In this document: piece after piece, positions 1-64,000 of the stretch
Layout of the letters: the number at the start of each line of letters is the position of its first letter
Position numbering within the stretch: position 1 is the first letter of the stretch
DNA from: Candidatus Hydrogenedentota bacterium
Lineage (GTDB): Bacteria; Hydrogenedentota; Hydrogenedentia; Hydrogenedentales; SLHB01
Length of the DNA: 64,000 bases
Direction: 5' to 3'
NCBI GenBank assembly: GCA_045863295.1
Contig: BTWA01000030.1
Location: 9,914 to 73,913, forward strand
The notes under the pieces: model-generated
The model's database searches: none
What the model was told of the DNA's origin: nothing
What the model saw: only the letters and a program-made list of their open reading frames with translations
Position numbers and translations under genes: made by a program

Positions 1-1676
1 CGGATCTCGTCGGTCAGCAGTCCGCCCTGATCAAAACCGACGTAGCCGGGAGGCGCGCCGATCAGGCGGGCGACGGCGTGTTTCTCCATGTACTCGCTCA
101 TGTCGTAGCGGGCGAAATGTACGCCGAGCGTGTGGGCGAGTTGCCGCGCCACTTCCGTCTTGCCGACGCCGGTGGGCCCGGTAAACAGGAAAGATCCGAT
201 TGGTTTGTCCGGATGGCCCAGACCCGCGCGCGATCGTTTGATGGCGGTGGCGAGTTCGTGAATGGCGTCGTCCTGTCCGAACACGACCGCTTTCAGATCC
301 GTTTCGAGCGTTTCCAATTTGCCCTTATCGGACGACGACACACTGCGGGCGGGGATTTTCGCCATTTCGGCGACAATCAACTCGATGTCCTTTGGGCGGA
401 CGATCTTTTTTGCGCCGCCGAGCAGGCGCATGGCCGCGCCGGCTTCATCGATTACGTCGATGGCCTTGTCCGGCAGGAAGCGATCGTTGATGTGCTTTGC
501 GGCCAGTTCGGCAGCGGCGCGCAGGGCGGTATCGGTATAGGTGATGCCGTGATGGGATTCGTAGCGGGCTTTGAGTCCGCGCAAGATGAGCACGGTTTCT
601 TCGATCGACGGCTCGGCAATTTCGATCTTCTGGAACCGGCGCGACAAAGCCTTGTCGCGTTCGAAATGGTTTTTGTATTCCTCGTAGGTCGATGAACCGA
701 TGCAACGTAGCTCGCCCGAGGCGAGAACCGGTTTCAGGATGTTGGATGCATCGAGCGAACTGTCGGCTGTTGAGCCTGCACCGACGAGGGTGTGAATTTC
801 GTCGATAAACAGGATCACGTTCTCGCGTTTGAGCAGCGCCGCGACGACCGCCTTCAGCCGTTCCTCGAATTCGCCTCGGAATTTTGTACCCGCGACGAGG
901 CCCGCAAGGTCGAGTTGCCGGATCTCGACGCCTTTGAGTGCATCCGGCACGCGATCTTCGTGAATCCTGAGCGCGAGACCCTCGGCCATGGCGGTCTTGC
1001 CGGTACCGGGTTCGCCCACGTAGATGGGGTTGTTCTTCCGGCGACGGCACAATACGCGCACGGTGCGGCGCATTTCCCACTCGCGGCCGATCAGGGGATC
1101 GATCTTGCCGTCGCGCGCGCGTTGCGACAGATCGACGGTGAACGCCTGCAACGGATCGCGCGCGGCACGGCGCCGCCCCCGGCCTTCCTGCTCTTCGTCG
1201 AGTTCCGCCTCCGGTTCCAATTCACCGGGCGTCTCCGGGTCTTCCATCTTGGAAATGCCGTGCGAAATAAAGCTGAGCACGTCGAGCCGTCCAATGCCCT
1301 GGGCCTGAAGAAAATACGCGGCGTGGGAATCGCGTTCCTCAAACATCGCCGCGAGAATGTCGCCAGCGTCCACTTCCTTCTTGCCGGAGTAATGCACGTG
1401 GGTGATGGCGCGCTGCATCAGCCGCTCGAAACCGGCGGTTTGCTGCGGTACATACTCCGCCGTGCCGGGAACGGCCTCTAGATTTTTCAGGAAGTACTCT
1501 TCCAGGGCGACGCGAAGTTCGTCGAGATCGCCGCCGCAGTGGTAGAGAATCTCGCGGCCGTATTCGTCCTGAAGCAGGGCGTAGAGCACGTGCTCGACAC
1601 AGAGATATTCGTGCCGGCGGCGTTTGGCTTCGGCCAAGGCCTCGCCGAGGGTTACTTCCAATGATCGGCTAAACAT
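1..1676 (-). CDS. clpA: ATP-dependent Clp protease ATP-binding subunit ClpA (3' end runs off the window)
   Basis: Hand translation from the ATG at 1676 gives [35 protein letters not shown] (Clp N-domain). Further in are [14 protein letters not shown] (Walker A), [13 protein letters not shown] and a second Walker [14 protein letters not shown]. Lies directly downstream of clpS. Not listed in the ORF track, presumably because it has no stop in the window. Confidence 0.95.
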
Positions 1677-1774
1677 CGCTTTCCTTATTTCCCGTGGCCC
1701 GCCTTGGGGGGCGCGTATTCACTTTAACACATGACGATGCGCTGTGCCTTCCGGCCGGCCTGGCAGAAGTACTG

Positions 1775-2083
1775 CTATTCCGGTTCCATGGAGCAGCGGA
1801 GGGGGAATCCCCGGTTCTGGGCCATGCTGTGGACCTGGTCGATTTTCGTTTCCGCCACTTGCGCCGGAAACACGCCGCACTCGCCCATACCTGCATGGTG
1901 TATGGCCAGCATGATCTCGATGGCGACATCCACCGGCTTCCTGAACACGGTCATGAGGACTTCGACTACGAAGTCCATGGTGGTGTAATCGTCGTTGTGC
2001 ATCAGCACCCGGTACATGGGCGGCGGCTGAAGAATCTCCTGTACGTGCTGTTCTGTCGTGGTGCCTGTACCGCTGCCTGCCAT
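1775..2083 (-). CDS. clpS: Clp protease adaptor ClpS
   Basis: PPMYRVLMHNDDYTTMDFVVEVL...IHHAG...AETK...FPLRCSMEPE signature. Start re-set to the ATG at 2083 (MAGSGTG). Confidence 0.95.
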   Translation of the reverse strand: MAGSGTGTTTEQHVQEILQPPPMYRVLMHNDDYTTMDFVVEVLMTVFRKPVDVAIEIMLAIHHAGMGECGVFPAQVAETKIDQVHSMAQNRGFPLRCSMEPE

Positions 2084-2179
2084 GTTTCTCTTCCGGGGTA
2101 TAGAGTTGCGAGAAGGTAGTCTAGCAAATGATGGACGCGATGGACGAGCGTAGCCGCACGGATCAGGTATGATTGACGA

Positions 2180-2656
2180 ATGGGCATCGAAATCGAACGG
2201 AAGTTCTTGGTGGTGGGCGACTCGTGGCTCGCGGAGGGTACAGGCATCCCCATCCGGCAGGGGTATCTCGCGTTCGGGCCGCCGGCCTCGGTGCGGGTCC
2301 GCATTCAGGGGGTTGAGGCTAATCTGAATATCAAGACCAACAAGGTATCCGCCCTCACGCGGGACGAGTTCGAGTACGCCATTCCGTTGTCCGACGCCGA
2401 TTCGCTGATGGCAAAATCCGTGCAAGGGCACATCATCGAGAAAACCCGCTACCCGGTGGACTACCGTGGCCACACGTGGGAAGTGGATGTCTTTCACGGG
2501 GCCAACCTAGGCCTCGTCGTCGCGGAGATAGAACTCACCTCCGAAGAGCAACCGTTCGCAAAGCCGCCATGGATCGGCGCGGAAGTGTCCCACGATCCGC
2601 GCTACCTGAACTCTCACCTTGCCCGTGAGCCGTATTCGGAGTGGCGCATTTTTTAG
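2180..2656 (+). CDS. CYTH domain protein (triphosphate tunnel metalloenzyme / adenylate cyclase-like)
   Basis: N-terminal EIERKFLV (ExExK), then EFEYAIP, WEVDVFHG and AEIEL motifs. Confidence 0.9.
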   Translation: MGIEIERKFLVVGDSWLAEGTGIPIRQGYLAFGPPASVRVRIQGVEANLNIKTNKVSALTRDEFEYAIPLSDADSLMAKSVQGHIIEKTRYPVDYRGHTWEVDVFHGANLGLVVAEIELTSEEQPFAKPPWIGAEVSHDPRYLNSHLAREPYSEWRIF

Positions 2657-2670
2657 TGCCGGGATGCCCC

Positions 2671-2719
2671 TTGACAATTTCTTACGTTTGTGAGATTCTT
2701 TTGTCTTACAGACGTAAGA
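2671..2719 (+). promoter_or_regulatory. Promoter -35 (TTGACA) followed by two BlaI/MecI/CopY-type palindromic operators
   Basis: TTGACA at 2671-2676. TCTTAC-gttt-GTGAGA at 2680-2695 and TCTTAC-agac-GTAAGA at 2704-2719 resemble the TACAnnTGTA box of the BlaI/CopY family and lie just upstream of the repressor gene. Confidence 0.75.
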
Positions 2720-2742
2720 TTATGGAAAGGGGAATTGGTGCC

Positions 2743-3135
2743 ATGGCGAAGAATCCCAGTATTTCCTCGGCGGAATGGGCGGTCATGCAGGTTTTGTGGC
2801 GCAGAGCGCCGCAGACGGCCATCGAAGTCTCCGAAGCATTGGCGGGTCAAGTTGACTGGCATCCAAAAACGGTCCGGACTCTCTTGGGCCGACTGCTTGC
2901 CAAAGGGGCCGTTCGCCGTAAAAAGGAATCCGGGGCCTTTCGGTTCTGGCCGGAAGTGACTGAGACCGATTGCCTGCGGGAAGAAAGCCAATCCTTTCTT
3001 GAGCGGTGCTTTGGGGGCAGTCCAGTACCCTTACTCGCACACTTCATCGAACGCGAAGACTTGAGCGACGACGACATTCAGGCCCTTCGAGCAATGCTTG
3101 ATGCCCGGTCCGGTGGGGAGAAATCCCATGACTGA
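2743..3135 (+). CDS. BlaI/MecI/CopY family transcriptional repressor
   Basis: ISSAEWAVMQVLW...WHPKTVRTLLGRLLAKGAV...FLERCFGGS..LLAHFIE..LS..DI..L. Start re-set to the ATG at 2743. Confidence 0.92.
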   Translation: MAKNPSISSAEWAVMQVLWRRAPQTAIEVSEALAGQVDWHPKTVRTLLGRLLAKGAVRRKKESGAFRFWPEVTETDCLREESQSFLERCFGGSPVPLLAHFIEREDLSDDDIQALRAMLDARSGGEKSHD

Positions 3136-5080
3136 GATCTCCGCTCTTTTGTCTCCGGGCTTTGACGCGGTCCTACGGCTTTCCCTGCAAGCGGGCGCTC
3201 TAGTGCTCCTCATACTGCTTCTGCAGTGGGCTTTGAAAAAGCATTTAACCGCCCGCTGGCGGCATGCCCTCTGGGGCTTGCTTCTACTCCGGCTCGCAAT
3301 TCCTTACTCCATCCTCCTGCCTGTCTCCCTAACATCGGTAACGGGAACCGCCTTGGAGGAGATTCCTATCTTGAACCCGATTCCATCGCCCTTGTCCAGC
3401 CACAAAACCGATCCGATTCTCAATTCGCCGGGACCGGAAAATAGTCCGGTGTCCGAGGAGATTTCCTATGTGCAACTGATTCCCCTGCTTTGGCTATTCG
3501 GATGGGGCGTTGCAGGAGCAATCCTGCTCATTCGCTATTCGTTGTTCCGCAGAAATCTCTCGGGAATCGAAAGCATAACCGAGCCTGATGTCCTACGAAT
3601 ATTTGAGGAGAGTCGATCGCGGCTGGGCGTACGCCGATCACTGTCTCTGGTCACGGGCCCACCGAGCATGGGACCGGCGTTGGCGGGCCTCTTGCATACT
3701 CGATTGATTGTGCCGCCGGATCTCTTACATCGTAGCAAACGCGATCACTTGAAGTATGTGTTGTTGCACGAACTAGCGCACGCAAAGCGTCACGACTTAC
3801 TCGTGGGTTGGGCCTTCGATCTCCTCTCCGCCCTGCACTGGTTCAACCCGCTCCTTGCACTTGCGAAGAGGCGCATGGCATCAGACCGTGAGTTGGCCTG
3901 CGACGCGCACGTACTCTCCCATCTCCATCCGGAAGAACGCACAAAGTACGGCCATACCTTGCTCGACGAATACCAGCTGCGGCGGCCACTGGTCCGCGCG
4001 CCGGGTCTCGCGGCGGTACTGGAAGGCAAAACCAACATTGAAAGGAGAATCGCCATGGTTTCGAACTATACCAAGCCCCGCCGGATTCAATCGTTCATCG
4101 CGTTTGCCGCGCTTGCGTCAATTTCAACGATTGGTTTTACGGGAATTACGGCCAGCGACAAAAGTGAAGCGACAGTCAGTGTTGTAGGTGCCGCAGATTC
4201 CGGTTCCAGCGTCCCGGATCTTGAAATCCTACCGGAGGATATTGCCGCCTTCACAACCCAAGGCGGTGATGGCCGGCTTCTCGCAACCGTCCGGAATCAC
4301 GGACCCTCCGACCAGCAAGTAAGCGTTGCATTTCATCGCATTGAGCAGGCTGATACCGCGGGATCGGACAACTCAGCCGGTGCTCAACTGGTTGAACTGT
4401 CCAGGGAGACGATTCTGGTTCCCGCAAACGGCTCGGCATCGTCTTCCTTTCGTTGGCGACCCAAGGCGGGAATGCACTCCATTCGGGTGACTCTTGATCC
4501 TGACAACAACATTCACGAAAGTAACCGAGGCAACAACGAAGCTCTTTGCGCGATCGCCTGCTACAAAGACGATGGCAAGCTGCTCTTCGGATACGGCAAG
4601 AAGCCGGAGCAATTTGCAATCGTGCAAGCACCTAAAATTGTTGTCGTGGATACAAAGAAGCTGTCCGAGTCCTCGCCTTGGGCCGAAAAGACGAAGGCCC
4701 ATGTTGAGCAACTTAGGAGTGTACTTCAGAGCGAGATTGACGAATTGGCTGACGAAATCAAGAGGTTAAAGGAAACACACCCCGAGCAAGTCGAAGAGAA
4801 ACTAAATACGCTCAGGATTGAGGTGCGAAAAATGCAGGCGCACATCGACATTGAAACTTCCGCCTATGCCCGCGAACTGCAGTTGCGGTTTGCCAATGCT
4901 GCGAAAGCAATTGGCGAAAGGGAAGGCTACCTCGCGATTGTCGACTCCAACCGTGGAACTCTCGCAGGAGCGCTGTGGATCCAAGAGGGTGTGGCAATCC
5001 CCGAGAACAGTGTCATTACCGGTCCCGATATAACCCCAGAATTGACGAAAGTACTGCTGGAAACAGAATCCAATTCCTAG
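3128..5080 (+). CDS. BlaR1-like M56 metallopeptidase signal transducer with CARDB-like and OmpH/Skp-like C-terminal domains
   Basis: WRHALWGLLLLRLAIP, HELAHAKRHD (HExxH), WFNPLL, RELACD, IERRIAM. Then PDL...VTLDPDNNIHESNRGNN (CARDB-like) and KIVVVD...AAKAIGEREGYLAIVD...DITPEL (Skp-like). Start overlaps the end of the repressor gene. Confidence 0.88.
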   Translation: MTEISALLSPGFDAVLRLSLQAGALVLLILLLQWALKKHLTARWRHALWGLLLLRLAIPYSILLPVSLTSVTGTALEEIPILNPIPSPLSSHKTDPILNSPGPENSPVSEEISYVQLIPLLWLFGWGVAGAILLIRYSLFRRNLSGIESITEPDVLRIFEESRSRLGVRRSLSLVTGPPSMGPALAGLLHTRLIVPPDLLHRSKRDHLKYVLLHELAHAKRHDLLVGWAFDLLSALHWFNPLLALAKRRMASDRELACDAHVLSHLHPEERTKYGHTLLDEYQLRRPLVRAPGLAAVLEGKTNIERRIAMVSNYTKPRRIQSFIAFAALASISTIGFTGITASDKSEATVSVVGAADSGSSVPDLEILPEDIAAFTTQGGDGRLLATVRNHGPSDQQVSVAFHRIEQADTAGSDNSAGAQLVELSRETILVPANGSASSSFRWRPKAGMHSIRVTLDPDNNIHESNRGNNEALCAIACYKDDGKLLFGYGKKPEQFAIVQAPKIVVVDTKKLSESSPWAEKTKAHVEQLRSVLQSEIDELADEIKRLKETHPEQVEEKLNTLRIEVRKMQAHIDIETSAYARELQLRFANAAKAIGEREGYLAIVDSNRGTLAGALWIQEGVAIPENSVITGPDITPELTKVLLETESNS

Positions 5081-5634
5081 AAAGTTTCCAATATTTGAGG
5101 GTGTTTCAGCGTGAAACGTTTCGTACTGTTTCGCGATCTTGAAAATGCGGATCTAACCCATGGAAAATCGGCCGAAATGCGGGCGATTGGCCTTTCGGCG
5201 GGGTGTTGTAGTGGCCCTTTTTCGGGGCCCATTTGTGTCGCATGAGGGGGATCGGCTCCATTCAAATTGGGCCGTCAATGCGATGAATCGGGGCGGTCCG
5301 GCTCCGAAATCCACCCGCGCAACCACAAATGGGATTGCTGGCTGCATCCACCTTTGCATCGCAACCTCTAAACCTGCCCGGTAGCCCTTCACCGCGGGAT
5401 AGGACAGACTCCGGAATCTGGTCCTTCGACGTCGATTCGAGGTGGGTGTGAAACGGCGACGAAACGACTCTACAGATAGATTTTGGAATCGATCTACCTG
5501 CGTTCAGGATTGTATTCCGGCCCAAGAGGCGGCGGCTCGCCGCAGTCGAAACAGATGCCTTGTCGCCGCAAAGCGAGGGTTTCCTGGCTCCTGCAGTTGT
5601 AAGAAACGGGAGCCTTCCATTTGGCCGGTCACTG

Positions 5635-7515
5635 TTACGAGGCGGCCAGGGAGGATTGCCGCTTTTCCTCGCGCTTACGCATTTCGTGATCGAGTATGGC
5701 CTTGCGCATGCGGACATTTTTCGGTGTGACTTCGACGAGTTCGTCTTGGGCAATCCACTCCAGGGCCGTGTCGAGCGTGAGGAGTCGCGGCACGTCGAGG
5801 GTCGTGGTCATATCCTTGGTAGCCGACCGGTGGTTGGTCAGTTTTTTGGCCTTGGTGGGGTTGCAGGGGAAGTCGCCAGGGCGGCTGCTTTCGCCGATGA
5901 TCATGCCGTTGTAAACGGGGGTCATGGGCTTGATGAATAGCGTGCCCCGTTCTTGCAGGTTCTCGAGCGAGTAGGCGGTGGCGTCACCCTGGTCCATGGA
6001 GATCATCGAGCCTTTATTGCGTGAGGCGATTTCGCCGGCCCACGGATAGTATCCGATGAAGCGCGAGGTCATGATGCCCAGGCCGCGCGTATCCGTGAGG
6101 AATTCCGTGCGGTAGCCGAGCAAGCCGCGCGTAGGGATGTGGAATTCGAGGCGGATGGCGTTGTCACGTTCCATGAACAGGTTCTTCATGTCGCCCTTGC
6201 GCCGCGCCAGTTTTTCCATAACAGATCCCTGGAAGTCCATGGGGATGTCGATGATGACTTCTTCATACGGCTCCAGAGTCTTGCCGTGAGAGTCTTTATG
6301 GGTGATGATTTCCGGGGCGGAGACGCAGAGTTCCATCCCTTCACGGCGCATTTCCTCGATAAGGATGGCGAGGTGCAATTCGCCGCGGCCGGAGACTTTG
6401 ACGCCGTCCGCGCGGTTGATTTCCTCGACGCGCAGAGCGACGTTCGTGCGCAGTTCGCGGGCGAGGCGATCGCGCAATTCACGAATGGTCGCAGCGCGGC
6501 CGTCCTGTCCGGAAAACGGCCCGGAGTTCACCAGAAAGAGCATCGAGACTGTCGGTTCCTCGATTTCGAGGGGGGCCTGCGCGGCGTTCTGCAATTCCGG
6601 CGCGGCAAAGGTATCACCGATGTTTACTTCCTTAGGGCCGGCCACCCAGACGATGTCGCCGGCCGACGCTTCGTCGACTTCGATAAGGTCGAGCCCGCGG
6701 GTGGCCCAGATGTAGTTGGCGCGTTCCATGGTCGTTTCGACCACCTGAAACTCATCGCGGGCCAGTGTATCAATCCAGTCCGTCGTGATTCGTTGAAACG
6801 CCGGGCCTTTTCTAAGCATCCCTTGTTGCACCCGGCCGCAGGCAATACGGCCGATATGGTCGCGCCAGCCGATGGACGACACCTGCATAAGAAACGGAGC
6901 GTCAAGATCGGCTTTGGGCGACGGGACGTGCTCGATAATGGTTTCAAAGAGGTGATCCATACCCTCGTGCTTGTCCTTGGCAAGGTCGCGCACGAGCCAG
7001 CCGTTGAGGCCGGACCCGTAGAGTACGGGAAAGTCGATTTGATCGTCCGAGGCCCCCAGTTCGATGAATAGATCGAGGGTTTTGTCGAGGGCGCGGCTGG
7101 GTTCGGCATTGGGCCGGTCGACCTTGTTGATGATGACAATGGGGCGCATGCCAAGTTTCAGGGCGCGCATGGTCACGTAGCGCGTCTGGGGCATGGGCCC
7201 TTCGTTGGCATCGACCAGGAGCAACACAGAATCGACCATCGACAGGACCCGTTCGACTTCCCCGGAAAAGTCAGCATGGCCGGGCGTATCGACGATATTG
7301 AAGTGGTAATCCTTCCAATTGACAGCGCAGTGCTTGGCACGGATGGTAATGCCGCGTTCCTTTTCCAACTCATTGGAGTCCATGACCCGTTCGGATATGC
7401 GGGCATTTTCGCGAAACGTGTGGGTAACGCGGAAAATGGAGTCGATGAGGGTGGTTTTACCATGGTCGATGTGCGCAATAATGGCGATATTGCGGATCTT
7501 ATCTGCGGTATGCAT
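5635..7515 (-). CDS. typA: Translational GTPase TypA/BipA
   Basis: [65 protein letters not shown]. Start at the ATG at 7515. Confidence 0.96.
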
Positions 7516-7722
7516 GGGAGAATTTGACCGATCTTCCAGGACTGCTGGATGCTGAATACGGGGCGACGATAGCCTATTTGGGTTAGATTCCTGCAAGCCA
7601 AGCGACTGTATAGTGTACTTGAAAGCAGGGTTTGGGGTCAAATTGCCGTTGCCAAACGAAAGGTGGATAGCGGTGCGGAATGGCGGTCTGTGGGGATTTC
7701 GCACTTCCACAGAAGCCAGGAA

Positions 7723-8742
7723 ATGGGGTCGATTTTGGGGTCATCCAACTCGGGCAATCCAGGATTGTCACGACGCCTGCTGACAGGCCTGCGCGCAGGT
7801 CTGTTGATTGCCGTTACGGCGGGGGGCTTGACCCTGGTGTGCGGTGAAATGGCGTTGCGGATGTTGTTTCCACAAGCAGTGATGTTTCCGCGCTGGGAAG
7901 TTTCGCCGGACTACGGGGTGATCCTGCCGGCAGACGCTGTCATGGTCCATGCGAAACCTGGGGAATGGGAGTTCCGGTACACCATCAACGCTGACCGGTG
8001 CCGCGGGCCGTTGCCGAACCTACGCGATGCCGCGAATAAGCAACGCATCGTGGTTCTTGGCGATTCTTATGCCATGGGCATGGGCGTGGACGACGGCGAC
8101 GAGTTTCCGGCGGTGATGTCCCAAGAACTGGGCGCTGGCTATGAGGTCATAAATGCGGCCAATCCCGGCTGGGGTTTGCCGCAGCAAATTCGGCGGTACT
8201 ACGAGTACGGAAAAAGACATTCCCCGGGAGCAGTGGTGCTGCAGTTCTGCGCGAACGACCCTGCCGACGGCGCGGCGGACCCGGTCACGGAGTTCAAGGA
8301 CGGTGCTTTCCTTTTTCAGCCTTCCGTGCGTCGCCACAACCCGATCTTTCGTGCGCTGTCAGGGGTTGGCTTTGTGCAATCCAGCCAGATCTACGCATTA
8401 CTTCGCACGTGGTATGAGACTCGACGCGACGCCGGTCCGAGTGATTCAGATCCCGCGACACCTCAGGTCGAAGCACAGTATTGCGCGCTTCTGGAACCGT
8501 TTGCCCGCGATCTGCATTCCGAAGGGATACGGCTGGTGTTGATTAGCGTCAACGGCCAATTGGACGAGTTTCCAGCCATCCGTTCCCTGGTAGGGCGGCT
8601 CGACGCTGCGTCCCATCTTCGCTATGTAGAAGTCGCTGAGTGGTTCGACGGCGGTACGGCCGTTCCTTCCCCTGAAGGGCATCAATGGGGCACCGAGGCC
8701 CACAAAGTAATCGGGACCCGGTTGGCGGATATACTGCGCTGA
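7723..8742 (+). CDS. SGNH/GDSL hydrolase family protein with N-terminal membrane anchor
   Basis: RIVVLGDSYAMG (block I), INAANPGWG, QFCAND, EGHQW (block V-like). Start uncertain (7663 or 7723). Confidence 0.8.
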   Translation: MGSILGSSNSGNPGLSRRLLTGLRAGLLIAVTAGGLTLVCGEMALRMLFPQAVMFPRWEVSPDYGVILPADAVMVHAKPGEWEFRYTINADRCRGPLPNLRDAANKQRIVVLGDSYAMGMGVDDGDEFPAVMSQELGAGYEVINAANPGWGLPQQIRRYYEYGKRHSPGAVVLQFCANDPADGAADPVTEFKDGAFLFQPSVRRHNPIFRALSGVGFVQSSQIYALLRTWYETRRDAGPSDSDPATPQVEAQYCALLEPFARDLHSEGIRLVLISVNGQLDEFPAIRSLVGRLDAASHLRYVEVAEWFDGGTAVPSPEGHQWGTEAHKVIGTRLADILR

Positions 8743-8753
8743 CAGTGGCCGTG

Positions 8754-9893
8754 TTACTGCGGTGTTTGTTGGGGAGCAGGCGCGGCCTCCTCACCGAACA
8801 TGTGCTGCAACGCCTGCAACAATTTTGGATTGCCTGCCAACTGCTTTTCGATGTCGAGGTACACGGATAGAGCGCCGGAGTCGGCGGTGGCTCCGTTGCA
8901 GAATTCCCGGACGGCATTGGCACCCTTGTCCGCCATGAGACCTCGCCGGATGTCGTCCTTGGCTTCCTCCAAGGAAATCTCTTCTCCCGGAACCGAGTCA
9001 ACGAGCTTAATGATGTGATACCCGTATTCGCTCGAGATTACGGCGCTGGTATCGCCGGGTTTCATTTTCATAGCCGCTTCCCGAATAAATACCGGTAACT
9101 TTGCGGCAGGTTGCATGCCCCAGTCGCCCCCCTGTTCCTTGTACGCACCTTCCGAGACATTCTTGGCAACACCTTCAAAACTTTGGCCCGCGAGAATGCG
9201 CTGCAACGCTTCGGTTGCTTTTCGTTCGGCTTCTTTCTTCTTGGAATCCGGCACGCCTTTGGCCGCGAAGTAGATTTGTTTCACGTGCAGCATGTCGGGC
9301 CGCCGGGCGCGGTCCTTAAATTTCTCATACCAAGCGGTGACTTCCTCGTCGGTGACCGTCACGCCACGTTCCTTGATGATTTCCGTGCGCGCGCGTTCAA
9401 TCATTAAGGCCTCACGCAATTCTTCCCTGGCCGCTTCTTTGGTGCCGCCGGAAGCTTTAAGGACCTCGTCTTCCGTGGGCAAGTCGGTTTCCGATCGCCC
9501 CTGTTTACGCGCCATGGCTTTTCGAAGCGCGTCCATCTGCTTATTCCATGCGGCGTCCAGATCCGCTTCCGGAATAGTGAGTTTGCGGCGAACGGCCTCT
9601 TGCTTAAGGAGAGTCCGTTCAATCAGTTCCCTAAGTACGCCGAGCGCAATACCGATGCGAACTTCGTCGGATGTTTGTTGCGCGGGATTCAAATCGGCCC
9701 ATCGGGCAACTTCACCGAGATAGAGATCGCGGTATTCTTCGGCTGAGATGACTTCCTGGTTGACGATGGCGACCGGTCCGTTCGGGATGGCCTTCATCAC
9801 GATATCCATTTTTTCCAGATTCGGGGTCTGGGCTGACGCCACTACCGCAGCTCCGGTCAGGAGCAGGGCCAAGACCCGATTATGCAAAGACAT
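8754..9893 (-). CDS. Periplasmic peptidyl-prolyl cis-trans isomerase/chaperone (SurA/PrsA-like, parvulin domain)
   Basis: Signal peptide MSLHNRVLALLLTGAAVVASA, a SurA-N-like helical region, and parvulin motifs FEGVAKNVSE, GGDWG, SEYGYHIIKL. Confidence 0.85.
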   Translation of the reverse strand: MSLHNRVLALLLTGAAVVASAQTPNLEKMDIVMKAIPNGPVAIVNQEVISAEEYRDLYLGEVARWADLNPAQQTSDEVRIGIALGVLRELIERTLLKQEAVRRKLTIPEADLDAAWNKQMDALRKAMARKQGRSETDLPTEDEVLKASGGTKEAAREELREALMIERARTEIIKERGVTVTDEEVTAWYEKFKDRARRPDMLHVKQIYFAAKGVPDSKKKEAERKATEALQRILAGQSFEGVAKNVSEGAYKEQGGDWGMQPAAKLPVFIREAAMKMKPGDTSAVISSEYGYHIIKLVDSVPGEEISLEEAKDDIRRGLMADKGANAVREFCNGATADSGALSVYLDIEKQLAGNPKLLQALQHMFGEEAAPAPQQTPQ

Positions 9894-10198
9894 TACGATT
9901 CTCCTTCTGCTTCGGCGGCGGCCTTTTCCCGTTCGGCGGCCAACGCGGAAGCCAGCTGCTTTCTGTCGGTAATGTGGGTCTTGTGGATAATTCTCACCAC
10001 AACCCACGCAATGACATAGACGGCCAAGAACGTGGCGAGCACGCGGAAAGCCACGGTGAAGCCATCCATTTCCGCAAGAAAACACAGTGCCATGACAATA
10101 GTGGCACACAAGGCGGCGACCGTCAGTGCCACCTTATCGCCGTTCATGTCGAGTGCGGCGACCGTCTTTTTTTGTTTCGTTTTTGCGGACCGGCTCAC
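9893..10198 (-). CDS. Small hypothetical membrane protein (2 TM)
   Basis: Two hydrophobic segments; stop overlaps the PPIase start, suggesting translational coupling. Confidence 0.6.
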   Translation of the reverse strand: MSRSAKTKQKKTVAALDMNGDKVALTVAALCATIVMALCFLAEMDGFTVAFRVLATFLAVYVIAWVVVRIIHKTHITDRKQLASALAAEREKAAAEAEGES

Positions 10199-10253
10199 GC
10201 GCTAATGCTAACGCGGAGCTTGTGTGGGGGTCAACAAAATGGCAGAGCACGGG

Positions 10254-11141
10254 CTATGCGTGGGTGGAGACGTGGACTTCCTCGGAACCCCATTCGTGCG
10301 TATGGACGAAGCGGTGCACACAACAGGCGGCGTCCTGTATGTCCAGCCGGGAAAATTCCCCGGTCACGCTTTCCTTGCGGTTCCGGTAGAAGAATGCTCC
10401 GGTGGTGAGATGGCGTAAGTTGGGATAGTGGGGATCCTGCGTGTGGCTGAAACGGTGCACATGGCCCGCCACATAAAGAATCCGCTTGCCGGATTCTCCC
10501 AGGGCCTTACGCAGGGCATCCGCGTTCCGGAGCCGTCGTTCGCGGGTGAGTTCGTAGGCATGGGTGCGGTTCAGGAGCGGATAGTGTCCCGCAACGATGA
10601 TGACGGAATCTTCGCATCGCGAGAGCAATTCGGCAGTTTTTTCAATCTCCAATTCGTGGATAAGACCCTTAGAGGACAGCATATTCGGACAAACCGTGGG
10701 TACGAGGATGATGGGTGTGCCCCCGGCCAATGTACGACGGACGGGAAATCCCGCTGGCGGCAACAGGGGTCCAAAATGCCGGGCAAAGCGGTGATCGCGG
10801 ACCGACTCAAACGTGTACACATCATGATTTCCGGGCACGAGATGCACGCTGAATCCGGAACGCTGGAGGCGATCGACAAACGCCTTGGCCATGGCAAACT
10901 CCGCCTCGGACGCCGTGGATGTAAAATCCCCGGTAAGCAGAATATCCGTCCCACCTGCCGCACGAAGCGCCTCGATGTAGGGATCGGCCGCCTCCATTTT
11001 GAAATAGCGGCGCCGCTTGAGCAGGACATTGAGATTTCCCATCGCACGCTTATTCAGCATGCGCAAGGGATTCCATTCCACCTGCCAGAAATGCAGATCG
11101 GCCACGTGCAACAGCACGTCGCGTGGGAGCTGAACATCCAT
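10254..11141 (-). CDS. Metallophosphoesterase (calcineurin-like, CpdA/Icc type)
   Basis: DLH, TGDFT, PGNHD, GHYP and GHVH motifs. Confidence 0.9.
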   Translation of the reverse strand: MDVQLPRDVLLHVADLHFWQVEWNPLRMLNKRAMGNLNVLLKRRRYFKMEAADPYIEALRAAGGTDILLTGDFTSTASEAEFAMAKAFVDRLQRSGFSVHLVPGNHDVYTFESVRDHRFARHFGPLLPPAGFPVRRTLAGGTPIILVPTVCPNMLSSKGLIHELEIEKTAELLSRCEDSVIIVAGHYPLLNRTHAYELTRERRLRNADALRKALGESGKRILYVAGHVHRFSHTQDPHYPNLRHLTTGAFFYRNRKESVTGEFSRLDIQDAACCVHRFVHTHEWGSEEVHVSTHA

Positions 11142-11194
11142 CGTAGGCGCCTAACCTCGTCTATGCCGGAGTATGTACTCGAATTGCGCGGCAA

Positions 11195-13543
11195 TCACTG
11201 AAAACTGCTCACGATGGCGCCTGGCGGCGGCGCTGTGCTCTCCATCGTGACGATCGACCCTTGGGGCGATGCCGAGAAATAGGCTTTTTGCATTTCGCCC
11301 GGGGTGGAGGCACCGCCTTGCGAAATCACGATTAGGCGCCGGGGCGCAATCAAAACAGCGGCGGTGACGGCATCGCCAACGCTACGGATAGACGGTAAGT
11401 AGAATCGGTTGGCCCACACCGCATCGTCGTCCAGATTCGCCGTACGCAGGTCCACCGCCGTGACGGGAATGTTCGTATCGAGCGCGGATGCAAACAGAGC
11501 CCAGACGCCGGCATCCTCCAGTCCGAGTAAACCAACGGCTTCCGAGGATCCCAGTTTGCCACGCAGAAACGCGACCGCCGTCAATACATCTTGAATGCGA
11601 TAGGCCGTATCGGTTGGCAGGAAAGTGTCTGGAAACGCCTTCACGGTCCGGGTTACGGATTCCTTGGGGCCTTGGTTTTCGCCTACTAGCAGGGGATCCA
11701 CCGTCAAAACGGCAAATCCTGCCTTCACGAACACGTTGATGTATTCGCCGGGCACACCACGCGACAGATCGGCGAGCGCTCCCTTTCCTCGTCCATGCAC
11801 CATAACGACCCCCTTGCCGTTCGCGTTGGCCGCGGGTGTGTACAAGATGGCCGGCAGACTGTCTCCGACGCCGTCCCGCCCCAGAATCAGGTGTTCGCGC
11901 ACATGGGCGTCAAACGTATCCGTGGCAAGCGAGGCACCCAGTACGGATTTGGGATCGGGAACGCTTGCGGCGATGATGTCGTTCAATGCAGGGCCATAGG
12001 CAGTTCGGAACGCTTCAAGGGCCAGTTCGCCCTTGGGCAACAGCGCTTTCCACTTCGTGGCGTACGCGGCTTTCATGCTCCTCATCACTTCTTCGCCGCT
12101 GGGATAGCCGGACGGCACCTGCTTTTCCTTATTGAGGAGCATGGCTTCGTCGGCATCCACTTCAAACGGGGGTTCGGTGAAATCCTTGTATTGATCGGCC
12201 TTGTCGATCACCCATTTGCCGAAAAACTTGTACACAGCCTCGCGGCTTGCCTGATTGTAGTTGTGAGGGGCATCGACGTGAGCGTGTGCGAGCCGATCCT
12301 CGGATCCGTAGAGGGCGTATATGCCCTTGATTGCCGGGTACTCCACGTCCGTCGTGGCGCGTGTCCAGTCGCCGCTGGCTGACACCATTAACATGGGCCG
12401 GGGCGCGGTCAGGGCGCCGATTTCCATGTTGCTCGCGTGAATGCGAATCAGGGGCGCATTCTCGCAGATGCAGCCACCTTGCATCGTATGGCTGATCATG
12501 TTTACGGGCGAGGCAATCTTCACGCGCGGATCGATCGCGGTGACGATAAAAGTTTGCGTGCCTCCACCCGACGCGCCGGTGCACGCGATGTTTTCTCTAT
12601 TCACATACGGGAGTTCCTGCATCAAATCAATGACGCGCAGGCTGGTCAGGGTCTGCATGGCGAACGGATGAAGCCCGTAGAGGAGGCGAATTCGCCTTTC
12701 TTGATCGTTGTTGTCCTCCGTGCCCATGTCGTGCTTGAACTGAACGCTGTCGTTGTATCCGATCATGTCGTAGGCAAAGGCCACCATGCCCATACGGGCG
12801 AAGGTAATGCACCTTCCGGGGACGGATCCGCGCTCGGCATTCTCCAGGCGCCCGCGCTCCCAATGTCCGTGAGGGCAAATTACCGCCGGAAACGGTCCAT
12901 CGCCTTTGGGTCGATACAAATTGCCGGAGGCAAGAAATCCAGGAAAGGGTTCAAAGTAGATTTTTTCCACAATATAGTCGCCGTGATCCGCGACGGGTTC
13001 AATCCTGGCGTTCAGCGGGTTCTTCTCGGGCAAAGGCAGCAGACCGCACGCCACCTGTATCGTTCGGCGCAGGTCGCTGGCAAACATCTCCCACGATTCC
13101 TTCGACTCAAAGGGGGTCATGGCAAAGGTTGTGTTCGTTTCGCGTTCGATGCCCAGACGCGCGTCGGTCGGCGGCGCGGCGGATGTTTGCGCGCGGATAT
13201 TTCCCATTGCCGTTGCCGGATCGAATCCCGGAACGGCGGACAGCGCGACGGTTGCAACCGGGCCTTCCACCGAAATGGTGACGGCGCTTGCCCCGAGCGT
13301 TATGGTACCCGCCTGCGTCCAGACGTGGGTGTCTGACGCATTGGCGGCCGCCTGCAAAGGCATGGTTGACCCATTGACCGTGACGGAAGCCGGCATTGCG
13401 GGATGAGTCCAGGCCCAGACCGTATACTCGGCGGGCTGCGAGATTTGAAACGCGGCGTCAGGAAGATCGACGGAATCTGCCCAGATGACGCCTCGCGCTT
13501 CGTACGTAACTGCCAGGGCAATGGAAAGTACTGCTGCGATCAT
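11195..13543 (-). CDS. Secreted alpha/beta-hydrolase, acetyl xylan esterase-like (two hydrolase-like domains)
   Basis: Signal peptide MIAAVLSIALA; GPFPAVICPHGH, GASGGGTQT nucleophile elbow, GGCICENAP, APHNYN. Second domain has a degenerate elbow. Start re-set to 13543. Confidence 0.75.
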   Translation of the reverse strand: MIAAVLSIALAVTYEARGVIWADSVDLPDAAFQISQPAEYTVWAWTHPAMPASVTVNGSTMPLQAAANASDTHVWTQAGTITLGASAVTISVEGPVATVALSAVPGFDPATAMGNIRAQTSAAPPTDARLGIERETNTTFAMTPFESKESWEMFASDLRRTIQVACGLLPLPEKNPLNARIEPVADHGDYIVEKIYFEPFPGFLASGNLYRPKGDGPFPAVICPHGHWERGRLENAERGSVPGRCITFARMGMVAFAYDMIGYNDSVQFKHDMGTEDNNDQERRIRLLYGLHPFAMQTLTSLRVIDLMQELPYVNRENIACTGASGGGTQTFIVTAIDPRVKIASPVNMISHTMQGGCICENAPLIRIHASNMEIGALTAPRPMLMVSASGDWTRATTDVEYPAIKGIYALYGSEDRLAHAHVDAPHNYNQASREAVYKFFGKWVIDKADQYKDFTEPPFEVDADEAMLLNKEKQVPSGYPSGEEVMRSMKAAYATKWKALLPKGELALEAFRTAYGPALNDIIAASVPDPKSVLGASLATDTFDAHVREHLILGRDGVGDSLPAILYTPAANANGKGVVMVHGRGKGALADLSRGVPGEYINVFVKAGFAVLTVDPLLVGENQGPKESVTRTVKAFPDTFLPTDTAYRIQDVLTAVAFLRGKLGSSEAVGLLGLEDAGVWALFASALDTNIPVTAVDLRTANLDDDAVWANRFYLPSIRSVGDAVTAAVLIAPRRLIVISQGGASTPGEMQKAYFSASPQGSIVTMESTAPPPGAIVSSFQ

Positions 13544-13706
13544 GAGCACCGTCTCCTTCTGTTTCGGAACGAGCAGGATACTGCGAACCGACGGCGGATG
13601 TGAAGCGGCTGACGGCAGACTTTCCTTTTGGGGGGGACGGCGGAACATCGCCGGGCCGCCTTCGGCAAGCGAATCGTAACGGCCGGACTACTTGAAAGAT
13701 GCCGAT

Positions 13707-15209
13707 TTACCGGTTAAGGAGCTTCCGGCCTTCGGTTCCCTTGATGCCGGTAGTCACCCGGACAAATGCCTCTTCGTCGCGGCACGCCGAGATGGCTTCC
13801 TCGCGTTCGACAATGCCTTTTCTGAAGAGCTCCACGGCGTACTGGTCGAAGCTCTTCATATCGTTGTCCACTTCAATGATGTTGTGTAGGCGTTCGATCT
13901 CGCCTTCGAGGATGGCATCGCGCACCATGGGCAAGTTGCACAACAGCAGTTCAACGCAGGGAATGCGGCCGCCACCTTTCCGCTTGAGCAACCGTTGACA
14001 ACACACGCCGCGCAGGGTAAATGCCAATTCCTGACGGATCACGTCGCGTTCATCGTTCGGGAAATAACTGATGATGCGGTTGACCGTATCCACGGCGGTC
14101 ATGGTGTGCAGCGTGCTAAACACCAGGTGGCCTGTAGACGCGGCGCTCATGGCCGTTCGGATCGTATCCCGGTCGCGCATCTCGCCGACAAGGATGACAT
14201 CCGGATCTTCGCGGAGCGCACCGCGCAGCGCATTGGCGAACGAGTGCGTGTCGCGCCCGACTTGCCGTTGTGAAATGATGGACTTCTTGTCGGAGTACAC
14301 AAACTCGATGGGGTCTTCGACGGTAATGATGTGCGCGCTGCGGGTGGAATTGATGTAATCCACGAGCGAAGCCAGGGTGGTGGATTTGCCGGAGCCCGTC
14401 ACGCCGCACACCAGAAACAACCCGCGGTGCGCATTGGCCACGTCGCGAATCTGCGACGGCAGGTCAAGTTTCTCAAAGGGATATGGGCTCTCGGGGATAA
14501 ATCGAATGGCCAGTGCCATCGCGCCCATTTTGACAAATCCCGAACACCGCAAATAGCCGACACCTGCAAGGTGATACTGAAAACTGGATTCCTTTTCCGT
14601 CAACAAGTAGTCCACTTCGGCCTGTCCGCCGAGTTGATAGACCACTTCTGTCATATCTTCGGCGCTCATGGGCGGGAGGTCGAGGGGTTTCAATTCGCTG
14701 TCAATGCGCATGTAGGGCGGGCAGCCCGCGCGCATATGAATGTCCGACCCCTTGTTCTCCATCATTTGTTCGATCAGCATGTTGATGTTGAAATCAATTC
14801 GCTTGAACGACTTGATGGTTACATGCCACGAACGGGAGCGCAACGATTCCCGCGTAAATTCCTCGACCGCCGCATCTACAGGAAACAATTGCTTGAGTTG
14901 CCCCCACTCGAAGGCAGGCAGAGTCACGCCCCATTGGCCGTCGTTCAATGCGACCTGATTGGGGATATTCAGGGCATTGAGCTTATTGCGAAGCCCCTCC
15001 GGATCGGCCCCGTCCTTGGGTTGGAAAGTGAGACGAAAGAAATCGACTCGCTTGCCGAAGTCTTTGGATCGGGCGACCATTTCGCCGCGATCGCTCTTGA
15101 GCGACAATTCAAGCGGAAGCCCCATCTTCTTAACGACTTCATGCACGCCGGTATGAAAGACTTCGAAGATCGTGCTCTTGGAGTTTGTACCGATTACCAT
15201 CGCGGACAT
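13707..15209 (-). CDS. PilT/PilU family type IV pilus retraction ATPase with N-terminal extension
   Basis: SDIHMRAG, GVTGSGKSTTLAS, TVEDPIEF, ALREDPDVILVGEMRD, TGHLVFSTLHT. About 140 extra N-terminal residues. Start 15209 or 15272. Confidence 0.88.
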   Translation of the reverse strand: MSAMVIGTNSKSTIFEVFHTGVHEVVKKMGLPLELSLKSDRGEMVARSKDFGKRVDFFRLTFQPKDGADPEGLRNKLNALNIPNQVALNDGQWGVTLPAFEWGQLKQLFPVDAAVEEFTRESLRSRSWHVTIKSFKRIDFNINMLIEQMMENKGSDIHMRAGCPPYMRIDSELKPLDLPPMSAEDMTEVVYQLGGQAEVDYLLTEKESSFQYHLAGVGYLRCSGFVKMGAMALAIRFIPESPYPFEKLDLPSQIRDVANAHRGLFLVCGVTGSGKSTTLASLVDYINSTRSAHIITVEDPIEFVYSDKKSIISQRQVGRDTHSFANALRGALREDPDVILVGEMRDRDTIRTAMSAASTGHLVFSTLHTMTAVDTVNRIISYFPNDERDVIRQELAFTLRGVCCQRLLKRKGGGRIPCVELLLCNLPMVRDAILEGEIERLHNIIEVDNDMKSFDQYAVELFRKGIVEREEAISACRDEEAFVRVTTGIKGTEGRKLLNR

Positions 15210-15343
15210 AGCACAGCGTCCTTCGTATATTTCGATCCGGGTTGCGTCCCCGGAATCCGCGCCCACAAACACAAAAGGCTGGAAAATCTACCAAACGCTT
15301 CGCGGATCAGTCAAAGGAATCGAAATGGAACGGACTTTTGACC

Positions 15344-15862
15344 TTAGCGTTGAGTGAAGATGGGTTTGCCGTCTTCATCATGAAACCACATGATTGGACC
15401 TTGATCGTCGACTTTGACAAAGAAGCGGCCCTTGTCATTTTTGTCGCGCAAGTTGAACAGGGGCTCATCGTTAGTGACCTGGAGGAAGACCCGCCCCTTA
15501 TCTTGTGCGTCGCGCATACTGAGGAGAGGTTCTTTCTCGTCAACTTGGAGAAAAATGCGGGATTCCCCCTTTGCATCGCGCAAATTGAACATGGCAGTAC
15601 CCTGGGCCGTGATTCCGGTCCAGATGCGAGTAATTTGGTTGGCATCAGACATCGTCAGCCGGACATTGTTTCCGGAATCGACGCCGAGACTGGCCCGCAC
15701 GTTGCCATCGGCGTCGATGAGGCGGAACTCGCTGGCTTCCAGTCCAGAACCGGCGGCCGCGAACACGGGGGTGGCTGAAAACAGGTGAATGGATACGGCG
15801 CCGCCCAAGAAGCTCATGGACATGGCGGCAACGAGCGTGATGCCGAATTGTGTTTTGGACAT
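15344..15862 (-). CDS. Secreted hypothetical protein with about six 22-23 aa beta-rich tandem repeats
   Basis: Hydrophobic N-terminus; repeats of the form (F/L)xLxDxxGxxRxxLxV. Confidence 0.7.
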   Translation of the reverse strand: MSKTQFGITLVAAMSMSFLGGAVSIHLFSATPVFAAAGSGLEASEFRLIDADGNVRASLGVDSGNNVRLTMSDANQITRIWTGITAQGTAMFNLRDAKGESRIFLQVDEKEPLLSMRDAQDKGRVFLQVTNDEPLFNLRDKNDKGRFFVKVDDQGPIMWFHDEDGKPIFTQR

Positions 15863-16003
15863 AGCAGGTCCCCTTCCTGTGTCTCAAATGCATTTCACTT
15901 GCCGTCGGCCCATCCGCTGTGGGCCGCACTTGTCGCGAAGGATCGAATCATACACGACAAAGCGCCGCGATAGGAACCCAACTGCGTTGTCCACGCTTGA
16001 GAG

Positions 16004-17713
16004 TTACATAAGAGGAATGGCGAGGGTATTCATGACTTTGTAGAGGTACGTCACGATTTCTTTGGAGCTCACACCATCGGAACCGGGAAAACTGCCCACG
16101 CTTCGATAGTTGGCGTAGAAGTCTTCGTGGTCCGTGGGGACCGGCTCCTTGCCGGGGATAAGTTCGAAACTGCTCGTATTCTTGAGCGGCCAGATATCGA
16201 CCGGAGAGAGGCCGGAGAGGCCTTCTAGCAGGGCATTCACCTCGGCCAGCGGCACCTGCCGTTTTGCAATGACCCAACTTGAACCCGCCCCGGTCGTGCT
16301 GAGTATAGACTCTTGCACGGCCTTCGCTACGCGCGCATCCTCGACAAATAGGCCCATTTCCGAATTAAGATTCTCCGAGCGGGGATCAATGTTGAAGGTG
16401 CCGATGTAGGCGATTCTCGCGTCGCGTACGAAAGACTTTGCGTGAATGGAGACGAATGGTTTGCCGCTGCTCTTTTCGAGAGCACGCCTTTCCAGGTCGG
16501 CATAATTCGGCAAACGGGCCAGCAGATCTTCGGGGTGCGGCTTGATTTCGTGCACCTGGAACTGGAGCTTTTCGATATAGACGGAGCGCAGCTTGAAATT
16601 CGCGGAATAGGCCAGGGTATTGTCCGTCGCGGCAAAGCTGTTCGTGGCGACAATGATGTCCATCGTTGGATTGCGTTTTCGCATACGGCGGAACATCCAC
16701 CTTGCGCTTCGATCCAGAATTAGATAAGGGCTTTGAATCACAAGACTCGATTCCGTGCCGCGCATGACGTCACGGACTTCCTTCGTATGGCGGCCTCCGC
16801 CCCATATGCCAATGGAGGAATTCTTTCCCGGCGGGTCCCAATTGAACCACGCTTTGTCGGCGCGATAGAACCGGTCGACAAAGCGCGTGCGAATGTAGTC
16901 GCCATTGGAGGCATCGGCATCCACATCGTCGAAGAATCCATTGAGGTTATATCCGGCCCTGTCAGCGGGTCTGTTGAATTCGTTCCGCTCAATTACGCGG
17001 GCCACGTCGAGCAGATTTGCCGCTGGAATGGAGCGGCGGTCTTTCCAGAATTCTTCGAAGGATTCGCCGATATCCGGCAACAGCGGGCCGATGACAAGGG
17101 CATCACGATCGAGAAAGTTGTAGGTCAAGCTGTGGTTGTAATAGTGGTTGTCGATGTTGCGGCCGCCCATCAGCGCAATCATGTTGTCGATTAAGAACAG
17201 TTTGTTATGCATTCGCTGGTTCTGGCCGCGAAAGAACAACACGTGACTGACGGCCAAACTGATCGTGTCCGGGTCAATCTGCTTCGCCGGCGGACGGTAG
17301 TACTTCAACTCAAAATTGGGATGCGCGGTGGCGAGAAACGCGACGAAGTCGCGATCCTTGGAAGACATGAAGTGATCGGCCAACAAACGCACCTTCACGC
17401 CGCGGGCCGCGGCCTGAATGAGTTCGTACATGAGCAGACGGCCGCACTCGTCGTTTTCAAGAATGAACGTTTGAATATCGATGGTGTGCCGGGCCGCGCG
17501 AATCAGATGGACGCGAAGCACCAGCGCTTGATAGCCGTCGTCGATGACGCCAACGTAATTGCCGCGCGTCACGTCATCCTTCTTATCGGCGACACGGTGG
17601 TGCGCTTCGGCGAAGGTATACAGCGGAGACGCCGCGCCGAGTGCCGCCGGCACTATCAGCAGCAAGGCCAGTATGAGTGATCTCAATTGAATCACCGTTT
17701 GCTCCCATGTCAC
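16004..17713 (-). CDS. Phospholipase D family protein (ClsC/YmdC-like)
   Basis: Two HKD motifs ([20 protein letters not shown]), [20 protein letters not shown], and a signal-peptide-like N-terminus. Confidence 0.88.
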
Positions 17714-17873
17714 TCACCTGCGTAACGGTACGCTATCCCGGCGGGATCGTCAATGTGCGGGCGGGCCGGGTTTATTTCGCCCGTTCACACCACAGTGTGA
17801 CAACGTGCGCAAAAACAAGATAAGATCGCCTTTCCACACAATGGTCCACCAACAACGAGACGGTACAAGCACC

Positions 17874-18713
17874 ATGGCAGGCATTAAACTTGATGGCAAA
17901 GCGCTGGCAGGGCAGATAGAGACAGAACTGCAGGGGCGCGTCGAAGCACTGAAAACACGGACCGGCATCACGCCCATTCTGGCCACAATTCTTGTGGGGG
18001 ATGACCCCGCTTCGGCCACCTACGTGAAAATGAAAGGGAACGCCTGCCGCCGGGTGGGCATGGAATCCCGCAAGGTGGAATTGCCCGCCTCCACGACGAC
18101 GGAGGAGTTGCTTGCCGCCATTGCCGAATTGAACGCCGACCCTGGGGTGGCGGGCATCCTGTTGCAGCACCCCGTGCCCCACCAAATTGACGAGCGGGCT
18201 TGTTTCGATGCCATCCAACTGGAAAAGGACGTGGACGGGGTAACGTGCCTCGGGTTCGGCCGGATGGCCATGGGCGAGGCGGCGTACGGTTCCGCCACGC
18301 CGGCGGGCATTATGCGGCTGTTGAAGCATTACGCGATTGCGCTCTCCGGCAAGCGGGCCGTGGTGGTCGGGCGCAGTCCGATTCTGGGCAAGCCCATGGC
18401 GCTGATGCTCTTGAACGAGCATGCCACCGTGACGATCTGCCATTCCCGCACCAAAGACCTTGCGGACCTTGTGCGCCAAGCGGACATCATCGTAGGCGCG
18501 GTGGGACGGCCGGAGTTCATCCAAGGAGACTGGATCGCGGATGGCGCGGTGGTGGTGGATGCCGGGTATCACCCCGGCAACGTGGGAGACATCCAGGTGT
18601 CGGCTATCGTGGATCGGTGTGCGGCGTACACACCGGTGCCCGGCGGAGTCGGACCAATGACTATATCGACGTTGATTGCGCAGACGGTGGAAGCGGCCGA
18701 AAAGGCATTCTGA
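17874..18713 (+). CDS. folD: Bifunctional methylenetetrahydrofolate dehydrogenase/cyclohydrolase
   Basis: [49 protein letters not shown]. Confidence 0.96.
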
Positions 18714-18742
18714 CAGATTTCCAATCTCTGAAGGAGTTGACC

Positions 18743-19639
18743 ATGGAAACGAGGCATTTGGGAAAGACCGACCTCCGGGTCACGGTGCTGGGATTTGGCG
18801 GCGCGGAAATCGGCTTTGAACAGGCTGGTCCAAAGCAGGTCGAAGATCTGCTGAACCGCGCGCTGGATGAAGGCATGAACGTAATAGACACGGCACGGAT
18901 GTATCTCGCGAGCGAAGAGATGATCGGCAAGGCGGTGAGTCACCGCCGGGACGAATTCTATCTGTTCACCAAGTGCGGCCAGAACGGCCTGCCGGAATCC
19001 GAGATGTGGAAACCGGTCAATCTCATGAAGGATATCGAGGCCAGCCTGAAGTTGCTGAAAACCGATTATCTTGATCTGGTGCAGTTGCACAGTTGCAGCC
19101 TGGATGTGTTGAAGCATCTGGACGCCATCACCACCCTGCAAAAGGCAAAGGAAAAGGGCTACACCCGTTATATCGGCTACAGCGGCGAGGAAGAAGCCGC
19201 CAAGTTTGCGTGTGAAACCGAGGCGTTCGACACGCTGCAGACGAGCGTGAACATCGCGGACCAGCGGACGATCGATTACGTGTTGCCGGTCGCGAAACAG
19301 AAGCGCATGGGCGTAATTGCGAAACGGCCTATCGCCAACGCCGTGTGGAAGCACAAGACCAAACCGGACAACGCATATCATCACGAATACTGGGACCGCA
19401 TCCAAAAGCTGAACTACGAGTTCTTGAGGGGCGAGGTGAACGACGGAGTCTCCACCGCATTGCGTTTCACATTGACCGTGCCCGAGGTCGATACGGCCAT
19501 TGTGGGGACCACGAAACCGGATCGGTGGTCCGAGAACGCGGAATACGCCTCGCGCGGAACGTTGACCGTCGAGGAGTTTGCCCGCATCCGGCAGGTCTGG
19601 AAGCAAGTTGCCCCGCCGGATTGGCTCGGGCAGGTTTGA
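18743..19639 (+). CDS. Aldo/keto reductase
   Basis: LGKTDLRVTVLGFGG, IDTARMY, FTKCG, LKTDYLDLVQLH. AAGGAG RBS before the ATG at 18743. Confidence 0.9.
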   Translation: METRHLGKTDLRVTVLGFGGAEIGFEQAGPKQVEDLLNRALDEGMNVIDTARMYLASEEMIGKAVSHRRDEFYLFTKCGQNGLPESEMWKPVNLMKDIEASLKLLKTDYLDLVQLHSCSLDVLKHLDAITTLQKAKEKGYTRYIGYSGEEEAAKFACETEAFDTLQTSVNIADQRTIDYVLPVAKQKRMGVIAKRPIANAVWKHKTKPDNAYHHEYWDRIQKLNYEFLRGEVNDGVSTALRFTLTVPEVDTAIVGTTKPDRWSENAEYASRGTLTVEEFARIRQVWKQVAPPDWLGQV

Positions 19640-19797
19640 GTGGCAGTGAAGCACTCGGAGGGTGGCGGGTGAAACTTGCGGTCGCAGGCCACAAGACACT
19701 CCTTTCGAAAGCGAAAGGTTGCCGTATCGCACGGCCCGAACGTCCACGGGGTTTTTCAGCCTTCCGGGAGCAACGAATCGCTTTCCTTGCGCCCAAA

Positions 19798-19827
19798 TTG
19801 ACACTACCGATTGCCAAATGCTACAGT
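19798..19827 (+). promoter_or_regulatory. Sigma70-type promoter for tRNA-Glu
   Basis: TTGACA (19798-19803), 18-nt spacer ending TGC, TACAGT (19822-19827). Confidence 0.6.
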
Positions 19828-19875
19828 ATTGTCTCACACGCCGGGCGCTTTATGCCGCCCGGTTTGTCGTGTTGC

Positions 19876-19953
19876 GGCCCCATCGTCTAGCCTGGCCTAG
19901 GACACCACGCTTTCAATGTGGCGACACGGGTTCAAATCCCGTTGGGGCCGCCA
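19876..19953 (+). tRNA. tRNA-Glu (TTC)
   Basis: Acceptor stem GGCCCCA/TGGGGCC, discriminator G and encoded CCA; anticodon arm CCACG-CT TTC AA-TGTGG; T-arm CGGG-TTCAAAT-CCCG. Confidence 0.96.
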
Positions 19954-20058
19954 TTTCTGTTTATTCCCCGCCTGATATGCGAGCCGCGAAATGAATGTGG
20001 AAATAGTCCACAAATTACCCAGATAAGCGTGGATTGGATACAGGGAAGATTCCCTCAG

Positions 20059-20808
20059 TCACCGGCCCAATGGTGCGAGTCCTGCGGCCATCGCTGCTAT
20101 CCACACGGCAATACCCACGGATGCGGTGAGCAATGTCTGCCAGTTATCGCGGCCGTACTGGCGAAGCGTGGCGATCCCAGTCTTTTTCTGCACGAATGCG
20201 TCGAAGCCGATGCCCATAGCAAGAAAAGTCAACATTGCGCCCATGATGCTCCATAGTTCGAAGCGGGGCAGCACCACAACGCCGATGGCAACCACGGCAA
20301 CCGCACCCAAGCCGAAACCAGACCAGACCATCCCGTAGAAGTACGATCCTCGTTCGGATCGCTGCTCCAACTCGCAGTTGTGCCGTACACGCGCCTCAAT
20401 GGCTTGACGGATTCCTTCCATGTCTTCCCATCCAGATAGCCAGACGCCGGGCCATCGATTCGCGCGCAATACAATGCGGGATAGTGCATTCGATTTGTCG
20501 CGATGAAACTCCACCTTGCGCACTTCCGAAAGGCGGATGCGGTTCGCAAGCGCTGGAGTGCCGATGACGAGTTCGTCGTTCCCAATCCGTAGCACGTGCG
20601 CGGTTAAAGTTCGCATCGCGGCCCGCCGGCCCAAGACACTGAGTACCGCAATGCCAATAACCGTGAGTGCACTGCTCGCAACGCCGAATGAGAGACGGTC
20701 GGACCACGCAAGGCACCCGTACAGAAAGCAGAATATTAGCGGGACAACCACGCCCGGAATCAGCGAAAGCCGTCGGCAATGGTTCTCTGTATAGTGAAAC
20801 TCTCGCAT
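20059..20808 (-). CDS. Hypothetical membrane protein, paralog 1 of tandem family (TM + PH-like domain + TM)
   Basis: 2 TM, then VLRIG...RIVL...LSGWEDM, then C-terminal TMs; motifs shared with the neighbours. Confidence 0.7.
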   Translation of the reverse strand: MREFHYTENHCRRLSLIPGVVVPLIFCFLYGCLAWSDRLSFGVASSALTVIGIAVLSVLGRRAAMRTLTAHVLRIGNDELVIGTPALANRIRLSEVRKVEFHRDKSNALSRIVLRANRWPGVWLSGWEDMEGIRQAIEARVRHNCELEQRSERGSYFYGMVWSGFGLGAVAVVAIGVVVLPRFELWSIMGAMLTFLAMGIGFDAFVQKKTGIATLRQYGRDNWQTLLTASVGIAVWIAAMAAGLAPLGR

Positions 20809-20810
20809 GT

Positions 20811-21482
20811 TCAGTTCCTTCTGATATGCCGCCGCCTCACATAGAGCACGACGCCAATAGCCAGACCGAGAATCGTCGTCAATACGGCTATTGACTCTTC
20901 GTGCGATTCACCGATCGGAAAGAAGTTCATCAACAGCAGAAAACACGCGAGTGGGAGCACGACAATTACCGCAAAGATGGTCAGCGCGCGTGTCTCGGCG
21001 TAATAAGGGTTTGCCCGATACGACTCGTACACTTGGCAGTTGGCGGGTATGCGTTCCTTCATGGCAATTAGCAATCTGGGCATGTCTTCATATCCGGAAA
21101 GCGACAACCTGGATCGATCGTTTTCAATGCTTACGTCGATTCGCATCGGCGTACCATCCGTAAATAAGTAAACGTGCAAGCCGCGCACCGAAGCGAAGGA
21201 ATAGGTGCGTTCAATTCCCGACGGTCTGGTGATCCTGATCGCGTCGCCGATACGCAATACCAAACGGCACAGTCGTATCCGCCCCACGAATACCATGCCC
21301 GTGAACATTGCAAAGCCCACGATCAGGATAACCGCCACCACCGGAATAAACAGGGTGGAATTGCGCAACAGGGCAAGTGCCGTTATCACGAGTGCAAGTG
21401 ACATCAACGCGGCAATTACCGCGCTGACGAGCACGCTGTAGCGCGTTATAGTCAGATTTGAAAGGCGATAGTCTGTTTCCAA
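20811..21482 (-). CDS. Hypothetical membrane protein, paralog 2
   Basis: YRLS..I.R, 2 TM, VLRIGD, LSLSGYEDM, C-terminal TMs. Confidence 0.7.
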   Translation of the reverse strand: METDYRLSNLTITRYSVLVSAVIAALMSLALVITALALLRNSTLFIPVVAVILIVGFAMFTGMVFVGRIRLCRLVLRIGDAIRITRPSGIERTYSFASVRGLHVYLFTDGTPMRIDVSIENDRSRLSLSGYEDMPRLLIAMKERIPANCQVYESYRANPYYAETRALTIFAVIVVLPLACFLLLMNFFPIGESHEESIAVLTTILGLAIGVVLYVRRRHIRRN

Positions 21483-21604
21483 CTCTCAGCCTCCTGGTCA
21501 TCACGAATCAGGGATCAGAATACTGCCTTTCGGGCTTTCTGTAAATAGGGTTCTTGACCACCATGAAGCCAATTGCATAAGCAGAATCAAACCTCGCATT
21601 ACGG

Positions 21605-22189
21605 TCAATTCGAGAATGCTATGGCGTCCCAGACGGTCAGTGCAATCATTAGGAGCACAAACGCGATCAACATAACCCAACCCCACGACATCGGCCCGTA
21701 AACATAGTCTTCGCCGGGAGTTTCGATGCTGTATGTGCACACCTCGGGACCATGGGGCCGAATCGCCTCTGCCAAGGCAGACATGTTTTCGTAGTCTTTC
21801 AATGTGACGGTGCGGCCGTTTGCATCAAGCACGATTCTTTCGATCGAATCGTTCTTGTCCAAGTCAATCCGGATGCCGGTGATGGACTCGTACGGCAGTG
21901 CTTCACTTTTCCACATCTTGCTGAACTCGATTGCCCGATCGCCGAAGCGAACGCGCACGGAGCGCAACCGGGCTTCCATTTGCGACCAGCCAAAGCGAAC
22001 GCCGAAATACAAGATCACAAGATTCATTGGGACAATGATGAACAACAGCGGCAAGGAGTCACGCAGATAGAACCGAACGGCGAAAAACAAAACCAGGGCA
22101 GCCACGGAAAAATAACCTAGGGCGAAGTGCCGCTTACGAGCCCGATCGATCGCGAGTTCGCTAAGCAAAAACTCGTGGGGTAAAGACAT
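21605..22189 (-). CDS. Hypothetical membrane protein, paralog 3
   Basis: EFLLSELAIDR, 2 TM, VRFGD, RIVL, LKDYENM, C-terminal TM. Start re-set to the ATG at 22189. Confidence 0.7.
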   Translation of the reverse strand: MSLPHEFLLSELAIDRARKRHFALGYFSVAALVLFFAVRFYLRDSLPLLFIIVPMNLVILYFGVRFGWSQMEARLRSVRVRFGDRAIEFSKMWKSEALPYESITGIRIDLDKNDSIERIVLDANGRTVTLKDYENMSALAEAIRPHGPEVCTYSIETPGEDYVYGPMSWGWVMLIAFVLLMIALTVWDAIAFSN

Positions 22190-22344
22190 TGCCGTTCGCC
22201 TCACTAGTTTCTCTGCGTTACCGCCTATCGGTGAGTATCCGTTGAACAGCTGAAGAAAAAACGGGGACTTTCCCACAGATTACACCGATTAGACTCGAAT
22301 ACAATGTAAGTTCAATTTGGAGTGGACAGGATTGGGTCGACTAT

Positions 22345-23049
22345 TCAATTGCCGTTTGTCCGGACCTCGGCACTTCTCGCGTAAACGTAGGCCATCGTCA
22401 AGACGGCAATAATTAGCACACACACAGCCAGCGCTGCCCCTTCAATATCCCCTGAAATCCAGCCTAGCCAAGCGATGGCAGGAACTCCAGCTAGCGTTAA
22501 AAGGGATGCAACAGCGAAGACAATTTTGTGCGCGAGCCGAGATTCAATGGACTCAATCACTTCGGACTTGGACTGAACACGCTCGGACAAGGCCGCGACA
22601 AGAAGCCCCATATTGTCGTATCCTCGCAGGATCAGAGCCCTATCCTTGATACCGGGCAACAATTTGAGCATGGTTAGCTTACCCGAGGCCCTTCGATGGA
22701 TTAGGACTTGTTCAATCTGGTCGAAATCAAGGACCTGTTCCCGGCCGAACACAAGAAGCTTCAACCGCGTTGTCTCCAATCTCAGGAGATTTCTTTTCAT
22801 TCGTTTGGTCATATAGTGAAAAGCCGCAGCGTACGCGGGCAGCGACACCACTACGCCTACCACAAATATCACTAGGTACCGCGTCGAGTCGTAATAGCGA
22901 TCCCCGGATTCAGTCAAAATGCAACTAAACACAAACAACGCGCAACCGAGTCCATAGAGGTTCGCTCGCTGTCGAATCGCGCTTGATGAGAGCCTAAACT
23001 CAAGCGTGCTGTCCGAAGCACTTCGACTATTTGCGTCCATCTGCTTCAT
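22345..23049 (-). CDS. Hypothetical membrane protein, paralog 4
   Basis: EFRLSSSAIRQR, 2 TM, LLRLE, LRGYDNM, C-terminal TMs. Confidence 0.7.
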   Translation of the reverse strand: MKQMDANSRSASDSTLEFRLSSSAIRQRANLYGLGCALFVFSCILTESGDRYYDSTRYLVIFVVGVVVSLPAYAAAFHYMTKRMKRNLLRLETTRLKLLVFGREQVLDFDQIEQVLIHRRASGKLTMLKLLPGIKDRALILRGYDNMGLLVAALSERVQSKSEVIESIESRLAHKIVFAVASLLTLAGVPAIAWLGWISGDIEGAALAVCVLIIAVLTMAYVYARSAEVRTNGN

Positions 23050-23067
23050 TCGGGGGGTAAGTCTCCT

Positions 23068-23430
23068 CTATTCGTCATCCCGATGCACAGTATCCATGCT
23101 GAAGCCGGGGACGCACACGGCGATGTATTCCGTGGGTACACAGGTGGAGTATTGGACCCATTCGCCCGCGGGAACGATTACCGCTTCGCCAGTGTGCACT
23201 TCGATGACCTCGTCGTCGTCGCTGGCGACGCGGAGCGTGCCCTTGAGCACGAGGGTGTATTCGTTAAACTCGGGCGTCTGGCCCGGCTCCATCCAACCGG
23301 CGGGACTGGACATGTAGGCGATGCTGACTTCGTGCGTGGCCGAATTGACCCGCCCGATATATTCCCGAATGATCTTGGGCGGTTGCCCGGCCGCCATGAC
23401 TTGCGAGGGACTTTTGATTAATCGTGGCAT
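23068..23430 (-). CDS. Cupin domain protein (EutQ-like)
   Basis: PPKIIREYIGRVNS, GWMEPGQTPEFNEYTLVLKG, GEAVIVPAGEWVQYST. Start at the ATG at 23430. Confidence 0.85.
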   Translation of the reverse strand: MPRLIKSPSQVMAAGQPPKIIREYIGRVNSATHEVSIAYMSSPAGWMEPGQTPEFNEYTLVLKGTLRVASDDDEVIEVHTGEAVIVPAGEWVQYSTCVPTEYIAVCVPGFSMDTVHRDDE

Positions 23431-23584
23431 AACCTGTACTCCATTCCGCGGCGTCGCGGCTTGATTGCCGCACCGCGGGTTGCTGATTACAATACTATAC
23501 CGGCCGAATTCGAAGCGCACGCACGCATTGGTTGGCGGGAATCAATCACGGAGCAACTCCACCGGCAACCTATGGAGCCCTGAA

Positions 23585-24091
23585 ATGAGACAGCAATTGC
23601 CAATTTTTGTTCTCGTTGTCTGCATGTCGTTTGCCCTTTGCGCCGAACAGACAAGTGAACCTCCGGCATCGGAACTTACGGGCACCTGGATGGTCACCGC
23701 TGCAACCAACTCGTTTGTCATCGTCATCAAGCCGGACGGCAAAGCCGTCGTGCTATTGATACAGGATGGTTCGCACGGCATCGACAACGTTACGTGGAAA
23801 CCCATGCCCGGCGGACTCTTGATTGAAGGCCTGCCCCGATTCCGGTTCTGGAACGGGCGCAACGCAGCCGAGGCCCGCGTCGAAATGGAAGCGCTGCCGT
23901 TCGAACTCATGGAATCGAGCTTGCAGCGGTTCCCAACGGCGTTCTTCATGAAGCGGTACGACGAAGGGCGAAACTTAGGCGGACAGGGCGCGTCCCGTCC
24001 GCTCGCGGCAGGGTGGGATCGCGAAACTCTACCCGCCGACTGGGACGAAAAGGCAGGGCAGTGGCGCGAGGTGCCGCCCAAGACGCAATGA
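23585..24091 (+). CDS. Hypothetical secreted protein
   Basis: Signal peptide MRQQLPIFVLVVCMSFALCA; ELTGTW lipocalin-like start. Confidence 0.6.
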   Translation: MRQQLPIFVLVVCMSFALCAEQTSEPPASELTGTWMVTAATNSFVIVIKPDGKAVVLLIQDGSHGIDNVTWKPMPGGLLIEGLPRFRFWNGRNAAEARVEMEALPFELMESSLQRFPTAFFMKRYDEGRNLGGQGASRPLAAGWDRETLPADWDEKAGQWREVPPKTQ

Positions 24092-24124
24092 CCCAACGCG
24101 TGCCTTCGATCTCAAGACGCACTC

Positions 24125-25504
24125 TCAGGGTGTGTGTTTCAGTACACCTGTCCCGTAGGAACCCACCGTGAAGGTAACTTTGCCCCCGGCAGCCACGAAT
24201 GCCTTTCCACTGTCTTTGTCGGTGTACGTTCCGTCGGGCACGCCGCTCAACGTGCAATGGAGTGGGTCCTGCCATTCGTTAACCACGATGAGCCACAATC
24301 CGTCGGCGGCCTGTTTGGGCAGCACGCGCACGCCACGATCGACTGAGCCCCACGTTTCCGCGTAATTGATTTCAAGGGCGATTGCGGCTTCCGGCGCGGA
24401 CAGCACGGGCTGCAGGTCCGCCAATTCACGCAACACTTTCAAAACGTCTGCCCACAGTTGGGAATCCTTTTCGATGAATGCCGTGCCCCAATACAGAATG
24501 CCCCGCGCCCCATTCACAATGGTGTCGTAGGCCATGTAACGGGTCTCGGCCAGCGTTGGGCGGCGCTCGCGCTTTTTCGTGGCTTCGTCAGCGTTCTTGT
24601 CGAGATCAGCCCAACCGAATCCCTGGAGTACCATGAACACCGGCTTGCCGGGCGCGCTCTCCTGCATACGACGCGTGTACGCGCCGACACTGGTGCGGCT
24701 TCGATCGCCCAGATCCGAATGGCCAGTCCCCCAATCCGGCATGGGATAAATGTCGCACCCCACTGCATCAGCCGCCTGCGCAAACATGGCCAGTTGCGGT
24801 ATGGAATTGCGGGGGGCGTGATTCATCCAGATTGGGTGTTTGGGGTCCAACTGCTTGAGCGCGGCGTAGCCCGCCTTCATGCCTTCAGCCATGACCACCA
24901 TTCGATCGGCCGCGGTGTTGATTACATGTGCAGGCTGAGTCTCTGGCAGGCCGAGGGTCTTACTGAGCTCATCGGCCTTGGCTTCTCCCTCGACATACAA
25001 TCCTTCCCGCATGGTGCGTTGCGCGTCGTCAAACTGGGCCTGCATGGCCGTCTTCTGGGCCTCATCGGTAATCGCGGCGATGGCTTCCCGCTGTTGCTTG
25101 GCCTGGTAGTTGAACCGCCACTCCTGCGCGGCGTACCAGACATTCCACAGGGCTTCGTCAGGCACTTCCCAAACCATCATTGCGGGATGAGCCGCAAACT
25201 GGTCCGCCTTGGCCTTCAAGGCCGCCTCGCGGGCTTCCCGGTCAACGCTAAGGTCGAGGTCATACCCGGTATTCACCCAGCCTTTCATGCCGAGTGCCTG
25301 CAGCGCATCAAGTTCTTCCGTGGAATGCACGTACATCAAGTTCACGCCAGCATCGGCGGCTTGCTTTAAAGCCGCTTTTTCCTTTGGATACTCATACAGG
25401 CCAAGCACAAACGTCCGCTGGCCATCAACCACCAACATGCGATCTTCGGCGACTTGCACGTCCGCGGCGATGCCTGCCGCAAGCAGAAAAAGAATTGTTC
25501 CCAT
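24125..25504 (-). CDS. Secreted glycoside-hydrolase-like TIM-barrel protein
   Basis: Short signal peptide; WEVPDEA, LDPKHP, DAVGCDIYP, PVFMVLQGFG, NGARGILYW motifs typical of GH-like proteins. Confidence 0.65.
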   Translation of the reverse strand: MGTILFLLAAGIAADVQVAEDRMLVVDGQRTFVLGLYEYPKEKAALKQAADAGVNLMYVHSTEELDALQALGMKGWVNTGYDLDLSVDREAREAALKAKADQFAAHPAMMVWEVPDEALWNVWYAAQEWRFNYQAKQQREAIAAITDEAQKTAMQAQFDDAQRTMREGLYVEGEAKADELSKTLGLPETQPAHVINTAADRMVVMAEGMKAGYAALKQLDPKHPIWMNHAPRNSIPQLAMFAQAADAVGCDIYPMPDWGTGHSDLGDRSRTSVGAYTRRMQESAPGKPVFMVLQGFGWADLDKNADEATKKRERRPTLAETRYMAYDTIVNGARGILYWGTAFIEKDSQLWADVLKVLRELADLQPVLSAPEAAIALEINYAETWGSVDRGVRVLPKQAADGLWLIVVNEWQDPLHCTLSGVPDGTYTDKDSGKAFVAAGGKVTFTVGSYGTGVLKHTP

Positions 25505-25524
25505 GGCTCCCCCCTCAATGCTGT

Positions 25525-26427
25525 CTATTGCGTTACGGCGGCCTGCGCCGGATGCTTCTTTAGAAACGCCAGAATGGCTTCTGCAAACGCGGGATCCGCA
25601 ATGGTCGAGATGTGGTCCCCGCCTTCGATATAGATCGATTCATGCCGGCCCATGACACCGTTCATCCGATCCACCCCGGCACGTAACGGATCGTCAGCCC
25701 CCACGATGGAGAGCAGCGGCACGGAGTTCGCGCGCAATTCCGCCTCGGCTACCACGAGTCCGTCCAAGGCACGCATCACGTGCGCAAGCGCTTCGGTGTC
25801 GTTCGTGAGACTCAATGTGAAGTTGATTTGGCGAAGCACCCACCCCTCGGGGGCTTTGCCCGGCGGCGATATCGCCTCGAAAAGCGGCCCGAAATTGCCC
25901 GTGTAATCCAGCGCATTCGCAATGTCGTACCGTTCGGCCTCGCCACTTTCCGGGTCTTCCCATCCGGCGCCACCGGCTACCGCGGAGATGACGCGATCCG
26001 GATGGAGGGTGACCAGTTTGAGCGTAATGAATGCGCCCATGGAATAGCCGACCACATGTGCCTTGGGAATTCCCAGGTGATCCATCAGGCGAATCACGTC
26101 CTCGCAAAAGGGAAGGCCGTATGCGGATTCCTCGTGAGGCTTCTCGCTCAATCCGTGGCCGCGATTGTCGATGGCGATGACTTTGTATTCCTTCGCCAAC
26201 TTTTGCAGCACGCCCGGCTTGCGCCAATTCAGGTCGGCGTTGGCGGCAAACCCGTGAATCAGGATGAGTGGTTCGCCTTCGCCTTCCACGGTGAAGTGAA
26301 TGCGTATGCCGTCCGAGTCGAAAAACTCGCCGGCAACCCGATCGGTGATGCTGTGATAGAGGTACGCCAGGCCGGCCAGGAAAGCACAAGCGACGAGAAC
26401 GACAACTATGCCGATCTTGCGTTTCAC
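25525..26427 (-). CDS. Alpha/beta fold hydrolase with N-terminal anchor
   Basis: LIHGF, DNRGHGLS, GYSMG nucleophile, GADD, GDHI. GTG start with AAGGAGG RBS, about 25 nt downstream of the rSAM-GNAT gene. Confidence 0.88.
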   Translation of the reverse strand: MKRKIGIVVVLVACAFLAGLAYLYHSITDRVAGEFFDSDGIRIHFTVEGEGEPLILIHGFAANADLNWRKPGVLQKLAKEYKVIAIDNRGHGLSEKPHEESAYGLPFCEDVIRLMDHLGIPKAHVVGYSMGAFITLKLVTLHPDRVISAVAGGAGWEDPESGEAERYDIANALDYTGNFGPLFEAISPPGKAPEGWVLRQINFTLSLTNDTEALAHVMRALDGLVVAEAELRANSVPLLSIVGADDPLRAGVDRMNGVMGRHESIYIEGGDHISTIADPAFAEAILAFLKKHPAQAAVTQ

Positions 26428-26451
26428 CTGGACCTCCTTGGGTTCATTTTT

Positions 26452-28380
26452 CTATAAGTCGTCGACGGAAATCCCGTAGACGTGAACATCCTGGTATTCA
26501 TCATGCACGAACAGGGCTTCGCGAAGCGTGCCTTCGCGTTTGAACCCCAGCCCCTCAAGGAACGATTGCAGTCCCTTTTCCGGCGCCGATGCGGGAATGG
26601 TGAGCCTGCGCACGGCCTGCTGCTTGGCGGCTTCATTGAGCAGTGTCCGGAAACCGCGGCGTACGTCTTCCGCGAGATAGTCCTGGTCGTCCCGCATGTA
26701 AATCCAACCCTGGGCGGCGCCGTGAAACCGTTCCGGCCGCATCTTAATCAGGCCGAAGGGTTTGCCATCGCGTTTGACCAGGATCATTTCCTTGTCCATG
26801 CCATGGGGATGGAGCGCATCCATTTCACGGTCGTAGCGGGTGGTGATCATGATGCCGCGCTCGGTATAGAGGAAATAAGCCGCACTGTTCCAGTTCTCCC
26901 ACTCCATCAGCATGTCCGCGTCGGCTTCTTCAATGGGCCTCATGCCCACCGACATGCGGAACGCGGCACGCACAAGCGTGAATAGCGAGGGCTTCTCGGT
27001 CCGCGTAAACAAGTGGTACATGCGCGTGAAATTCACGCCCTCGGCGGACAACAAATTGAAAGCGGACACCGCCGATTCCGCCCACGCCCGCTGTGCGTTG
27101 CACCAGGTCTCGTGCGGCAAACGGAAGGAACCGCTCAACGCCTGGTGCACGGCCGCCGTACCGCCTCCGCAGACGTGGCGCGCCCAGCACCGGCGGCAAA
27201 CACCGGTAGTGACCGATCCGATTTCATCGAACCTCGAACGTGCCTCTTCGTCCAATCTGCCTTCGGCGAGTGATCCCACCTTGAACGCTTCCTGGCCCAA
27301 AAAGCGCCATGAAGGATACAACGCGCCATCGGCATCCACGGCCAGTTCATTGGTGCCGCTGGGATCGTTTCGTTTCAACGGCACGCCGTCGTAAATCCGG
27401 TAAAAGAACCCTGCTATGGGATCGACCCGGAAATAGTGATGTTTCAACAGGCGGTTCGCGTAATATACCGCGGATTCGCTGAGCGCCTTGCGCATGGCTT
27501 CCGGATCCAGCGACGGATCCGCGGCATAGGATCCGTCGAGATCCAATTCAATGTGCGTGAAACCAGCCTTGTCCAATGTCTCGACGACGCCCGCGAAGTT
27601 CGGATGTCCCGGTTGAAGCACGATTCTACCGGTCACGCCTTCGCCGCCGGGCTGCACCGCTTTTGCCAGTTTCGCAAGAGTCCACGGTCCGGGTTGCGCG
27701 AACGATTCGAATGCATCCAGTTGCGATTCGGTCTGTTTTACTTCCAGCACAATCGAGATCGTATGTCCTTCCAACGCGTCACCGGATTTGGCTAACGAGA
27801 GATTGAGTACTCGAATGGAAACCGTCGCGGTTTTTCCGGCGAGGCCCGCGGCTCTGATGGCCTGACGGGACAGGCTAATGATCAAATCCGGGCTCTGCAA
27901 CTGGCCTTCGGCAATCCATTCTAGTTGCAGCAGTTTTTGATCGGCCGCCCGGCCCAGCAAAAGATCTATTGCATCTCGGCCCAGCGTCCTCGCTTGAAAT
28001 GGGGCTTCGGATGTCTTGGCGCCGAACCAACCTTTCTTCTTCGCGGGCGGGTCTTCCACCGTTTCCACGCCGGGAAGGCGAACCGAAAGCTTCTTCAGGC
28101 CCTTTTCGAGTTCGAATTCCTTCTGGAGATCCTCTTTCTTGGCCGGCGGAAGGATGGCACGTGTGGACCGGAGCCACTCGAGTTCGCCGATGACCTCTTC
28201 CAATTCAGTTGTATCGTGTTTTCCGGCAAGTTCTCGCACAATTCGGTTAAGCGGCGTGTGCGGATAATACTCCAGCACATCCCAGGAGATGTCGTCGCAT
28301 TCGAAGCAAAAACAGGTTTCGGGATCGATGGCAAACCGGCGGCCGCCCTGGACAAAACGATGTATGAGCGCTTGCGTCAT
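26452..28380 (-). CDS. RRE + degenerate radical-SAM/SPASM + C-terminal GNAT fusion protein (putative RiPP maturase/scaffold)
   Basis: N-terminus IHRFVQGGRRFAIDPET...DDISWDVL resembles the RRE of ranthipeptide maturases. The core is collinear with rSAM (LGRDAIDLL, LQLEWIAEG) but lacks CxxxCxxC and GGE. SPASM-like LAVDADGALYPSWRF...CRRCWARHVCGGGT...WC. C-terminal GNAT MRPIEEAD...LGFKREGTLREALF. Confidence 0.8.
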   Translation of the reverse strand: MTQALIHRFVQGGRRFAIDPETCFCFECDDISWDVLEYYPHTPLNRIVRELAGKHDTTELEEVIGELEWLRSTRAILPPAKKEDLQKEFELEKGLKKLSVRLPGVETVEDPPAKKKGWFGAKTSEAPFQARTLGRDAIDLLLGRAADQKLLQLEWIAEGQLQSPDLIISLSRQAIRAAGLAGKTATVSIRVLNLSLAKSGDALEGHTISIVLEVKQTESQLDAFESFAQPGPWTLAKLAKAVQPGGEGVTGRIVLQPGHPNFAGVVETLDKAGFTHIELDLDGSYAADPSLDPEAMRKALSESAVYYANRLLKHHYFRVDPIAGFFYRIYDGVPLKRNDPSGTNELAVDADGALYPSWRFLGQEAFKVGSLAEGRLDEEARSRFDEIGSVTTGVCRRCWARHVCGGGTAAVHQALSGSFRLPHETWCNAQRAWAESAVSAFNLLSAEGVNFTRMYHLFTRTEKPSLFTLVRAAFRMSVGMRPIEEADADMLMEWENWNSAAYFLYTERGIMITTRYDREMDALHPHGMDKEMILVKRDGKPFGLIKMRPERFHGAAQGWIYMRDDQDYLAEDVRRGFRTLLNEAAKQQAVRRLTIPASAPEKGLQSFLEGLGFKREGTLREALFVHDEYQDVHVYGISVDDL

Positions 28381-29180
28381 CAGTAGGCCCCCAGCGTGCC
28401 TTTGCTGCGGCTGTGGTTCTCCATCAGCTTAAACAAGGTCAAGCCGATGGCAGTCCAGATGCCGCAGTTAATCATCAGAAAATAAAACGAAGGATGCGTG
28501 AAAATCGCGGTTCCCTCTCCTTCCATGAGCACCAGCTTCAGACAAATGGCCGCGTCGGTAATCGGTGCGACGTGCGCAAGGGCCTGCAACACAATCGGCC
28601 AATTGTACATGTCTTCCGTGATGGTCAGGGCGAGCCCAATAAGAATAAGTCGCAATATGACGGCGATTTCCCCCGTCTGCTTGAAGACCAGCACCAAACC
28701 TCCGCTCATGAATCCGAAACCGATCAGATTCAAATAGGTCAGCACAAGGAGTAGAACCGTCAAGGCGGGGCTCGCATGGATTTGGCTGTCAAAGGTGGCG
28801 GCTACCATGGCGATCATGATGGACCAGGTAACAATGCTCATGAAGGCGGCGACGCATGACCGTGCGAGAAAATTGGTGATGAGTCCATGCGGGCTCATAT
28901 ACATCTGTTCCAGTTCCCCTGAACGCGCCATACCCTGCAATCCGGATGTGAACAGTCCGATAATGCCGAAGGCAAACATGCCGATGACAAGTCCCAGCGC
29001 CTTGTCCGTGATGAACTGGGAATACTGATTCGGATCGACCGTGCCGCTCGACAACGCCATGATGATGCCCACAAGCATGCCGTATCCCATGATCATGCCC
29101 ACCATGGTCTTGAACCAATACCGGCGCATGATGATGAACCCGCGGACCAACTCCGCTTTCATGACCAAAAAGAAACCCAT
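28380..29180 (-). CDS. ABC-2 type exporter permease
   Basis: About 6 TM; ARSGELEQMYMSP; ends with SRSKGTLGAY. Start re-set to the ATG at 29180; stop overlaps the next start. Confidence 0.85.
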   Translation of the reverse strand: MGFFLVMKAELVRGFIIMRRYWFKTMVGMIMGYGMLVGIIMALSSGTVDPNQYSQFITDKALGLVIGMFAFGIIGLFTSGLQGMARSGELEQMYMSPHGLITNFLARSCVAAFMSIVTWSIMIAMVAATFDSQIHASPALTVLLLVLTYLNLIGFGFMSGGLVLVFKQTGEIAVILRLILIGLALTITEDMYNWPIVLQALAHVAPITDAAICLKLVLMEGEGTAIFTHPSFYFLMINCGIWTAIGLTLFKLMENHSRSKGTLGAY

Positions 29181-29229
29181 GTCTGCTCCCATTATTGAAC
29201 GCGCGGGCGGGGCAGCCGCCGCTATCTTG

Positions 29230-30252
29230 TCAAGCCGGTCCGTCCGAGGTAAGCCGCAGGAACACATTTTCCAGCGTCTGTTGCCGCTCGCGAATGGAGC
29301 GTAATTCGACGCGATCGCCGCGTAGCGACTCAATCAGCCGGTACAAGGCCTCCGATCGATCGGAGGGATCGGACGGAACTTGCACGCTCAAGATCGGTCC
29401 ATTTTCACTGGGCAGCGATTCAGCACCATGAATGCCCGGAATCGCGCGAAGGCTATCCAAGTCCGGCATGCGGTCAAGATGCAGTTCGTACGCCTGATCG
29501 GAAAAGACGTCCAGCAACTCCTCCGTCGGCTTGCACGCGATCAATTTGCCATTTTCTATGATCCCGATGCGATCGCAGAGTTCCTGAGCGACGCCCATGT
29601 CGTGCGTGGTGACCACTACACTCTTTCCTTGGGTCCGGGTCATCTCGATGATCTTGTCTTTGATGTTCCGGCTGCTTTGCACGTCCAAACCTGTGGTCGG
29701 CTCGTCCAGGAGGAGTACTTCGGGATCCGTGATCAGCGCAATGCATATGGCCAGCTTCTGCTTCTGGCCCCGGGACAGCTTCCGCACCTCCGTGTTCATC
29801 TTGTCTTTCAGTCCGATGAACTCGAGCAGTTGTTCGGACCGCGCTCGCAATACGCGACCGCGCACGTCCCGCAAATTACCGAAATAGGCGAGGTTCTCCA
29901 GTGGCGTCAACGGCCAGATGCACGTTCGCGTGCCTTCCAAGACAACGCCCAGCTTACGGAGAACCTTGAGCCGGTTCGACTCCACGTAGAGGCCGCCGAC
30001 ATACACCTCGCCGCTGCATGGCTTCACCAAGCCCGATATCATCTTCACGGTCGTCGTTTTGCCCGCGCCGTTGCGGCCCAGCAAACCGAAAATTTCGCCC
30101 CTGCGCACGCCGAATGACACGTCGTTTACCGCATGGACCGTTTTCCTGCGGTACCATTTGCGCACACCGGAATCCTCGTCACGGGTGAGCACGTGGCGGG
30201 TATGGAACACTTTGTTGATACCACGCAATTCGACGGTGAATTCGGCGCTCAT
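29230..30252 (-). CDS. ABC exporter ATP-binding subunit
   Basis: GRNGAGKTT, LSRGQKQK, LLLDEPTTGLD, TTHDM. Confidence 0.93.
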   Translation of the reverse strand: MSAEFTVELRGINKVFHTRHVLTRDEDSGVRKWYRRKTVHAVNDVSFGVRRGEIFGLLGRNGAGKTTTVKMISGLVKPCSGEVYVGGLYVESNRLKVLRKLGVVLEGTRTCIWPLTPLENLAYFGNLRDVRGRVLRARSEQLLEFIGLKDKMNTEVRKLSRGQKQKLAICIALITDPEVLLLDEPTTGLDVQSSRNIKDKIIEMTRTQGKSVVVTTHDMGVAQELCDRIGIIENGKLIACKPTEELLDVFSDQAYELHLDRMPDLDSLRAIPGIHGAESLPSENGPILSVQVPSDPSDRSEALYRLIESLRGDRVELRSIRERQQTLENVFLRLTSDGPA

Positions 30253-31013
30253 TTTGCTTGCTGCCTCGAGGGCATGTACACCTTGTCCATTTCCCGGGCG
30301 GCCAGTTCTGGATCGCCCAACTCGTCGACTTTCATCAGATACTCCAAATAGGCGATCTCGATGTCGCGCATGGCGTGAATGACCATGACAAGGACAAAGC
30401 TGTTGGTCACATGATACAAAACGCCCAGCAAGAGCGAGAATCCCACGAATTCCAGTGACACCATGAAGCTGTTCTCGAAAAAGTGCTTGTGCACGACCAC
30501 AAAAAGTGCCGCGACCACTACAATACCCGTGAACGCCGCCGCGTTTGCGGACATGAACTGTTCGAGAAACACAACCGAAAACTTCTGCGCGGAAACGCGC
30601 CAGATGAGTTCTTCGGCCACGGCCACCCCAAGGAAACGCAACAACACGATTGGACTGTCAACGGTAAAATTCCACAAATCGCCGAAGTCGAAGAAGTGGC
30701 TCCAGGCATCCTTGATCGAATTGTGTGTGATCAAAAGCGACAGGCCGAACACCATGTGTCCAGCCAACAATCCCAATCCGATATAGAGTGGCGAGACCAG
30801 TTGCCGCGAGAATACGTCGAGACACAGGGCAAAGTAGACGGCCAGCCAAAAAATGGGCGCTTGTATGAAAACATGCACTCTACGTATGCCACCGGTGGGT
30901 TGTTCCCCTTCCACGTACCGGTTACTGATCAGGGAAAAGACAACGTGCCCTCCGAGCAAGGCGAAAAAAGCGCCAACAGTCCAGCCCGGAATGGAGACCG
31001 CCTCGACGATCAT
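30249..31013 (-). CDS. CPBP (CAAX/Rce1/Abi) family intramembrane metalloprotease
   Basis: Multi-TM; AEELIWR (EExxxR), FVVVH (FxxxH), IHAMRD (HxxxN/D). Confidence 0.85.
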   Translation of the reverse strand: MIVEAVSIPGWTVGAFFALLGGHVVFSLISNRYVEGEQPTGGIRRVHVFIQAPIFWLAVYFALCLDVFSRQLVSPLYIGLGLLAGHMVFGLSLLITHNSIKDAWSHFFDFGDLWNFTVDSPIVLLRFLGVAVAEELIWRVSAQKFSVVFLEQFMSANAAAFTGIVVVAALFVVVHKHFFENSFMVSLEFVGFSLLLGVLYHVTNSFVLVMVIHAMRDIEIAYLEYLMKVDELGDPELAAREMDKVYMPSRQQAK

Positions 31014-31642
31014 TCCGCCGCCTCCGGCTGCACCCTTCGGTCTTCGATGTCGGCAATCATCGTCTTCAGATCGATCCCTTTCAGCTTGCGATGGAAACTC
31101 TCACGCAAAACTTCAAATTCGGATCGAAGCAGACCATATCCGTACATCTCGAACATTTGTCCATCCCGGGCCACGTGATCGGGTAACACCAATTCGCGTT
31201 TTGCCCCGGAGAGTTCGAAGTTTCGCCACGAACGGCTATTGAAGCCGTAAATGTAGATGTTGATGCGATGCATGTTCAGAATGTGGAAACAGTATTCAAG
31301 AACACGGTAAAACGAGATCGTTGCCAGCATACCGTTCCGCTTGGACTCGATAATGTACGAGTCGATATTGCAAGAACGGTTGCGCCAACTGATATTGACT
31401 ACACTGAAGAGTCCAAACGGCCCGTACTTGTTGGAATCCGCCACGAAATAGATCGTAGGGGGCATGGAATGCGGCGCGGAGCGGCCAAGCATGCCGACGA
31501 TTTGTTCGCGCACTTGGCGCGGCGAGCGCGCGGGATCCCCGTACAGAAAGCGTTGAAATGCGGGGTCCTGCATCCACGAGACCACCGTTTCCAAATCGTC
31601 GCGGTCCGCGCGACGTATAAACACACTAGACTTAAGCGCCAT
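31010..31642 (-). CDS. GNAT family N-acyltransferase (RimJ/RimL-like)
   Basis: IRRADRDDL, ISWRNRSC, YCFHILNMHRI, FNSRS, GAKRELVL, YGLLRSEF. Confidence 0.85.
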   Translation of the reverse strand: MALKSSVFIRRADRDDLETVVSWMQDPAFQRFLYGDPARSPRQVREQIVGMLGRSAPHSMPPTIYFVADSNKYGPFGLFSVVNISWRNRSCNIDSYIIESKRNGMLATISFYRVLEYCFHILNMHRINIYIYGFNSRSWRNFELSGAKRELVLPDHVARDGQMFEMYGYGLLRSEFEVLRESFHRKLKGIDLKTMIADIEDRRVQPEAAE

Positions 31643-31644
31643 GA

Positions 31645-32190
31645 TCAGGCCTCCGCCGCGGCGGGTGCGGCAAGGCGATCGTATTCCGGCCGCAACATGC
31701 CGAATCCGAGCAAATCCGCGGCCTTGCCGTTTTGCAGCAGATGTCCCCGGTACGTCACTTCTCGCTTAGCACCCATTCTAGCGAGCGCGGAAAGAGCGGT
31801 TGTGTCGGAGGCGGCCACACGCGTGGACACTCGATGAAGATTGAGTTCGTCGAAGCAATACCGGAGTAGACCCAGCCAACCATCAAACACAATATCTTCC
31901 GTGCGATGCGCGGGAATCACGTAGAGACTGGAGGCGCATTGACGATTGCGCCACTGCATTTCGTAGATGGCGGCGAGGCCCACCGGCTGGTCTTTGTCGT
32001 CAGTCAGCATAAAAAATCCGATGCCGGCATTCTGCGAATTCAGGGCACCACCCAGCAGTGCTATCGCCTGCGCACCGTGCTGACGCCAGGACCGCCGGCT
32101 GTCACCAAAGACAAACTCGCGGAACACGGGGTCCTCGGCCCATTCGAGGACATAGTCGAGGTCGGCCCGCTCAAGACGTCGCAAGCGCAC
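31645..32190 (-). CDS. GNAT family N-acyltransferase (RimJ/RimL-like)
   Basis: LRRLERADL, MQWRNRQC, YCFDELNLHRV, GAKREVT, FGMLRPEY; a paralog of the downstream GNAT. Confidence 0.85.
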   Translation of the reverse strand: MRLRRLERADLDYVLEWAEDPVFREFVFGDSRRSWRQHGAQAIALLGGALNSQNAGIGFFMLTDDKDQPVGLAAIYEMQWRNRQCASSLYVIPAHRTEDIVFDGWLGLLRYCFDELNLHRVSTRVAASDTTALSALARMGAKREVTYRGHLLQNGKAADLLGFGMLRPEYDRLAAPAAAEA

Positions 32191-32743
32191 TGTATCGTTC
32201 CTTGTAGGCTTCCAAATGTTGGCAGCGGGATCGGGGCAGCGAATGCGATTCGAGATCGTAGTAGCGGCCGTGAGTATAGATCATGTCCCGTTGAATACCA
32301 TCGCACACGAAACCGTGACGCACGAGAAACGCGCGGTACAATTCCTCTGTGGTCAGGCAACTGGTTTGAATCTTGTTGAGTTTCTTCTCGACAAACGTGC
32401 CGTATGCGATGAAACCAAATACTTCGTCGGCGAGGGGCTGGCCGTAATCGGACTCATCGGCCATGGCGAGCATCATTTCCGCGAACGCGGATTCCATCTT
32501 GGCGCTACGCATCACGAAACAACCCCGAATATCCCCTTGCAGATTCTCAACGACAAAGAAGACGCCGGAAAGAAAGTCTTTCCGGCCAAGCATTTCGCGC
32601 AATTCGTCCAATGTGGGGATGTAGATTTCCCGCGAAGGACCGATCAGGAATGAACGAGGCGATGACATATCGTACAACTGCCACAGGGCGTACGCGTCAT
32701 CGGGTTCGCTCGAACGGATTATGCCGTGTTCCAATGCAATCAT
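32171..32743 (-). CDS. GNAT family N-acyltransferase (RimJ/RimL-like)
   Basis: IRSSEPDDA, FVEKKLNKI, HGFVCDGIQRDMIYTHGRYYD. Confidence 0.8.
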   Translation of the reverse strand: MIALEHGIIRSSEPDDAYALWQLYDMSSPRSFLIGPSREIYIPTLDELREMLGRKDFLSGVFFVVENLQGDIRGCFVMRSAKMESAFAEMMLAMADESDYGQPLADEVFGFIAYGTFVEKKLNKIQTSCLTTEELYRAFLVRHGFVCDGIQRDMIYTHGRYYDLESHSLPRSRCQHLEAYKERYSALATS

Positions 32744-32919
32744 GATGCGTCAAATTCTATCGGTAATGGGTTGCCACAGACGGAAAAGCCGATTGAATCG
32801 CTGCCATGGGTCTGTTCCAACAATTATGCCCGAATCGAGTTGGCCAACACTACCCCGTGGGTGGCGTGCGCCTTCCAATCGGATGCAATGTCGCTTTTCC
32901 TCCGGCACTCGCCGCATTC

Positions 32920-32949
32920 AAAAAAAAGCGGGGTTGAAGCCAACCCCGC
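32920..32949 (-). terminator. Rho-independent terminator after the peptide genes
   Basis: Perfect 9-bp stem GCGGGGTTG/CAACCCCGC (32928-32949) with a 4-nt loop, followed on the minus strand by T8 (A8 at 32920-32927 on +). Confidence 0.85.
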
Positions 32950-32981
32950 GAAACGTCCCGTATGCAAACAGCGCCGTGCGG

Positions 32982-33194
32982 CTAAAAGAACAAACGCTCT
33001 TCGTCGTCTCCACCCGTGTCACCGCCGCCGTCTCCCCCGTCATCCGGGGGATCGACGATCCCGCCGCCACCAATGATAAAGTTCTTCTTGCCGAAAACAA
33101 CGTCGTAGTAGCCATTCAGGACGGCATTTACAAAATCGATGGCGGCCGTGGCTTCCAGGATCTTCGTTTTCGTTAGTTTGCGCACGTGCTTCAT
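32982..33194 (-). CDS. Putative RiPP precursor peptide A (70 aa)
   Basis: MKHVRKLTKTKILEA-TAAIDFVNAVLNGYYDVVFGKKNFII-GGGG plus acidic tail; GGAG RBS; leader shared with the two neighbours. Confidence 0.75.
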   Translation of the reverse strand: MKHVRKLTKTKILEATAAIDFVNAVLNGYYDVVFGKKNFIIGGGGIVDPPDDGGDGGGDTGGDDEERLFF

Positions 33195-33243
33195 GGACGA
33201 TCTCCAGACCGACCCGGCCGCGCCGGATCCGTCAGCACCCAGC

Positions 33244-33381
33244 CTATCCCTTCAGGCCACCGATGGAGTTCTTCGTGGAAAACAGGAAGTTCAACCATGC
33301 GTTCCAGAACGTATTCAAAAAGTCATCATACGAAGCGGCCTGACGTATCCGCGCTGCGGAAATGTTTCGCACATGTCGCAT
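33244..33381 (-). CDS. Putative RiPP precursor peptide B (45 aa, not in ORF track)
   Basis: Hand translation: MRHVRNISAARIRQAASYDDFLNTFWNAWLNFLFSTKNSIGGLKG*. GGAGGAG RBS 5 nt before the ATG; aligns without gaps to precursor A. Confidence 0.8.
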   Translation of the reverse strand: MRHVRNISAARIRQAASYDDFLNTFWNAWLNFLFSTKNSIGGLKG

Positions 33382-33479
33382 GAACACTCCTCCATGTAGT
33401 TCGTGAAATGGCGCTGACTACGGCAGCGTCATCACGGGTATCAGCGGTAATTCATAACCCCAACACGGCCGTATCGGCG

Positions 33480-33701
33480 TCAGGTATTCTCTTCCGGATT
33501 CTTCTCTTCGCTATACGCCGTGAGCGCGGCCAAGAACCCCTGCAAGCCAGTCACCGAGGCAGTGAAGATGGCGCTAAACGCAGTGACGAATACGGTTACA
33601 ACGTCAAAACCCAGCGTCAATATGGAGATTAGTACCTCCAGATTGGTCTGATCGGCCTCGGCACGTAACGGTTGCTTGGAAATCATGGTCAGGTGTTTCA
33701 A
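33480..33701 (-). CDS. Putative RiPP precursor peptide C (73 aa)
   Basis: TTG start with GGGAGA RBS; MKHLTMISKQPLRAEA leader, long hydrophobic Thr/Ser-rich core, EEKNPEENT end. Confidence 0.72.
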   Translation of the reverse strand: MKHLTMISKQPLRAEADQTNLEVLISILTLGFDVVTVFVTAFSAIFTASVTGLQGFLAALTAYSEEKNPEENT

Positions 33702-33910
33702 GGTGATTCTCCCGAAATACTGTCTTCTACCCTGTTGTAGAGCCCACCAGAATGTGAACCCCTCAACAGCTCAAAAGTTCCGCCACAACGCTGCACCAAG
33801 GACATCGCCCTGCGTGTGATCCACGTCCAGCAACGTTACAGCGGATTCTGCGGATGGTGCGTCAATAATTTACACCCACGCAGAGAACCGAGACCAACAC
33901 GCGTTCGACG

Positions 33911-33939
33911 AGTCTAGCACCAAACCATCCCGTTATCAA
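33911..33939 (-). promoter_or_regulatory. Sigma70-type promoter upstream of the peptide cluster
   Basis: Minus strand reads TTGATA, 17-nt spacer ending TGC, TAGACT; same TGC-extended -10 style as the rpoB, rpsL and tRNA promoters. Confidence 0.6.
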
Positions 33940-34112
33940 TGACATCAAATGCTTAACCGGGAATGGGTTAGCCCCCCGAAGAACTCCCGTACTATAGGGT
34001 CCCGCCTTATCCTACCGCAACGGACGTAAGCCGTTACGGTCTCGAAACGGGTACTACTGACGAGAAACACTTTACATCAACCCGGCAACGCGGTGCACAC
34101 AAAGGAAGTCCC

Positions 34113-35618
34113 TTAACGGACACCGGCAACTTCCACACTGTCGTACCCAAAGGATTGGGCGCTCGGAAGGTCCGAATGGCCCATCAGCCGAATATCAATG
34201 GCACGTGCGGCCTCACGGCCTTCGTGAATGGCCCAGACCACCAGCGACTGTCCGCGGCGCGCGTCGCCTGCCGCAAAGACATTGGGCTTGCTTGTGCTGT
34301 ACTGGCCGTATTCGGCTTTCACATTTCCACGTGGATCTAATTCCAGCCCAAGTTGTTTGGGCAAAACATGTTCGGGATGAACAAAGCCCATGGCCAAGAG
34401 CACCAGTTCACACTCAATCTCGAACTCGCTGCCAGCCACTTCCTTCATTTGCATCCGGCCCGAATCGTCTTTCACCCATTCGACACGGACCGCCTGGATA
34501 GCGCGCAATTTCCCGTTGCCGTCTCCCAGGAACTCCTTAGTAAGCACGCTGAAATCGCGGTCGCCCCCTTCTTCGTGGCTCGAAGACGTACGATAAATAA
34601 CGGGCCACAGGGGCCAAGGGGTTGACGGATTCTCGCCCTCGGGCGGACGAGGCAACAACTCCAACGACCACACGTGCTTCGCCCCCTGCCGCAGACTGGT
34701 GCCGAGGCAGTCGGAACCCGTGTCGCCGCCACCGAGAATTACCACGGTTTTGCCATTGGCCAAAATCGCGTTTTCTACGACTTCCTTTCCCGAAACCCTA
34801 CGGTTTTGCTGGGTCAGAAAATCCATGGCGAAGTGTACGCCGTCCAGTTCACGTCCGGGGATCGGGAGATCCCGGGGTTGGGTCGACCCTGTGGTCAACA
34901 GAATGGCGTCAAATTCTTTCTCCAACTCAGCGGCGGTGACGTCTTTGCCCACTTCCACGCCGCACCGGAAAATGACGCCTTCAGCGGCCATCTGCTTCAG
35001 CCGCCGGCGCACGACGTCCTTGTTCAGCTTGAAATCCGGAATACCGTACATCAGCAAGCCACCAGCCTCATCCGCGCGCTCGAAAAGGGTGACTGTATGG
35101 CCAGCCCGGTTCAGTTGTTGCGCGGCGGCCAACCCAGCCGGACCGGACCCAATTACCGCGACTTTCTTTCCGGTCCGGACTTCCGGCAACTCGGGATTGA
35201 TCCAGCCTTCCGCGAAGCCGCGGTCGGCGATGGAACGTTCGTTCAGTTTGATGGTGACGGGCGGATCCGTGATTCCCAGCACGCACGATGCCTCGCACGG
35301 CGCTGGGCACACTCGACCAGTAAACTCCGGGAAGTTATTGGTGGAAAGCAACGTATCCAAGGCGCGTTTCCAATCCAAATCCTTCACACCGTCGTTGAAA
35401 TCGGGAATGATGTTCCCCAGGGGGCAGCCGGACATGCAAAACGGGATGCCGCAATTCATGCAGCGGTACCCCTGCTCCTTCATTTTCGAATCATCGAAAT
35501 CCTGGAGGAACTCGTCCCAATGCTTTGTGCGCTCTTCTACAGGCCGGTACGACGGCGTTTCCCGCTTGTATACCATGAACCCTTTTTCTTTCGAGGGTCC
35601 ATTGTTATTTGACGGCAT
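34113..35618 (-). CDS. gltD: Glutamate synthase small subunit
   Basis: RCMNCGIPFCMSGCPLGNIIP, NNFPEFTGRVCPAPCE, GSGPAGLAAA, GGGDTGSDC, RRGQSLVVWAI. AGGAGG RBS before the ATG at 35618. Confidence 0.95.
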   Translation of the reverse strand: MPSNNNGPSKEKGFMVYKRETPSYRPVEERTKHWDEFLQDFDDSKMKEQGYRCMNCGIPFCMSGCPLGNIIPDFNDGVKDLDWKRALDTLLSTNNFPEFTGRVCPAPCEASCVLGITDPPVTIKLNERSIADRGFAEGWINPELPEVRTGKKVAVIGSGPAGLAAAQQLNRAGHTVTLFERADEAGGLLMYGIPDFKLNKDVVRRRLKQMAAEGVIFRCGVEVGKDVTAAELEKEFDAILLTTGSTQPRDLPIPGRELDGVHFAMDFLTQQNRRVSGKEVVENAILANGKTVVILGGGDTGSDCLGTSLRQGAKHVWSLELLPRPPEGENPSTPWPLWPVIYRTSSSHEEGGDRDFSVLTKEFLGDGNGKLRAIQAVRVEWVKDDSGRMQMKEVAGSEFEIECELVLLAMGFVHPEHVLPKQLGLELDPRGNVKAEYGQYSTSKPNVFAAGDARRGQSLVVWAIHEGREAARAIDIRLMGHSDLPSAQSFGYDSVEVAGVR

Positions 35619-38600
35619 GCTGAACCTCCTGAGCGACGGCCTTGCCATTGTCTCCACCGGCTTGCCGTTCCATTTCACGCAACACCCGCGCGTAATCGCG
35701 CGGCATCACCCGGACAAAGTGCTGAGACTCAGAAGTCCAGTTGTCGAGGATCCGCTTCGCCACGGTGCTGCCGGTGTACTGAACATGCCGATCCAGCATG
35801 TACTTCAAATCGTTCAGACTCTTTTCGTTCATCGGCTTCAAGTCAACAGACTCTTGATTGCACAGAATGGGAAAGGAACCGTTTGGGTCGTACACGAACG
35901 CAATGCCACCGCTCATGCCTGCCGCGAAGTTCCGCCCGGTCGGCCCAAGAATGGCCGCACGGCCGCCAGTCATGTACTCGCACCCATGATCGCCCACGCC
36001 TTCGACAACCGCCCAGGCGCCGCTGTTGCGCACGCAGAAGCGCTCGCCGCCAATGCCGCGAAAATACGCTTCTCCGCCCGTGGCGCCGTATAGGGCCACA
36101 TTGCCTACCACGATGTTCTGCTCGGGTGTCATGGGGCACTCGGCCGGCGGTGTCACAATAATCTTGCCGCCGGAAAGTCCCTTGCCGCAGTAGTCGTTGG
36201 CTTCGCCGGTCACGTTCAAAGTCACGCCTTTGATCGAAAACGCGCCAAAGCTTTGGCCCGCCTGACCTGTGCAATCGATCCACACGGTGTCTTCAGGCAA
36301 AGTGCCGGTTTCGAGACCGACCTTGTGAACGCGCGTCAATTCACTGGAAAGCATCGTTCCGACGGTACGGTTGATGTTCTTTATTTCCGTCGAAAACCGT
36401 ACCTTTTCAACTTGGTCGAAAGATGCAGCTGGTTTGAGCGCCGCGCTTGCACGCACAAGAAGGTCGTTGTCCAACGCCTTCTCCAGTCCGTGATCCTGGG
36501 TCTGGCTGTGATAAAGCGTCTCCCCTTTCCACGGCGTCTCCACATGAAGCAGGCGGGTAAGGTCGAGCTTCTTTGCCTTCCAGTGATCCGGCAGGGGGTC
36601 GTATTCGAGCCGGTCGGTGCGGCCGATCATTTCATTAACGGTGCGGAAACCGAGTTCCGCCATGATGGCCCGCACTTCCTCGGCAATGAAGAAACACAAA
36701 TTCACAACGTACTCGGGCTTGCCCGCGAATTTCTTGCGCAGTTCCGCATCTTGTGTCGCAATGCCGACCGGGCAGGTGTTCAAATGACACTTGCGCATCA
36801 TGATACACCCCGTCGCAATGAGCGGCAATGTCGCCATGCCCACTTCGTCGGCGCCCAGCAGGAACGCAATGGCCACATCGCGGCCGGTCTTAATCTGGCC
36901 GTCCGTTTGTACGCGAATTCGGCTTCGCAAATTGTTGGACACCAGAACCTGGTGGGTCTCGGAGAGGCCCAACTCCCACGGCAGACCCGCATGCTTGATC
37001 GAACTCAGGGGCGACGCGCCGGTTCCACCATTGTCGCCGCTGACAAGTACCAAATCGGACTTGCCCTTGGCCACGCCCGCGGCGACCGTACCCACACCCA
37101 CTTCCGACACGAGCTTCACCGAGATGTTCGCGTACTTGTTCGCGTTCTTCAGATCATGAATGAGTTGCGCCAAGTCTTCGATCGAATAGATGTCGTGATG
37201 CGGCGGAGGCGAAATCAATTCCACGCCGGGCGTGGAATAGCGAATGCGCGCAATCTCCGGGAACACTTTGTGCCCCGGCAATTCGCCGCCTTCACCGGGC
37301 TTCGCACCCTGCGCCATTTTGATTTGGAGTTCGTCCGCATTGACAAGGTATTCGTTGGTCACGCCAAAGCGGCCGGAGGCCACTTGCTTAATCGCGCTGC
37401 GACGCAGATCGCCATTGCCATCCGCCACGAATCGTTTTGGATCTTCGCCGCCTTCGCCGGTGTTGCTTCGGCCGCCGATACGGTTCATCGCAATCGCCAG
37501 CGTTTCGTGCGCTTCCTTGCTGATCGAACCAAACGACATGGCCCCCGTGCAGAACCGCTTCACGATTTCTTTCGCGGATTCCACTTCCTCGATAGGAACC
37601 GGGGTGCCTTTCTTGAACTTCAACAACGAACGCAGCGCGGCCAACGACCGGTTGCGATCATTGATGAGGGCGCTGAACTCCCGGAATTTCTCCTGGCTAT
37701 TCGCGCGCACGGCATGTTGCACCCGCGACACGGTGTCGGGGTTGTACATGTGAAATTCGCCGCGCCGGCGCCAGCGGTATACACCGCCCGGATCCAACTC
37801 GCGGGGCCGTGCATGCGCCTTCGGATACGCAATGGAATGACGCATGAGCGTCTCGCGGCACACGTCCTCCATCTCGATTCCGCCAATGCGCGAAGCTGTA
37901 CCCGCAAAGCATCGGTCAATCAGGATTGGGCCGAGGCCCAGGGCTTCGAAGATTTGCGCGCTTCGGTAGCTGTGCTGCGTCGAGATGCCGATCTTTGACA
38001 TCGTCTTCAGCATGCCCGCTTCAACCGCGTGAATGAAATTCGCGACGGCTTGCCCCGGTTCCTTTTCCACCAGGATTTCCCGTTGGAGTTGGTCCTCGAT
38101 CGTGGCGAAGGCGAGGTATGGATTCACCGCGCCCGCGCCGTATCCCGTCAAGAGGCAGAAGTGCATAACTTCGCGGGGCTCGCCGGATTCCACCACGATA
38201 CCGCAATGGCTGCGAAGCCCTTTGCGCACCAGGTGATGGTGCACACCGCCCGTCGCGAGCAAGCTCGGAATCGCGGCATTCTTTTCACCCACACCGCGAT
38301 CGGACAGCAGAAGGAGCGTGTACCCCGCTTGGGTAGCGGCTTCCGCCTCATTGCAAATGCGATCGAGGTGTCTCTCAAGCGCGCCAAAGCCCTCTTCCGC
38401 AGGAAACAGCGTCGAAATGACTTTCGTCTTCAGACCTGGCTTGTCCAAGTGCTTGATATAGTCGAGTTGCTCGTTCGTGATGATGGGCGACTTCAAATGA
38501 AGCTGTTGGCAGTCTTCCGGAGTCGCATCGAGCAGATTCTTCTCGCGGCCGATATCGGTTTCCAGCGACATGACGATTTCTTCGCGGATCGGATCGATCG

Positions 38601-40215
38601 GCGGGTTCGTCACTTGCGCAAACAACTGCTTGAAGTAATTGAACAGCAATTGCGGGCGATTCGAGAGCACGGCCAGCGGCGCGTCATTTCCCATCGATCC
38701 GAGCGGCTGCTTGCCTTTCTCGGCCATGGGATTGATGATGATCTCGATGTCTTCCAACGTGTAGCCGAATACCTGCTGTTGTTCGAGCAACGGCGCTTCG
38801 GCAACGGCGGCCTTGCCATTCGACGGCGGACACGACGCCGGCAGCACATGGCGGTGCAAATCCAGCCACGCACGGTAGGGTTTGGCCTTGCCGTACTTTT
38901 CCTTCAATTCCTCATCATTGACGATCCGCTTTTCTTCGGTGTCGATGAGGAACATGCGGCCCGGTTCAAGCCGGCCCTTCTTGATAATTTTTTCCTGCGG
39001 CACATTAAGCACGCCGACTTCGGAGGCCATCACCACAAAGTTGTCGTTCGTGACCCAATAGCGCGACGGCCGCAGGCCATTGCGATCGAGCAACGCGCCG
39101 ATCTGCACACCGTTGGTAAACGCAACCGACGCGGGCCCGTCCCACGGTTCCATTTTGCAGGCGTGATATTCATAGAACGCCTTGCGCCAATCCGGCATTT
39201 GGGGATTGCCGCTCCACGGCTCAGGCACCAGCATCATCATGGCATGGGCTGCGTCACGGCCGCCCAGCATGAGCAACTCAAAGGTAGAGTCGAATATCGC
39301 GGAGTCGCTGTCGCCTTCCTTGTGAATAGGCGCCAGCTTTGCGATATCGGCGCCAAACAGGCTGCTGGCGAGATCCGTTTCGCGCGACCGCATCATATTC
39401 ATATTTCCGCGCAACGTATTGATTTCGCCGTTGTGCGCGAGATAGCGGAACGGGTGGGCCAACGGCCACGACGGAAACGTATTCGTGCTGTACCGCTGGT
39501 GCACCAGCGCCAGGGCGCTTTCCGTGTCCGGATTCTTCAGATCCTGATAGTAGCTGCCCATCTGCGCGGCGAGCATCAGTCCCTTGTAAACTACCGTGCG
39601 CGAGGACATGCTCGGTGAATAAAACTGCGCGCGCGAGGGAATATCGGAGGTATAAATCTTTTTCTCGGCAACCTTACGGATGACATACAGCTTGCGTTCG
39701 AACGCATCCTGATCCAGGCCTGCTGCCCGCTGGATGAAGACCTGCTGCATGACCGGCTCATTCTGGCGTGCAAGCGATCCAATCTTGCTCGAATCGCGCG
39801 GCACGTCGCGCCAGCCCAATACGGTCTGTCCCTCGGCTTTTACAGCTTCCTCGACAATGGCAATACACCGTTTGCGATCCGCGTCGTTGTGCGGCAGGAA
39901 AATCATACCCGCCGCATACGCGCCCTGATCCGGCAACGTGAATTTCAGCCGTTCCGCCTCCTTCTGGAAGAGTTTATGCGGCGTCTGAATCAGAATGCCG
40001 GCGCCATCGCCCGTTTCCGGGTCGCAACCGCATGCGCCGCGGTGTTCCAGATTCTCCAGCACGTGGATGGCCTGGGCCAGAATGTCGTGGGTAACGCGGC
40101 CGTCAATGTTCGCCACAAACCCGACGCCACACGCGTCGTGCTCGGTAAACGGCTCGTACAGCCCGTCTGTGGATGGTTTCCGTGGATACAAGGTTTTACG
40201 CCCACCTTTCTTCAT
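35605..40215 (-). CDS. gltB: Glutamate synthase large subunit
   Basis: EHDACGVGF, HQRYSTNT, AHNGEINT, GAMSFGSIS, AQGAKPGEGG, CHLNTCPVGIATQ. Start uncertain (40215 chosen). Confidence 0.96.
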   Translation of the reverse strand: MKKGGRKTLYPRKPSTDGLYEPFTEHDACGVGFVANIDGRVTHDILAQAIHVLENLEHRGACGCDPETGDGAGILIQTPHKLFQKEAERLKFTLPDQGAYAAGMIFLPHNDADRKRCIAIVEEAVKAEGQTVLGWRDVPRDSSKIGSLARQNEPVMQQVFIQRAAGLDQDAFERKLYVIRKVAEKKIYTSDIPSRAQFYSPSMSSRTVVYKGLMLAAQMGSYYQDLKNPDTESALALVHQRYSTNTFPSWPLAHPFRYLAHNGEINTLRGNMNMMRSRETDLASSLFGADIAKLAPIHKEGDSDSAIFDSTFELLMLGGRDAAHAMMMLVPEPWSGNPQMPDWRKAFYEYHACKMEPWDGPASVAFTNGVQIGALLDRNGLRPSRYWVTNDNFVVMASEVGVLNVPQEKIIKKGRLEPGRMFLIDTEEKRIVNDEELKEKYGKAKPYRAWLDLHRHVLPASCPPSNGKAAVAEAPLLEQQQVFGYTLEDIEIIINPMAEKGKQPLGSMGNDAPLAVLSNRPQLLFNYFKQLFAQVTNPPIDPIREEIVMSLETDIGREKNLLDATPEDCQQLHLKSPIITNEQLDYIKHLDKPGLKTKVISTLFPAEEGFGALERHLDRICNEAEAATQAGYTLLLLSDRGVGEKNAAIPSLLATGGVHHHLVRKGLRSHCGIVVESGEPREVMHFCLLTGYGAGAVNPYLAFATIEDQLQREILVEKEPGQAVANFIHAVEAGMLKTMSKIGISTQHSYRSAQIFEALGLGPILIDRCFAGTASRIGGIEMEDVCRETLMRHSIAYPKAHARPRELDPGGVYRWRRRGEFHMYNPDTVSRVQHAVRANSQEKFREFSALINDRNRSLAALRSLLKFKKGTPVPIEEVESAKEIVKRFCTGAMSFGSISKEAHETLAIAMNRIGGRSNTGEGGEDPKRFVADGNGDLRRSAIKQVASGRFGVTNEYLVNADELQIKMAQGAKPGEGGELPGHKVFPEIARIRYSTPGVELISPPPHHDIYSIEDLAQLIHDLKNANKYANISVKLVSEVGVGTVAAGVAKGKSDLVLVSGDNGGTGASPLSSIKHAGLPWELGLSETHQVLVSNNLRSRIRVQTDGQIKTGRDVAIAFLLGADEVGMATLPLIATGCIMMRKCHLNTCPVGIATQDAELRKKFAGKPEYVVNLCFFIAEEVRAIMAELGFRTVNEMIGRTDRLEYDPLPDHWKAKKLDLTRLLHVETPWKGETLYHSQTQDHGLEKALDNDLLVRASAALKPAASFDQVEKVRFSTEIKNINRTVGTMLSSELTRVHKVGLETGTLPEDTVWIDCTGQAGQSFGAFSIKGVTLNVTGEANDYCGKGLSGGKIIVTPPAECPMTPEQNIVVGNVALYGATGGEAYFRGIGGERFCVRNSGAWAVVEGVGDHGCEYMTGGRAAILGPTGRNFAAGMSGGIAFVYDPNGSFPILCNQESVDLKPMNEKSLNDLKYMLDRHVQYTGSTVAKRILDNWTSESQHFVRVMPRDYARVLREMERQAGGDNGKAVAQEVQHAVK

Positions 40216-40544
40216 CAAGAGAATTAGGCAGTTAGAGTTGGCCTGCTCGTCCTGTGTAACCTGGACTTGGTACATGTTGCCCAGCACAGCGAACCAGGAC
40301 CCTGCCGTCAGGCAGCGCATCGCTACCGAAAATATATACCCGAAACGTTCGTGTTTCCGGCGAAACCCTTGCGAGATCCGGACCGGCGAGCAGGAGCTAC
40401 AACTCCTTGCTAATACTCATCTTAAGTCATGTCGCACGAACCAATTCACGCCGTAGCCACGCGTCGCAGCGGCATGACCTCCCTTCGCGATCAGCTCACA
40501 CGCATCGCGAAAAAAGCGGGCTAAACAGAAGAATCCGTCGGAAG

Positions 40545-40574
40545 ATCGTACAAAAAAAGCGTTTCAAGTGTCAA
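40545..40574 (-). promoter_or_regulatory. Probable sigma70 promoter for gltBD
   Basis: Minus strand TTGACA, 18-nt spacer, TACGAT. Confidence 0.5.
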
Positions 40575-40948
40575 ATGCTCCCGCAGGCATGCGCATCGGC
40601 ATCCGGTCCGAAAATCGGAGGGCGGAGGCGGGAGGCCGCGCGGGGGGCTGGTGTCAGGGAATGGTCACCCGTACGTGGGTAACAACCGGCGAAGCCCATG
40701 GCACAAGACCAGCAGTAGAAAGGTCAATTGCCGGATGGGCACAGCCCAGGCCGGTTCCCAAGAGGCATCCGAGAATTGCCGTGTCGCGCATGAGTTGGCA
40801 CTCCGATGATTCCATGCTTAGTTCATCTTGGCGAGAACGTTGCCCGAATCGTAGGGGCTGACGCCTGGTTGATTCGCAAGTCGGACCGGGGCACACTCCA
40901 AAGGCACATTGGACCGCAAATTGAATCAGGGCGAAGCAAGGAGGTCCC

Positions 40949-41539
40949 ATGATGGGTTGGTCACGGTCGCTTGCGGTGGCGGTTGCGCTCGCCTTGCTGT
41001 CTACGTCCGGCTGCTCCAAATCCTTGGAGCCCAGTGGCTCGAACCGCATTCCCGTTCAGTTTTCGGGGGGTTACGAAACCGAACCCGTGGACAAGGGCCG
41101 CCCCGTGAAACTCATCGCCTCGGCGCTGGGCGTTGCGTCGGAGGTGTTTCGTGATGCCTTCAGCCGGGTGAACCCCGCGCCGGCCTTCTCCGTGCCTGGC
41201 CCGGAGCGCGTGCATGACAACAAGGCCGTTCTCATGCAGGCCCTCGGCCCCTACGGCATCACCAACGACCGCCTCGACGAAGTCTCCAACTTCTACCGGT
41301 ACAACCGCAGCCTCGGCCAGATGTGGCGCCATGAAGACGCCGAGGCCTACGCCATCGTGCAGGATGGAGCGCTCGACCACATCGAAATGGCCAACCCCGG
41401 TTACGGCTACAACACCACTCCCACCGCCACCGTGCCCGGCTACGAGACCACGGCTCTCATCGTCGAAATGGCCTACGGCCCCGATTTCGACACCAACGGA
41501 TCGGTGGCAAGCATCAAAGTGCAGTTTAGCGCACCGTAA
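40949..41539 (+). CDS. Hypothetical lipoprotein
   Basis: AGGAGG RBS; signal peptide with lipobox LLSTSG-C; strongly GC3-biased codons. Confidence 0.75.
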   Translation: MMGWSRSLAVAVALALLSTSGCSKSLEPSGSNRIPVQFSGGYETEPVDKGRPVKLIASALGVASEVFRDAFSRVNPAPAFSVPGPERVHDNKAVLMQALGPYGITNDRLDEVSNFYRYNRSLGQMWRHEDAEAYAIVQDGALDHIEMANPGYGYNTTPTATVPGYETTALIVEMAYGPDFDTNGSVASIKVQFSAP

Positions 41540-41578
41540 GCGAGGCCAAGGCGGCGAATGCCAGCCTGCACTCATCCA

Positions 41579-41665
41579 GGCCTGAAAGGCCGCAACACGA
41601 TAGCCCAGGGCATCGCCCTGGGTAGTGGGCATGTAAGATAGCGTTAGCCCTGTAAGGGCGACACA
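41579..41665. repeat. REP-like palindrome cluster
   Basis: GGCCTGAAAGGCC, CCCAGGGCATCGCCCTGGG and GCCCTGTAAGGGC in series. Confidence 0.6.
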
Positions 41666-41777
41666 ACATGCTCCACGCGAGTACACACGCCTTTTGCCCG
41701 CAGTTAATCTGAGCAACGTGTTCCAGCCGCGCCAGATGTCACAAGCCGGCCACGGCATCGATTCAGAGTCTGCGCAA

Positions 41778-41806
41778 TTGACACCTGATACGTTACAGGT
41801 TACAAT
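41778..41806 (+). promoter_or_regulatory. higBA promoter with palindromic operator in the spacer
   Basis: TTGACA, 17-nt spacer, TACAAT; ACCTG-atacgtta-CAGGT inverted repeat between the boxes. Confidence 0.8.
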
Positions 41807-41811
41807 ATCAT

Positions 41812-42090
41812 GTGATTCGAGGCTTCAAACATAAAGGGCTGCAGCGCTTTTTTGTGGACGGATCCACTGCAGGGATCCAACCGAAAGACGCGAAGCGAAT
41901 ACGGCTGATACTTGCGCGCTTGGCGGCCTCGAACTCACCCAGGGATATGAACCTCCCTGGGCTGCACCTGCATCAACTCACCGGCGGGAGGGAAGGCACT
42001 TGGTCGGTTCGCGTGAGCGGAAATTGGCGCATTACATTCCGCTTCGATGGCGAAGACGCCACGGACGTCAATTATGAGGACTATCACTGA
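41812..42090 (+). CDS. higB: HigB-type (RelE/ParE superfamily) toxin
   Basis: MIRGFKHKGLQRFF...PGLHLHQLTG...WSVRVSGNWRITFRF...VNYEDYH. Confidence 0.9.
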   Translation: MIRGFKHKGLQRFFVDGSTAGIQPKDAKRIRLILARLAASNSPRDMNLPGLHLHQLTGGREGTWSVRVSGNWRITFRFDGEDATDVNYEDYH

Positions 42091-42378
42091 ATGGGCAATC
42101 TGACCATGCACAATCCCCCGCATCCGGGCGAAGTGCTGAAGGATCTGTGCTTGGAGCCGCTGGGCCTCAGCATCACCGCCGCTGCCAAATCCTTGGGAGT
42201 AAGCCGCAAGACCTTGTCCGCAGTGGTCAACGGCCATGCCGGGATCAGTCCCGAGATGGCAATCCGCCTCTCCATGGCCTTCGACACCACGCCGGAAAGC
42301 TGGCTTACTCAGCAGATGCAATACGACCTCTGGCACACAAAACAGCACACAAAACTAAAGGTCAAGCGCATCGCTTAA
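42091..42378 (+). CDS. higA: HigA family antitoxin (HTH-XRE)
   Basis: [11 protein letters not shown]...LGVSRKTLS...[10 protein letters not shown]...ESWL..Q..YDL. Start 42091 or 42106. Confidence 0.92.
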
Positions 42379-42494
42379 CGCCCGCCAAAGCGCAGCCCCC
42401 GCCCGGGACCCCGGCGGGGTCGTCCTATCACTATTTCGCGGTAGGGTGTACGGCGCCCATCAAAACGCGACCAACGCGGCACCTTTTGCGCTTT

Positions 42495-42622
42495 GCCCGA
42501 AGAGCTTACATACCCACAGCCCAAGGTTGCCCGCCGCAGTGGGCCAACGTGCGACGGAAGCGAGTCTATCCTAGGCTGAGGGTGTCAACCCTCAGCCATT
42601 TTCCCTGAAAGGGCTGCATACC
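42495..42622. repeat. Second, degenerate REP-like palindrome cluster
   Basis: GCCCGAAGAGC, AGCCCAAGGTTGCC, GGCTGAGGGTGTCAACCCTCAGCC and CCCTGAAAGGGC; related to the cluster at 41579. Confidence 0.5.
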
Positions 42623-42650
42623 AAGCCCGATCACCAGCCCGCACACCACC

Positions 42651-42756
42651 AAAAGCAAAGCGGGCCGGGGATTCCCTGGAATCTCCGGCCCGCATTCGTT
42701 TCTTTTTGGAAGGTTCGGAAACCCTTTCTCTTTTCGCAAAGAAAAAGGTTTCCGAA
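42651..42756. terminator. Two hairpins between convergent higA and icd (probably a bidirectional terminator)
   Basis: GCGGGCCGGGGATTCC/GGAATCTCCGGCCCGC with A-rich and T-rich flanks; second stem TTCGGAAACC...GGTTTCCGAA. Confidence 0.65.
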
Positions 42757-42757
42757 A

Positions 42758-44194
42758 TCACGCGCCCTGGTCGAGCGAATAGCCTTTCTTGCCGTCGAAG
42801 GTATAAAGGTGCTCGGTCTTAATAAAATCGAAACCGCTCTTGTCGACGTTGCTCAGCAGTGCGACGACATCGCTGTGTTTCACCGCTGCGCCTTCAAAGC
42901 GGCAGCGCCAGTGTTCGGAAATGAACGTTTCCGGGGCACCGTCGGGCCATACTTTCTGGCCGCGGTTGCTGATGGCGCCGAGTTTCAACGCGTCCGTGCC
43001 GCACTTGGACAGGGCCGCGCCAAGCTCGTCCGGCGATCCCTTGGTCCAATCCAGGAACACGTCCACGCCGACCAATTCCTTCTTGGCGGGGGTGCGCACG
43101 CCGGCGTCGTACTTCTTGTGCTTGCCGGCTTCGCCGTACTTCACGGCGGGCAGCGTGTCGGGCGATTGGCCCGCGCGCTTGCCCACGGCCTCTGCAAATT
43201 CCTTCGTGCCCACCTTCTGCTTGCTCACCTTCTCGTCGAAGATGTCGTAGGTGTGAATGCCTTCCTCTATGGTCTTCAGCCATGCGTTGTGCACGCGCTC
43301 GGCGGCCCGGGGCTGGCCCAGGTGCACCAGCATCATCACCGCGCCCAACAGGAGGCCGCTGGGATTGGCCAAGTTCTGGCCGGCGCGGCGCGGGGCCGAC
43401 CCGTGAATGGCCTCGAACATGGCGTATTCATCGCCCACGTTGGCCGATCCCGCCAGCCCCACGGAACCCGCGATCTGCGCGGCCACGTCGGAAAGGATAT
43501 CACCGTAGAGATTCGGCATGACGACCACATCAAACGCGCCCGGCGTGTCCGCCAGCTTCGCGGCCCCGATGTCCACGATCCAGTGCTCATTCTCGATCTG
43601 CGGGTATTCCTTGGCGATCTCGTCGAACACCTGGTGAAAGAGGCCGTCCGTGAACTTCATGATGTTGTCTTTCGTGAAGCAGGTGACCTTCTTGCGGTTG
43701 TTGGTGACCGCGTATTCAAAGGCGTAGCGCACTATCTTCTCGCAGCCCGGCCGCGTGATGAGCTTGAGGCATTGCATCACGTTTTCGGTCTGGCGGTGTT
43801 CAATGCCCGCATACAGATCTTCCTCGTTCTCACGGACAATGACCACATCCATCTTCGGGTGTTTCGTACGAATGAAGGGCGCGTAGGCCACACAGGGGCG
43901 CACATTCGCATAGAGGCCGAAGGCCTTGCGGGTGGTCACGTTAAGGCTCTTGTACCCGCCGCCCTGGGGCGTGGTGATGGGGGCCTTCAAAAAGACCTTC
44001 GTGCGCCGGAGCGATTCCCACGCCTCCGGCCCGATGCCCGAAGTCAGGCCTTTCAGATACTGCTGTTCGCCGATCTCGATGGTTTCGATGTCCAGTTCCG
44101 CGCCCGCCGCCTCCAGAATGTGCAGCGTCGCATTCATGATCTCCGGCCCGATGCCGTCGCCGTGGGCCACTGTAATGGGAGTCTTACCAGCCAT
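42758..44194 (-). CDS. icd: NADP-dependent isocitrate dehydrogenase (long form with C-terminal extension)
   Basis: ITVAHGDGIGPEI, KAPITTPQGGGYKSLNV, RENEEDLY, NLYGDILSD, FEAIHGSAP. Start at the ATG at 44194. Confidence 0.93.
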   Translation of the reverse strand: MAGKTPITVAHGDGIGPEIMNATLHILEAAGAELDIETIEIGEQQYLKGLTSGIGPEAWESLRRTKVFLKAPITTPQGGGYKSLNVTTRKAFGLYANVRPCVAYAPFIRTKHPKMDVVIVRENEEDLYAGIEHRQTENVMQCLKLITRPGCEKIVRYAFEYAVTNNRKKVTCFTKDNIMKFTDGLFHQVFDEIAKEYPQIENEHWIVDIGAAKLADTPGAFDVVVMPNLYGDILSDVAAQIAGSVGLAGSANVGDEYAMFEAIHGSAPRRAGQNLANPSGLLLGAVMMLVHLGQPRAAERVHNAWLKTIEEGIHTYDIFDEKVSKQKVGTKEFAEAVGKRAGQSPDTLPAVKYGEAGKHKKYDAGVRTPAKKELVGVDVFLDWTKGSPDELGAALSKCGTDALKLGAISNRGQKVWPDGAPETFISEHWRCRFEGAAVKHSDVVALLSNVDKSGFDFIKTEHLYTFDGKKGYSLDQGA

Positions 44195-44381
44195 TGGACA
44201 CACTATCCCTTCTCGCGTTGTTTCCGGGTGTGGAAAAAAGAAAACCGCTCCGGAGTGCCCGCACTCCGGATCCGCCCAAGGCTGCCCCTTCGGCCACGGG
44301 GCCAAGACAGCCGCCAAGTATTTTAGAGAATGACGGCGGCGGGATGCAAAGGTTTTCGGGTGTGCAGCCGTTGAGGTCAGG

Positions 44382-44603
44382 TCAATCCGAGCGGGCGTCC
44401 CATTCCAGTCCAAAACCGACGAACAGGCCCACCAGGAATATGGCTGCGGCCGTGAGCAAGGCAAGGCCGGAGTGGGGAATAATCCAGAAGGCAAACACGG
44501 CAAGGGCAAAAGAGACGAGGAGCGAGACGGTGGCGCGCCAGTGATAGACGGCAAGTGCCCCACTTGCGACGGCGTCGAACACGTTGACGAGCAATCCGAT
44601 CAT
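44382..44603 (-). CDS. Small hypothetical membrane protein
   Basis: Very hydrophobic 73 aa ORF directly downstream of the anti-sigma gene. Confidence 0.55.
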   Translation of the reverse strand: MIGLLVNVFDAVASGALAVYHWRATVSLLVSFALAVFAFWIIPHSGLALLTAAAIFLVGLFVGFGLEWDARSD

Positions 44604-44624
44604 GATGGAAACCCTTCGGGTTTT

Positions 44625-45578
44625 CTAGGGCGCTCCCGGCGCCGCTTCCGCCACGTCCATCGCCATGACATGGCCGTCCATGAAGAGTACGTTGTTCTTT
44701 TTGACCGTACGGGCGTCGATCACGGTGGGAGCGTTGAACACCACAGGGATTTCCGCCCGCGGCGTTGCGCCGGGAACAGTGGTATCGGTGATAAAAAACC
44801 GTTCAATGCTTTGTCTCAAACGCGGGTACACCGCGCCGTCCACGACAAGATCCTGGTCGTATTGTTCAGGCGCGAGACCGGCGATTTGCGTGTGCAGGTC
44901 GTGCGGACCCTTTACAGGGTCGAGCGCCCAGCCTGAATAGGCATAGCTGCGCGCGGCCAATTCGGTGAGTCTCTTCCAATCAATGGGATCCGTCGAGGCG
45001 ACAGATTGCATCTCCGAAAGCACGGCATCGGCATCGGGCAAGCTCGGACTGACCAGCATCGCGAGGTCGGTCAGGTACTTGGGGTACACGGCCTCCAGTT
45101 TGAACATCCACAGGCCACTGTATGGTGTCAGCGGAGGATATAAACCGCGCGGCGCTTCGTTAGCGTACATCTGTAACATCATGGCGAGTTGTTTCATGTT
45201 GCCCTGGTCGGCCGCGCGGCGGGCTGACTCCCGACTGCGGGCAATGGCGGGCACAAGCGCAATGAGAACGACGCACGCCGCAACGGCCGCGCCCGCGTAG
45301 GGCCACCAGCGTTTCCACAGCGGCTTGCGGGGAAAGACCAGCACCTTCTGGTTATCGATAGCGTCCATGACCACTCGGGTCAAGTCGTGCGCCGGGGGTG
45401 TATTCGTCAACACGTCGAGTTGGGCAAGGCGCTGTTGCTCCAGGCTGAGCGCTTCTTTCCATTCCGTCGAGCCGGCCAAGCGCGCCTCGACCACCGACCG
45501 ATCGTCCGGATCAATCGTGTCCAGGCAATACCCGCGCAGCAGTTCGCGCGCGTTTTCGTCGATGGGTCCGCCTGTCAT
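44625..45578 (-). CDS. Putative anti-sigma factor with DUF1559-like / H-X9-DG-like extracytoplasmic domain
   Basis: N-terminus ELLRGYCLDTIDPDDRSVVEARL (anti-sigma-like), one TM, ARSRESARRAADQGNMKQL (DUF1559-like), C-terminal NVLFMDGHV. Overlaps the ECF sigma stop. Confidence 0.7.
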   Translation of the reverse strand: MTGGPIDENARELLRGYCLDTIDPDDRSVVEARLAGSTEWKEALSLEQQRLAQLDVLTNTPPAHDLTRVVMDAIDNQKVLVFPRKPLWKRWWPYAGAAVAACVVLIALVPAIARSRESARRAADQGNMKQLAMMLQMYANEAPRGLYPPLTPYSGLWMFKLEAVYPKYLTDLAMLVSPSLPDADAVLSEMQSVASTDPIDWKRLTELAARSYAYSGWALDPVKGPHDLHTQIAGLAPEQYDQDLVVDGAVYPRLRQSIERFFITDTTVPGATPRAEIPVVFNAPTVIDARTVKKNNVLFMDGHVMAMDVAEAAPGAP

Positions 45579-46192
45579 GGCGTTTCCTTCAAAGCGTCGA
45601 GTAACTCGTGCACCGCCTTGTTCATGCGCGACTTCACGGTGCCCACGGGAATGTCCAGCACCTCCGCGATTTCGCTGTACGGCAATCCTTCGTAGCGGGA
45701 AAGCAGAAACACCGCGCGGTGAATCTCCGACAGCCCCGCCACGGCCTTTTCCAGCCGTTCCACGTTTTCGCGCGAGGCCAACAGCGACGACGGCGAGGGC
45801 AGCGACGCCGCGAGGGTATCCAGCAGGCTTGGGCGTGCGCCGTCTTCGTCGTCCAGCGAAACCTGTGGGCGCCGGCGTTTATGACGCAGGAAGTCGCGGG
45901 CCGTGTTCGTGGCAATTCGGTAGAGCCACGGTTTGAACGGCCGGCCTTCCTGAAACCGGTTCAAATGGGAGTAGACCTTCAAAAATGTCTCCTGAAACAC
46001 GTCTTCGGCGTCTGTGGGGTCGCCCGTCATCCGCCGCAGATAGTTGTACAGCGGCCGTTCATAGCGCTTGACCAACTTTTCAAACGCCCACCGGTCGCCC
46101 TGGCGCGCCTGCGTCACCAGGAACTCGTCACCGGGTTCCGGCGCACCGGCGGCTTTATCAAAATACGTTCCCAACACCGACAAGGTTCGCAC
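45575..46192 (-). CDS. ECF RNA polymerase sigma factor
   Basis: GDRWAFEKLVKRY, DAEDVFQETFLK, FKPWLYRIATN, YSEIAEVLDIPVGTVKSR. Confidence 0.93.
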   Translation of the reverse strand: MRTLSVLGTYFDKAAGAPEPGDEFLVTQARQGDRWAFEKLVKRYERPLYNYLRRMTGDPTDAEDVFQETFLKVYSHLNRFQEGRPFKPWLYRIATNTARDFLRHKRRRPQVSLDDEDGARPSLLDTLAASLPSPSSLLASRENVERLEKAVAGLSEIHRAVFLLSRYEGLPYSEIAEVLDIPVGTVKSRMNKAVHELLDALKETP

Positions 46193-46402
46193 ACTCCGTG
46201 GCAGCTATTACGCCAGTATAGCGCAGAATGGGGGAATGGCGAAGGCGATATTGGAGCGGCTTCCCCTGAAACACGGCCGGAATTCCAGTCAACCTGACTT
46301 TACAGGATCCAGCCTTCATGTTATCATGGTTCATTAGTAGGGTAATTCAACTTCACACGCCTTCTCCATGTCTTCCATCATGGGTCAGGCGGGAGAATCG
46401 AC

Positions 46403-48277
46403 ATGACTACACCCTTGCCAATTTCTTCCTACACCCGGTTGTTCCGGCGGATCTGCCTGCTTTCCTTTCACGTTTGTCTCCCTCCTCTGGCTATCTCCGT
46501 TGCTCAATCCAACGGACAACCCGAGGGGGATCATTCCGTCATTTTCGAAGGCGCGGTGTACATGCCGGACGGATCTCCCGCATCAGGGGCGAAAATCACC
46601 TGCATCAATTCACAACTGCATATGGTCGGTGGCTTCACTTACGATCCACCTGAATACTCCGAAACTGACGCGGACGGTTTCTATTTCATACAAACCCAAT
46701 CGGAGTGGGGCGCGCTGGTGCGCGCGGAAAAAGATGGCCTGTGCGCGATCACGATGCATAATGCGCGAGCGGTCAGCACACCAGCCAATACCCAGTTGGT
46801 GCTTCAGCCTGTGGGATATGTCGCGGGAAGGGTCATGAACGACACGGGCGCTCCAGTCCAGGGGGCGACAATCAAACCTTACATGAACGGATTGGATCAG
46901 GTGGGAAAAGCATACGAAGACTTGTTTGCCACGCAAACGAATGCCGAAGGCCAATTCCGGATTGAAGGTTTGCCGCTGGGTGAATGGAGTTTGTACGTAA
47001 ACGCGAAGGGATTCGAACTCGGACTGGCTGAGAACATTCCAATCAACACCGAAGGTTTTCAGATTGGGTTGAAATCCATACCTACCTTCCGCGCGCGAAT
47101 CATCTCCGCGGACACTGGCGAAACCGTACCCGGCGTGGAACTCGTGGCAAGCACCCCCGGCATTCCTCGTATTCAGGTCGTGAGTACCAGCGACGCGGAT
47201 GGATTCGTATCTTTTGAAAGCCTTCCTGCCGGCGAAGTCACCGTTATGAGCAACTCGGATGATTATGTGCTCGACGACTACAACGGAAAGCTCACGATTC
47301 CGGGTGGTGAAAAGCGAACCGAGCCTGTGGAGTTGCGTGTAAAGAAGGCTGGAACCATTCGAGGTACGCTACGAGAGTACTTTTCCAAGAAGCCTATCGA
47401 AGGTGTGCGCATCGGTCGGCGCAGCCATGTGCGAAGCGCCATGGTTCGCCCCGCATTCACAGGCGCCGAGGGTACCTTTGAACTAAAGGGCGTACCACCC
47501 GGTCAGTGCGGCGTACATACGACGAACGCAGTTCGTGGACTGCTTCCCCTGAATACCGGTTACCAATATGACAATGTTTCCGTTACGGTGGAATCTGGAA
47601 AGACGGTGGAAGGCGTTGAACTTTTTCTCGTTGGCGGAGTAACAATTGAAGGCAAAGTGACAGACCCGTCGGGCAACCCCGTGGCGAATGCTATCGTATA
47701 CGGCCAAGCCGAACCCGAACCGCTTGCGGGAAATCAGCCTCCGGGCCGCAACGACCCACCACATACTTTGACACCGGACTGGGACGACCATGTACGAACA
47801 GATGGGTCCGGGCGGTACACGCTTCTGGGCTGCCCTACGGGCAAAAGGATCTTTGTGCAAGCCATCAGTGCCAAAGCATCGACGAGTGCGCGTATCCCAC
47901 TGGAAATCGAGAGGGATGGATTACACGACGTCGTTTTGATCTTAAGCCTGCCTGTGACTGCCCGCATTACGGGCCGTGCACTGGACAAGGACGGGAAGCC
48001 TGTAAGGGCGGTGATTCGCTACAACATGGAAATACCCGATTACGATCGTGAGACGGAACGGGTCTACGACCAAACGCGTCTGCATTTTGGAATGACCGTG
48101 ACAACTGGCCAGGACGGCGTTTACGTTCTTGGAGGACTCCCTGCGGGGAACTTACAGATCAAAACCGGACTGTACAAAGATTTCCGATCACAGCCGAACG
48201 GCGAGGGACCAAGCATAACTGTCTCCGAAGGGACAGTTGTTAAGAACTATGACTTGGAGATAGCAGAGACCAATTAG
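46403..48277 (+). CDS. Secreted protein with repeated carboxypeptidase-regulatory-like (Cna-B/transthyretin-like) domains
   Basis: Repeated GxVxxxxGxPVxGA...TDxxGxFx(L/I)xGLPxG units, about five to six copies. Confidence 0.8.
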   Translation: MTTPLPISSYTRLFRRICLLSFHVCLPPLAISVAQSNGQPEGDHSVIFEGAVYMPDGSPASGAKITCINSQLHMVGGFTYDPPEYSETDADGFYFIQTQSEWGALVRAEKDGLCAITMHNARAVSTPANTQLVLQPVGYVAGRVMNDTGAPVQGATIKPYMNGLDQVGKAYEDLFATQTNAEGQFRIEGLPLGEWSLYVNAKGFELGLAENIPINTEGFQIGLKSIPTFRARIISADTGETVPGVELVASTPGIPRIQVVSTSDADGFVSFESLPAGEVTVMSNSDDYVLDDYNGKLTIPGGEKRTEPVELRVKKAGTIRGTLREYFSKKPIEGVRIGRRSHVRSAMVRPAFTGAEGTFELKGVPPGQCGVHTTNAVRGLLPLNTGYQYDNVSVTVESGKTVEGVELFLVGGVTIEGKVTDPSGNPVANAIVYGQAEPEPLAGNQPPGRNDPPHTLTPDWDDHVRTDGSGRYTLLGCPTGKRIFVQAISAKASTSARIPLEIERDGLHDVVLILSLPVTARITGRALDKDGKPVRAVIRYNMEIPDYDRETERVYDQTRLHFGMTVTTGQDGVYVLGGLPAGNLQIKTGLYKDFRSQPNGEGPSITVSEGTVVKNYDLEIAETN

Positions 48278-48373
48278 TTTCGGTTGAACGCTTACACAGT
48301 CCTGGATACAGCAATAGCCGTCCGGCTTGACACACTTTTCGAGCCGGACGGCTTTAGAATCTGATGCTTCGCC

Positions 48374-49378
48374 CTACAGCCGTTCCGCAATCTGCACGGC
48401 GTTCAGCGCGGCGCCTTTGAGGATGTTGTCGGAGACGATCCACATGTCCAGTGCGCTGGGATGGGAGACGTCTTCGCGGATTCGGCCCACGAAGGTCTCG
48501 CCTTTGCCGGCGGCATCGCGCGCGAGGGGATACACTTGCTTGGCGGGATCGTCCTGCACGATGACGCCTTCGGCCTTGGACAAGATGTCGCGGGCCTGTT
48601 GGGCGGTGAGTTTCTTTTCCGTTTCCACGTTGACCGATTCGCTATGGCCGGAGAACACCGGAACGCGCACGGTGGTGGCCGTCACGCGAATGGAGTTGTC
48701 GCCCATGATCTTCTTGGTCTCGTTGACCATTTTCATTTCTTCGGAGGTGTAGCCATTGGCCGTGAAAGCGTCACTTTGGGGAATCTGCGGTATGCAGTTA
48801 AACGCGATGGGATGCGGAAACAGGTGGCACTCCGGTTCGCGTCCTTCCAGAATGGCTTGGGCTTGCGCGCGCAACTCGTCGAGCGCCTTGATGCCCGCCC
48901 CGGAAACGGCCTGGTACGTGGATACGACGACGCGCGTGATCTTCGCGGCGTCGTGCAGCGGCTTCAACACGACGACCATCTGGATGGTGGAACAATTGGG
49001 ATTCGCAATGATGCCTTTGTGCTTGGGGATGTCGTGCGCGTTAACTTCCGGCACGACGAGCGGCACTTCCGGGTCCATGCGCCACGCGCTGGAATTGTCG
49101 ATCACCACGCAGCCGTCTTTCGCGGCAAAGGGGGCAAATTTCTTGCTCGTGCCGCCGCCCGCGCTGAAAAGGGCGATCTCAACGCCTTTGAACGACGTCT
49201 CCGACAACACCGAGACGGGAATGTCTTCCCCCTTGAACTTCACGGTCTTGCCCTTGGAGCGTTCCGACGCCAAGGGGATGAGATCCTTGACGGGATAGTT
49301 GCGTTGTTCGAGCATGCGCAGCATTTCGCTGCCGACCAAACCGGTGGCCCCCGCCACCGCGACGACTTTCGCGGACAT
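48374..49378 (-). CDS. asd: Aspartate-semialdehyde dehydrogenase
   Basis: VAGATGLVG, DNSSAWRM, IIANPNCSTIQM, YQAVSGAG, GHSES, DNILKGAALNAVQIAE. Confidence 0.96.
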   Translation of the reverse strand: MSAKVVAVAGATGLVGSEMLRMLEQRNYPVKDLIPLASERSKGKTVKFKGEDIPVSVLSETSFKGVEIALFSAGGGTSKKFAPFAAKDGCVVIDNSSAWRMDPEVPLVVPEVNAHDIPKHKGIIANPNCSTIQMVVVLKPLHDAAKITRVVVSTYQAVSGAGIKALDELRAQAQAILEGREPECHLFPHPIAFNCIPQIPQSDAFTANGYTSEEMKMVNETKKIMGDNSIRVTATTVRVPVFSGHSESVNVETEKKLTAQQARDILSKAEGVIVQDDPAKQVYPLARDAAGKGETFVGRIREDVSHPSALDMWIVSDNILKGAALNAVQIAERL

Positions 49379-49537
49379 GACTACCCTCTTTTCCCTTTCC
49401 GTAACGTTGGAAATGGTCACGTTGCCCCGGGCACTTCGCCCGGACAAACTCCCCTGCTAAAAAAAGCGCACTTATGCGCACGGGTGTCTCATGAAACAAA
49501 AGGCATTCCAGACCCCGGCGTCAGAGACCGTCACCCC

Positions 49538-50044
49538 TCAACTATCTATCAACGCCTTCAAATCCGCGGCGCTGTGGTAACCCATCGCCTTGTGAATCTG
49601 GTCGCCTTTGAAAACCAGCAGCGTCGGGATGGACTGCACGTCGTATGCCGCCGCAAGGGCAGACGCTTTGTCCACATCCACCACGGCAACGACATGGCCT
49701 TCACGGGCCACTTTCTGCACCTCGGGCGCGGTCATCTTGCAAGGCATGCACCACGTGGCATAGAAATCCACCAGCACAGGCTTTCCATCCGCCTTGGCGA
49801 TAAGATCCTGCAACTGCTGCTCGGTTTCGATCGGCACGACTTCCGCGCCCCAGGCAATACTGCTGAATCCGCCCATGTACGCGGTGACGCCGACATAGCC
49901 CAGCACACCGAACAACAGCGCCATGCTCGTCGGGTTCCGCAGAATCGAGGTTCCGTTGGGGTTGCCAATGAAAAACCTTGAAATGACATAACCAAGCGCG
50001 GCGGCTCCGAGTATCACGCCATACCGAATCAATGCTGCTGTCAC
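49538..50044 (-). CDS. Membrane-anchored thioredoxin-domain protein
   Basis: Two N-terminal TMs; VDFYATWCMPCK and SIPTLLVFK. Confidence 0.85.
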   Translation of the reverse strand: MTAALIRYGVILGAAALGYVISRFFIGNPNGTSILRNPTSMALLFGVLGYVGVTAYMGGFSSIAWGAEVVPIETEQQLQDLIAKADGKPVLVDFYATWCMPCKMTAPEVQKVAREGHVVAVVDVDKASALAAAYDVQSIPTLLVFKGDQIHKAMGYHSAADLKALIDS

Positions 50045-50157
50045 GGTTCCATCCTCCGAATTTCACGCCGCGGTCAATGCACACGGCTGCCGGAGATCCA
50101 TTCGCGCCATCCGCCGAACCGTGTGAATGCGCTTCAGTTCGACCGGTCATGAACAAA

Positions 50158-50182
50158 CACCCCCAAACCAGGTTTGGGGGTG
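50158..50182. terminator. Hairpin between trxA and the second thioredoxin gene
   Basis: Near-perfect palindrome CACCCCCAAACC-A-GGTTTGGGGGTG. Confidence 0.5.
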
Positions 50183-50205
50183 CCGCAAAAATCTGTTTTA
50201 TGTCC

Positions 50206-50526
50206 TTACGCCAACACAGTGTCAATCGCGGCGGACAGATCGGTCTTCGAGGTCACGCCGACGAAGCGCTTCTTCACTTCGCCATCCTTGATGACCAACA
50301 GGGTGGGAATGCTGGACACTTCATACCGCATCGCCAGATCCGCTTCGTAGTCGATGTTGACCTTGGCCACACTGGCCTTGCCCGCGTAGTCCTTCGCGAT
50401 CTGATCGAGCGTCGGGTTCATCATCTTGCACGGGCCGCACCACTCCGCCCAAAAATCAACCAGCGTGACGCCGGCGGACACTTTGGAGTCGAAGGATTCC
50501 TTGGTCAATTCTTGCGCTGCACTCAT
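50206..50526 (-). CDS. trxA: Thioredoxin
   Basis: VDFWAEWCGPCKM, SIPTLL; AGGAGG RBS. Confidence 0.95.
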   Translation of the reverse strand: MSAAQELTKESFDSKVSAGVTLVDFWAEWCGPCKMMNPTLDQIAKDYAGKASVAKVNIDYEADLAMRYEVSSIPTLLVIKDGEVKKRFVGVTSKTDLSAAIDTVLA

Positions 50527-50702
50527 TGCGTTAACCTCCTGAGAATCTCATGATGCGATGGGACCGCACTCGAAACCCAGCGCCCATGATAATGAAACAT
50601 CTAATGATAAGAGTTGCCGCCATCCATTTATTCCCCGGAATTCCGGCTGGCGGGCTGCAAGTATAGCGGTTGTCGTCCGTTTGAGGCAAATCCCACTTCG
50701 GG

Positions 50703-51440
50703 CTATTGATGGAGGATTTCGTTGAGAATCGATTCCCGGTTGTTCAGGAAATTCCGGGTAACCGCATAGTGGTCCTTGTCCTCATAAGCCACTTCGGTAA
50801 TTCCCAACTCGTTTAATTGCAGTAGCTTGGCATTAGGATACGCCATCAGCACCGGTGAGTGGGTGGCAATGATGAACTGTGATCCTTCCCGGACCAGTTC
50901 ATGGATCCGGCACATCGCCTCCAATTGACGCGTTGGCGACAAGGCGGCCTCGGGTTCGTCGAAGATGTACAAGCCGCGGCCTCTGAGTTTCTTCTGAAGG
51001 GTGGTCATGAACGCTTCGCCGTGAGAACGGTAGTGAATCGAGACGCCATCATAGGCCCCAAGGCTCTTCCAGGCCTCGGGCAAGCTGTCTATGTAGGAGG
51101 AGTAATTGTGAAAGCTTTCCGCTCTCAGAAAAAAATAATCGCGCGGCTGGGCAAAGCTGCGTACGCACTTGAGATATGCATGAAGCCCGGAAACATCATC
51201 CGCGGTGGCAAACCGGGCCGCGCGCGTGCCGCCTTCCGGGCCAAATCCCAGGGCCACTGCTATGGCTTCAATCAGGGTCGACTTACCGGTGCCGTTCTCG
51301 CCAATGAGAAAAGTGACGTCGGGGTGAAACTCGATTTTGGAAAAATTGAGAATGACAGGAAGGTTGAAGGGATACTGATCCTGGCCAGGTAGTTTGGCCT
51401 GCTTTAGTTCGACCGATCGAATGTACGGCTTAGCGTCCAT
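50703..51440 (-). CDS. Stand-alone ABC/AAA-family ATPase
   Basis: GENGTGKSTLIEA, FFLRAESF, SHGEAF, FDEPEAALSP, IATHSP. Start at the ATG at 51440. Confidence 0.85.
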   Translation of the reverse strand: MDAKPYIRSVELKQAKLPGQDQYPFNLPVILNFSKIEFHPDVTFLIGENGTGKSTLIEAIAVALGFGPEGGTRAARFATADDVSGLHAYLKCVRSFAQPRDYFFLRAESFHNYSSYIDSLPEAWKSLGAYDGVSIHYRSHGEAFMTTLQKKLRGRGLYIFDEPEAALSPTRQLEAMCRIHELVREGSQFIIATHSPVLMAYPNAKLLQLNELGITEVAYEDKDHYAVTRNFLNNRESILNEILHQ

Positions 51441-51504
51441 GGACGAATCATAGCCAAAACGCGGTTCCAAGCCCAGTGTTTCTGCGCACACTCTTTATAA
51501 AGGA

Positions 51505-52062
51505 TTGCCATATATGATCTTGCAAGGAAAACTCAGCCGGTTGCGGCCATGGCGGCCTGACGATGCCGACGCCCTGCTGCCTATCGCCAACAACATCAAA
51601 ATCGCTCGCAACCTGACGACGCGGTTTCCCCACCCCTACACCGAGGAGGCCGCACATGAATTCTTGGAGCGTACGGCCGATGAAAGCCAAAAGGGGCTAT
51701 CGTACTGTATCGAGGTGGGTGGTTGTGTGGCAGGGGGCATGGGGGCCAGGCAGAGTCCCGAAGCCATTTACTTGCACACATTTACGTGTGGCTACTGGCT
51801 GGGAGAGGCCTATTGGGGCCGGGGAATTGCCACCGAAGCATTCGGGATTTTCGTAGCTCATCTTTTTCGCGAGTTTCCTGCACAACGTGTTGAAGCATCA
51901 GTGTTTGGCTGGAATCCTGCGTCGGCGAGGGTGCTGGAAAAAAACGGTTTTGTCCAGGAAGGCCGACGACGCCAGGCGATTTGCCGGTTTGGCGAGTTTA
52001 CCGACGAGATTGGGTACGGGCTTTTGAGGGCGGAGTGGGAAAGCCAACGCGGATGGGAGTAG
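51505..52062 (+). CDS. GNAT family N-acetyltransferase (RimJ/RimL-like)
   Basis: LRPWRPDDA, FPHPYT, GYWLGEAYWGRGIAT (intact CoA-binding motif), NPASARVLEKNGF. Confidence 0.9.
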   Translation: MPYMILQGKLSRLRPWRPDDADALLPIANNIKIARNLTTRFPHPYTEEAAHEFLERTADESQKGLSYCIEVGGCVAGGMGARQSPEAIYLHTFTCGYWLGEAYWGRGIATEAFGIFVAHLFREFPAQRVEASVFGWNPASARVLEKNGFVQEGRRRQAICRFGEFTDEIGYGLLRAEWESQRGWE

Positions 52063-52100
52063 GGTCATGCCCTAGCCCCAGAAATTGGTATCCGTCTTGC

Positions 52101-52129
52101 TTGACATGAGCGGATCCGCGTGCTACAGT
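52101..52129 (+). promoter_or_regulatory. Sigma70 promoter for rpoBC
   Basis: TTGACA, 17-nt spacer ending TGC, TACAGT. Confidence 0.7.
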
Positions 52130-52448
52130 TACCGTTTGTGCATACCACCCGAGAAGTGTGATTTCACGGATCAATCGTTGTGATTGGGCCGGGGGTATGT
52201 CCTGCGCGCTTTTACAGACGAGAGGAGCATTGCACTGGGATGGCCACGCCGATGCACAACCTAACACCCAAAGACTCCTCTACTCAACCTGACACCGCCC
52301 TTGGGCAATCCCGCGCGTGGCCACGACGGGAAGGGGCGGAAAGCTAGGGATCCGGCGGCGTCGACGCCGCCCGCGCATCCAAACTGCCACGACATAAACG
52401 AAGCTGGGTTTTCTTTCGCAACCGAATTCAAATAGAGGGCTGATACGT

Positions 52449-55400
52449 ATGGCTGTCGCTCCCAAGACAGGTCCGATTCGTCCATCGCTGGGCCGCATAC
52501 CCGACGAGTACGATTTACCGGACCTCATTGAGATCCAGACGAAGTCCTACTCGGATTTCCTGCAGTGGGACGTTCCACCCGATGAGCGCAAGCTTCAGGG
52601 CTTGCAGGAAGTGTTTCTGGACGTGTTCCCGATCGCCGCGCCGGACGGCATGACGCGTCTGGAGTTCGTGCACTACGCCTTTACTCCGCCGAAGTACACG
52701 GTAGAAGAATGTCAGGAACGCGGCCTCACCTACGCGGCTTCGCTGAAGGCGCTGCTGCGTCTCGTTCGTTTCGAAGAAGTAGGTACATCCGGCGAACAGC
52801 GCGAGCGGTTGATGGTGGAACAGGAAGTGTTTCTCGGCGAACTGCCCATGATGACCAAGACGGGTACGTTCATCATCAACGGCGCGGAGCGCGTCATCGT
52901 CAGTCAGTTGCACAAGTCGCCGGGCGTGTCATTTGAAACAAAGACGCACCAGAACGGCAAGCTGTTGATGACCGGCCGGATCATTCCGTACCGCGGTGCC
53001 TGGCTCGAATTCGAATACGACGTGAACGACATCCTCTGGCTCACGGTGGATCGCCGCTCGCGCGTTCTGGCGACTACGTTCTTGCGCGCGTTTGGATTTG
53101 AAGACAACGAATCCATTCTTCGCCTTTTCTACGGCATGGAAGAAGTGACGGTGGGCCGGTCCAAATTCAAGATCGGATCGAAGTCCTTCGAGGCCGAACA
53201 GTTTGTGGGCCGCGTGGTGGGCGCCGACGTGGTCGATCCCGAAACCGGCGAAATCCTGGCGGACGCCGCAGAAGACCTGTCCGAACTGATGGTCAACCGT
53301 ATCATGCACTCGCACGTGAAGACCTTTCACGTGCTGGGCGAGAAAGATTTGGTACGGGATTCGTCATTGGCGAATACACTGGCCCTCGATCACACGCAAT
53401 CGCAAGACGATGCGTACCGCGAAATTTATTCGCGCATCCGTCCCGGCGATCCGGCCACGGACTCCACGTGCCGATCCTTTTTTCAGAAGCTGTTCTTTGA
53501 CGCGTCGCGATATGACTTCGCGCCGGTGGGCCGCTATAAAATCAACCGGAAGCTGGGCCTTCAGATCCCGCAGGATGTCAAGACCCTGACGAAGGAAGAT
53601 GTGGTTGCCACCCTGCAATACCTTGTGAAGCTGCGCGGCGGCGAAGGCGTGCACGACGACATCGACCACCTCGGCAACCGCCGGGTGCGCGCGGTGGGTG
53701 AATTGTTGGCGAATCAGGTTCGCATCGGACTTGTGCGCATGGAACGCACCGTGCGCGAGCGGATGAACTTCCAGGACGAAGAACAACTGACACCTCAGAC
53801 GCTGGTAAATCCGAAACCGGTCAGCGCGGTGATCAAGGATTTCTTCGGCCGCAGTCAATTGTCCCACTTCATGGACCAAATCAATCCGCTCGCCGAGCTG
53901 ACTCACAAGCGCCGGCTGAGCGCGCTGGGGCCCGGCGGATTGAGCCGCGATCGCGCAGGATTCGAAGTGCGCGACGTTCATCCGACGCACTATGGCCGGA
54001 TCTGCCCGATTGAAACGCCCGAAGGCCCGAACATCGGCTTGATGGCGTCGCTGGCAACCTATGCCCGAATCAACGAATACGGGTTTCTCGAAACGCCCTA
54101 CCGGAAGGTGGAAGCAGGCCGCGTCACGGAATCCGTCGAGTCCTTGTCTGCGTACGACGAAGACCATTTCATCATCGCCCAGGCCAACGCGGCGCTGGAT
54201 AAGCGAGCTCGCTTCGCGGATTCCTCCGTGTTGTCGCGGCATCGCGGCGACTTCCCGCAAACGGAACCGGCCAAAGTTGATTACATGGACATCTCGCCCA
54301 AGCAGTTGGTGAGTGTGGCTGCGGCGTTGATTCCGTTTTTGGAACATGACGACGCGAACCGCGCGTTGATGGGATCGAACATGCAACGGCAAGCAGTGCC
54401 GTTGTTGCGAACTGAAGCGCCGGTGGTGGGCACGGGGTTGGAACATGTGACCGCGCGAAACGCGGGCACCGTGGTTCGGGCGGATCGCGACGGCATCGTG
54501 GAACACGCGGATGGTGACATCATCCGCATCCGTGCGCTGACCGCGAAGAACGACAAAGACGCGAATCCGTTCCGAGCCGACGAGGACCTGTACCGCCTGA
54601 AGAAGTACATCCGGTCGAACCAGAACACCTGCATCAACCAGCGCCCCATCGTCATGAAGGGCGACAAGGTGAAGGCGGGCGACATCATTGCCGACGGTCC
54701 AGCGACGGACGGCGGCGAATTGGCGTTGGGCCGGAACGTCCTGGTGGCATTCATGCCATGGCAGGGATACAACTACGAAGACTCGATCCTCATCAGTGAA
54801 GATCTGGTGAAGGACGACGTTTTCACGTCAATTCACATTCAAGTATTTGATATCGAGGCTCGCGACACCAAGCTGGGCCCCGAAGAAATTACGCGCGATA
54901 TACCGAATGTCAGCGAAGACGCCCTGAAGAACCTGGACGACTCCGGCATTGTACGCACCGGTGCCAAGGTGAAGCACGGCGACATTCTGGTCGGCAAGGT
55001 GACGCCCAAGGGCGAAACCGAACTGGCCCCGGAAGAAAAACTGCTGCGCGCGATCTTTGGTGAAAAGGCCGAAGATGTGCGCGATGCGTCGTTGACGGTG
55101 CCGCCCGGTGTCGAAGGCGTGGTGGTGGACGTGAAAGTGTGCAGCCGCCGCGACAAAGGCAACGACGCGGGATCCAAGACCACGTTGACCAATGCGGTAA
55201 ACAAACTGAAGCGTGAATACCAGGATACGATAAACGAGGTGCGTAAGACCTTCGTCAATCTCGTCAAGGATGAGATGATCGGCCTGAAGATTCTCGAAGA
55301 TGTGGTCGATCACAAAACCGACGAACTCGTCCTGGAGAAGAATAAGCGCGTCAAGGTGTCGCACCTTGAAAAGGCCGATTACGGCGTGCTGGCCCGGCTC

Positions 55401-56315
55401 AAGGTGGAAGACAAGAAGATTCAGCAAAAGCTTACGCGGCTGGTCAATATGGCCGCGATGGAAGAAGCGAAACTGATTGCCTTCCGCGACAGCAAGATCG
55501 AACAGCTTCGCAAGGGCGACGAACTGCCGCCCGGCGTGATCAAGTTGGTAAAGGTGTTCGTGGCCACGAAGCGCCGGCTTTCGGTAGGTGACAAGATGGC
55601 CGGACGTCACGGAAACAAGGGCGTAATCGCCAAGATTCTCCCCGTGGAAGACATGCCCTTCCTACCCGACGGATCGCCGGTTCAGATTCTGTTGAATCCG
55701 CTTGGCGTGCCTTCGCGAATGAACGTGGGCCAAGTGCTGGAGACGCATCTGGGCTGGGCCATGAAGGCACTGGGCATGAAAGTGGCTACGCCCGTCTTTA
55801 ACGGCGCGAGCGAAGAAGTCATTCGCGAACACCTGCGCAAAGCGGGACTGCCGGAAACCGGCAAGATCAAATTGCGCGACGGGCGTTCGGGCCTGCCCTT
55901 CGATCAGGAAACGACCGTGGGCATCATTTACATGCTCAAACTGAACCACTTGGTCGATGACAAGATTCACGCACGCGCCATCGGGCCCTATTCGCTGGTG
56001 ACCCAACAACCGTTGGGCGGCAAGGCCCAATTCGGCGGCCAGCGATTCGGCGAAATGGAAGTATGGGCATTGCAGGCATACGGTTCCGCATATACGCTGC
56101 AGGAACTGTTGACCATCAAGTCCGACGACATTCAGGGCCGCACCAAGGCCTACGAAGCGATCGTCAAAGGCGACAAGGAAGTGGATCCGGGCCGTCCGGA
56201 ATCCTTCAACGTATTGGTTCGCGAAATGCAGGCGTTGTGCCTCGATGTCATCAAGCTGATCCGCGTGGACGGCTCCGAGGCAGACGAAGAAGACGACGAA
56301 GCTGTGGAGGGTTAA
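52449..56315 (+). CDS. rpoB: DNA-directed RNA polymerase beta subunit
   Basis: [49 protein letters not shown]. Confidence 0.99.
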
Positions 56316-56318
56316 CGG

Positions 56319-60437
<4,119 letters not shown>

Positions 60438-60491
60438 TTTGAGTCTGCGTTTGGTTCAAGCGCGGCATCCGGGAAAGTCTGGATGCAGCGC

Positions 60492-60520
60492 TTGACATGA
60501 CCTGTTTCCTGTGCTATGCT
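60492..60520 (+). promoter_or_regulatory. Sigma70 promoter of the str operon
   Basis: TTGACA, 17-nt spacer ending TGC, TATGCT. Confidence 0.75.
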
Positions 60521-60648
60521 TTCGGGCCGCTGTGTACCGGGCGAAACACGCTCATAGGCACGGCATAGGGGTGACGTGTGTCAGCCCGGCCCTTTTGTTT
60601 TCCGCCGGGAAATGGCGACGTAAAGTCTTATATTTCAGGAGATTGGCT

Positions 60649-61077
60649 TTGCCCACGATTAATCAGTTGGTGCGAAACTGCCGGAAGAAGCAGTCGACGA
60701 AAACGAAATCGCCGGCGTTGAAGGCGGCCCCGCAGGCTTCGGGTACCTGCACTCGCGTGTACACGATGACCCCCAAGAAACCTAACTCGGCCCTGCGTAA
60801 GGTTGCCCGTGTCCGATTGAAGAACGGAATCGAAGTAACGGCATACATTCCGGGTGTGGGCCACAACCTCCAAGAACACTCGCAGGTGATGATCCGCGGT
60901 GGTCGCGTGAAGGACCTTCCCGGCGTGCGGTACCACTTGATTCGGGGTGTATTGGATGCGAGCGGAGACTGCGGCGGTTCGGCTGCCGAAAAAGAAGACG
61001 GAAGCGGAAAGAAAGTTCATACAGGCCGTTGGGTAAGCCGTTCGAAGTACGGCGTGAAAAAGCCCAAACGGTCCTGA
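60649..61077 (+). CDS. rpsL: 30S ribosomal protein S12
   Basis: TTG start (M)PTINQLVR after [16 protein letters not shown] and [13 protein letters not shown]. Confidence 0.97.
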
Positions 61078-61096
61078 TTTAGGAGCAATTTGACAC

Positions 61097-61570
61097 ATGC
61101 CAAGGCGTAGAGAGATTACGAGGCGTCAACCGCTTCCGGATCCAAAATACAAAAGCGTAACGCTGGCCCGTTTTGTGAACAGCGTGATGGTCTGCGGCAA
61201 GAAGAGCACGGCCGAGAACATCGTGTACCGCGCAATTGCTATTCTGACTCAGAAGTTGCCCAAAGAGCAGCCTTTGCGCGTTTTCGAGACGGCCATCAAC
61301 AATTCCAAGCCGTTACTTCAGGTGAAGTCCCGGCGAGTCGGCGGCGCAACGTATCAGGTGCCGGTTGAAGTCCCTCCGCATACGCAGACGGCCATCGCAT
61401 TCCGCTGGATTATCGATTATGCGCGCAAGCGCGGCGAGAAGACGATGGAAGAGCGCCTCGCGGCAGAATTGCTCGACTGTTACAACAAGACCGGCAATAC
61501 CATCAAGAAGCGTGAAGACACCCACCGGATGGCGGAAGCAAACAAGGCTTTCGCTCACTTGCGGTACTGA
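61097..61570 (+). CDS. rpsG: 30S ribosomal protein S7
   Basis: [31 protein letters not shown]. Confidence 0.98.
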
Positions 61571-61795
61571 GAGTATTCTTCCGAAGCTGTTCTGCAGCAG
61601 GAAGTTACGCATAAAAGAAGACGCCATGGGGCGTTGGCCTCGTGGCGGGTTCCGGGAAACGTCCCCCACAGGTGGTTTTTGGCAAGGGCTTGGTGCGTCC
61701 GGCGCACAGCGCCCTGGAACGAAATTGCGAATCGAAAAGGATAACGGGCCTCGACCGGGTTTTTGGACCGGCGATTGCGTCACGGAATTAACTAT

Positions 61796-63901
61796 ATGTC
61801 GACCCGGCAAACACCGCTAGAACGCACGCGCAACATCGGCATCATGGCCCACATTGATGCCGGCAAGACGACCGTCACGGAACGTATCCTGTATTACTCC
61901 GGACGGTTGCACAAGGTTGGCGAAGTGCACGAAGGCACAGCAACGATGGACTATATGGAGCAGGAGCGTGAACGCGGTATTACGATTACGTCCGCTGCTA
62001 CCGCCTGTTCCTGGAACGACCATCGGATAAATATTATCGACACCCCGGGCCACGTGGATTTCACGGCCGAGGTAGAGCGCAGCCTGCGTGTGTTGGACGG
62101 CGCGGTTGCGGTTTTTTGCGCGGTGGCCGGCGTGCAACCCCAGTCCGAAACAGTCTGGCGCCAAGCGACCCGATACGGCGTTCCTCGTCTGGCGTTCATC
62201 AACAAAATGGACCGGATTGGCGCGGACTTCCATAAAGCCATGACCAGCATCGAAGAGCGCCTGGGAGCCCGTCCGATTCCGGTGCAGCTACCGATTGGCC
62301 AGGAAGACCAGTTCCGCGGCGTGGTGGACCTGATCAGCATGAAAGCGCTGATTTGGGTGGGCGATGGCGTAGACATTGACAGCAAGACCCAGGAAATCGA
62401 AATTCCAGCGGAAATGAAGGACGACGTCGAACACTACCGGCAGGAATTGCTTGGGGTGGCGGCGGAAGCCGACGAAGCGCTCGAAGAAAAATTCGTGATG
62501 GAAGAACCCATTACCGAAGACGAACTGATTGCCGCGCTCCGGAAGGGGACGATTCAGAATCGGATGGTGCTGGTGACCTGCGGCACAGCCCTTCGCAACA
62601 AGGGCGTGCGAATGCTGCTGGATTCCATCGTGCGTTTTCTCCCTTCGCCGGTGGACATTGCACAGGTAGCGGGGAAGGACCCGTCCAACGCCGAAGTGGA
62701 AATATTCCGCAAACCCAGCGACGACGAACCCTTCGCCGGATTGGCATTCAAGATTATTACCGACCCGCATGTCGGCCGTTTGACGTTCCTGCGCGTGTAT
62801 TCAGGCGTGGTGAAATCCGGCGACATGGTTTTGAACGTGCGCACCGGCCGCAAAGAGCGCCTTGGCCGCCTTTTGGAAATGCACGCCGATCAGCGCATCG
62901 ATTTGAAGGAATTGCGCGCGGGCGACATTGGCGCCGTAATCGGCGCAAAGAATACGACGACGGGCGACACCTTGTGCGATCCCAAGGATCCCGTAGCCTT
63001 GATGTCGGTAACCTTCCCGGATCCGGTCGTTCACATTGCGATCGAGCCCAAAACCAAGGCAGACCAGGACAAACTGTCCGAAGCATTGCAAAAGCTTAGT
63101 GAAGAAGATCCGACGTTTCACGTTCGCGTGGACGAAGAAACCGGCCAAACGATCATTGCCGGCATGGGCGAACTTCACCTTGAAATTATCGTGGACCGCA
63201 TGTTCCGCGAGTTCAACGTTCAAGCCAGTGTTGGCCGGCCGATGGTGGCATACCGCGAATCGATCCGGAGGAAGGCCGAAGCGCAAGGCCGCTTTGTGCG
63301 CCAGTCTGGTGGTCGCGGTCAGTACGGCGACGTCATACTCACCATCGAACCCGGCGAACCCGCGACGGGCTTCGTCTTCGAGAGCGCCGTGGTCGGCGGC
63401 ACGGTGCCGCGCGAATACTGGAACGCCGTCGAAAAAGGCGCCAAGGATGCGCTCGAAAGCGGCGTCGTGGCGGGCTACCCGATGGTGGACGTGAAAGTCA
63501 CGTTGCTCGACGGTTCGTACCACGAAGTGGACTCTTCCGAAATGGCCTTCATGATGGCCGGATCGATGGCTGTAAAAGATGCGGTAAAAAAAGCCAGCCC
63601 CGTATTGCTGGAGCCAATGATGGCCGTCGAGGTGGTAAGCCCCGACGATTACATAGGCGATGTTATCGGCGATTTGAACAGCCGTCGTGGCCGCGTCGAA
63701 AGCATGGAACAGCAGGGCAATATGCGCTTGGTAAAGTCCATGGTCCCGTTGGCGGAAATGTTTGGCTACGCGAACGATCTTCGAAGCAAGACCCAGGGCC
63801 GCGCCTCCTACAGCATGGAGTTTGCCCAGTACGAAGCGGTGCCGACCAGCATCGCAAACTCGATTCTGGAAGCGGCCGGCAGTTCATACCGATTCAGTTA
63901 A
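61796..63901 (+). CDS. fusA: Elongation factor G
   Basis: [53 protein letters not shown]. Start at the ATG at 61796. Confidence 0.98.
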
Positions 63902-63945
63902 TAACCGCGTGCAGCGCGATTGAAGCGACAGGGGAGCAGTGAGAG

Positions 63946-64000
63946 ATGGCGAAGGCGAAATTTGAGCGTACGAAGCCTCACGTGAACATTGGCACGATTG
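63946..64000 (+). CDS. tuf: Elongation factor Tu (5' fragment)
   Basis: MAKAKFERTKPHVNIGTI, directly after fusA. Confidence 0.95.
   Translation, partial: MAKAKFERTKPHVNIGTI

Follow-up and report, generated by a model that had tools for sequence, protein, structure and literature searches.

What might a bacterium produce from short precursor-like peptides, a relative of a radical SAM (rSAM) peptide maturase that has lost its radical motif, and several GNAT acyltransferase domains? The question is raised by a co-oriented minus-strand cluster at positions 26452-33939 of the window, a 64,000-nucleotide stretch of contig BTWA01000030.1 from a Candidatus Hydrogenedentota bacterium. The answer we favor, with a probability of about 0.55, is that the cluster encodes a system for peptide maturation and export, derived from SCIFF but non-radical, that has a housekeeping role and probably N-acylates a lysine of the C-terminal region or a new N-terminus.

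Gene content and layout of the cluster

The features of the cluster are given below in the direction of transcription. Domain calls for the enzymes and transporter are Pfam or NCBIfam scores set against the curated cut-off of each model.

33911..33939, minus strand: sigma-70-like promoter match (TTGATA-17-TAGACT with TG), 9 of 12 positions matching
33480..33701, minus strand: pepA, 73 aa, precursor-like ORF with a TTG start behind GGGAG and an MKHL leader
33244..33381, minus strand: pepB, 45 aa, begins MRHV; divergent member of the T5 peptide type (T5 profile A2, E 4.4e-18)
32982..33194, minus strand: pepC, 70 aa, begins MKHV; T5-like paralog (profile A2, E 3.8e-8)
32918..32949, minus strand: hairpin resembling an intrinsic terminator, with T8 behind it, separating the peptide genes from the enzyme genes; 9-bp stem with 7 G-C pairs
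32171..32743, minus strand: GNAT1, 190 aa (Acetyltransf_4, 29.6 bits, cut-off 24.3)
31645..32190, minus strand: GNAT2, 181 aa (Acetyltransf_3, 44.9 bits, cut-off 25.4)
31010..31642, minus strand: GNAT3, 210 aa (Acetyltransf_3, 46.9 bits, cut-off 25.4)
30249..31013, minus strand: CPBP (Rce1-like) intramembrane glutamic protease (PF02517, 36 bits, cut-off 22.4)
29230..30252, minus strand: ABC transporter ATPase, DrrA-like (ABC_tran, 102 bits; TIGR01188 drrA, 237 bits, below its cut-off of 312)
28380..29186, minus strand: ABC-2 type permease (Atlas ABC2_membrane clusters, score 0.98, structure TM 0.86); start uncertain, the open frame reaching 29333
26452..28380, minus strand: fusion protein, 642 aa (SPASM TIGR04085, 39.5 bits, cut-off 27)
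28141..28380, minus strand: fusion residues 1-80, RRE-like winged helix, three strands then three helices, with CxCxxC on the third strand (aligned to CteB 5-80)
27379..28140, minus strand: fusion residues 81-334, degenerate radical-SAM barrel without CxxxCxxC, a motif absent from the family
27016..27378, minus strand: fusion residues 335-455, SPASM remnant retaining Cx2Cx5C and a further Cys downstream (TIGR04085; CteB alignment)
26455..26949, minus strand: fusion residues 478-642, GNAT domain (Acetyltransf_4, 22 bits, below the cut-off of 24.3)

All of the genes named in the sequence-only reading, and its terminator, are present on the minus strand, and its statement that most enzyme genes overlap or abut agrees with the junctions calculated from coordinates (overlaps of 20, 4, 4, and 1 nt and one 2-nt gap among the enzyme and transporter genes). 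Its promoter at the start of the block did not hold, as the region contains two promoter-like sites relative to 4.3 expected from shuffles and the match at 33939-33911 is no better than chance. The terminator scan identified 11 terminator-like sites overall, relative to 10.4 expected, with the hairpin at 32949-32928 being the strongest; a strong G+C-rich hairpin occupies the equivalent position in most of 18 related loci and is followed by a run of at least five T residues in six of them (L031, L032, L035, L042, L046, and L049). The permease had no match in Pfam or NCBIfam and is conserved in 20 of 20 loci.

The fusion protein and the peptide leader

The best solved match to the fusion is CteB (5WGG; E 2.2e-51, query residues 4-435 against chain residues 5-445), which was also its top Foldseek match (E 2.6e-17). 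The SCIFF maturase model, TIGR03974, is among the top three NCBIfam matches of the window fusion, at 71 bits relative to a cut-off of 425, and is the top NCBIfam match of the deep family members P0157 and P0168. In a search of 1.84 billion representatives the nearest non-fused relatives were enzymes of 450-490 aa with an intact CxxxCxxC motif, and three of these (P0179, P0181, and P0193) pass the SCIFF-maturase cut-off. The sequence comparisons support descent of the first ~470 residues of the fusion from a SCIFF/ranthipeptide-type maturase, and homology of its N-terminal domain to the CteB RRE, both as originally proposed.

The same proposal described a dead rSAM/SPASM scaffold, which was correct with regard to the radical motif but too sweeping for the remainder. 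The CxxxCxxC motif was found in none of 41 aligned members of the fusion family; among 18 proteins checked, it occurred in all nine non-fused enzymes and in none of the nine fusion-family members. The place of the lost motif in the window fusion, residues 106-124, has a pLDDT <50. Cysteines aligned to the first auxiliary cluster are also lost, and both losses distinguish the fusion from SCIFF maturases. However, four of the seven SPASM cysteines (C395, C398, C404, and C427) are invariant (41/41 sequences, and 54/54 in A1) and match one putative auxiliary Fe-S site. NCBIfam names a GG-Bacteroidales pseudo-rSAM family and a grasp-with-spasm SPASM protein, which are likewise rSAM/SPASM homologs that lack the SAM-cluster cysteines and occur in peptide-modification loci. 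Neither was present among the 16 NCBIfam matches of the fusion at E≤0.1, and to our knowledge no GNAT fusion occurs in either family.

The cluster peptides have the leader consensus M-K-H-[ILV]-[RK]-x-[ILVM]-[ST]. In the 61 peptides collected, with positions 2-5 partly fixed by the search pattern and positions 7, 8, 11, and 14 free, K2 was present in 51, H3 in 56, I/L/V4 in 54, R/K5 in 41, I/V/L/M7 in 59, and S/T8 in 59; H3 is nearly invariant in the peptide alignment A3. The SCIFF precursors fetched (n = 54) begin K2 H3 I4 [K/T]5 T6 [IVL]7 [N/S/T]8, a consensus read from the 39 that could be anchored on xH[ILV]. A precursor N-terminus of the type K-H-I-[K/R]-x-[ILV]-[N/S/T] is common to both systems. 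The N-terminus of the cluster peptides resembles that of these real precursors over about eight residues, in line with the SCIFF-like leader suggested earlier, and as in SCIFF a short precursor gene lies upstream of the maturase homolog. The SCIFF precursor model TIGR03973 matched no cluster peptide at E≤10 because the Hydrogenedentota cores lack the six cysteines of SCIFF. Further differences are the host phylum (Hydrogenedentota rather than Bacillota), the number of precursor types, which reaches five in a single locus, the presence in the genome of the window of unlinked peptide genes that carry this leader, and the addition of a fused GNAT, two more GNATs, the CPBP protease, and an ABC-2 pump.

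In the CteB complex, as described in PMC8326336, the leader of CteA forms a beta-strand that binds between helix 3 and strand 3 of the RRE. A complex prediction of the fusion with pepB scored 0.35, relative to 0.01 for the best of three controls, with runs agreeing in at least 45% of contacts and a partner pLDDT of at least 36. Among 157 solved complexes, 116 pass the same mark, compared with 2 of 215 mismatched pairs; of these passes, only 18 of the solved complexes and both mismatches had scores ≤0.60. The prediction lends weak support to leader binding, and its pass may reflect likeness to the solved CteB-CteA complex.

The retained cysteines lead to a different view, that the fusion acts as a non-radical metalloprotein, with its own chemistry or a metal-dependent handling of the peptides at the center and the GNATs secondary, as in redox chemistry on a peptide type with two Cys or recognition of the leader histidine through a bridging metal. 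It would account for the invariant C395, C398, C404, and C427, for C23, C25, and C28 (in 38-40 of 41 sequences), which are located on the strand corresponding to the leader-binding strand of CteB (PMC8326336), for the near invariance of H3, and for one conserved peptide type elsewhere that has two Cys. Yet the deepest fusion branch is without CxCxxC and has the same gene cluster, and pepA, pepB, and pepC have no Cys at all. Moreover, a fully ligated auxiliary cluster in SPASM enzymes is usually seen as an electron conduit or structural element, and we consider the metalloprotein view quite improbable.

Distribution, peptide cores, and export

No marker of the system is better conserved than the fusion, which is found in 124 of 135 genomes of the phylum and in 83 of the 86 of high quality. 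T5, the most conserved peptide type, is present in 110 of the 135 and GNAT3 in 116 (E≤1e-30). The three are lost together, as 10 of the 11 fusion-negative genomes are without both T5 and GNAT3 (tables read by hand); in family f7, five of the six fusion-positive genomes had no T5 match. The cluster is colinear in 18 of 20 fetched neighborhoods, with parts located elsewhere in the genome in the other two. Co-occurrence of fusion, peptides, GNATs, CPBP, and ABC genes, which had been set beforehand as the refutation test of the sequence-only reading, was thus found across the phylum.

That the module is near-universal, single-copy, and syntenic within the phylum, and the T5 core strongly conserved, argues against a bacteriocin: the product probably has a physiological role (a signal, envelope, or surface function) rather than one in strain-level antagonism. 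SCIFF, according to PMC8326336, is likewise near-universal in one large clade, its wide occurrence in Clostridia arguing against an antimicrobial role.

A Shine-Dalgarno-like site precedes each of pepA, pepB, and pepC. The product of pepA, which has orthologs in loci L031 and L032, has a long hydrophobic core with a net charge of -7 and a Lys-Asn-Pro near the C-terminus; pepC has a Gly/Asp-rich C-terminal extension, and the consensus of the phylum-wide T5 type ends in KKNE plus two or three residues. The amphipathic character originally ascribed to the peptides is clear in T5, the most conserved type, only, whereas the cores in the window are neutral or anionic. A Lys occurs after residue 15 in all 61 peptides, and the share of Lys is 12.7% in the fourth quintile of the core relative to 1.4-2.3% in the first three. 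In alignment A3 a Lys of the C-terminal region, about eight residues from the C-terminus, is nearly invariant.

The CPBP motifs EExxxR, FxxxH, and HxxxD/N, which we take to be catalytic, are conserved in 20 sequences. The protein thereby keeps PF02517 and the Glu-Glu, His, and His motifs of the CPBP/Rce1 family (CAAX proteases, MroQ in AgrD processing, LnsB in lipoprotein N-acylation), unlike LnsB-type members, which are without catalytic motifs, and no prenyltransferase is present. Members of this family process lipidated or signaling peptides at the membrane (PMC7387801).

The exporter and the nature of the peptides suggest another possibility, export in essentially unmodified form as for phenol-soluble modulins or class II bacteriocins, with the pump and CPBP protein serving export and self-protection and the GNATs and fusion being accessory (e.g., detoxifying acetylation) or relics. 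Staphylococcal phenol-soluble modulins are small helical peptides with the Pmt ABC exporter, an arrangement analogous to the hydrophobic or amphipathic helical peptides, DrrA-like ATPase, and ABC-2 permease here, and the immunity genes of bacteriocin loci commonly encode CPBP proteins. We regard unmodified export as unlikely nonetheless, as the fusion is so well conserved, its RRE-homologous domain is kept alongside a leader-like N-terminus on every peptide, and the cluster genes are translationally coupled; phenol-soluble modulins have no leader, RRE-type partner, or dedicated GNATs. In addition, Pfam and NCBIfam searches of the cluster proteins identified neither a double-glycine leader nor a C39 peptidase domain, and the neutral or anionic cores are a further point against it.

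GNAT domains and the proposed pathway

In profile searches all of the GNATs group with the amine N-acetyltransferases SpeG, RimL, RimJ, and AAC(6'). The nearest solved relatives of GNAT1 are SpeG and RimL-like acetyltransferases, and its profile matches the fusion GNAT domain in G006 (E 2.3e-13). GNAT3, the most conserved stand-alone enzyme (64% mean column identity), has SpeG as its best solved match (E 3.8e-18). The GNAT domain of the fusion has a profile match to RimL (E 5e-7) and SpeG, RimJ, and RimL as fold matches. Four GNAT domains had been counted originally and all four are in the window, but a second GNAT3-like match occurs only in genera g1, g13, g16, g17, g18, and g19; judged by sequence, GNAT2 arose by duplication of GNAT3 within a sub-clade of a single family and the ancestral set is two stand-alone GNATs plus the fused one.

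As spermidine/diamine N-acetyltransferases are the solved proteins closest to GNAT1 and GNAT3, it is conceivable that the cluster enzymes have a small-molecule substrate, as in SpeG-like polyamine acetylation followed by ABC export, and that the small ORFs encode membrane micro-proteins or pathway regulators rather than substrates. The chance of this appears slim: an RRE-homologous domain is fused to a GNAT, the peptides have leader-like N-termini in common with SCIFF precursors, unlinked peptide genes carry the same leader, and GNAT1, always directly downstream of the T5 gene, stays linked to it where the cluster splits.

The acyl donor is less clear. By our reading of the alignments, no GNAT domain of the cluster has the pyrophosphate loop in canonical form. 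The canonical CoA pyrophosphate-binding loop of GNATs (Q/R-x-x-G-x-G/A) is not conserved in alignments of GNAT1, GNAT3, or the fused GNAT, nor is the GNAT3 position aligned to the SpeG tyrosine that is presumably the general acid, and use of acyl-CoA is therefore uncertain. Eleven invariant or nearly invariant Arg residues in GNAT3 could fit a polyanionic donor such as tRNA, and there is no acyl-carrier or fatty-acid gene in the cluster, either in the window or in the fetched loci. These features would suit GNAT-fold proteins that use aminoacyl-tRNA or another charged donor, in the manner of Fem-type and L/F-type transferases, to add residues to the lysine or N-terminus, in which case the product would be a branched or extended peptide, not an acylated one; aminoacyl-tRNA-dependent GNAT-fold enzymes of natural-product pathways are the subject of a review (PMC12945691). 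We think such a donor improbable, as profiles place the three GNAT families with acetyl-CoA-dependent SpeG, RimL, and AAC(6') (E down to 3.8e-18) and no Fem or L/F-transferase chain was among the profile matches listed.

Acylation of RiPPs by GNATs has precedent in the selidamides, in which KspN/PhaN acylate Lys/Orn side chains at core ends (PMC8784127). Nostolysamides and lipolasso peptides are also described as GNAT-acylated RiPPs. Goadsporin is reportedly another (GodH). The likeness to our cluster, GNAT proteins beside precursors, is at superfamily level: in those systems the precursors are of NHLP, Nif11, lanthipeptide, or lasso type and class-defining enzymes act alongside the GNAT, whereas in the Hydrogenedentota cluster the GNAT domains are the only recognizable modifying enzymes and one of them is fused to an RRE/pseudo-rSAM scaffold. 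We found no named RiPP class that fits the cluster, as the sequence-only reading had stated, and no description of such a cluster in print.

In the SCIFF-derived system that we favor, the operon would originate from a SCIFF (ranthipeptide) system of Clostridia that gave up its radical chemistry. Located after the peptide genes, the hairpin would hold mRNA for the precursors in excess over that for the enzymes. By homology to the CteB-CteA complex, the leader would be bound by the RRE-like domain of the fusion, which is predicted to be unable to cleave SAM and would keep one probable auxiliary [4Fe-4S] site in a structural role. The fused C-terminal GNAT and the two or three stand-alone GNATs would be presented with the peptide by the fusion and may acylate an amine, with acyl-CoA or acyl-ACP as the donor; the likeliest acceptor would be the lysine about eight residues from the C-terminus, a newly exposed N-terminus being the alternative. 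The CPBP protease may trim the peptide, taking off either its leader or the polar residues that follow the lysine, and the DrrA-like ABC-2 pump would export the product from the cytoplasm.

Nearly all members of Hydrogenedentota, a little-known phylum, retain the cluster, and its combination of a SCIFF kit minus radical chemistry plus acyltransferase domains points to an undescribed kind of modified peptide.

Organization and distribution of the cluster

The sequence-only reading had described one minus-strand block of promoter, peptides, terminator, GNATs, CPBP protease, ABC genes and fusion, and all of its genes were recovered in our analysis. The seven genes after the hairpin, from GNAT1 to the fusion, overlap or abut at their junctions.

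Features of the cluster in the window
33701-33480, minus strand: pepA, 73 aa, begins MKHL, Shine-Dalgarno-like site
33381-33244, minus strand: pepB, 45 aa, begins MRHV, Shine-Dalgarno-like site
33194-32982, minus strand: pepC, 70 aa, begins MKHV, Shine-Dalgarno-like site
32949-32928, minus strand: hairpin between pepC and GNAT1, 9-bp stem and T8 run
32743-32171, minus strand: GNAT1, Pfam/NCBIfam above cut-off
32190-31645, minus strand: GNAT2, Pfam/NCBIfam above cut-off
31642-31010, minus strand: GNAT3, Pfam/NCBIfam above cut-off
31013-30249, minus strand: CPBP/Rce1-like protease, PF02517 at 36 bits (cut-off 22.4)
30252-29230, minus strand: DrrA-like ABC ATPase, Pfam/NCBIfam above cut-off
About 29186-28380, minus strand: permease, grouped with ABC-2 permeases by the protein Atlas (score 0.98, structure TM 0.86)
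28380-26452, minus strand: fusion, 642 aa, SPASM model above cut-off

The permease had no family match in Pfam or NCBIfam. The promoter did not stand: the site at 33939-33911 matches 9 of 12 consensus positions, but as the scan gave fewer such sites in the region than shuffles do (2 versus 4.3) it is not counted as evidence. In most loci the last peptide gene has a G+C-rich hairpin behind it, joined in 6 of 18 other loci by a run of at least five T.

Directly upstream of the peptide genes lie gltD (521 aa) and gltB (1571 aa), the small and large subunits of glutamate synthase (34113-40320, minus strand). The equivalent upstream position is occupied by gltD in 8 of the 20 fetched loci, which is conserved synteny only, with no evident functional link. 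On the other side, an alpha/beta hydrolase (300 aa, 25525-26427, minus strand) starts 24 nt past the fusion stop codon and a 459-aa protein (24125-25504, minus strand) lies downstream of it. Both were rejected as parts of the system, having a counterpart in none of the 20 related loci, and are probably outside it, though they may be co-transcribed with it here. Contigs from sludge, activated-sludge and bioreactor metagenomes of 13 studies contain near-identical DNA of the locus; four metagenome datasets have at least half of its sampled words, and one of these datasets may be the source sample; of the four contig runs compared with the locus, one is labelled 'RNA?' but is probably DNA.

The 20 fetched neighbourhoods come from 11 families, and 18 of them keep the order peptide(s)-GNAT1-GNAT3-CPBP-ATPase-permease-fusion. 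In the remaining genomes, G006 and G072, the cluster is split with all parts present. In G006, gltD, the most conserved peptide type (T5) and GNAT1 (L147/L152, G006:C23) are on a different contig from the stretch running from GNAT3 to the fusion (L038, G006:C40), and in G072 the T5-GNAT1-GNAT3-CPBP-ATPase genes are apart from permease and fusion (L048, G072:C42; L148/L151, G072:C43). We considered L038 and L048 as contig-end truncations and rejected this, both being true cluster splits. That T5 remains directly upstream of GNAT1 even in both split clusters suggests a specific pairing. GNAT2 arose by duplication of GNAT3 and occurs in only six genera, all of the window's family.

For the fusion family, only 50 proteins were found at E ≤ 1e-30 among 1.84 billion representatives, the full-length members being roughly 600-680 aa and the remainder fragments; the next matches are 450-490-aa enzymes with an intact radical SAM motif, three of which (P0179, P0181, P0193) pass the SCIFF-maturase cut-off. 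Where source names of the family carry a taxon, all are Hydrogenedentes or Hydrogenedentota, bar one 'Bathyarchaeia' label. Within the phylum, the fusion was found in 124 of 135 genomes (83 of the 86 of high quality) and in 61 of 66 genera, nearly always in single copy, a T5 peptide (profile A2) in 110 (77 of 86), and GNAT3 (profile A4, E ≤ 1e-30) in 116 (82 of 86); these are raw counts over related genomes, which are non-independent samples. Comparing the tables by hand, T5 was present in 109 of the 124 fusion-positive genomes versus 1 of the 11 fusion-negative, and GNAT3 in 115 of the fusion-positive. Both were missing in 10 of the 11 fusion-negative genomes, the exception being G073, which is 88% complete and in 430 contigs. 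Eight of these ten come from one family, so a small number of losses would suffice; of the remaining pair, one genome is 60% complete and one is the sole genome of family f15. The A2 profile search gave no match in five of the six fusion-positive genomes of family f7.

The sequence-only reading had beforehand made co-occurrence of peptides, GNATs and CPBP with the fusion a test of its proposal, and the evolutionary part of the proposal survived it. Leader-bearing precursor genes stand beside, and are co-conserved with, an RRE protein, as in RRE-dependent RiPP systems. The bacteriocin flavour is unlikely, the distribution being that of a core-genome function; SCIFF, the ranthipeptide system of Clostridia, is likewise noted as a core-genome function in PMC8326336. 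Class II bacteriocin loci combine a double-glycine leader with an ABC transporter that carries a C39 peptidase domain, whereas here the leaders lack GG and the exporter comprises a DrrA-like ATPase without a peptidase domain and an ABC-2 permease.

Homology and cysteines of the fusion protein

Among NCBIfam models, the fusion was below threshold for not_ScfB (76 bits), the nif11-type rSAM maturase (72 bits) and the SCIFF maturase equivalog TIGR03974, where it scored 71.2 bits versus a curated cut-off of 425, and above threshold for the SPASM domain (39.5 versus 27). Pfam gave a weak GNAT match only, with neither Radical_SAM nor SPASM. A profile of 54 family members (A1) matched the SCIFF maturase CteB (5WGG) at E 2.2e-51 over nearly the length of the enzyme (query 4-435, chain 5-445). 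The N-terminal domain lies inside this match, aligned to CteB residues 5-80, and is thus a homologue of the winged-helix RRE of CteB; residues 523-635 of the profile are matched by RimL-type acetyltransferases. The AlphaFold model (mean pLDDT 86.2) has a barrel, a SPASM part and a GNAT fold, beginning with three strands and then three helices at a pLDDT of around 90, and a Foldseek search with it placed CteB at the top (E 2.6e-17), with SpeG, RimJ and RimL after it.

The radical SAM [4Fe-4S] motif CxxxCxxC is present in none of the 41 aligned family members, which bears out the proposed loss of radical chemistry; among 18 proteins checked, it is absent from all nine of the fusion family and present in all nine non-fused relatives. 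The site corresponding to CNLRCKYC of CteB is variable, Cys-free, indel-rich and predicted with a pLDDT below 50. The SPASM region is partial: of the seven cysteines that bind two auxiliary clusters, those aligned to the first cluster of CteB are lost and four (C395, C398, C404 and C427, that is, Cx2Cx5C and one downstream Cys) are invariant in the family. We take these four to be ligands of the second, fully coordinated auxiliary cluster of SPASM enzymes. For CteB, PMC10177961 gives three Cys ligands for the first auxiliary cluster and four for the second.

A further motif, CxCxxC (C23, C25 and C28; window 28297-28314, minus strand), occurs in 38-40 of the 41 members and lies on the third RRE strand, beside which the leader binds in CteB, as described in PMC8326336. 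It is absent from true SCIFF maturases and from the deepest branch of the family (L041/P0158, P0157 and P0168). CxCxxC may be a new metal site, for which the nearly invariant His3 of the leader could be a partner. The deepest-branch proteins lack the radical SAM motif and have the full SPASM signature Cx2Cx5Cx3C, and may represent an intermediate stage in the decay of the Fe-S sites. L041 (G001:C9:70700-84700) represents the deepest branch of the phylum; its peptides carry the common leader, with a Lys-Lys close to the C-terminus.

Precursor peptides and their leaders

When 19 loci were scanned for the leader pattern ahead of GNAT1, 66 ORFs were obtained. Five were dropped by eye as spurious (L033_4885, L034_4145, L045_4422, L047_5419 and WIN_3084), being Arg/Cys/Pro-rich frames far from GNAT1 or overlapping the terminator region, and the remaining 61 peptides were analyzed, at one to five per locus. 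Their types include peptides with a hydrophobic core ending in Lys-Glu or Lys-Asp, peptides with two Cys ending in Lys-x-Pro, peptides in which a final Asn-Lys-Asp-Pro-x-Asn-Pro precedes a Ser/Thr-rich tail, and T5, of 39-45 aa with an aromatic-rich core ending in KKNE and two or three further residues. T5, of which pepB is a divergent member and pepC a paralogue, adjoins GNAT1 in 18 of 19 loci and has a mean column identity of 47% phylum-wide and a helical hydrophobic moment of 0.62. H3, A14 and one C-terminal Lys hardly vary over the 61 peptides. Beyond residue 15 each of them contains at least one Lys; the median distance of the first such Lys from the C-terminus is 8 residues, and Lys makes up 12.7% of the fourth quintile of the core versus 1.4-2.3% of the first three.

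The SCIFF precursor model TIGR03973 matched none of the 61 peptides at E ≤ 10; over the whole genome it gave six sub-threshold matches elsewhere and none above cut-off. With no such match and no Cys in the window's three peptides, we rejected the idea that these are SCIFF precursors by HMM or by a Cys-rich core. Searches of all PDB chains with the T5 profile (A2) and the all-peptide profile (A3) gave chance-level matches (E 0.17 or worse), the SCIFF precursor chain CteA not being among them. Because TIGR03973 misses the peptides, their leader was compared directly with fetched SCIFF peptides. Among 80 Bacillota loci around true SCIFF maturases, 73 had a Cys-rich small ORF upstream, of which 54 with a SCIFF (SACKTS) core were kept and 19 without it were dropped; the logo was built from the 39 of 54 that could be anchored on xH[ILV].

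Leader residues in SCIFF precursors and in the peptides described here; the search pattern partly preselected positions 2-5 of the 61 and left positions 7 and 8 free
Position 2: SCIFF K 31/39; here K 51/61
Position 3: SCIFF H 39/39, fixed by the anchor; here H 56/61
Position 4: SCIFF I 37/39; here I/L/V 54/61
Position 5: SCIFF K/T; here R/K 41/61
Position 6: SCIFF T 35/39; here variable
Position 7: SCIFF I/V/L 38/39; here I/V/L/M 59/61
Position 8: SCIFF N/S/T 31/39; here S/T 59/61

Compared position by position, the peptides carry a leader of the SCIFF type, M-K-H-I-K-T-[ILV]-N, and T5 peptides were recovered also without the leader pattern. We accept that this likeness reflects homology over a short recognition sequence, consistent with the homologous RRE. 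That the leader/RRE pair derives from SCIFF is well supported. The predicted complex of fusion and pepB lends weak support to binding of the leader: its score was 0.35 (best of three controls 0.01), with runs sharing at least 45% of contacts and a partner pLDDT of at least 36. This passes a mark that 116 of 157 solved complexes and 2 of 215 mismatched pairs also passed, but at scores of 0.60 or below only 18 of the 157 and both of those mismatches. Because the CteB-CteA complex has already been solved, this pass may reflect likeness only.

The window's genome has 11 small ORFs with the leader pattern, eight of them with a Shine-Dalgarno-like site, versus two, neither with a site, in the reversed genome. 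Outside the window, five small ORFs with this leader and a site have no maturase adjacent (C74:925 and C74:1280, plus strand; C10:94836 and C25:6034, minus strand; C27:48166, plus strand; loci L137-L140). Ten further genomes, from three genera, encode the 55-aa peptide at C74:1280 in full length with 65-77% identity. Precursors thus appear to be encoded also in trans.

Predicted activities and meaning of the system

The sequence-only reading had GNATs taking over the chemistry of a SCIFF-derived system, and their addition is well supported. With the GNAT1 profile the fused domain gave E values of 2.3e-13 and 8.7e-9 and GNAT3 only 5.5e-4, which places the fused domain nearer to GNAT1 than GNAT3 is. 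The amine N-acetyltransferases SpeG, RimL, RimJ and AAC(6') are the group into which GNAT1, GNAT3 and also the fused domain fall, and an amine acceptor would fit this; the obvious candidates would be the Lys at the conserved position or an N-terminus freed by cleavage. Counting against a simple acyl-transfer reading, the glycine-rich CoA-pyrophosphate loop is not conserved in these GNATs, GNAT3 has eleven invariant or nearly invariant Arg, and the position aligned to the SpeG tyrosine, presumably its general acid, is likewise not conserved. In selidamides, acylation by GNATs of Lys or Orn, which there stand at the ends of the core, is established (PMC8784127). Selidamides have an NHLP or Nif11 leader, whereas the window's three peptides have no such match in Pfam or NCBIfam, and the NCBIfam NHLP/Nif11 families matched none of the 61.

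The protease has the catalytic motifs of the CPBP family, EExxxR, FxxxH and HxxxD/N, conserved across 20 sequences, and belongs to that family, of which Rce1 cuts off the tail behind a lipidated Cys. Candidate cuts here are of the leader after the conserved Ala 14 or of the tail behind the Lys. Within the family, MroQ processes signalling peptides and LnsB assists lipoprotein N-acylation (PMC7387801).

We infer that the peptides may be acylated and the product secreted. We read the cluster as an RRE-dependent peptide maturation system, which could turn out to be a new RiPP class when its modification is established; we found no description of it in the main texts searched, among which subscription journals are few. 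A more specific proposal, to which we would give a probability of only about 15%, is that Hydrogenedentota make phylum-wide housekeeping lipopeptides via a prokaryotic analogue of CAAX processing. The radical-dead SCIFF maturase would then serve only as a leader-binding scaffold, perhaps with a metal on the CxCxxC strand and the leader histidine bridging the two. The GNAT domains would acylate the positional lysine near the C-terminus, the Rce1-like CPBP protein would recognise the lipidated residue and then cut off the polar tail, and the ABC-2 pump would deliver the acyl-anchored helices to the envelope. Such a pathway, if real, would constitute a new class of RiPP and a new way to lipidate and sort peptides.

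The fusion would clearly exemplify how a peptide maturase of the radical SAM type is turned into a recognition scaffold free of radical chemistry and joined to another kind of catalytic domain, a conversion by which RiPP pathways change their chemistry while the leader/RRE pair is kept. Mining tools keyed to domains will miss the system, because Pfam finds neither Radical_SAM nor SPASM in the fusion and the precursors match no model. With three or four GNATs and many natural substrates, it could be a source of useful peptide-acylating enzymes, if these are active. About nine in every ten genomes of this phylum, which is common in sludge and sediments, have the system; like SCIFF in Clostridia, it would be a conserved 'core-genome' modified peptide, a second independent example whose several conserved cores offer a handle on the role of such peptides.

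Follow-up and report, generated by a model that had tools for sequence, protein, structure and literature searches.

The closest described systems to the locus reported here are the SCIFF/ranthipeptide pathway (TIGR03973; ScfB/CteB/Tte1186; 5WGG) and the selidamides (kamptornamide, phaeornamide, nostolysamides). SCIFF precursors start with MKHIKxL... and carry six Cys in their cores. In the solved CteB-CteA complex, the leader is bound by strand addition, as set out in parts of PMC6231123, and parts of PMC8326336 use the near-universality of SCIFF in Clostridia as an argument against an antimicrobial role. In the selidamides, GNATs acylate the side chains of Lys or Orn in precursor peptides (parts of PMC8784127); the acceptors lie near the ends of the cores, and acylation is leader-dependent (parts of PMC8784127 and PMC13647313). 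The same sections of PMC8784127 describe selidamide precursors with long NHLP or Nif11 leaders, encoded with LanM lanthionine synthetases and often arginases.

The window, that is, the whole 64,000-nucleotide stretch of Candidatus Hydrogenedentota bacterium DNA that was analysed, encodes on its minus strand three small peptides, GNAT proteins, an intramembrane protease, ABC transporter components and a fusion protein related to CteB. From the upstream end, the features are:

33911..33939, minus strand: promoter-like TTGATA-17-TAGACT upstream of pepC, on weak evidence (1 site against 0.8 expected in shuffles)
33480..33701, minus strand: pepC, 73 aa, TTG start, MKH leader, YSEEKNPEENT tail
33244..33381, minus strand: pepB, 45 aa from ATG, preceded by GGAGG
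32982..33194, minus strand: pepA, 70 aa, divergent copy of the Trp-rich class (DFVN..., FGKKNF)
32928..32949, minus strand: terminator-like hairpin, 9 bp stem with 7 GC, followed by T8
32171..32743, minus strand: GNAT1, 190 aa, Acetyltransf_4
31645..32190, minus strand: GNAT2, 181 aa, Acetyltransf_3, an extra paralogue
31010..31642, minus strand: GNAT3, 210 aa, Acetyltransf_3
30249..31013, minus strand: CPBP/Rce1-like intramembrane protease, 254 aa, with EELIWR, FVVVH and HAMRD
29230..30252, minus strand: DrrA-like ABC transporter ATPase, 340 aa
28380..29333, minus strand: membrane protein, probably the ABC permease, 317 aa, seven hydrophobic segments
26452..28380, minus strand: fusion protein, 642 aa, CteB-like radical-SAM/SPASM with a C-terminal GNAT

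The three peptide genes are present as the original prediction had placed them, and the leader consensus it proposed, M[KR]H[VL]xx[LI][ST]xxx[IL]x(1-2)[EQ]A, fits pepA, pepB and pepC alike. Its description of the cores was also accurate: none of the three peptides contains a Cys, and the motifs FGKKNF, FSTKNS and YSEEKNP are all found after the helix. pepB is a member of a phylum-wide Trp-rich class (leader, A-x-A, DFxN..W..W helix, K-N) and matches the profile of that class in its own genome with an E-value of 4.4e-18; pepA, which bears an extra Gly/Asp-rich tail, matches the same profile with an E-value of 2.2e-15. In pepC, a hydrophobic helix of ∼29 residues lies between leader and tail, residues 20-48 being marked by a 19-residue hydropathy window. 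Ribosome-binding-site-like sequences (GGGAGA, GGAGG or GGAGA), as read from the sequence, stand 5-8 nt before each of the three starts, and pepB has an alternative in-frame GTG at 33387. The terminator-like hairpin lies 33 nt 3' of the pepA stop, between the peptides and GNAT1, and such a structure, hairpin plus T-run, recurs behind the final peptide gene in 18 of 26 distinct related loci. Among 2 RNA and 2 DNA runs, RNA contigs match only positions 32300-32506 (GNAT1) and 33957-34199 (upstream of pepC) and none falls on the peptide genes, although contigs are unable to show absence. A Gly/Asp-tailed candidate on contig C9 gave no BLASTP alignment to pepA and stays unconfirmed.

Related loci were drawn from a scan of species genomes (8 loci) and from a metagenome scan (68 loci), and peptides were counted in the 36 of these with at least 4.5 kb of upstream DNA. 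The search pattern took same-strand small ORFs upstream of the operon that start with M[KR]H[VLIMF], so that positions 1-4 are conserved by construction. Between one and six leader-bearing peptides lie upstream of the operon in 29 of the 36 loci; with the window's three included, 87 such peptides were collected, 78 of them distinct, and all these counts come from kindred genomes and are not independent. Conservation extends to leader positions outside the search pattern, position 7 being [IVL] in 74/78 and position 8 S/T in 78/78. A leader HMM applied to 32,642 ORF N-termini (850 kb, both strands) placed all hits of at least 13 bits in the expected upstream region and also brought up variants such as MNHL.... 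The family thus has the layout of precursors, with leader positions 1-8 conserved across the 78 peptides and cores falling into at least three classes. In 7 of the 36 loci, which do have the enzymes, small-ORF inspection and the leader HMM on both strands found no convincing upstream peptide; the peptides of these loci may be encoded elsewhere in their genomes.

The Trp-rich profile retrieves 110 database proteins, two of which are the window's own, and all 110 are unnamed or annotated as 'hypothetical protein'. Members of this class consist of the leader, a near-invariant A-x-A, the core DFxNxxWxAWxDFxxx, KKNE and 2-4 terminal residues; where an insert parts the core from the leader, the A-x-A shifts along with the core. 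The hydrophobic class is built from a helix of 10-30 residues followed directly by a Lys and an acidic or polar tail, and its members differ in number and sequence from locus to locus. pepC belongs to a long subfamily of this class, in whose alignment the terminal KNP is invariant (5/5). A third, small core class ends in FFKDLFGG. The absence of Cys, which had been noted for the precursors, holds for the window's three and is a rule rather than an absolute across the family: 70 of the 78 distinct peptides are Cys-free, five have one Cys and three have two, the maximum. Curated family libraries hold no description of the peptide family.

These data bear on whether the three ORFs could be chance open frames. 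They are short, and pepA, pepB, pepC and 14 relatives match no Pfam or NCBIfam model, as chance frames might. The conservation data nevertheless refute this explanation, to which we attach a negligible probability: the peptides are conserved at the protein level in 109 of 135 Hydrogenedentota genomes, with E-values down to 1e-23, and they keep a fixed operon place and strand, with ribosome-binding sites. Plus-strand ORFs overlapping the three genes have no Pfam match. pepA, pepB and pepC are real, conserved precursor-like genes.

The strongest chemical signature of the cores lies near the C-terminus. The KN dipeptide, originally predicted to be conserved, is so in the Trp-rich class (KN in 104/110, KKN in 97/110) and in the pepC subfamily, but not family-wide, where it occurs in 33/78 peptides; K[NED] is found in 61/78, and some Lys beyond residue 16 in 78/78. 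As read from the sequences, the motif takes the general form K-[N/D/E], Lys-specific and close to the C-terminus. Across 174 pooled peptides, which are kindred and hence no independent trials, so that the ratios characterise the family as such, the K:R ratio in the last 12 residues is 296:34, compared with 265:228 in the leaders, 186:288 in the middle parts of the peptides and 185:232 in five large proteins of the window. Similarly, K[NDE] occurs 148 times against 3 occurrences of R[NDE]. The bias persists when the Trp-rich class is set aside, at 63:10, and a Lys lies within the last 14 residues of 51/53 such peptides. The conserved Lys of the original prediction is therefore present and Lys-specific. 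The last Lys is mostly 4-9 residues from the C-terminus, most commonly 5, with a tail of 0 to 36 residues. Because Arg does not appear to replace this Lys, we infer a chemical role for its amine, for example as acyl acceptor, beyond mere charge.

The fusion protein comprises a CteB-like recognition domain, a radical-SAM barrel that lacks CX3CX2C, a SPASM domain and, in its C-terminal 160 residues, a RimL-like GNAT domain. Its profile aligns with CteB (5wgg) at an E-value of 3.8e-39 across residues 4-435. In the pairwise alignment, the CX3CX2C motif of CteB stands opposite Cys-free residues in the window's fusion; at two SPASM Cys positions the fusion has YPS and CGGGT, and CxxCx5C and a later Cys are kept. 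We take this retained set to be that of the second auxiliary cluster. Among 48 sequences, C395, C398, C404 and C427 are invariant, as are C23-D29, E62, V63, E66 and L70 in the N-terminal part. CX3CX2C is absent from all 42 further full-length fusions from metagenomes. Having lost both this motif and the Cys of the first auxiliary cluster, the fusion cannot form thioethers by radical chemistry. The GNAT domain has RimL-type N-terminal acetyltransferases as its closest solved relatives (1s7k, 1z9u) and gives weak matches to RimJ/RimL-type NCBIfam models. The precursors had been predicted to lie beside a maturase without the radical-SAM motif, and the neighbour is indeed CteB-like, with CX3CX2C lost and a GNAT gained; the predicted parallel between Cys loss in the substrate and motif loss in the enzyme recurs across the family, with 70/78 peptides Cys-free and none of the 42 fusions carrying CX3CX2C.

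Part of the likeness to SCIFF is ancestry: the fusion is homologous to CteB over the recognition domain, barrel and SPASM domain. The differences are equally clear. TIGR03973 describes six Cys in 45 residues, whereas the window peptides have none and their relatives at most 2. At its cut-off of 50 bits, this model has no match among the window peptides and 14 relatives, even at E-values up to 10, and a whole-genome search with it did not list the window peptides, its best match (E-value 0.26) lying elsewhere. When the peptide profile was run against PDB sequences, CteA was not among the matches, the one match being a chance one at an E-value of 1, and the protein atlas yielded no usable match. 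The fusion scores 71 bits against TIGR03974, the model of ScfB-type maturases, for which the cut-off is 425, and without CX3CX2C and the first auxiliary-cluster Cys it is no active ScfB-type maturase. A fused GNAT, 2-3 separate GNATs, a CPBP protease and an ABC exporter also set the present system apart from SCIFF. It therefore lacks the marks of SCIFF membership, namely a model match, a Cys-rich core and an active radical-SAM partner.

The original prediction also held that the leader binds the RRE by beta-strand addition, and it is modelled in this way. The complex was predicted from the whole fusion (alignment of 48) and pepB (alignment of 28), giving ipSAE values of 0.61, 0.61 and 0.65 in three runs, the best of 3 controls being 0.00. 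The mark applied is reached by 116/157 solved complexes and 2/215 mismatched pairs, which is a rough guide here, as own alignments were used. The runs share at least 48% of contacts, with a partner pLDDT of 43-46, so that the fold of the partner is uncertain. Confident placement is confined to pepB residues 1-11 and leaves the core and its Lys outside. In the model, these residues contact fusion residues 23-29, 59, 62-63, 66-67 and 70, the leader running antiparallel along residues 24-29 (the CFCFEC strand) and His3 sitting among D29, E59, E62, V63 and E66. Conserved residues of both partners would thus meet at the predicted interface. The model pairs the short N-terminal leader with the recognition-domain strand used in CteB-CteA (parts of PMC6231123). 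Since this like complex has already been solved, the docking pass may reflect memory of its structure, and would then speak for likeness rather than binding. As regards the leader-recognition enzyme of the RiPP definition, a CteB-like N-terminal domain is encoded at the same locus and is modelled on peptide residues 1-11.

Genomic neighborhood analysis reveals a fixed gene order, peptides, GNAT1, (GNAT2), GNAT3, CPBP, ABC ATPase, permease and fusion, in every locus with room for it. GNAT1 is conserved in 35/36 loci with room upstream and GNAT3 in 36/36, and the synteny of the CPBP protease is likewise conserved among related loci. The EExxxR, FxxxH and HxxxD motifs of the CPBP family, presumably catalytic, are all carried by the window's protease. 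Apart from the window, GNAT2 is confined to L001, L012 and L037 among the 36 loci, and it is these that encode a long peptide resembling pepC; this pattern, seen in four kindred loci, hints that each GNAT may serve one peptide class. The nearest solved relatives of GNAT3 are diamine/spermidine acetyltransferases, and in the four GNAT domains no clear textbook acetyl-CoA loop was seen at the aligned place. Upstream of the peptide genes lie two glutamate synthase subunits. Downstream, an alpha/beta hydrolase (25525-26427) and a 459-aa protein (24125-25504) were assigned outside the system, neither being conserved in related loci. A reading as a defence system was set aside, PADLOC having matched only the generic ABC ATPase. 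A tblastn search with the cluster proteins found this to be the single enzyme cluster of its kind in its own genome. The leader HMM also picked out, among housekeeping genes of this genome, further small ORFs with the same N-terminus, one of which ends in KNP and aligns with pepC.

The fusion is present in 123 of 135 Hydrogenedentota genomes (83/86 of the high-quality ones), and the Trp-rich KKN peptide in 109/135 (77/86 high-quality), each mostly as a single copy. On contigs that carry both, the two share a strand and are separated by a few kb, as in G080, G007 and G034. Locus L005, whose record is labelled Nitrospirales, has coordinates identical to those of G076 and was counted within Hydrogenedentota. 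Its distribution marks the system as near-core, as with SCIFF in Clostridia, and sets it apart from sporadic bacteriocin or antibiotic clusters; SCIFF and the present system are each near-universal in one large taxon (for SCIFF, parts of PMC8326336). Because the system is near-universal in the phylum, its products are more likely to serve the cell's own physiology, in the envelope or in signalling, than to act as antibiotics.

With modest confidence, we lean towards regarding the three peptides as precursors of an undescribed RiPP-like family, in which the leader would dock on a dead radical-SAM scaffold, GNATs would acylate a Lys, and the CPBP protease and ABC transporter would process and export the product. 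In this scheme, leader residues 1-11 (M-[KR]-H-[IVL]-x-x-[IVL]-[ST]-x-x-x) are modelled as extending the fusion's recognition domain by a beta-strand. The fusion descends from a SCIFF-type thioether synthase (CteB-like) that lost its radical-SAM cluster, and would now act as docking scaffold for its own GNAT domain and, in all probability, for the free-standing GNATs as well. The acyl group would most likely go to the K-[N/D/E] Lys located behind the helix, whether amphipathic or hydrophobic; the CPBP protease would trim the peptide, and the ABC transporter would presumably export the product. A literature search, with subscription journals and supplements outside its reach, returned no SPASM-GNAT fusion devoid of the radical-SAM motif and no Hydrogenedentota peptides.

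Selidamides offer a possible chemical parallel, as they too have GNAT maturases in the operon of the precursor peptide. For selidamide-type acylation, four GNAT domains and a conserved, Lys-specific candidate site are present at the window's locus. The two systems nevertheless differ: the peptides here have no NHLP- or Nif11-type leader match among Pfam and NCBIfam models, neither LanM nor arginase is found among the nine genes downstream of them, one GNAT forms a single protein with a dead radical-SAM scaffold, and the Lys proposed as acceptor stands near the C-terminus. Acylation has been demonstrated for selidamides, whereas we infer it here. Several observations count against the proposed scheme. 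With no clear acetyl-CoA loop in the four GNAT domains, one or more may be inactive; the nearest solved GNAT relatives act on alpha-amines or small amines, none on a peptide Lys; 7/36 loci have the enzymes and no upstream leader ORFs; and, of the 53 peptides that do not belong to the Trp-rich class, 2 lack a Lys among their final 14 residues.

The same precursors and docking would also accommodate a different acceptor, namely the new alpha-amino group exposed when the leader is removed at the A-x-A, the conserved Lys then serving as a protease site, in membrane anchoring or in target binding. The kinship of the fused GNAT with RimL-type N-terminal acetyltransferases, with its weak RimJ/RimL NCBIfam matches, favours such a reaction, as does the near-invariant A-x-A that directly precedes the Trp-rich core and moves with it, a placement that would suit the cleavage after [EQ]A of the original prediction. 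Yet the residue after the A-x-A is variable (F, K, I, W, Y), the strongest chemical signature of the cores is Lys over Arg near the C-terminus, and capping a single N-terminus needs no three or four GNAT domains, so we judge this alternative unlikely, if still deserving of attention. More improbable is that the peptides are exported or inserted into the membrane unmodified, as bacteriocin-like or membrane-active agents, with the leader serving export or chaperoning only, the CPBP protein conferring immunity and the GNATs acting on non-peptide targets. CPBP proteins and ABC-2 transporters do accompany unmodified bacteriocins, the cores resemble amphipathic Trp-rich or hydrophobic helices, and the hydrophobic class varies between loci in number and sequence. 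A distribution of 123/135 genomes for the fusion and 109/135 for the mostly single-copy Trp-rich peptide is, however, unlike that of sporadic bacteriocins, and if the peptides stayed unmodified, there would be no role for a GNAT-linked recognition domain whose modelled leader contacts include invariant residues. Double-glycine bacteriocins differ further: the leader here has no GG junction, the permease is separate from the DrrA-like ABC ATPase, and no C39 peptidase domain was found.

If the Lys is indeed acylated, the CPBP protease might cut just after the acyl-Lys, removing the short polar tail so that the helix ends in the modified residue. In CaaX processing, Rce1 cuts off the -aaX that follows a lipidated Cys, and the present operon resembles that arrangement in that a CPBP protease adjoins peptides with a candidate lipidation residue few residues from the C-terminus. 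In favour of the analogy, a CPBP/Rce1-like protease with all three motifs is encoded in every operon, the last Lys clusters 4-9 residues from the end with 5 the commonest distance, the Lys of the hydrophobic class comes directly after the helix and before an acidic tail, and the long Gly/Asp tail of pepA would be removed. The idea is pure analogy, however: the candidate residue is Lys rather than Cys, the tail is not fixed at three but ranges from 0 to 36 residues, and the protease could equally remove the leader, which makes a cut of this kind doubtful at best. In its furthest extension, Lys acylation by leader-guided GNATs would make this a phylum-wide SCIFF descendant in which thioether chemistry was replaced by GNAT lipidation of the C-terminal-near Lys and CPBP removal of the tail, a Lys-based bacterial analogue of CaaX processing in eukaryotes, yielding housekeeping lipopeptides for the envelope or signalling; we regard that full combination as a long shot.

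Were leader-guided acylation correct, the family would represent a peptide class in which a radical-SAM enzyme without catalytic activity has been reused to dock substrates for another chemistry, and a clear case of a peptide-modifying pathway that switched its reaction and kept its leader recognition. Should the leader direct these GNATs to transfer fatty acyl groups, the enzymes would offer tools for gene-encoded lipopeptides, a use for which selidamide enzymes are already being tried, according to parts of PMC13647313. SCIFF is equally widespread in Clostridia, and a Cys-free sister system would give a second route to the question of its role. Near-universality in the phylum makes a housekeeping peptide more likely than an antibiotic. 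Hydrogenedentota are known almost only from metagenomes, and peptides that are near-universal among them probably matter for their basic biology.

The CteB-like recognition domain of the fusion protein, the enzyme that also carries a SPASM domain and a C-terminal GNAT domain, contains a cysteine motif on one of its strands:

Window 28297-28314: CFCFEC (C-x-C-x-x-C), fusion residues 23-28, recognition-domain strand

This strand is the one paired with the leader in the predicted complex of the fusion and pepB. The motif is invariant among fusions; for those from metagenomes, the way they were collected accounts for part of this, CFCFEC having been among the search patterns used. In the alignment, the homologous SCIFF maturase CteB has no cysteine at the matching positions. 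CFCFEC could bind a metal.

GNAT2, the operon's extra acetyltransferase paralogue (window 31645-32190), is found only in loci encoding a pepC-like, long hydrophobic peptide that ends in Lys-Asn-Pro (KNP), namely the window and three of the 36 related loci with at least 4.5 kb upstream (L001, L012 and L037), and is absent from two loci whose KNP-ending peptides are shorter. No leader-bearing ORF was found within 4 kb upstream in L033, L050, L055, L057, L058, L063 or L067, where other genes occupy this space; enzyme gene order is intact in all of them, and L033 is also missing GNAT1, a separate acetyltransferase-family gene.

The genes for both glutamate synthase subunits are the immediate upstream neighbors of the peptides in the window (34113-40320) as well as in L003 (1-5107), whose fusion shares only 49% identity. 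Next to the fusion on its downstream side (window 24125-26427), an alpha/beta hydrolase is encoded with a 459-residue protein that had no family match, and this pair is not conserved across the eight genome loci compared. The fusion and peptide coordinates of L005 are those of G076, which the genome search counted inside the window's phylum; the L005 record is labeled "uncultured Nitrospirales", at odds with that placement.

Several leader-bearing peptides have low-complexity C-terminal tails (Gly/Glu, Gly/Asp or poly-Gly):

L024 3093-3206: peptide with low-complexity tail
L075 3329-3448: peptide with low-complexity tail
L023 3952-4131: peptide with low-complexity tail
Window 32982-33080: pepA, low-complexity tail

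Elsewhere in the same assembly, small ORFs with an MKH/MTH...[ST] N-terminus are located far from the operon, amid housekeeping genes:

C13:54721-54912, minus strand: leader-like small ORF
C27:48166-48285, plus strand: leader-like small ORF
C74:925-1077, plus strand: leader-like small ORF
C74:1280-1447, plus strand: leader-like small ORF
C10:94684-94836, minus strand: leader-like small ORF
C25:5918-6034, minus strand: leader-like small ORF
C9:86820-87080, plus strand: leader-like small ORF

The C9 ORF has a pepA-like Gly/Asp tail, and BLASTP returned no alignment between it and pepA. The C13 ORF has KNP at its C-terminal end and can be aligned with pepC. These distant ORFs may encode orphan precursor peptides that are served in trans.

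Follow-up and report, generated by a model that had tools for sequence, protein, structure and literature searches.

The window, the whole 64,000-nucleotide stretch of DNA analysed here, holds on its minus strand a 45-codon frame that lies between two other short peptide genes and upstream of a cassette of acetyltransferase, protease and exporter genes. This locus raises the question of whether so short a frame is a gene at all, and what its product would be for. Judged from its own sequence and that of its relatives, the 45-aa ORF is a genuine and strongly conserved small gene, for which the evidence is given first.

The 45-codon frame and its paralogue

33244..33381, minus strand: 45-aa type A peptide gene, with its ATG at 33381 and its stop at 33246..33244
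33387..33393, minus strand: Shine-Dalgarno-like GGAGGAG, 5 nt before the ATG of the 45-aa ORF
32982..33194, minus strand: peptide A, 70 aa, a divergent paralogue of type A, profile score 62.9 bits
33480..33701, minus strand: third array peptide, 73 aa, TTG start, N-terminal M-K-H-L-x-x-I-S-K-x-P-x-x-A

The 45 residues translated by hand in an earlier note on this DNA match the frame read from the ATG at 33381, and the GGAGGAG ribosome-binding site described there is present on the minus strand at 33393..33387, 5 nt ahead of that ATG; most orthologues of the ORF are also preceded by a GGAG-like sequence. The product begins with M-R-H-V-R-x-I-S, continues as a helical body rich in Trp and Phe, and ends with K37-N38 and a 7-residue tail; AlphaFold2 predicts it as one helix spanning residues 2-41 (mean pLDDT 77). 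The ORF list holds the same frame as a 47-aa entry (33244..33387, minus strand) that runs from an upstream GTG. Since all 73 type A members collected start with M-(K/R/A/D)-H, the ATG at 33381, and not this GTG, is the start.

The earlier note had aligned the peptide to peptide A without gaps, and each of the shared residues it named (M1, H3, V4, R5, I12, A15, D20, F21, N23, N27, F34, K37, N38, I40 and G42) was found again, with G45 as an additional residue common to both in the two-row alignment. A single BLASTP comparison gave 15 identities in 42 positions with 0 gaps (E 1e-10), and over the whole length 16 of 45 positions are identical without gaps, a number that none of 200,000 shuffles of the 45-mer reached. 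Peptide A had served as the reference for this alignment; the paralogy stands, and it is the 45-aa ORF, not peptide A, that is the more canonical family member, as it has kept the W-x-A-W that peptide A has lost. Peptide A moreover carries a 33-residue Gly/Asp-rich tail after KKN. The family profile gives the 45-aa ORF 68.9 bits, with E 2.5e-18 within this genome. In the protein-collection records, peptide A comes from a 73,913-base contig and the 45-aa protein only from a 3,333-base contig, an indirect hint that the frame was overlooked on the longer contig.

A small-peptide family of the phylum

Type A peptides begin with M-K-H-(I/V/L)-(K/R)-x-(I/V)-(S/T), followed by a linker of variable length, the helix A-D-A-x-x-D-F-x-N-x-x-W-x-A-W-x-D-F-x-(Y/F)-x-K-K-N-E and 2-7 tail residues, and they are conserved along their whole length across 27 sequences. 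At E <= 1, a six-frame search with a two-sequence profile found matches in 54 of the 61 related genomes. The profile search that the earlier note had proposed as a check, performed with 27 sequences, matched 109 of 135 Candidatus Hydrogenedentota genomes at E <= 1e-3 (77 of 86 among the high-quality genomes of the phylum), and the relatives across the phylum are 39-48 aa long. The same profile retrieved 74 clusters from 1.84 billion representative proteins, all but one of them 30-87 aa. When the two window peptides were searched against a word-indexed protein collection, they alone came back, the index being too coarse for 40-mers, and a search of the ESM Atlas gave no usable match. No conserved Cys and no conserved Gly-Gly column is found in the 27 type A sequences, and the Gly-Gly in the tail of the 45-aa ORF is not a conserved cleavage motif in this family. 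The PDB sequence search with the type A profile produced matches at chance level only (E from about 1 upwards), and a CteA-like peptide chain was not among them, so that a leader link between type A and SCIFF is unsupported.

The other proposed check, dN/dS across homologues, showed in close pairs, which were picked after the data had been seen, that synonymous changes dominate or dN/dS is 0.06-0.31. Synonymous and non-synonymous differences were 19/1 (L023-L024), 4/0 (L016-L018), 14.5/6.5 with dN/dS 0.06 (L042-L044), 21.5/13.5 with 0.08 (L011-L015), 6/3 with 0.13 (L012-L017) and 14.5/22.5 with 0.31 (L008-L009). Such figures reveal strong purifying selection on the family. The argument that paralogy makes both ORFs real genes is thus upheld by the presence of the frame in most genomes of the phylum and by these ratios. 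Tandem pairs of type A genes have arisen by duplication and divergence here and in other lineages. By all these comparisons, type A is a small-peptide family specific to the phylum Hydrogenedentota, and the 45-aa ORF is its canonical copy in this genome. A sequencing-run search listed no RNA run carrying the sequence, and the DNA runs were sludge and bioreactor metagenomes; the short contigs from four DNA runs are identical where they cover it, except for one letter in one 151-base contig, and no variant is listed.

The peptide array and its flanking signals

32920..32949, minus strand: terminator-like hairpin between peptide A and the first GNAT gene (9-bp stem, 7 G-C pairs, 4-nt loop, then T8)
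33911..33939, minus strand: sigma-70-like promoter match upstream of the array (TTGATA, 17 nt, TAGACT); weak, with 1 found against 1.1 expected from shuffles

The third array peptide, of 73 aa, is a hydrophobic helix with K-N-P near its C-terminus, and has orthologues in four of the related loci (L029, L030, L031 and L037) and in many loci that were selected by the downstream acetyltransferase GNAT3. Array peptides share the N-terminal motif M-K-H-(I/V/L)-x-x-(I/V/L)-(S/T), which we found in 190 unique peptides of at least five body types; the members other than type A are hydrophobic helices. A scan of 819,444 bases with this motif, which was chosen after the data had been seen, gave 182 ORFs of 25-130 aa on the strand of the enzymes and a single one on the other strand. 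A Lys occurs after residue 14 in 189 of the 190 peptides, and the median tail past the last Lys is 5 residues in type A (n=73) and 6 in the other types (n=117), with a range of 2-15; the median number of Lys in the body of the non-A peptides is one. P11 and A14, positions common to the other array peptides, are missing from type A. Pfam and NCBIfam gave no match for the three window peptides, and the NCBIfam peptide models gave none at E <= 10 for 27 type A and 12 other array peptides, in a search in which the HMMER filters discard many weak matches.

In 15 of 21 loci, a hairpin of <= -17 kcal/mol with a T-tract lies 50-76 nt past the last peptide stop. The array region has no more promoter and terminator matches than expected from shuffles, and the hairpin is given weight only because its position is conserved in relatives. 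An Rfam search of 32700..34150 found no match at E <= 1 and therefore no known riboswitch or leader RNA.

The cassette and its inheritance with the peptide

32171..32743, minus strand: GNAT1, 190 aa, Acetyltransf_4, directly downstream of type A in 20 of 20 peptide-selected loci
31645..32190, minus strand: GNAT2, 181 aa, Acetyltransf_3, an extra copy in the closest genera only
31010..31642, minus strand: GNAT3, 210 aa, Acetyltransf_3, the best-conserved cassette enzyme
30249..31013, minus strand: CPBP/Rce1-like intramembrane protease, 254 aa (Pfam PF02517, E 8.6e-9)
29230..30252, minus strand: ABC transporter ATPase, DrrA-like, 340 aa (TIGR01188, E 2.7e-70), in 19 of 20 loci
28380..29333, minus strand: presumed permease of ABC-2 type, listed with 317 aa; follows the ATPase in 18 of 20 loci
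26452..28380, minus strand: 642-aa fusion protein with RRE-like, rSAM-like barrel, SPASM-like and GNAT parts

After the peptide array, the cassette runs in the order of two to three GNATs, the CPBP/Rce1-like protease, the ABC exporter and the 642-aa CteB-like protein. In the 20 loci selected by the peptide, GNAT1 is the next gene in all 20, GNAT3-CPBP-ABC follow in 19, and the permease and the 642-aa protein in 18; the exceptions are L027, which is cut by the contig end, and L034, where the permease and the 642-aa protein have no match. As a selection independent of the peptide, 80 loci were chosen via GNAT3 alignment. A type A ORF is present in 63 of them, and all 68 matches lie on the enzyme strand, with 0 on the other; in these 63 loci the last type A start is 196-609 nt upstream of GNAT1 (median 279). 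GNAT1 stands without an upstream peptide gene in 7 of the 80, and where cassette loci lacked an array peptide, the array was located elsewhere in 4 of 5 genomes checked. Across the 135 genomes, type A and GNAT3 occur together in 107, the peptide only in 2, GNAT3 only in 9 and neither in 17, and in one family (f3) both have been lost in most members. Type A is the only array member found in almost every genome and is always the last gene before GNAT1, beside which it remains even in one genome with a split cassette. The alpha/beta hydrolase at 25525..26427, a 459-aa ORF and further downstream ORFs were considered as cassette members and set aside, as they had no tblastn match in 20 related loci. 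A literature search, whose coverage excluded subscription journals, found no description of the cassette.

Among the enzymes, GNAT3 is found in 116 of 135 phylum genomes at E <= 1e-40, and its profile matches SpeG/diamine N-acetyltransferases (E 3e-14), AAC(6') and RimJ/RimL in the PDB. GNAT2 stands as a gene of its own in 5 of the 20 loci (L027-L031), and second GNAT3-like matches were seen in the phylum genome search. The CPBP protease is conserved in 19 of 20 loci (L027 ends before it), and its translation contains E-E-x-x-x-R, F-x-x-x-H and H-x-x-x-D, which we take to be the family motifs. No peptidase domain was found on the DrrA-like ATPase with Pfam and NCBIfam, and the 317-aa protein matched no family in either; the latter is presumed to be an ABC-2 type permease from its position, and its listed TTG start, which overlaps the ATPase gene, is probably too far upstream.

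The 642-aa protein, a CteB relative with an acetyltransferase domain

The 642-aa protein consists of an RRE-like part (residues 3-93), an rSAM-like barrel, a SPASM-like part with four conserved Cys, and a GNAT domain at about 472-642. Its model aligns with CteB (5wgg_A) at Z 26.2 and rmsd 3.6 over 389 residues, with model residues 3..445 on chain residues 1..450; by sequence, it matches PDB 5wgg at E 8e-22 over the SPASM part, and NCBIfam ScfB-related and TIGR03974 models match residues 341-439, far below their cut-off. The radical SAM motif CxxxCxxC is absent in 19 of 19 orthologues, whose only conserved Cys are 23, 25, 28 and 395, 398, 404, 427, and the loop at 107-124, where the motif would be expected, is Cys-free and modelled with low confidence. 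A streptide-like radical crosslink on conserved Trp/Lys was set aside on account of this absence. The fused GNAT domain resembles RimL/SpeG (Z 16-17), MccE (Z 15.4) and the lasso-peptide acetyltransferase 9iy3 (Z 15.3).

Residues 3-93, with a predicted order of three strands and then three helices, align with the N-terminal domain that CteB and TigE have and that is missing from anSME. According to PMC8326336, CteB has an RRE as its N-terminal domain, to which the leader binds as a beta-strand. Pfam PqqD gave no match in the 642-aa protein at E <= 0.01, and the modelled structure thus suggests an RRE at the fold level only. A predicted complex of the 642-aa protein with the peptide, modelled without controls, gave ipSAE values of 0.02 and 0.02 against a mark of 0.32 and speaks neither for nor against binding.

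Proposed role and alternative explanations

The earlier note had called the ORF a precursor peptide, and this is the best-supported reading of the sequence data, given its position upstream of the cassette, the N-terminal motif in common with the other array peptides, and its gain and loss together with the enzymes. Several features expected of a RiPP precursor were found here, namely co-inherited modifying, protease and export genes, a recognition segment common to paralogues with differing bodies and, at the level of the fold, an RRE-bearing protein in the cluster. We consider the 45-aa ORF to be a translated gene and the canonical type A member; its product is in all likelihood a precursor of the RiPP type on which the downstream cassette would act, with a probability of about 0.72 for this reading, whose steps we infer as follows. 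The N-terminal motif of the array peptides would dock on the RRE-like domain of the 642-aa protein, which, having lost its rSAM cysteine motif, may act as a scaffold carrying its own GNAT domain. The SpeG/RimL-like GNAT domain or domains would transfer an acyl group to an amine, and the best candidate acceptor is the conserved Lys about 5-6 residues from the C-terminus. According to PMC8784127 and PMC13647313, the groups that GNATs acylate in RiPPs are Lys/Orn side chains or N-termini. The CPBP/Rce1-like membrane protease would trim the leader or tail and the ABC-2 type transporter would export the peptide, while the hairpin between the peptide and enzyme genes may lead to more peptide than enzyme transcript. 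Acyl donor, acceptor residue and cleavage site are guesses. Against the precursor reading, there are nine genomes that have GNAT3 and no type A match and the seven GNAT3-selected loci whose GNAT1 has no peptide gene ahead of it, and type A is without P11/A14. In most RiPP families the core is more variable than the leader; since type A is conserved over its whole length, it may have its own role and not be an ordinary substrate.

That the frame is a chance ORF or an untranslated spacer, resembling peptide A through DNA-level duplication without coding function, has in our view virtually no chance of being right: it has only 45 codons, but the shuffles never reach the observed identity, changes between orthologues are mostly synonymous, and frame, start and RBS-like sequence are kept across the phylum. 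A more serious alternative is an unmodified secreted helical peptide, bacteriocin- or pheromone-like, with simple leader removal, in which case the GNATs and the CPBP protein would protect the producer by acetylating the peptide or its target and by Abi-type immunity. A GNAT encoded next to a peptide gene can also serve self-protection, and bacteriocin loci commonly combine a CPBP protein and an ABC transporter with small peptide genes, as this locus does. The single helix predicted for the 45-aa peptide, the hydrophobic helices of the other array members, the likeness of the fused GNAT to the microcin C immunity acetyltransferase MccE (Z 15.4) and the missing catalytic motif of the rSAM-like protein would all suit such a peptide. 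Nevertheless, we hold it to be unlikely, as the system is present in 109 of 135 phylum genomes, mostly syntenic, where antibiotic peptides are usually patchy; three or four GNAT domains and an RRE-bearing scaffold exceed the needs of immunity; and a Lys close to the C-terminus, almost universal in each of the peptide types, suggests a common enzymatic target.

Type A may also be a regulatory or accessory subunit, for example a competitor or adaptor on the RRE or a GNAT, with the variable upstream peptides as the true substrates. This would fit its standing as the only near-universal array member, always last before GNAT1 and still with GNAT1 in the split-cassette genome, as well as its conservation over the whole length and its different N-terminal region (variable linker, no P11). 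We regard it as very unlikely, however, because the first eight residues and the C-terminal Lys are common to type A and the other types, type A duplicates and diverges like a product gene, as its tandem pairs show, and in 15 of 21 loci a terminator-like hairpin stands between it and the enzyme genes, an arrangement typical of structural peptide genes.

Returning to the precursor reading, a system inherited by nearly the entire phylum is more suggestive of a physiological role, as a signal or a component of the envelope, than of an antibiotic at strain level. A far more specific version, which we offer as speculation and think decidedly improbable as a whole, is a phylum-wide, vertically inherited pathway that would be a bacterial counterpart of CaaX processing and yield C-terminally lipidated helical peptides. 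GNATs on a dead, CteB-derived, leader-reading scaffold would acylate the conserved Lys some six residues before the C-terminus, the Rce1-like CPBP protease would then cut the polar tail beside the acyl-lysine, and the ABC-2 transporter would deliver the product to the envelope, with type A as the core housekeeping product.

Comparison with known systems

The nearest known system is the SCIFF/CteA-CteB ranthipeptide system of Clostridia (PDB 5WGG), whose CteB is the closest structural and sequence relative of the 642-aa protein; in both systems a short peptide gene lies beside the maturase. Both are lineage-wide and not sporadic, for Clostridia according to PMC8326336. In contrast to CteB, the 642-aa protein is without CxxxCxxC, has only four conserved SPASM Cys and carries a GNAT fused at its C-terminus; type A is without conserved Cys, no array peptide matches SCIFF or another NCBIfam peptide model, and the Hydrogenedentota cassette contains further GNATs together with a CPBP protease and an exporter of the ABC-2 type.

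Selidamides and the other RiPP lipopeptides acylated by GNATs (KspN/PhaN/NpuN; lipolanthines, goadvionins, lipoavitides, lipolasso) likewise have GNAT superfamily enzymes beside their precursors. Candidate Lys acceptors at an end of the core are a further likeness (PMC8784127 and PMC13647313). However, the precursors here are neither NHLP nor Nif11 and have no conserved Gly-Gly junction, the cassette has no lanthionine synthetase, arginase or C39 peptidase, and several GNATs are present (three stand-alone and one fused to the presumably dead rSAM scaffold), for which acylation is only a candidate step. With the CaaX (Rce1) and Abi-CPBP systems, the locus shares a PF02517 protease beside small peptides with a conserved residue a few positions from the C-terminus; it differs in having no Cys or prenyltransferase, and a tail of 2-15 residues after the Lys instead of 3. 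CPBP proteases act at peptide-signal and bacteriocin loci, such as MroQ in AgrD maturation. Double-glycine bacteriocins with a C39-peptidase ABC exporter are different again, since there is no conserved Gly-Gly here and the ATPase is without a peptidase domain.

Short genes are routinely absent from annotations, and the gene missed here is the most conserved member of the array that fronts the cassette in most genomes of an uncultured phylum; for annotation, the type A profile recovers the peptide in 109 of its 135 genomes. To our knowledge, several amine-acylating GNAT domains, an Rce1-like protease and a relative of a ranthipeptide maturase without the radical-SAM motif but still with the RRE-like domain are not parts known to work together. 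If the peptides are acylated and trimmed, they would form a new RiPP class, and a rare case of a RiPP conserved at the phylum level, like PQQ, mycofactocin or SCIFF, in which a radical enzyme would have been recycled as a substrate-presenting scaffold.

Results

On the minus strand of the window, the genes run in the order gltB, gltD, a 73-aa ORF, the 45-aa ORF, peptide A, three GNAT genes (GNAT1-3), a CPBP/Rce1-like protease, a DrrA-like ABC ATPase, a presumed permease and a 642-aa protein with SPASM-type and GNAT matches. The features discussed are:

34113..40320, minus strand, gltB/gltD, encoding glutamate synthase
33393..33387, minus strand, GGAGGAG
33244..33381, minus strand, 45-aa ORF
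32982..33194, minus strand, peptide A, 70 aa
32949..32928, minus strand, 9-bp GC-rich hairpin followed by T8
29230..30252, minus strand, ABC ATPase
28380..29333, minus strand, presumed permease
26452..28380, minus strand, 642-aa CteB-like protein

The minus-strand reading and the ORF listing gave an open frame of 45 residues with an ATG start, 5 nt behind the GGAGGAG; frame, residues and ribosome-binding site are as the earlier note had described. The gapless paralogy to peptide A claimed there was borne out by pairwise alignment at every listed shared position (BLASTP 15/42 identities, E 1e-10), and the 16 ungapped identities were equalled in none of 200,000 permutations of a shuffle test.

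A word-indexed protein search with the window peptides returned no relatives beyond these peptides themselves. A two-sequence profile searched in six frames matched 54 of 61 related genomes at E <= 1, namely the window's own genome and 53 others, and for many of them E was 1e-6 to 1e-11. The ORFs beneath these matches have 38-59 aa and the pattern M-K-H-I-R-x-I-S..R-A-D-A-F-T-D-F-x-N-A-x-W-R-A-W-x-D-F-x-Y-A-K-K-N-E, followed by a few tail residues. A profile from 27 aligned sequences (the two window peptides and 25 from related loci) found this family, type A, in 109/135 phylum genomes and in 77/86 high-quality ones, with family f3 of the phylum nearly devoid of it (1/14 genomes). Among 1.84 billion representative proteins, the same profile yielded 74 clusters at E <= 1e-3; a single cluster fell outside a length of 30-87 aa. 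In type A peptides the N-terminal octapeptide is fixed, and a linker of 3 to about 25 residues joins it to a conserved helix. The window peptides matched no Pfam or NCBIfam family, and type A and other array peptides from relatives matched no NCBIfam peptide model. Because the 45-aa ORF keeps the W-x-A-W signature that peptide A has lost, and scores higher with the 27-sequence profile (68.9 against 62.9 bits), it is the more canonical copy. Peptide A bears a Gly/Asp-rich extension, a gained tail of 33 residues with hydrophobic residues at its end. Tandem duplicates of the type A gene recur in several lineages (genomes G071-G073, G077, G078, G083 and G042).

Nei-Gojobori counts in type A pairs chosen after inspection gave dN/dS of 0-0.31 where computable, and synonymous sites were saturated in more distant pairs. 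Type A is under selection as a protein. With the frame conserved in related genomes and under purifying selection in close pairs, the 45-aa ORF is a real gene, as had been claimed, and this genome's canonical family member.

Table. Substitutions in pairs of type A genes (loci; synonymous / non-synonymous; dN/dS)
L023-L024; 19 / 1; not computable, synonymous sites saturated
L016-L018; 4 / 0; 0
L042-L044; 14.5 / 6.5; 0.06
L011-L015; 21.5 / 13.5; 0.08
L012-L017; 6 / 3; 0.13
L008-L009; 14.5 / 22.5; 0.31

The family is linked to and co-inherited with the enzyme cassette. In 20 loci selected by the peptide, from 20 of the 53 other matched genomes, GNAT1 always came next after the peptide, GNAT3-CPBP-ABC was present in 19/20, and the permease and 642-aa protein in 18/20 (L027 ends with its contig and L034 matched neither). 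The window's hydrolase and further downstream ORFs were considered as cassette members and rejected, since no counterpart turned up in the 20 loci. gltBD adjoins the cassette in 10/20, often with the cassette directly downstream of gltB/gltD and divergent in L034; no functional link between them was evident. Selection by GNAT3, independent of the peptide, gave 80 loci, 63 with a type A ORF; all 68 matches lay on the enzyme strand, the last type A start being a median of 279 nt upstream of GNAT1 (range 196-609). Of the 17 others, three were cut by contig ends, four had no upstream GNAT1, seven had GNAT1 but no upstream peptide gene, and three (L090, L108, L116) carried other motif peptides. Four of five checked genomes with no array peptide at the cassette locus had an array elsewhere; relocated arrays often hold two type A genes in tandem, and one stays with GNAT1 beside gltD. 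The arrays at L127 (G136) and L130 (G135), from genera in which array and enzyme cassette are unlinked, adjoin a large ORF whose start, as we take it, resembles glucan phosphorylase. Over 135 genomes, which as relatives are not independent, peptide and GNAT3 (E <= 1e-40) occurred together in 107, peptide only in 2, GNAT3 only in 9 and neither in 17, with joint loss in f3. Contig titles of the 80 loci read Candidatus Hydrogenedentota or Hydrogenedentales and, in some third-party assemblies, Nitrospiraceae/Nitrospirales. These "uncultured Nitrospiraceae/Nitrospirales" MAG records (L060, L068, L079, L080, L084, L087, L088 and others) may be mislabelled; otherwise the cassette was seen only in Hydrogenedentota-titled records.

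The loci carry 1-5 small ORFs upstream of GNAT1 that start M-K-H-(I/V/L)-x-x-(I/V/L)-(S/T), most preceded by a GGAG-like sequence. In 819,444 bases, this motif, written after the data were seen, gave 182 ORFs on the enzyme strand (three clearly false, inside other genes) and one on the opposite strand. Type A always takes the last place in the array; the others comprise at least four body types, including hydrophobic helices and a two-Cys type. Among 190 unique array peptides, P11 and A14 each occur in 95/117 non-A peptides, and 189/190 have a Lys beyond residue 14, with a median of one body Lys in non-A types. Median distances place the conserved Lys 5-6 residues before the C-terminus; N, E, D or T comes next, and then a polar tail. 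In the 45-aa ORF the counterpart is K37-N38. Only the two-Cys type (C-x-N-I-x-S-D-Y-Q-A-L-L-C-F; L058, L062, L065, L072, L081 and others) has conserved Cys; these peptides could be left over as substrates from a time when the maturase was still radical, or they could form a disulfide.

As after peptide A in the window, a T-tract-bearing hairpin (-17 kcal/mol or stronger) occurs 50-76 nt past the last peptide's stop in 15/21 loci, which would fit the usual excess of peptide-gene over enzyme-gene transcription. Rfam gave no family match around the hairpin and array. A CCGGGG…CCCCGG-like stem is common across genera in these hairpins (L027-L046 intergenic regions), which may have a role beyond termination, such as that of a conserved attenuator or a protein-binding site.

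The GNAT3 profile resembles SpeG/diamine N-acetyltransferases (E 3e-14), AAC(6') and RimJ/RimL, all amine-acylating enzymes. The CPBP protein contains E-E-x-x-x-R, F-x-x-x-H and H-x-x-x-D, which we take to be the catalytic motifs of its family. The presumed permease matched no Pfam or NCBIfam family; its listed TTG start lies about 100 nt inside the ATPase gene and is probably upstream of the true one. For the 642-aa protein, a model built with 19 sequences (mean pLDDT 79.8) matched CteB best (Foldseek E 4e-17; VIA Z 26.2, rmsd 3.6, 389 residues, model 3..445 on chain 1..450). Because CteB aligns from residue 3, and anSME, which has no N-terminal RRE (leader-binding domain), only from residue 94, the first 93 residues of the model correspond in fold to the CteB RRE. 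In CteB, this is the domain to which the leader of CteA binds, as a strand (PMC8326336). The radical-SAM (rSAM) motif CxxxCxxC was found in 0/19 orthologues, and the loop at its expected site (107-124) has no Cys and is modelled with low confidence. The third strand of the RRE-like domain carries a conserved C-x-C-x-x-C (C23, in 17/19 orthologues, C25, C28), and only four SPASM cysteines are kept (C395, C398, C404, C427). The fused GNAT (residues about 472-642) reaches Z 15-17 against RimL, SpeG, AAC(6'), MccE and a lasso-peptide acetyltransferase.

Discussion

The cassette appears to work most like a GNAT-type RiPP (ribosomally made, post-translationally modified peptide) pathway, such as those of selidamides and related lipopeptides (PMC8784127, PMC13647313), and its 642-aa scaffold descends from a SCIFF-type maturase. 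Its peptides have neither an NHLP or Nif11 leader nor a Gly-Gly junction and, in contrast to SCIFF systems, the scaffold lacks the rSAM motif and the precursor is not Cys-rich; defining features of each group are thus absent from the cassette. No description of it was found in the searched literature outside subscription journals.

With selection on the frame and its conservation across the phylum, a chance ORF is hardly credible. The peptide could instead be exported unmodified, with the GNATs and the CPBP protein serving as protection, which we consider improbable. That type A, always last in the array, acts as an accessory or regulatory partner and not as a substrate seems somewhat less probable still.

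The earlier term "precursor peptide" remains the best reading available, and we put the probability that the 45-aa peptide is a precursor handled by the cassette, taken as a whole, at about 0.72. We infer the chemistry as follows: the N-terminal motif would dock on the RRE-like domain of the 642-aa protein, and the GNAT domains would acylate an amine, for which the conserved Lys is the most plausible candidate; acylation of this Lys is much less certain than the overall precursor reading. The CPBP protease would then trim the peptide, and the ABC system would export it.
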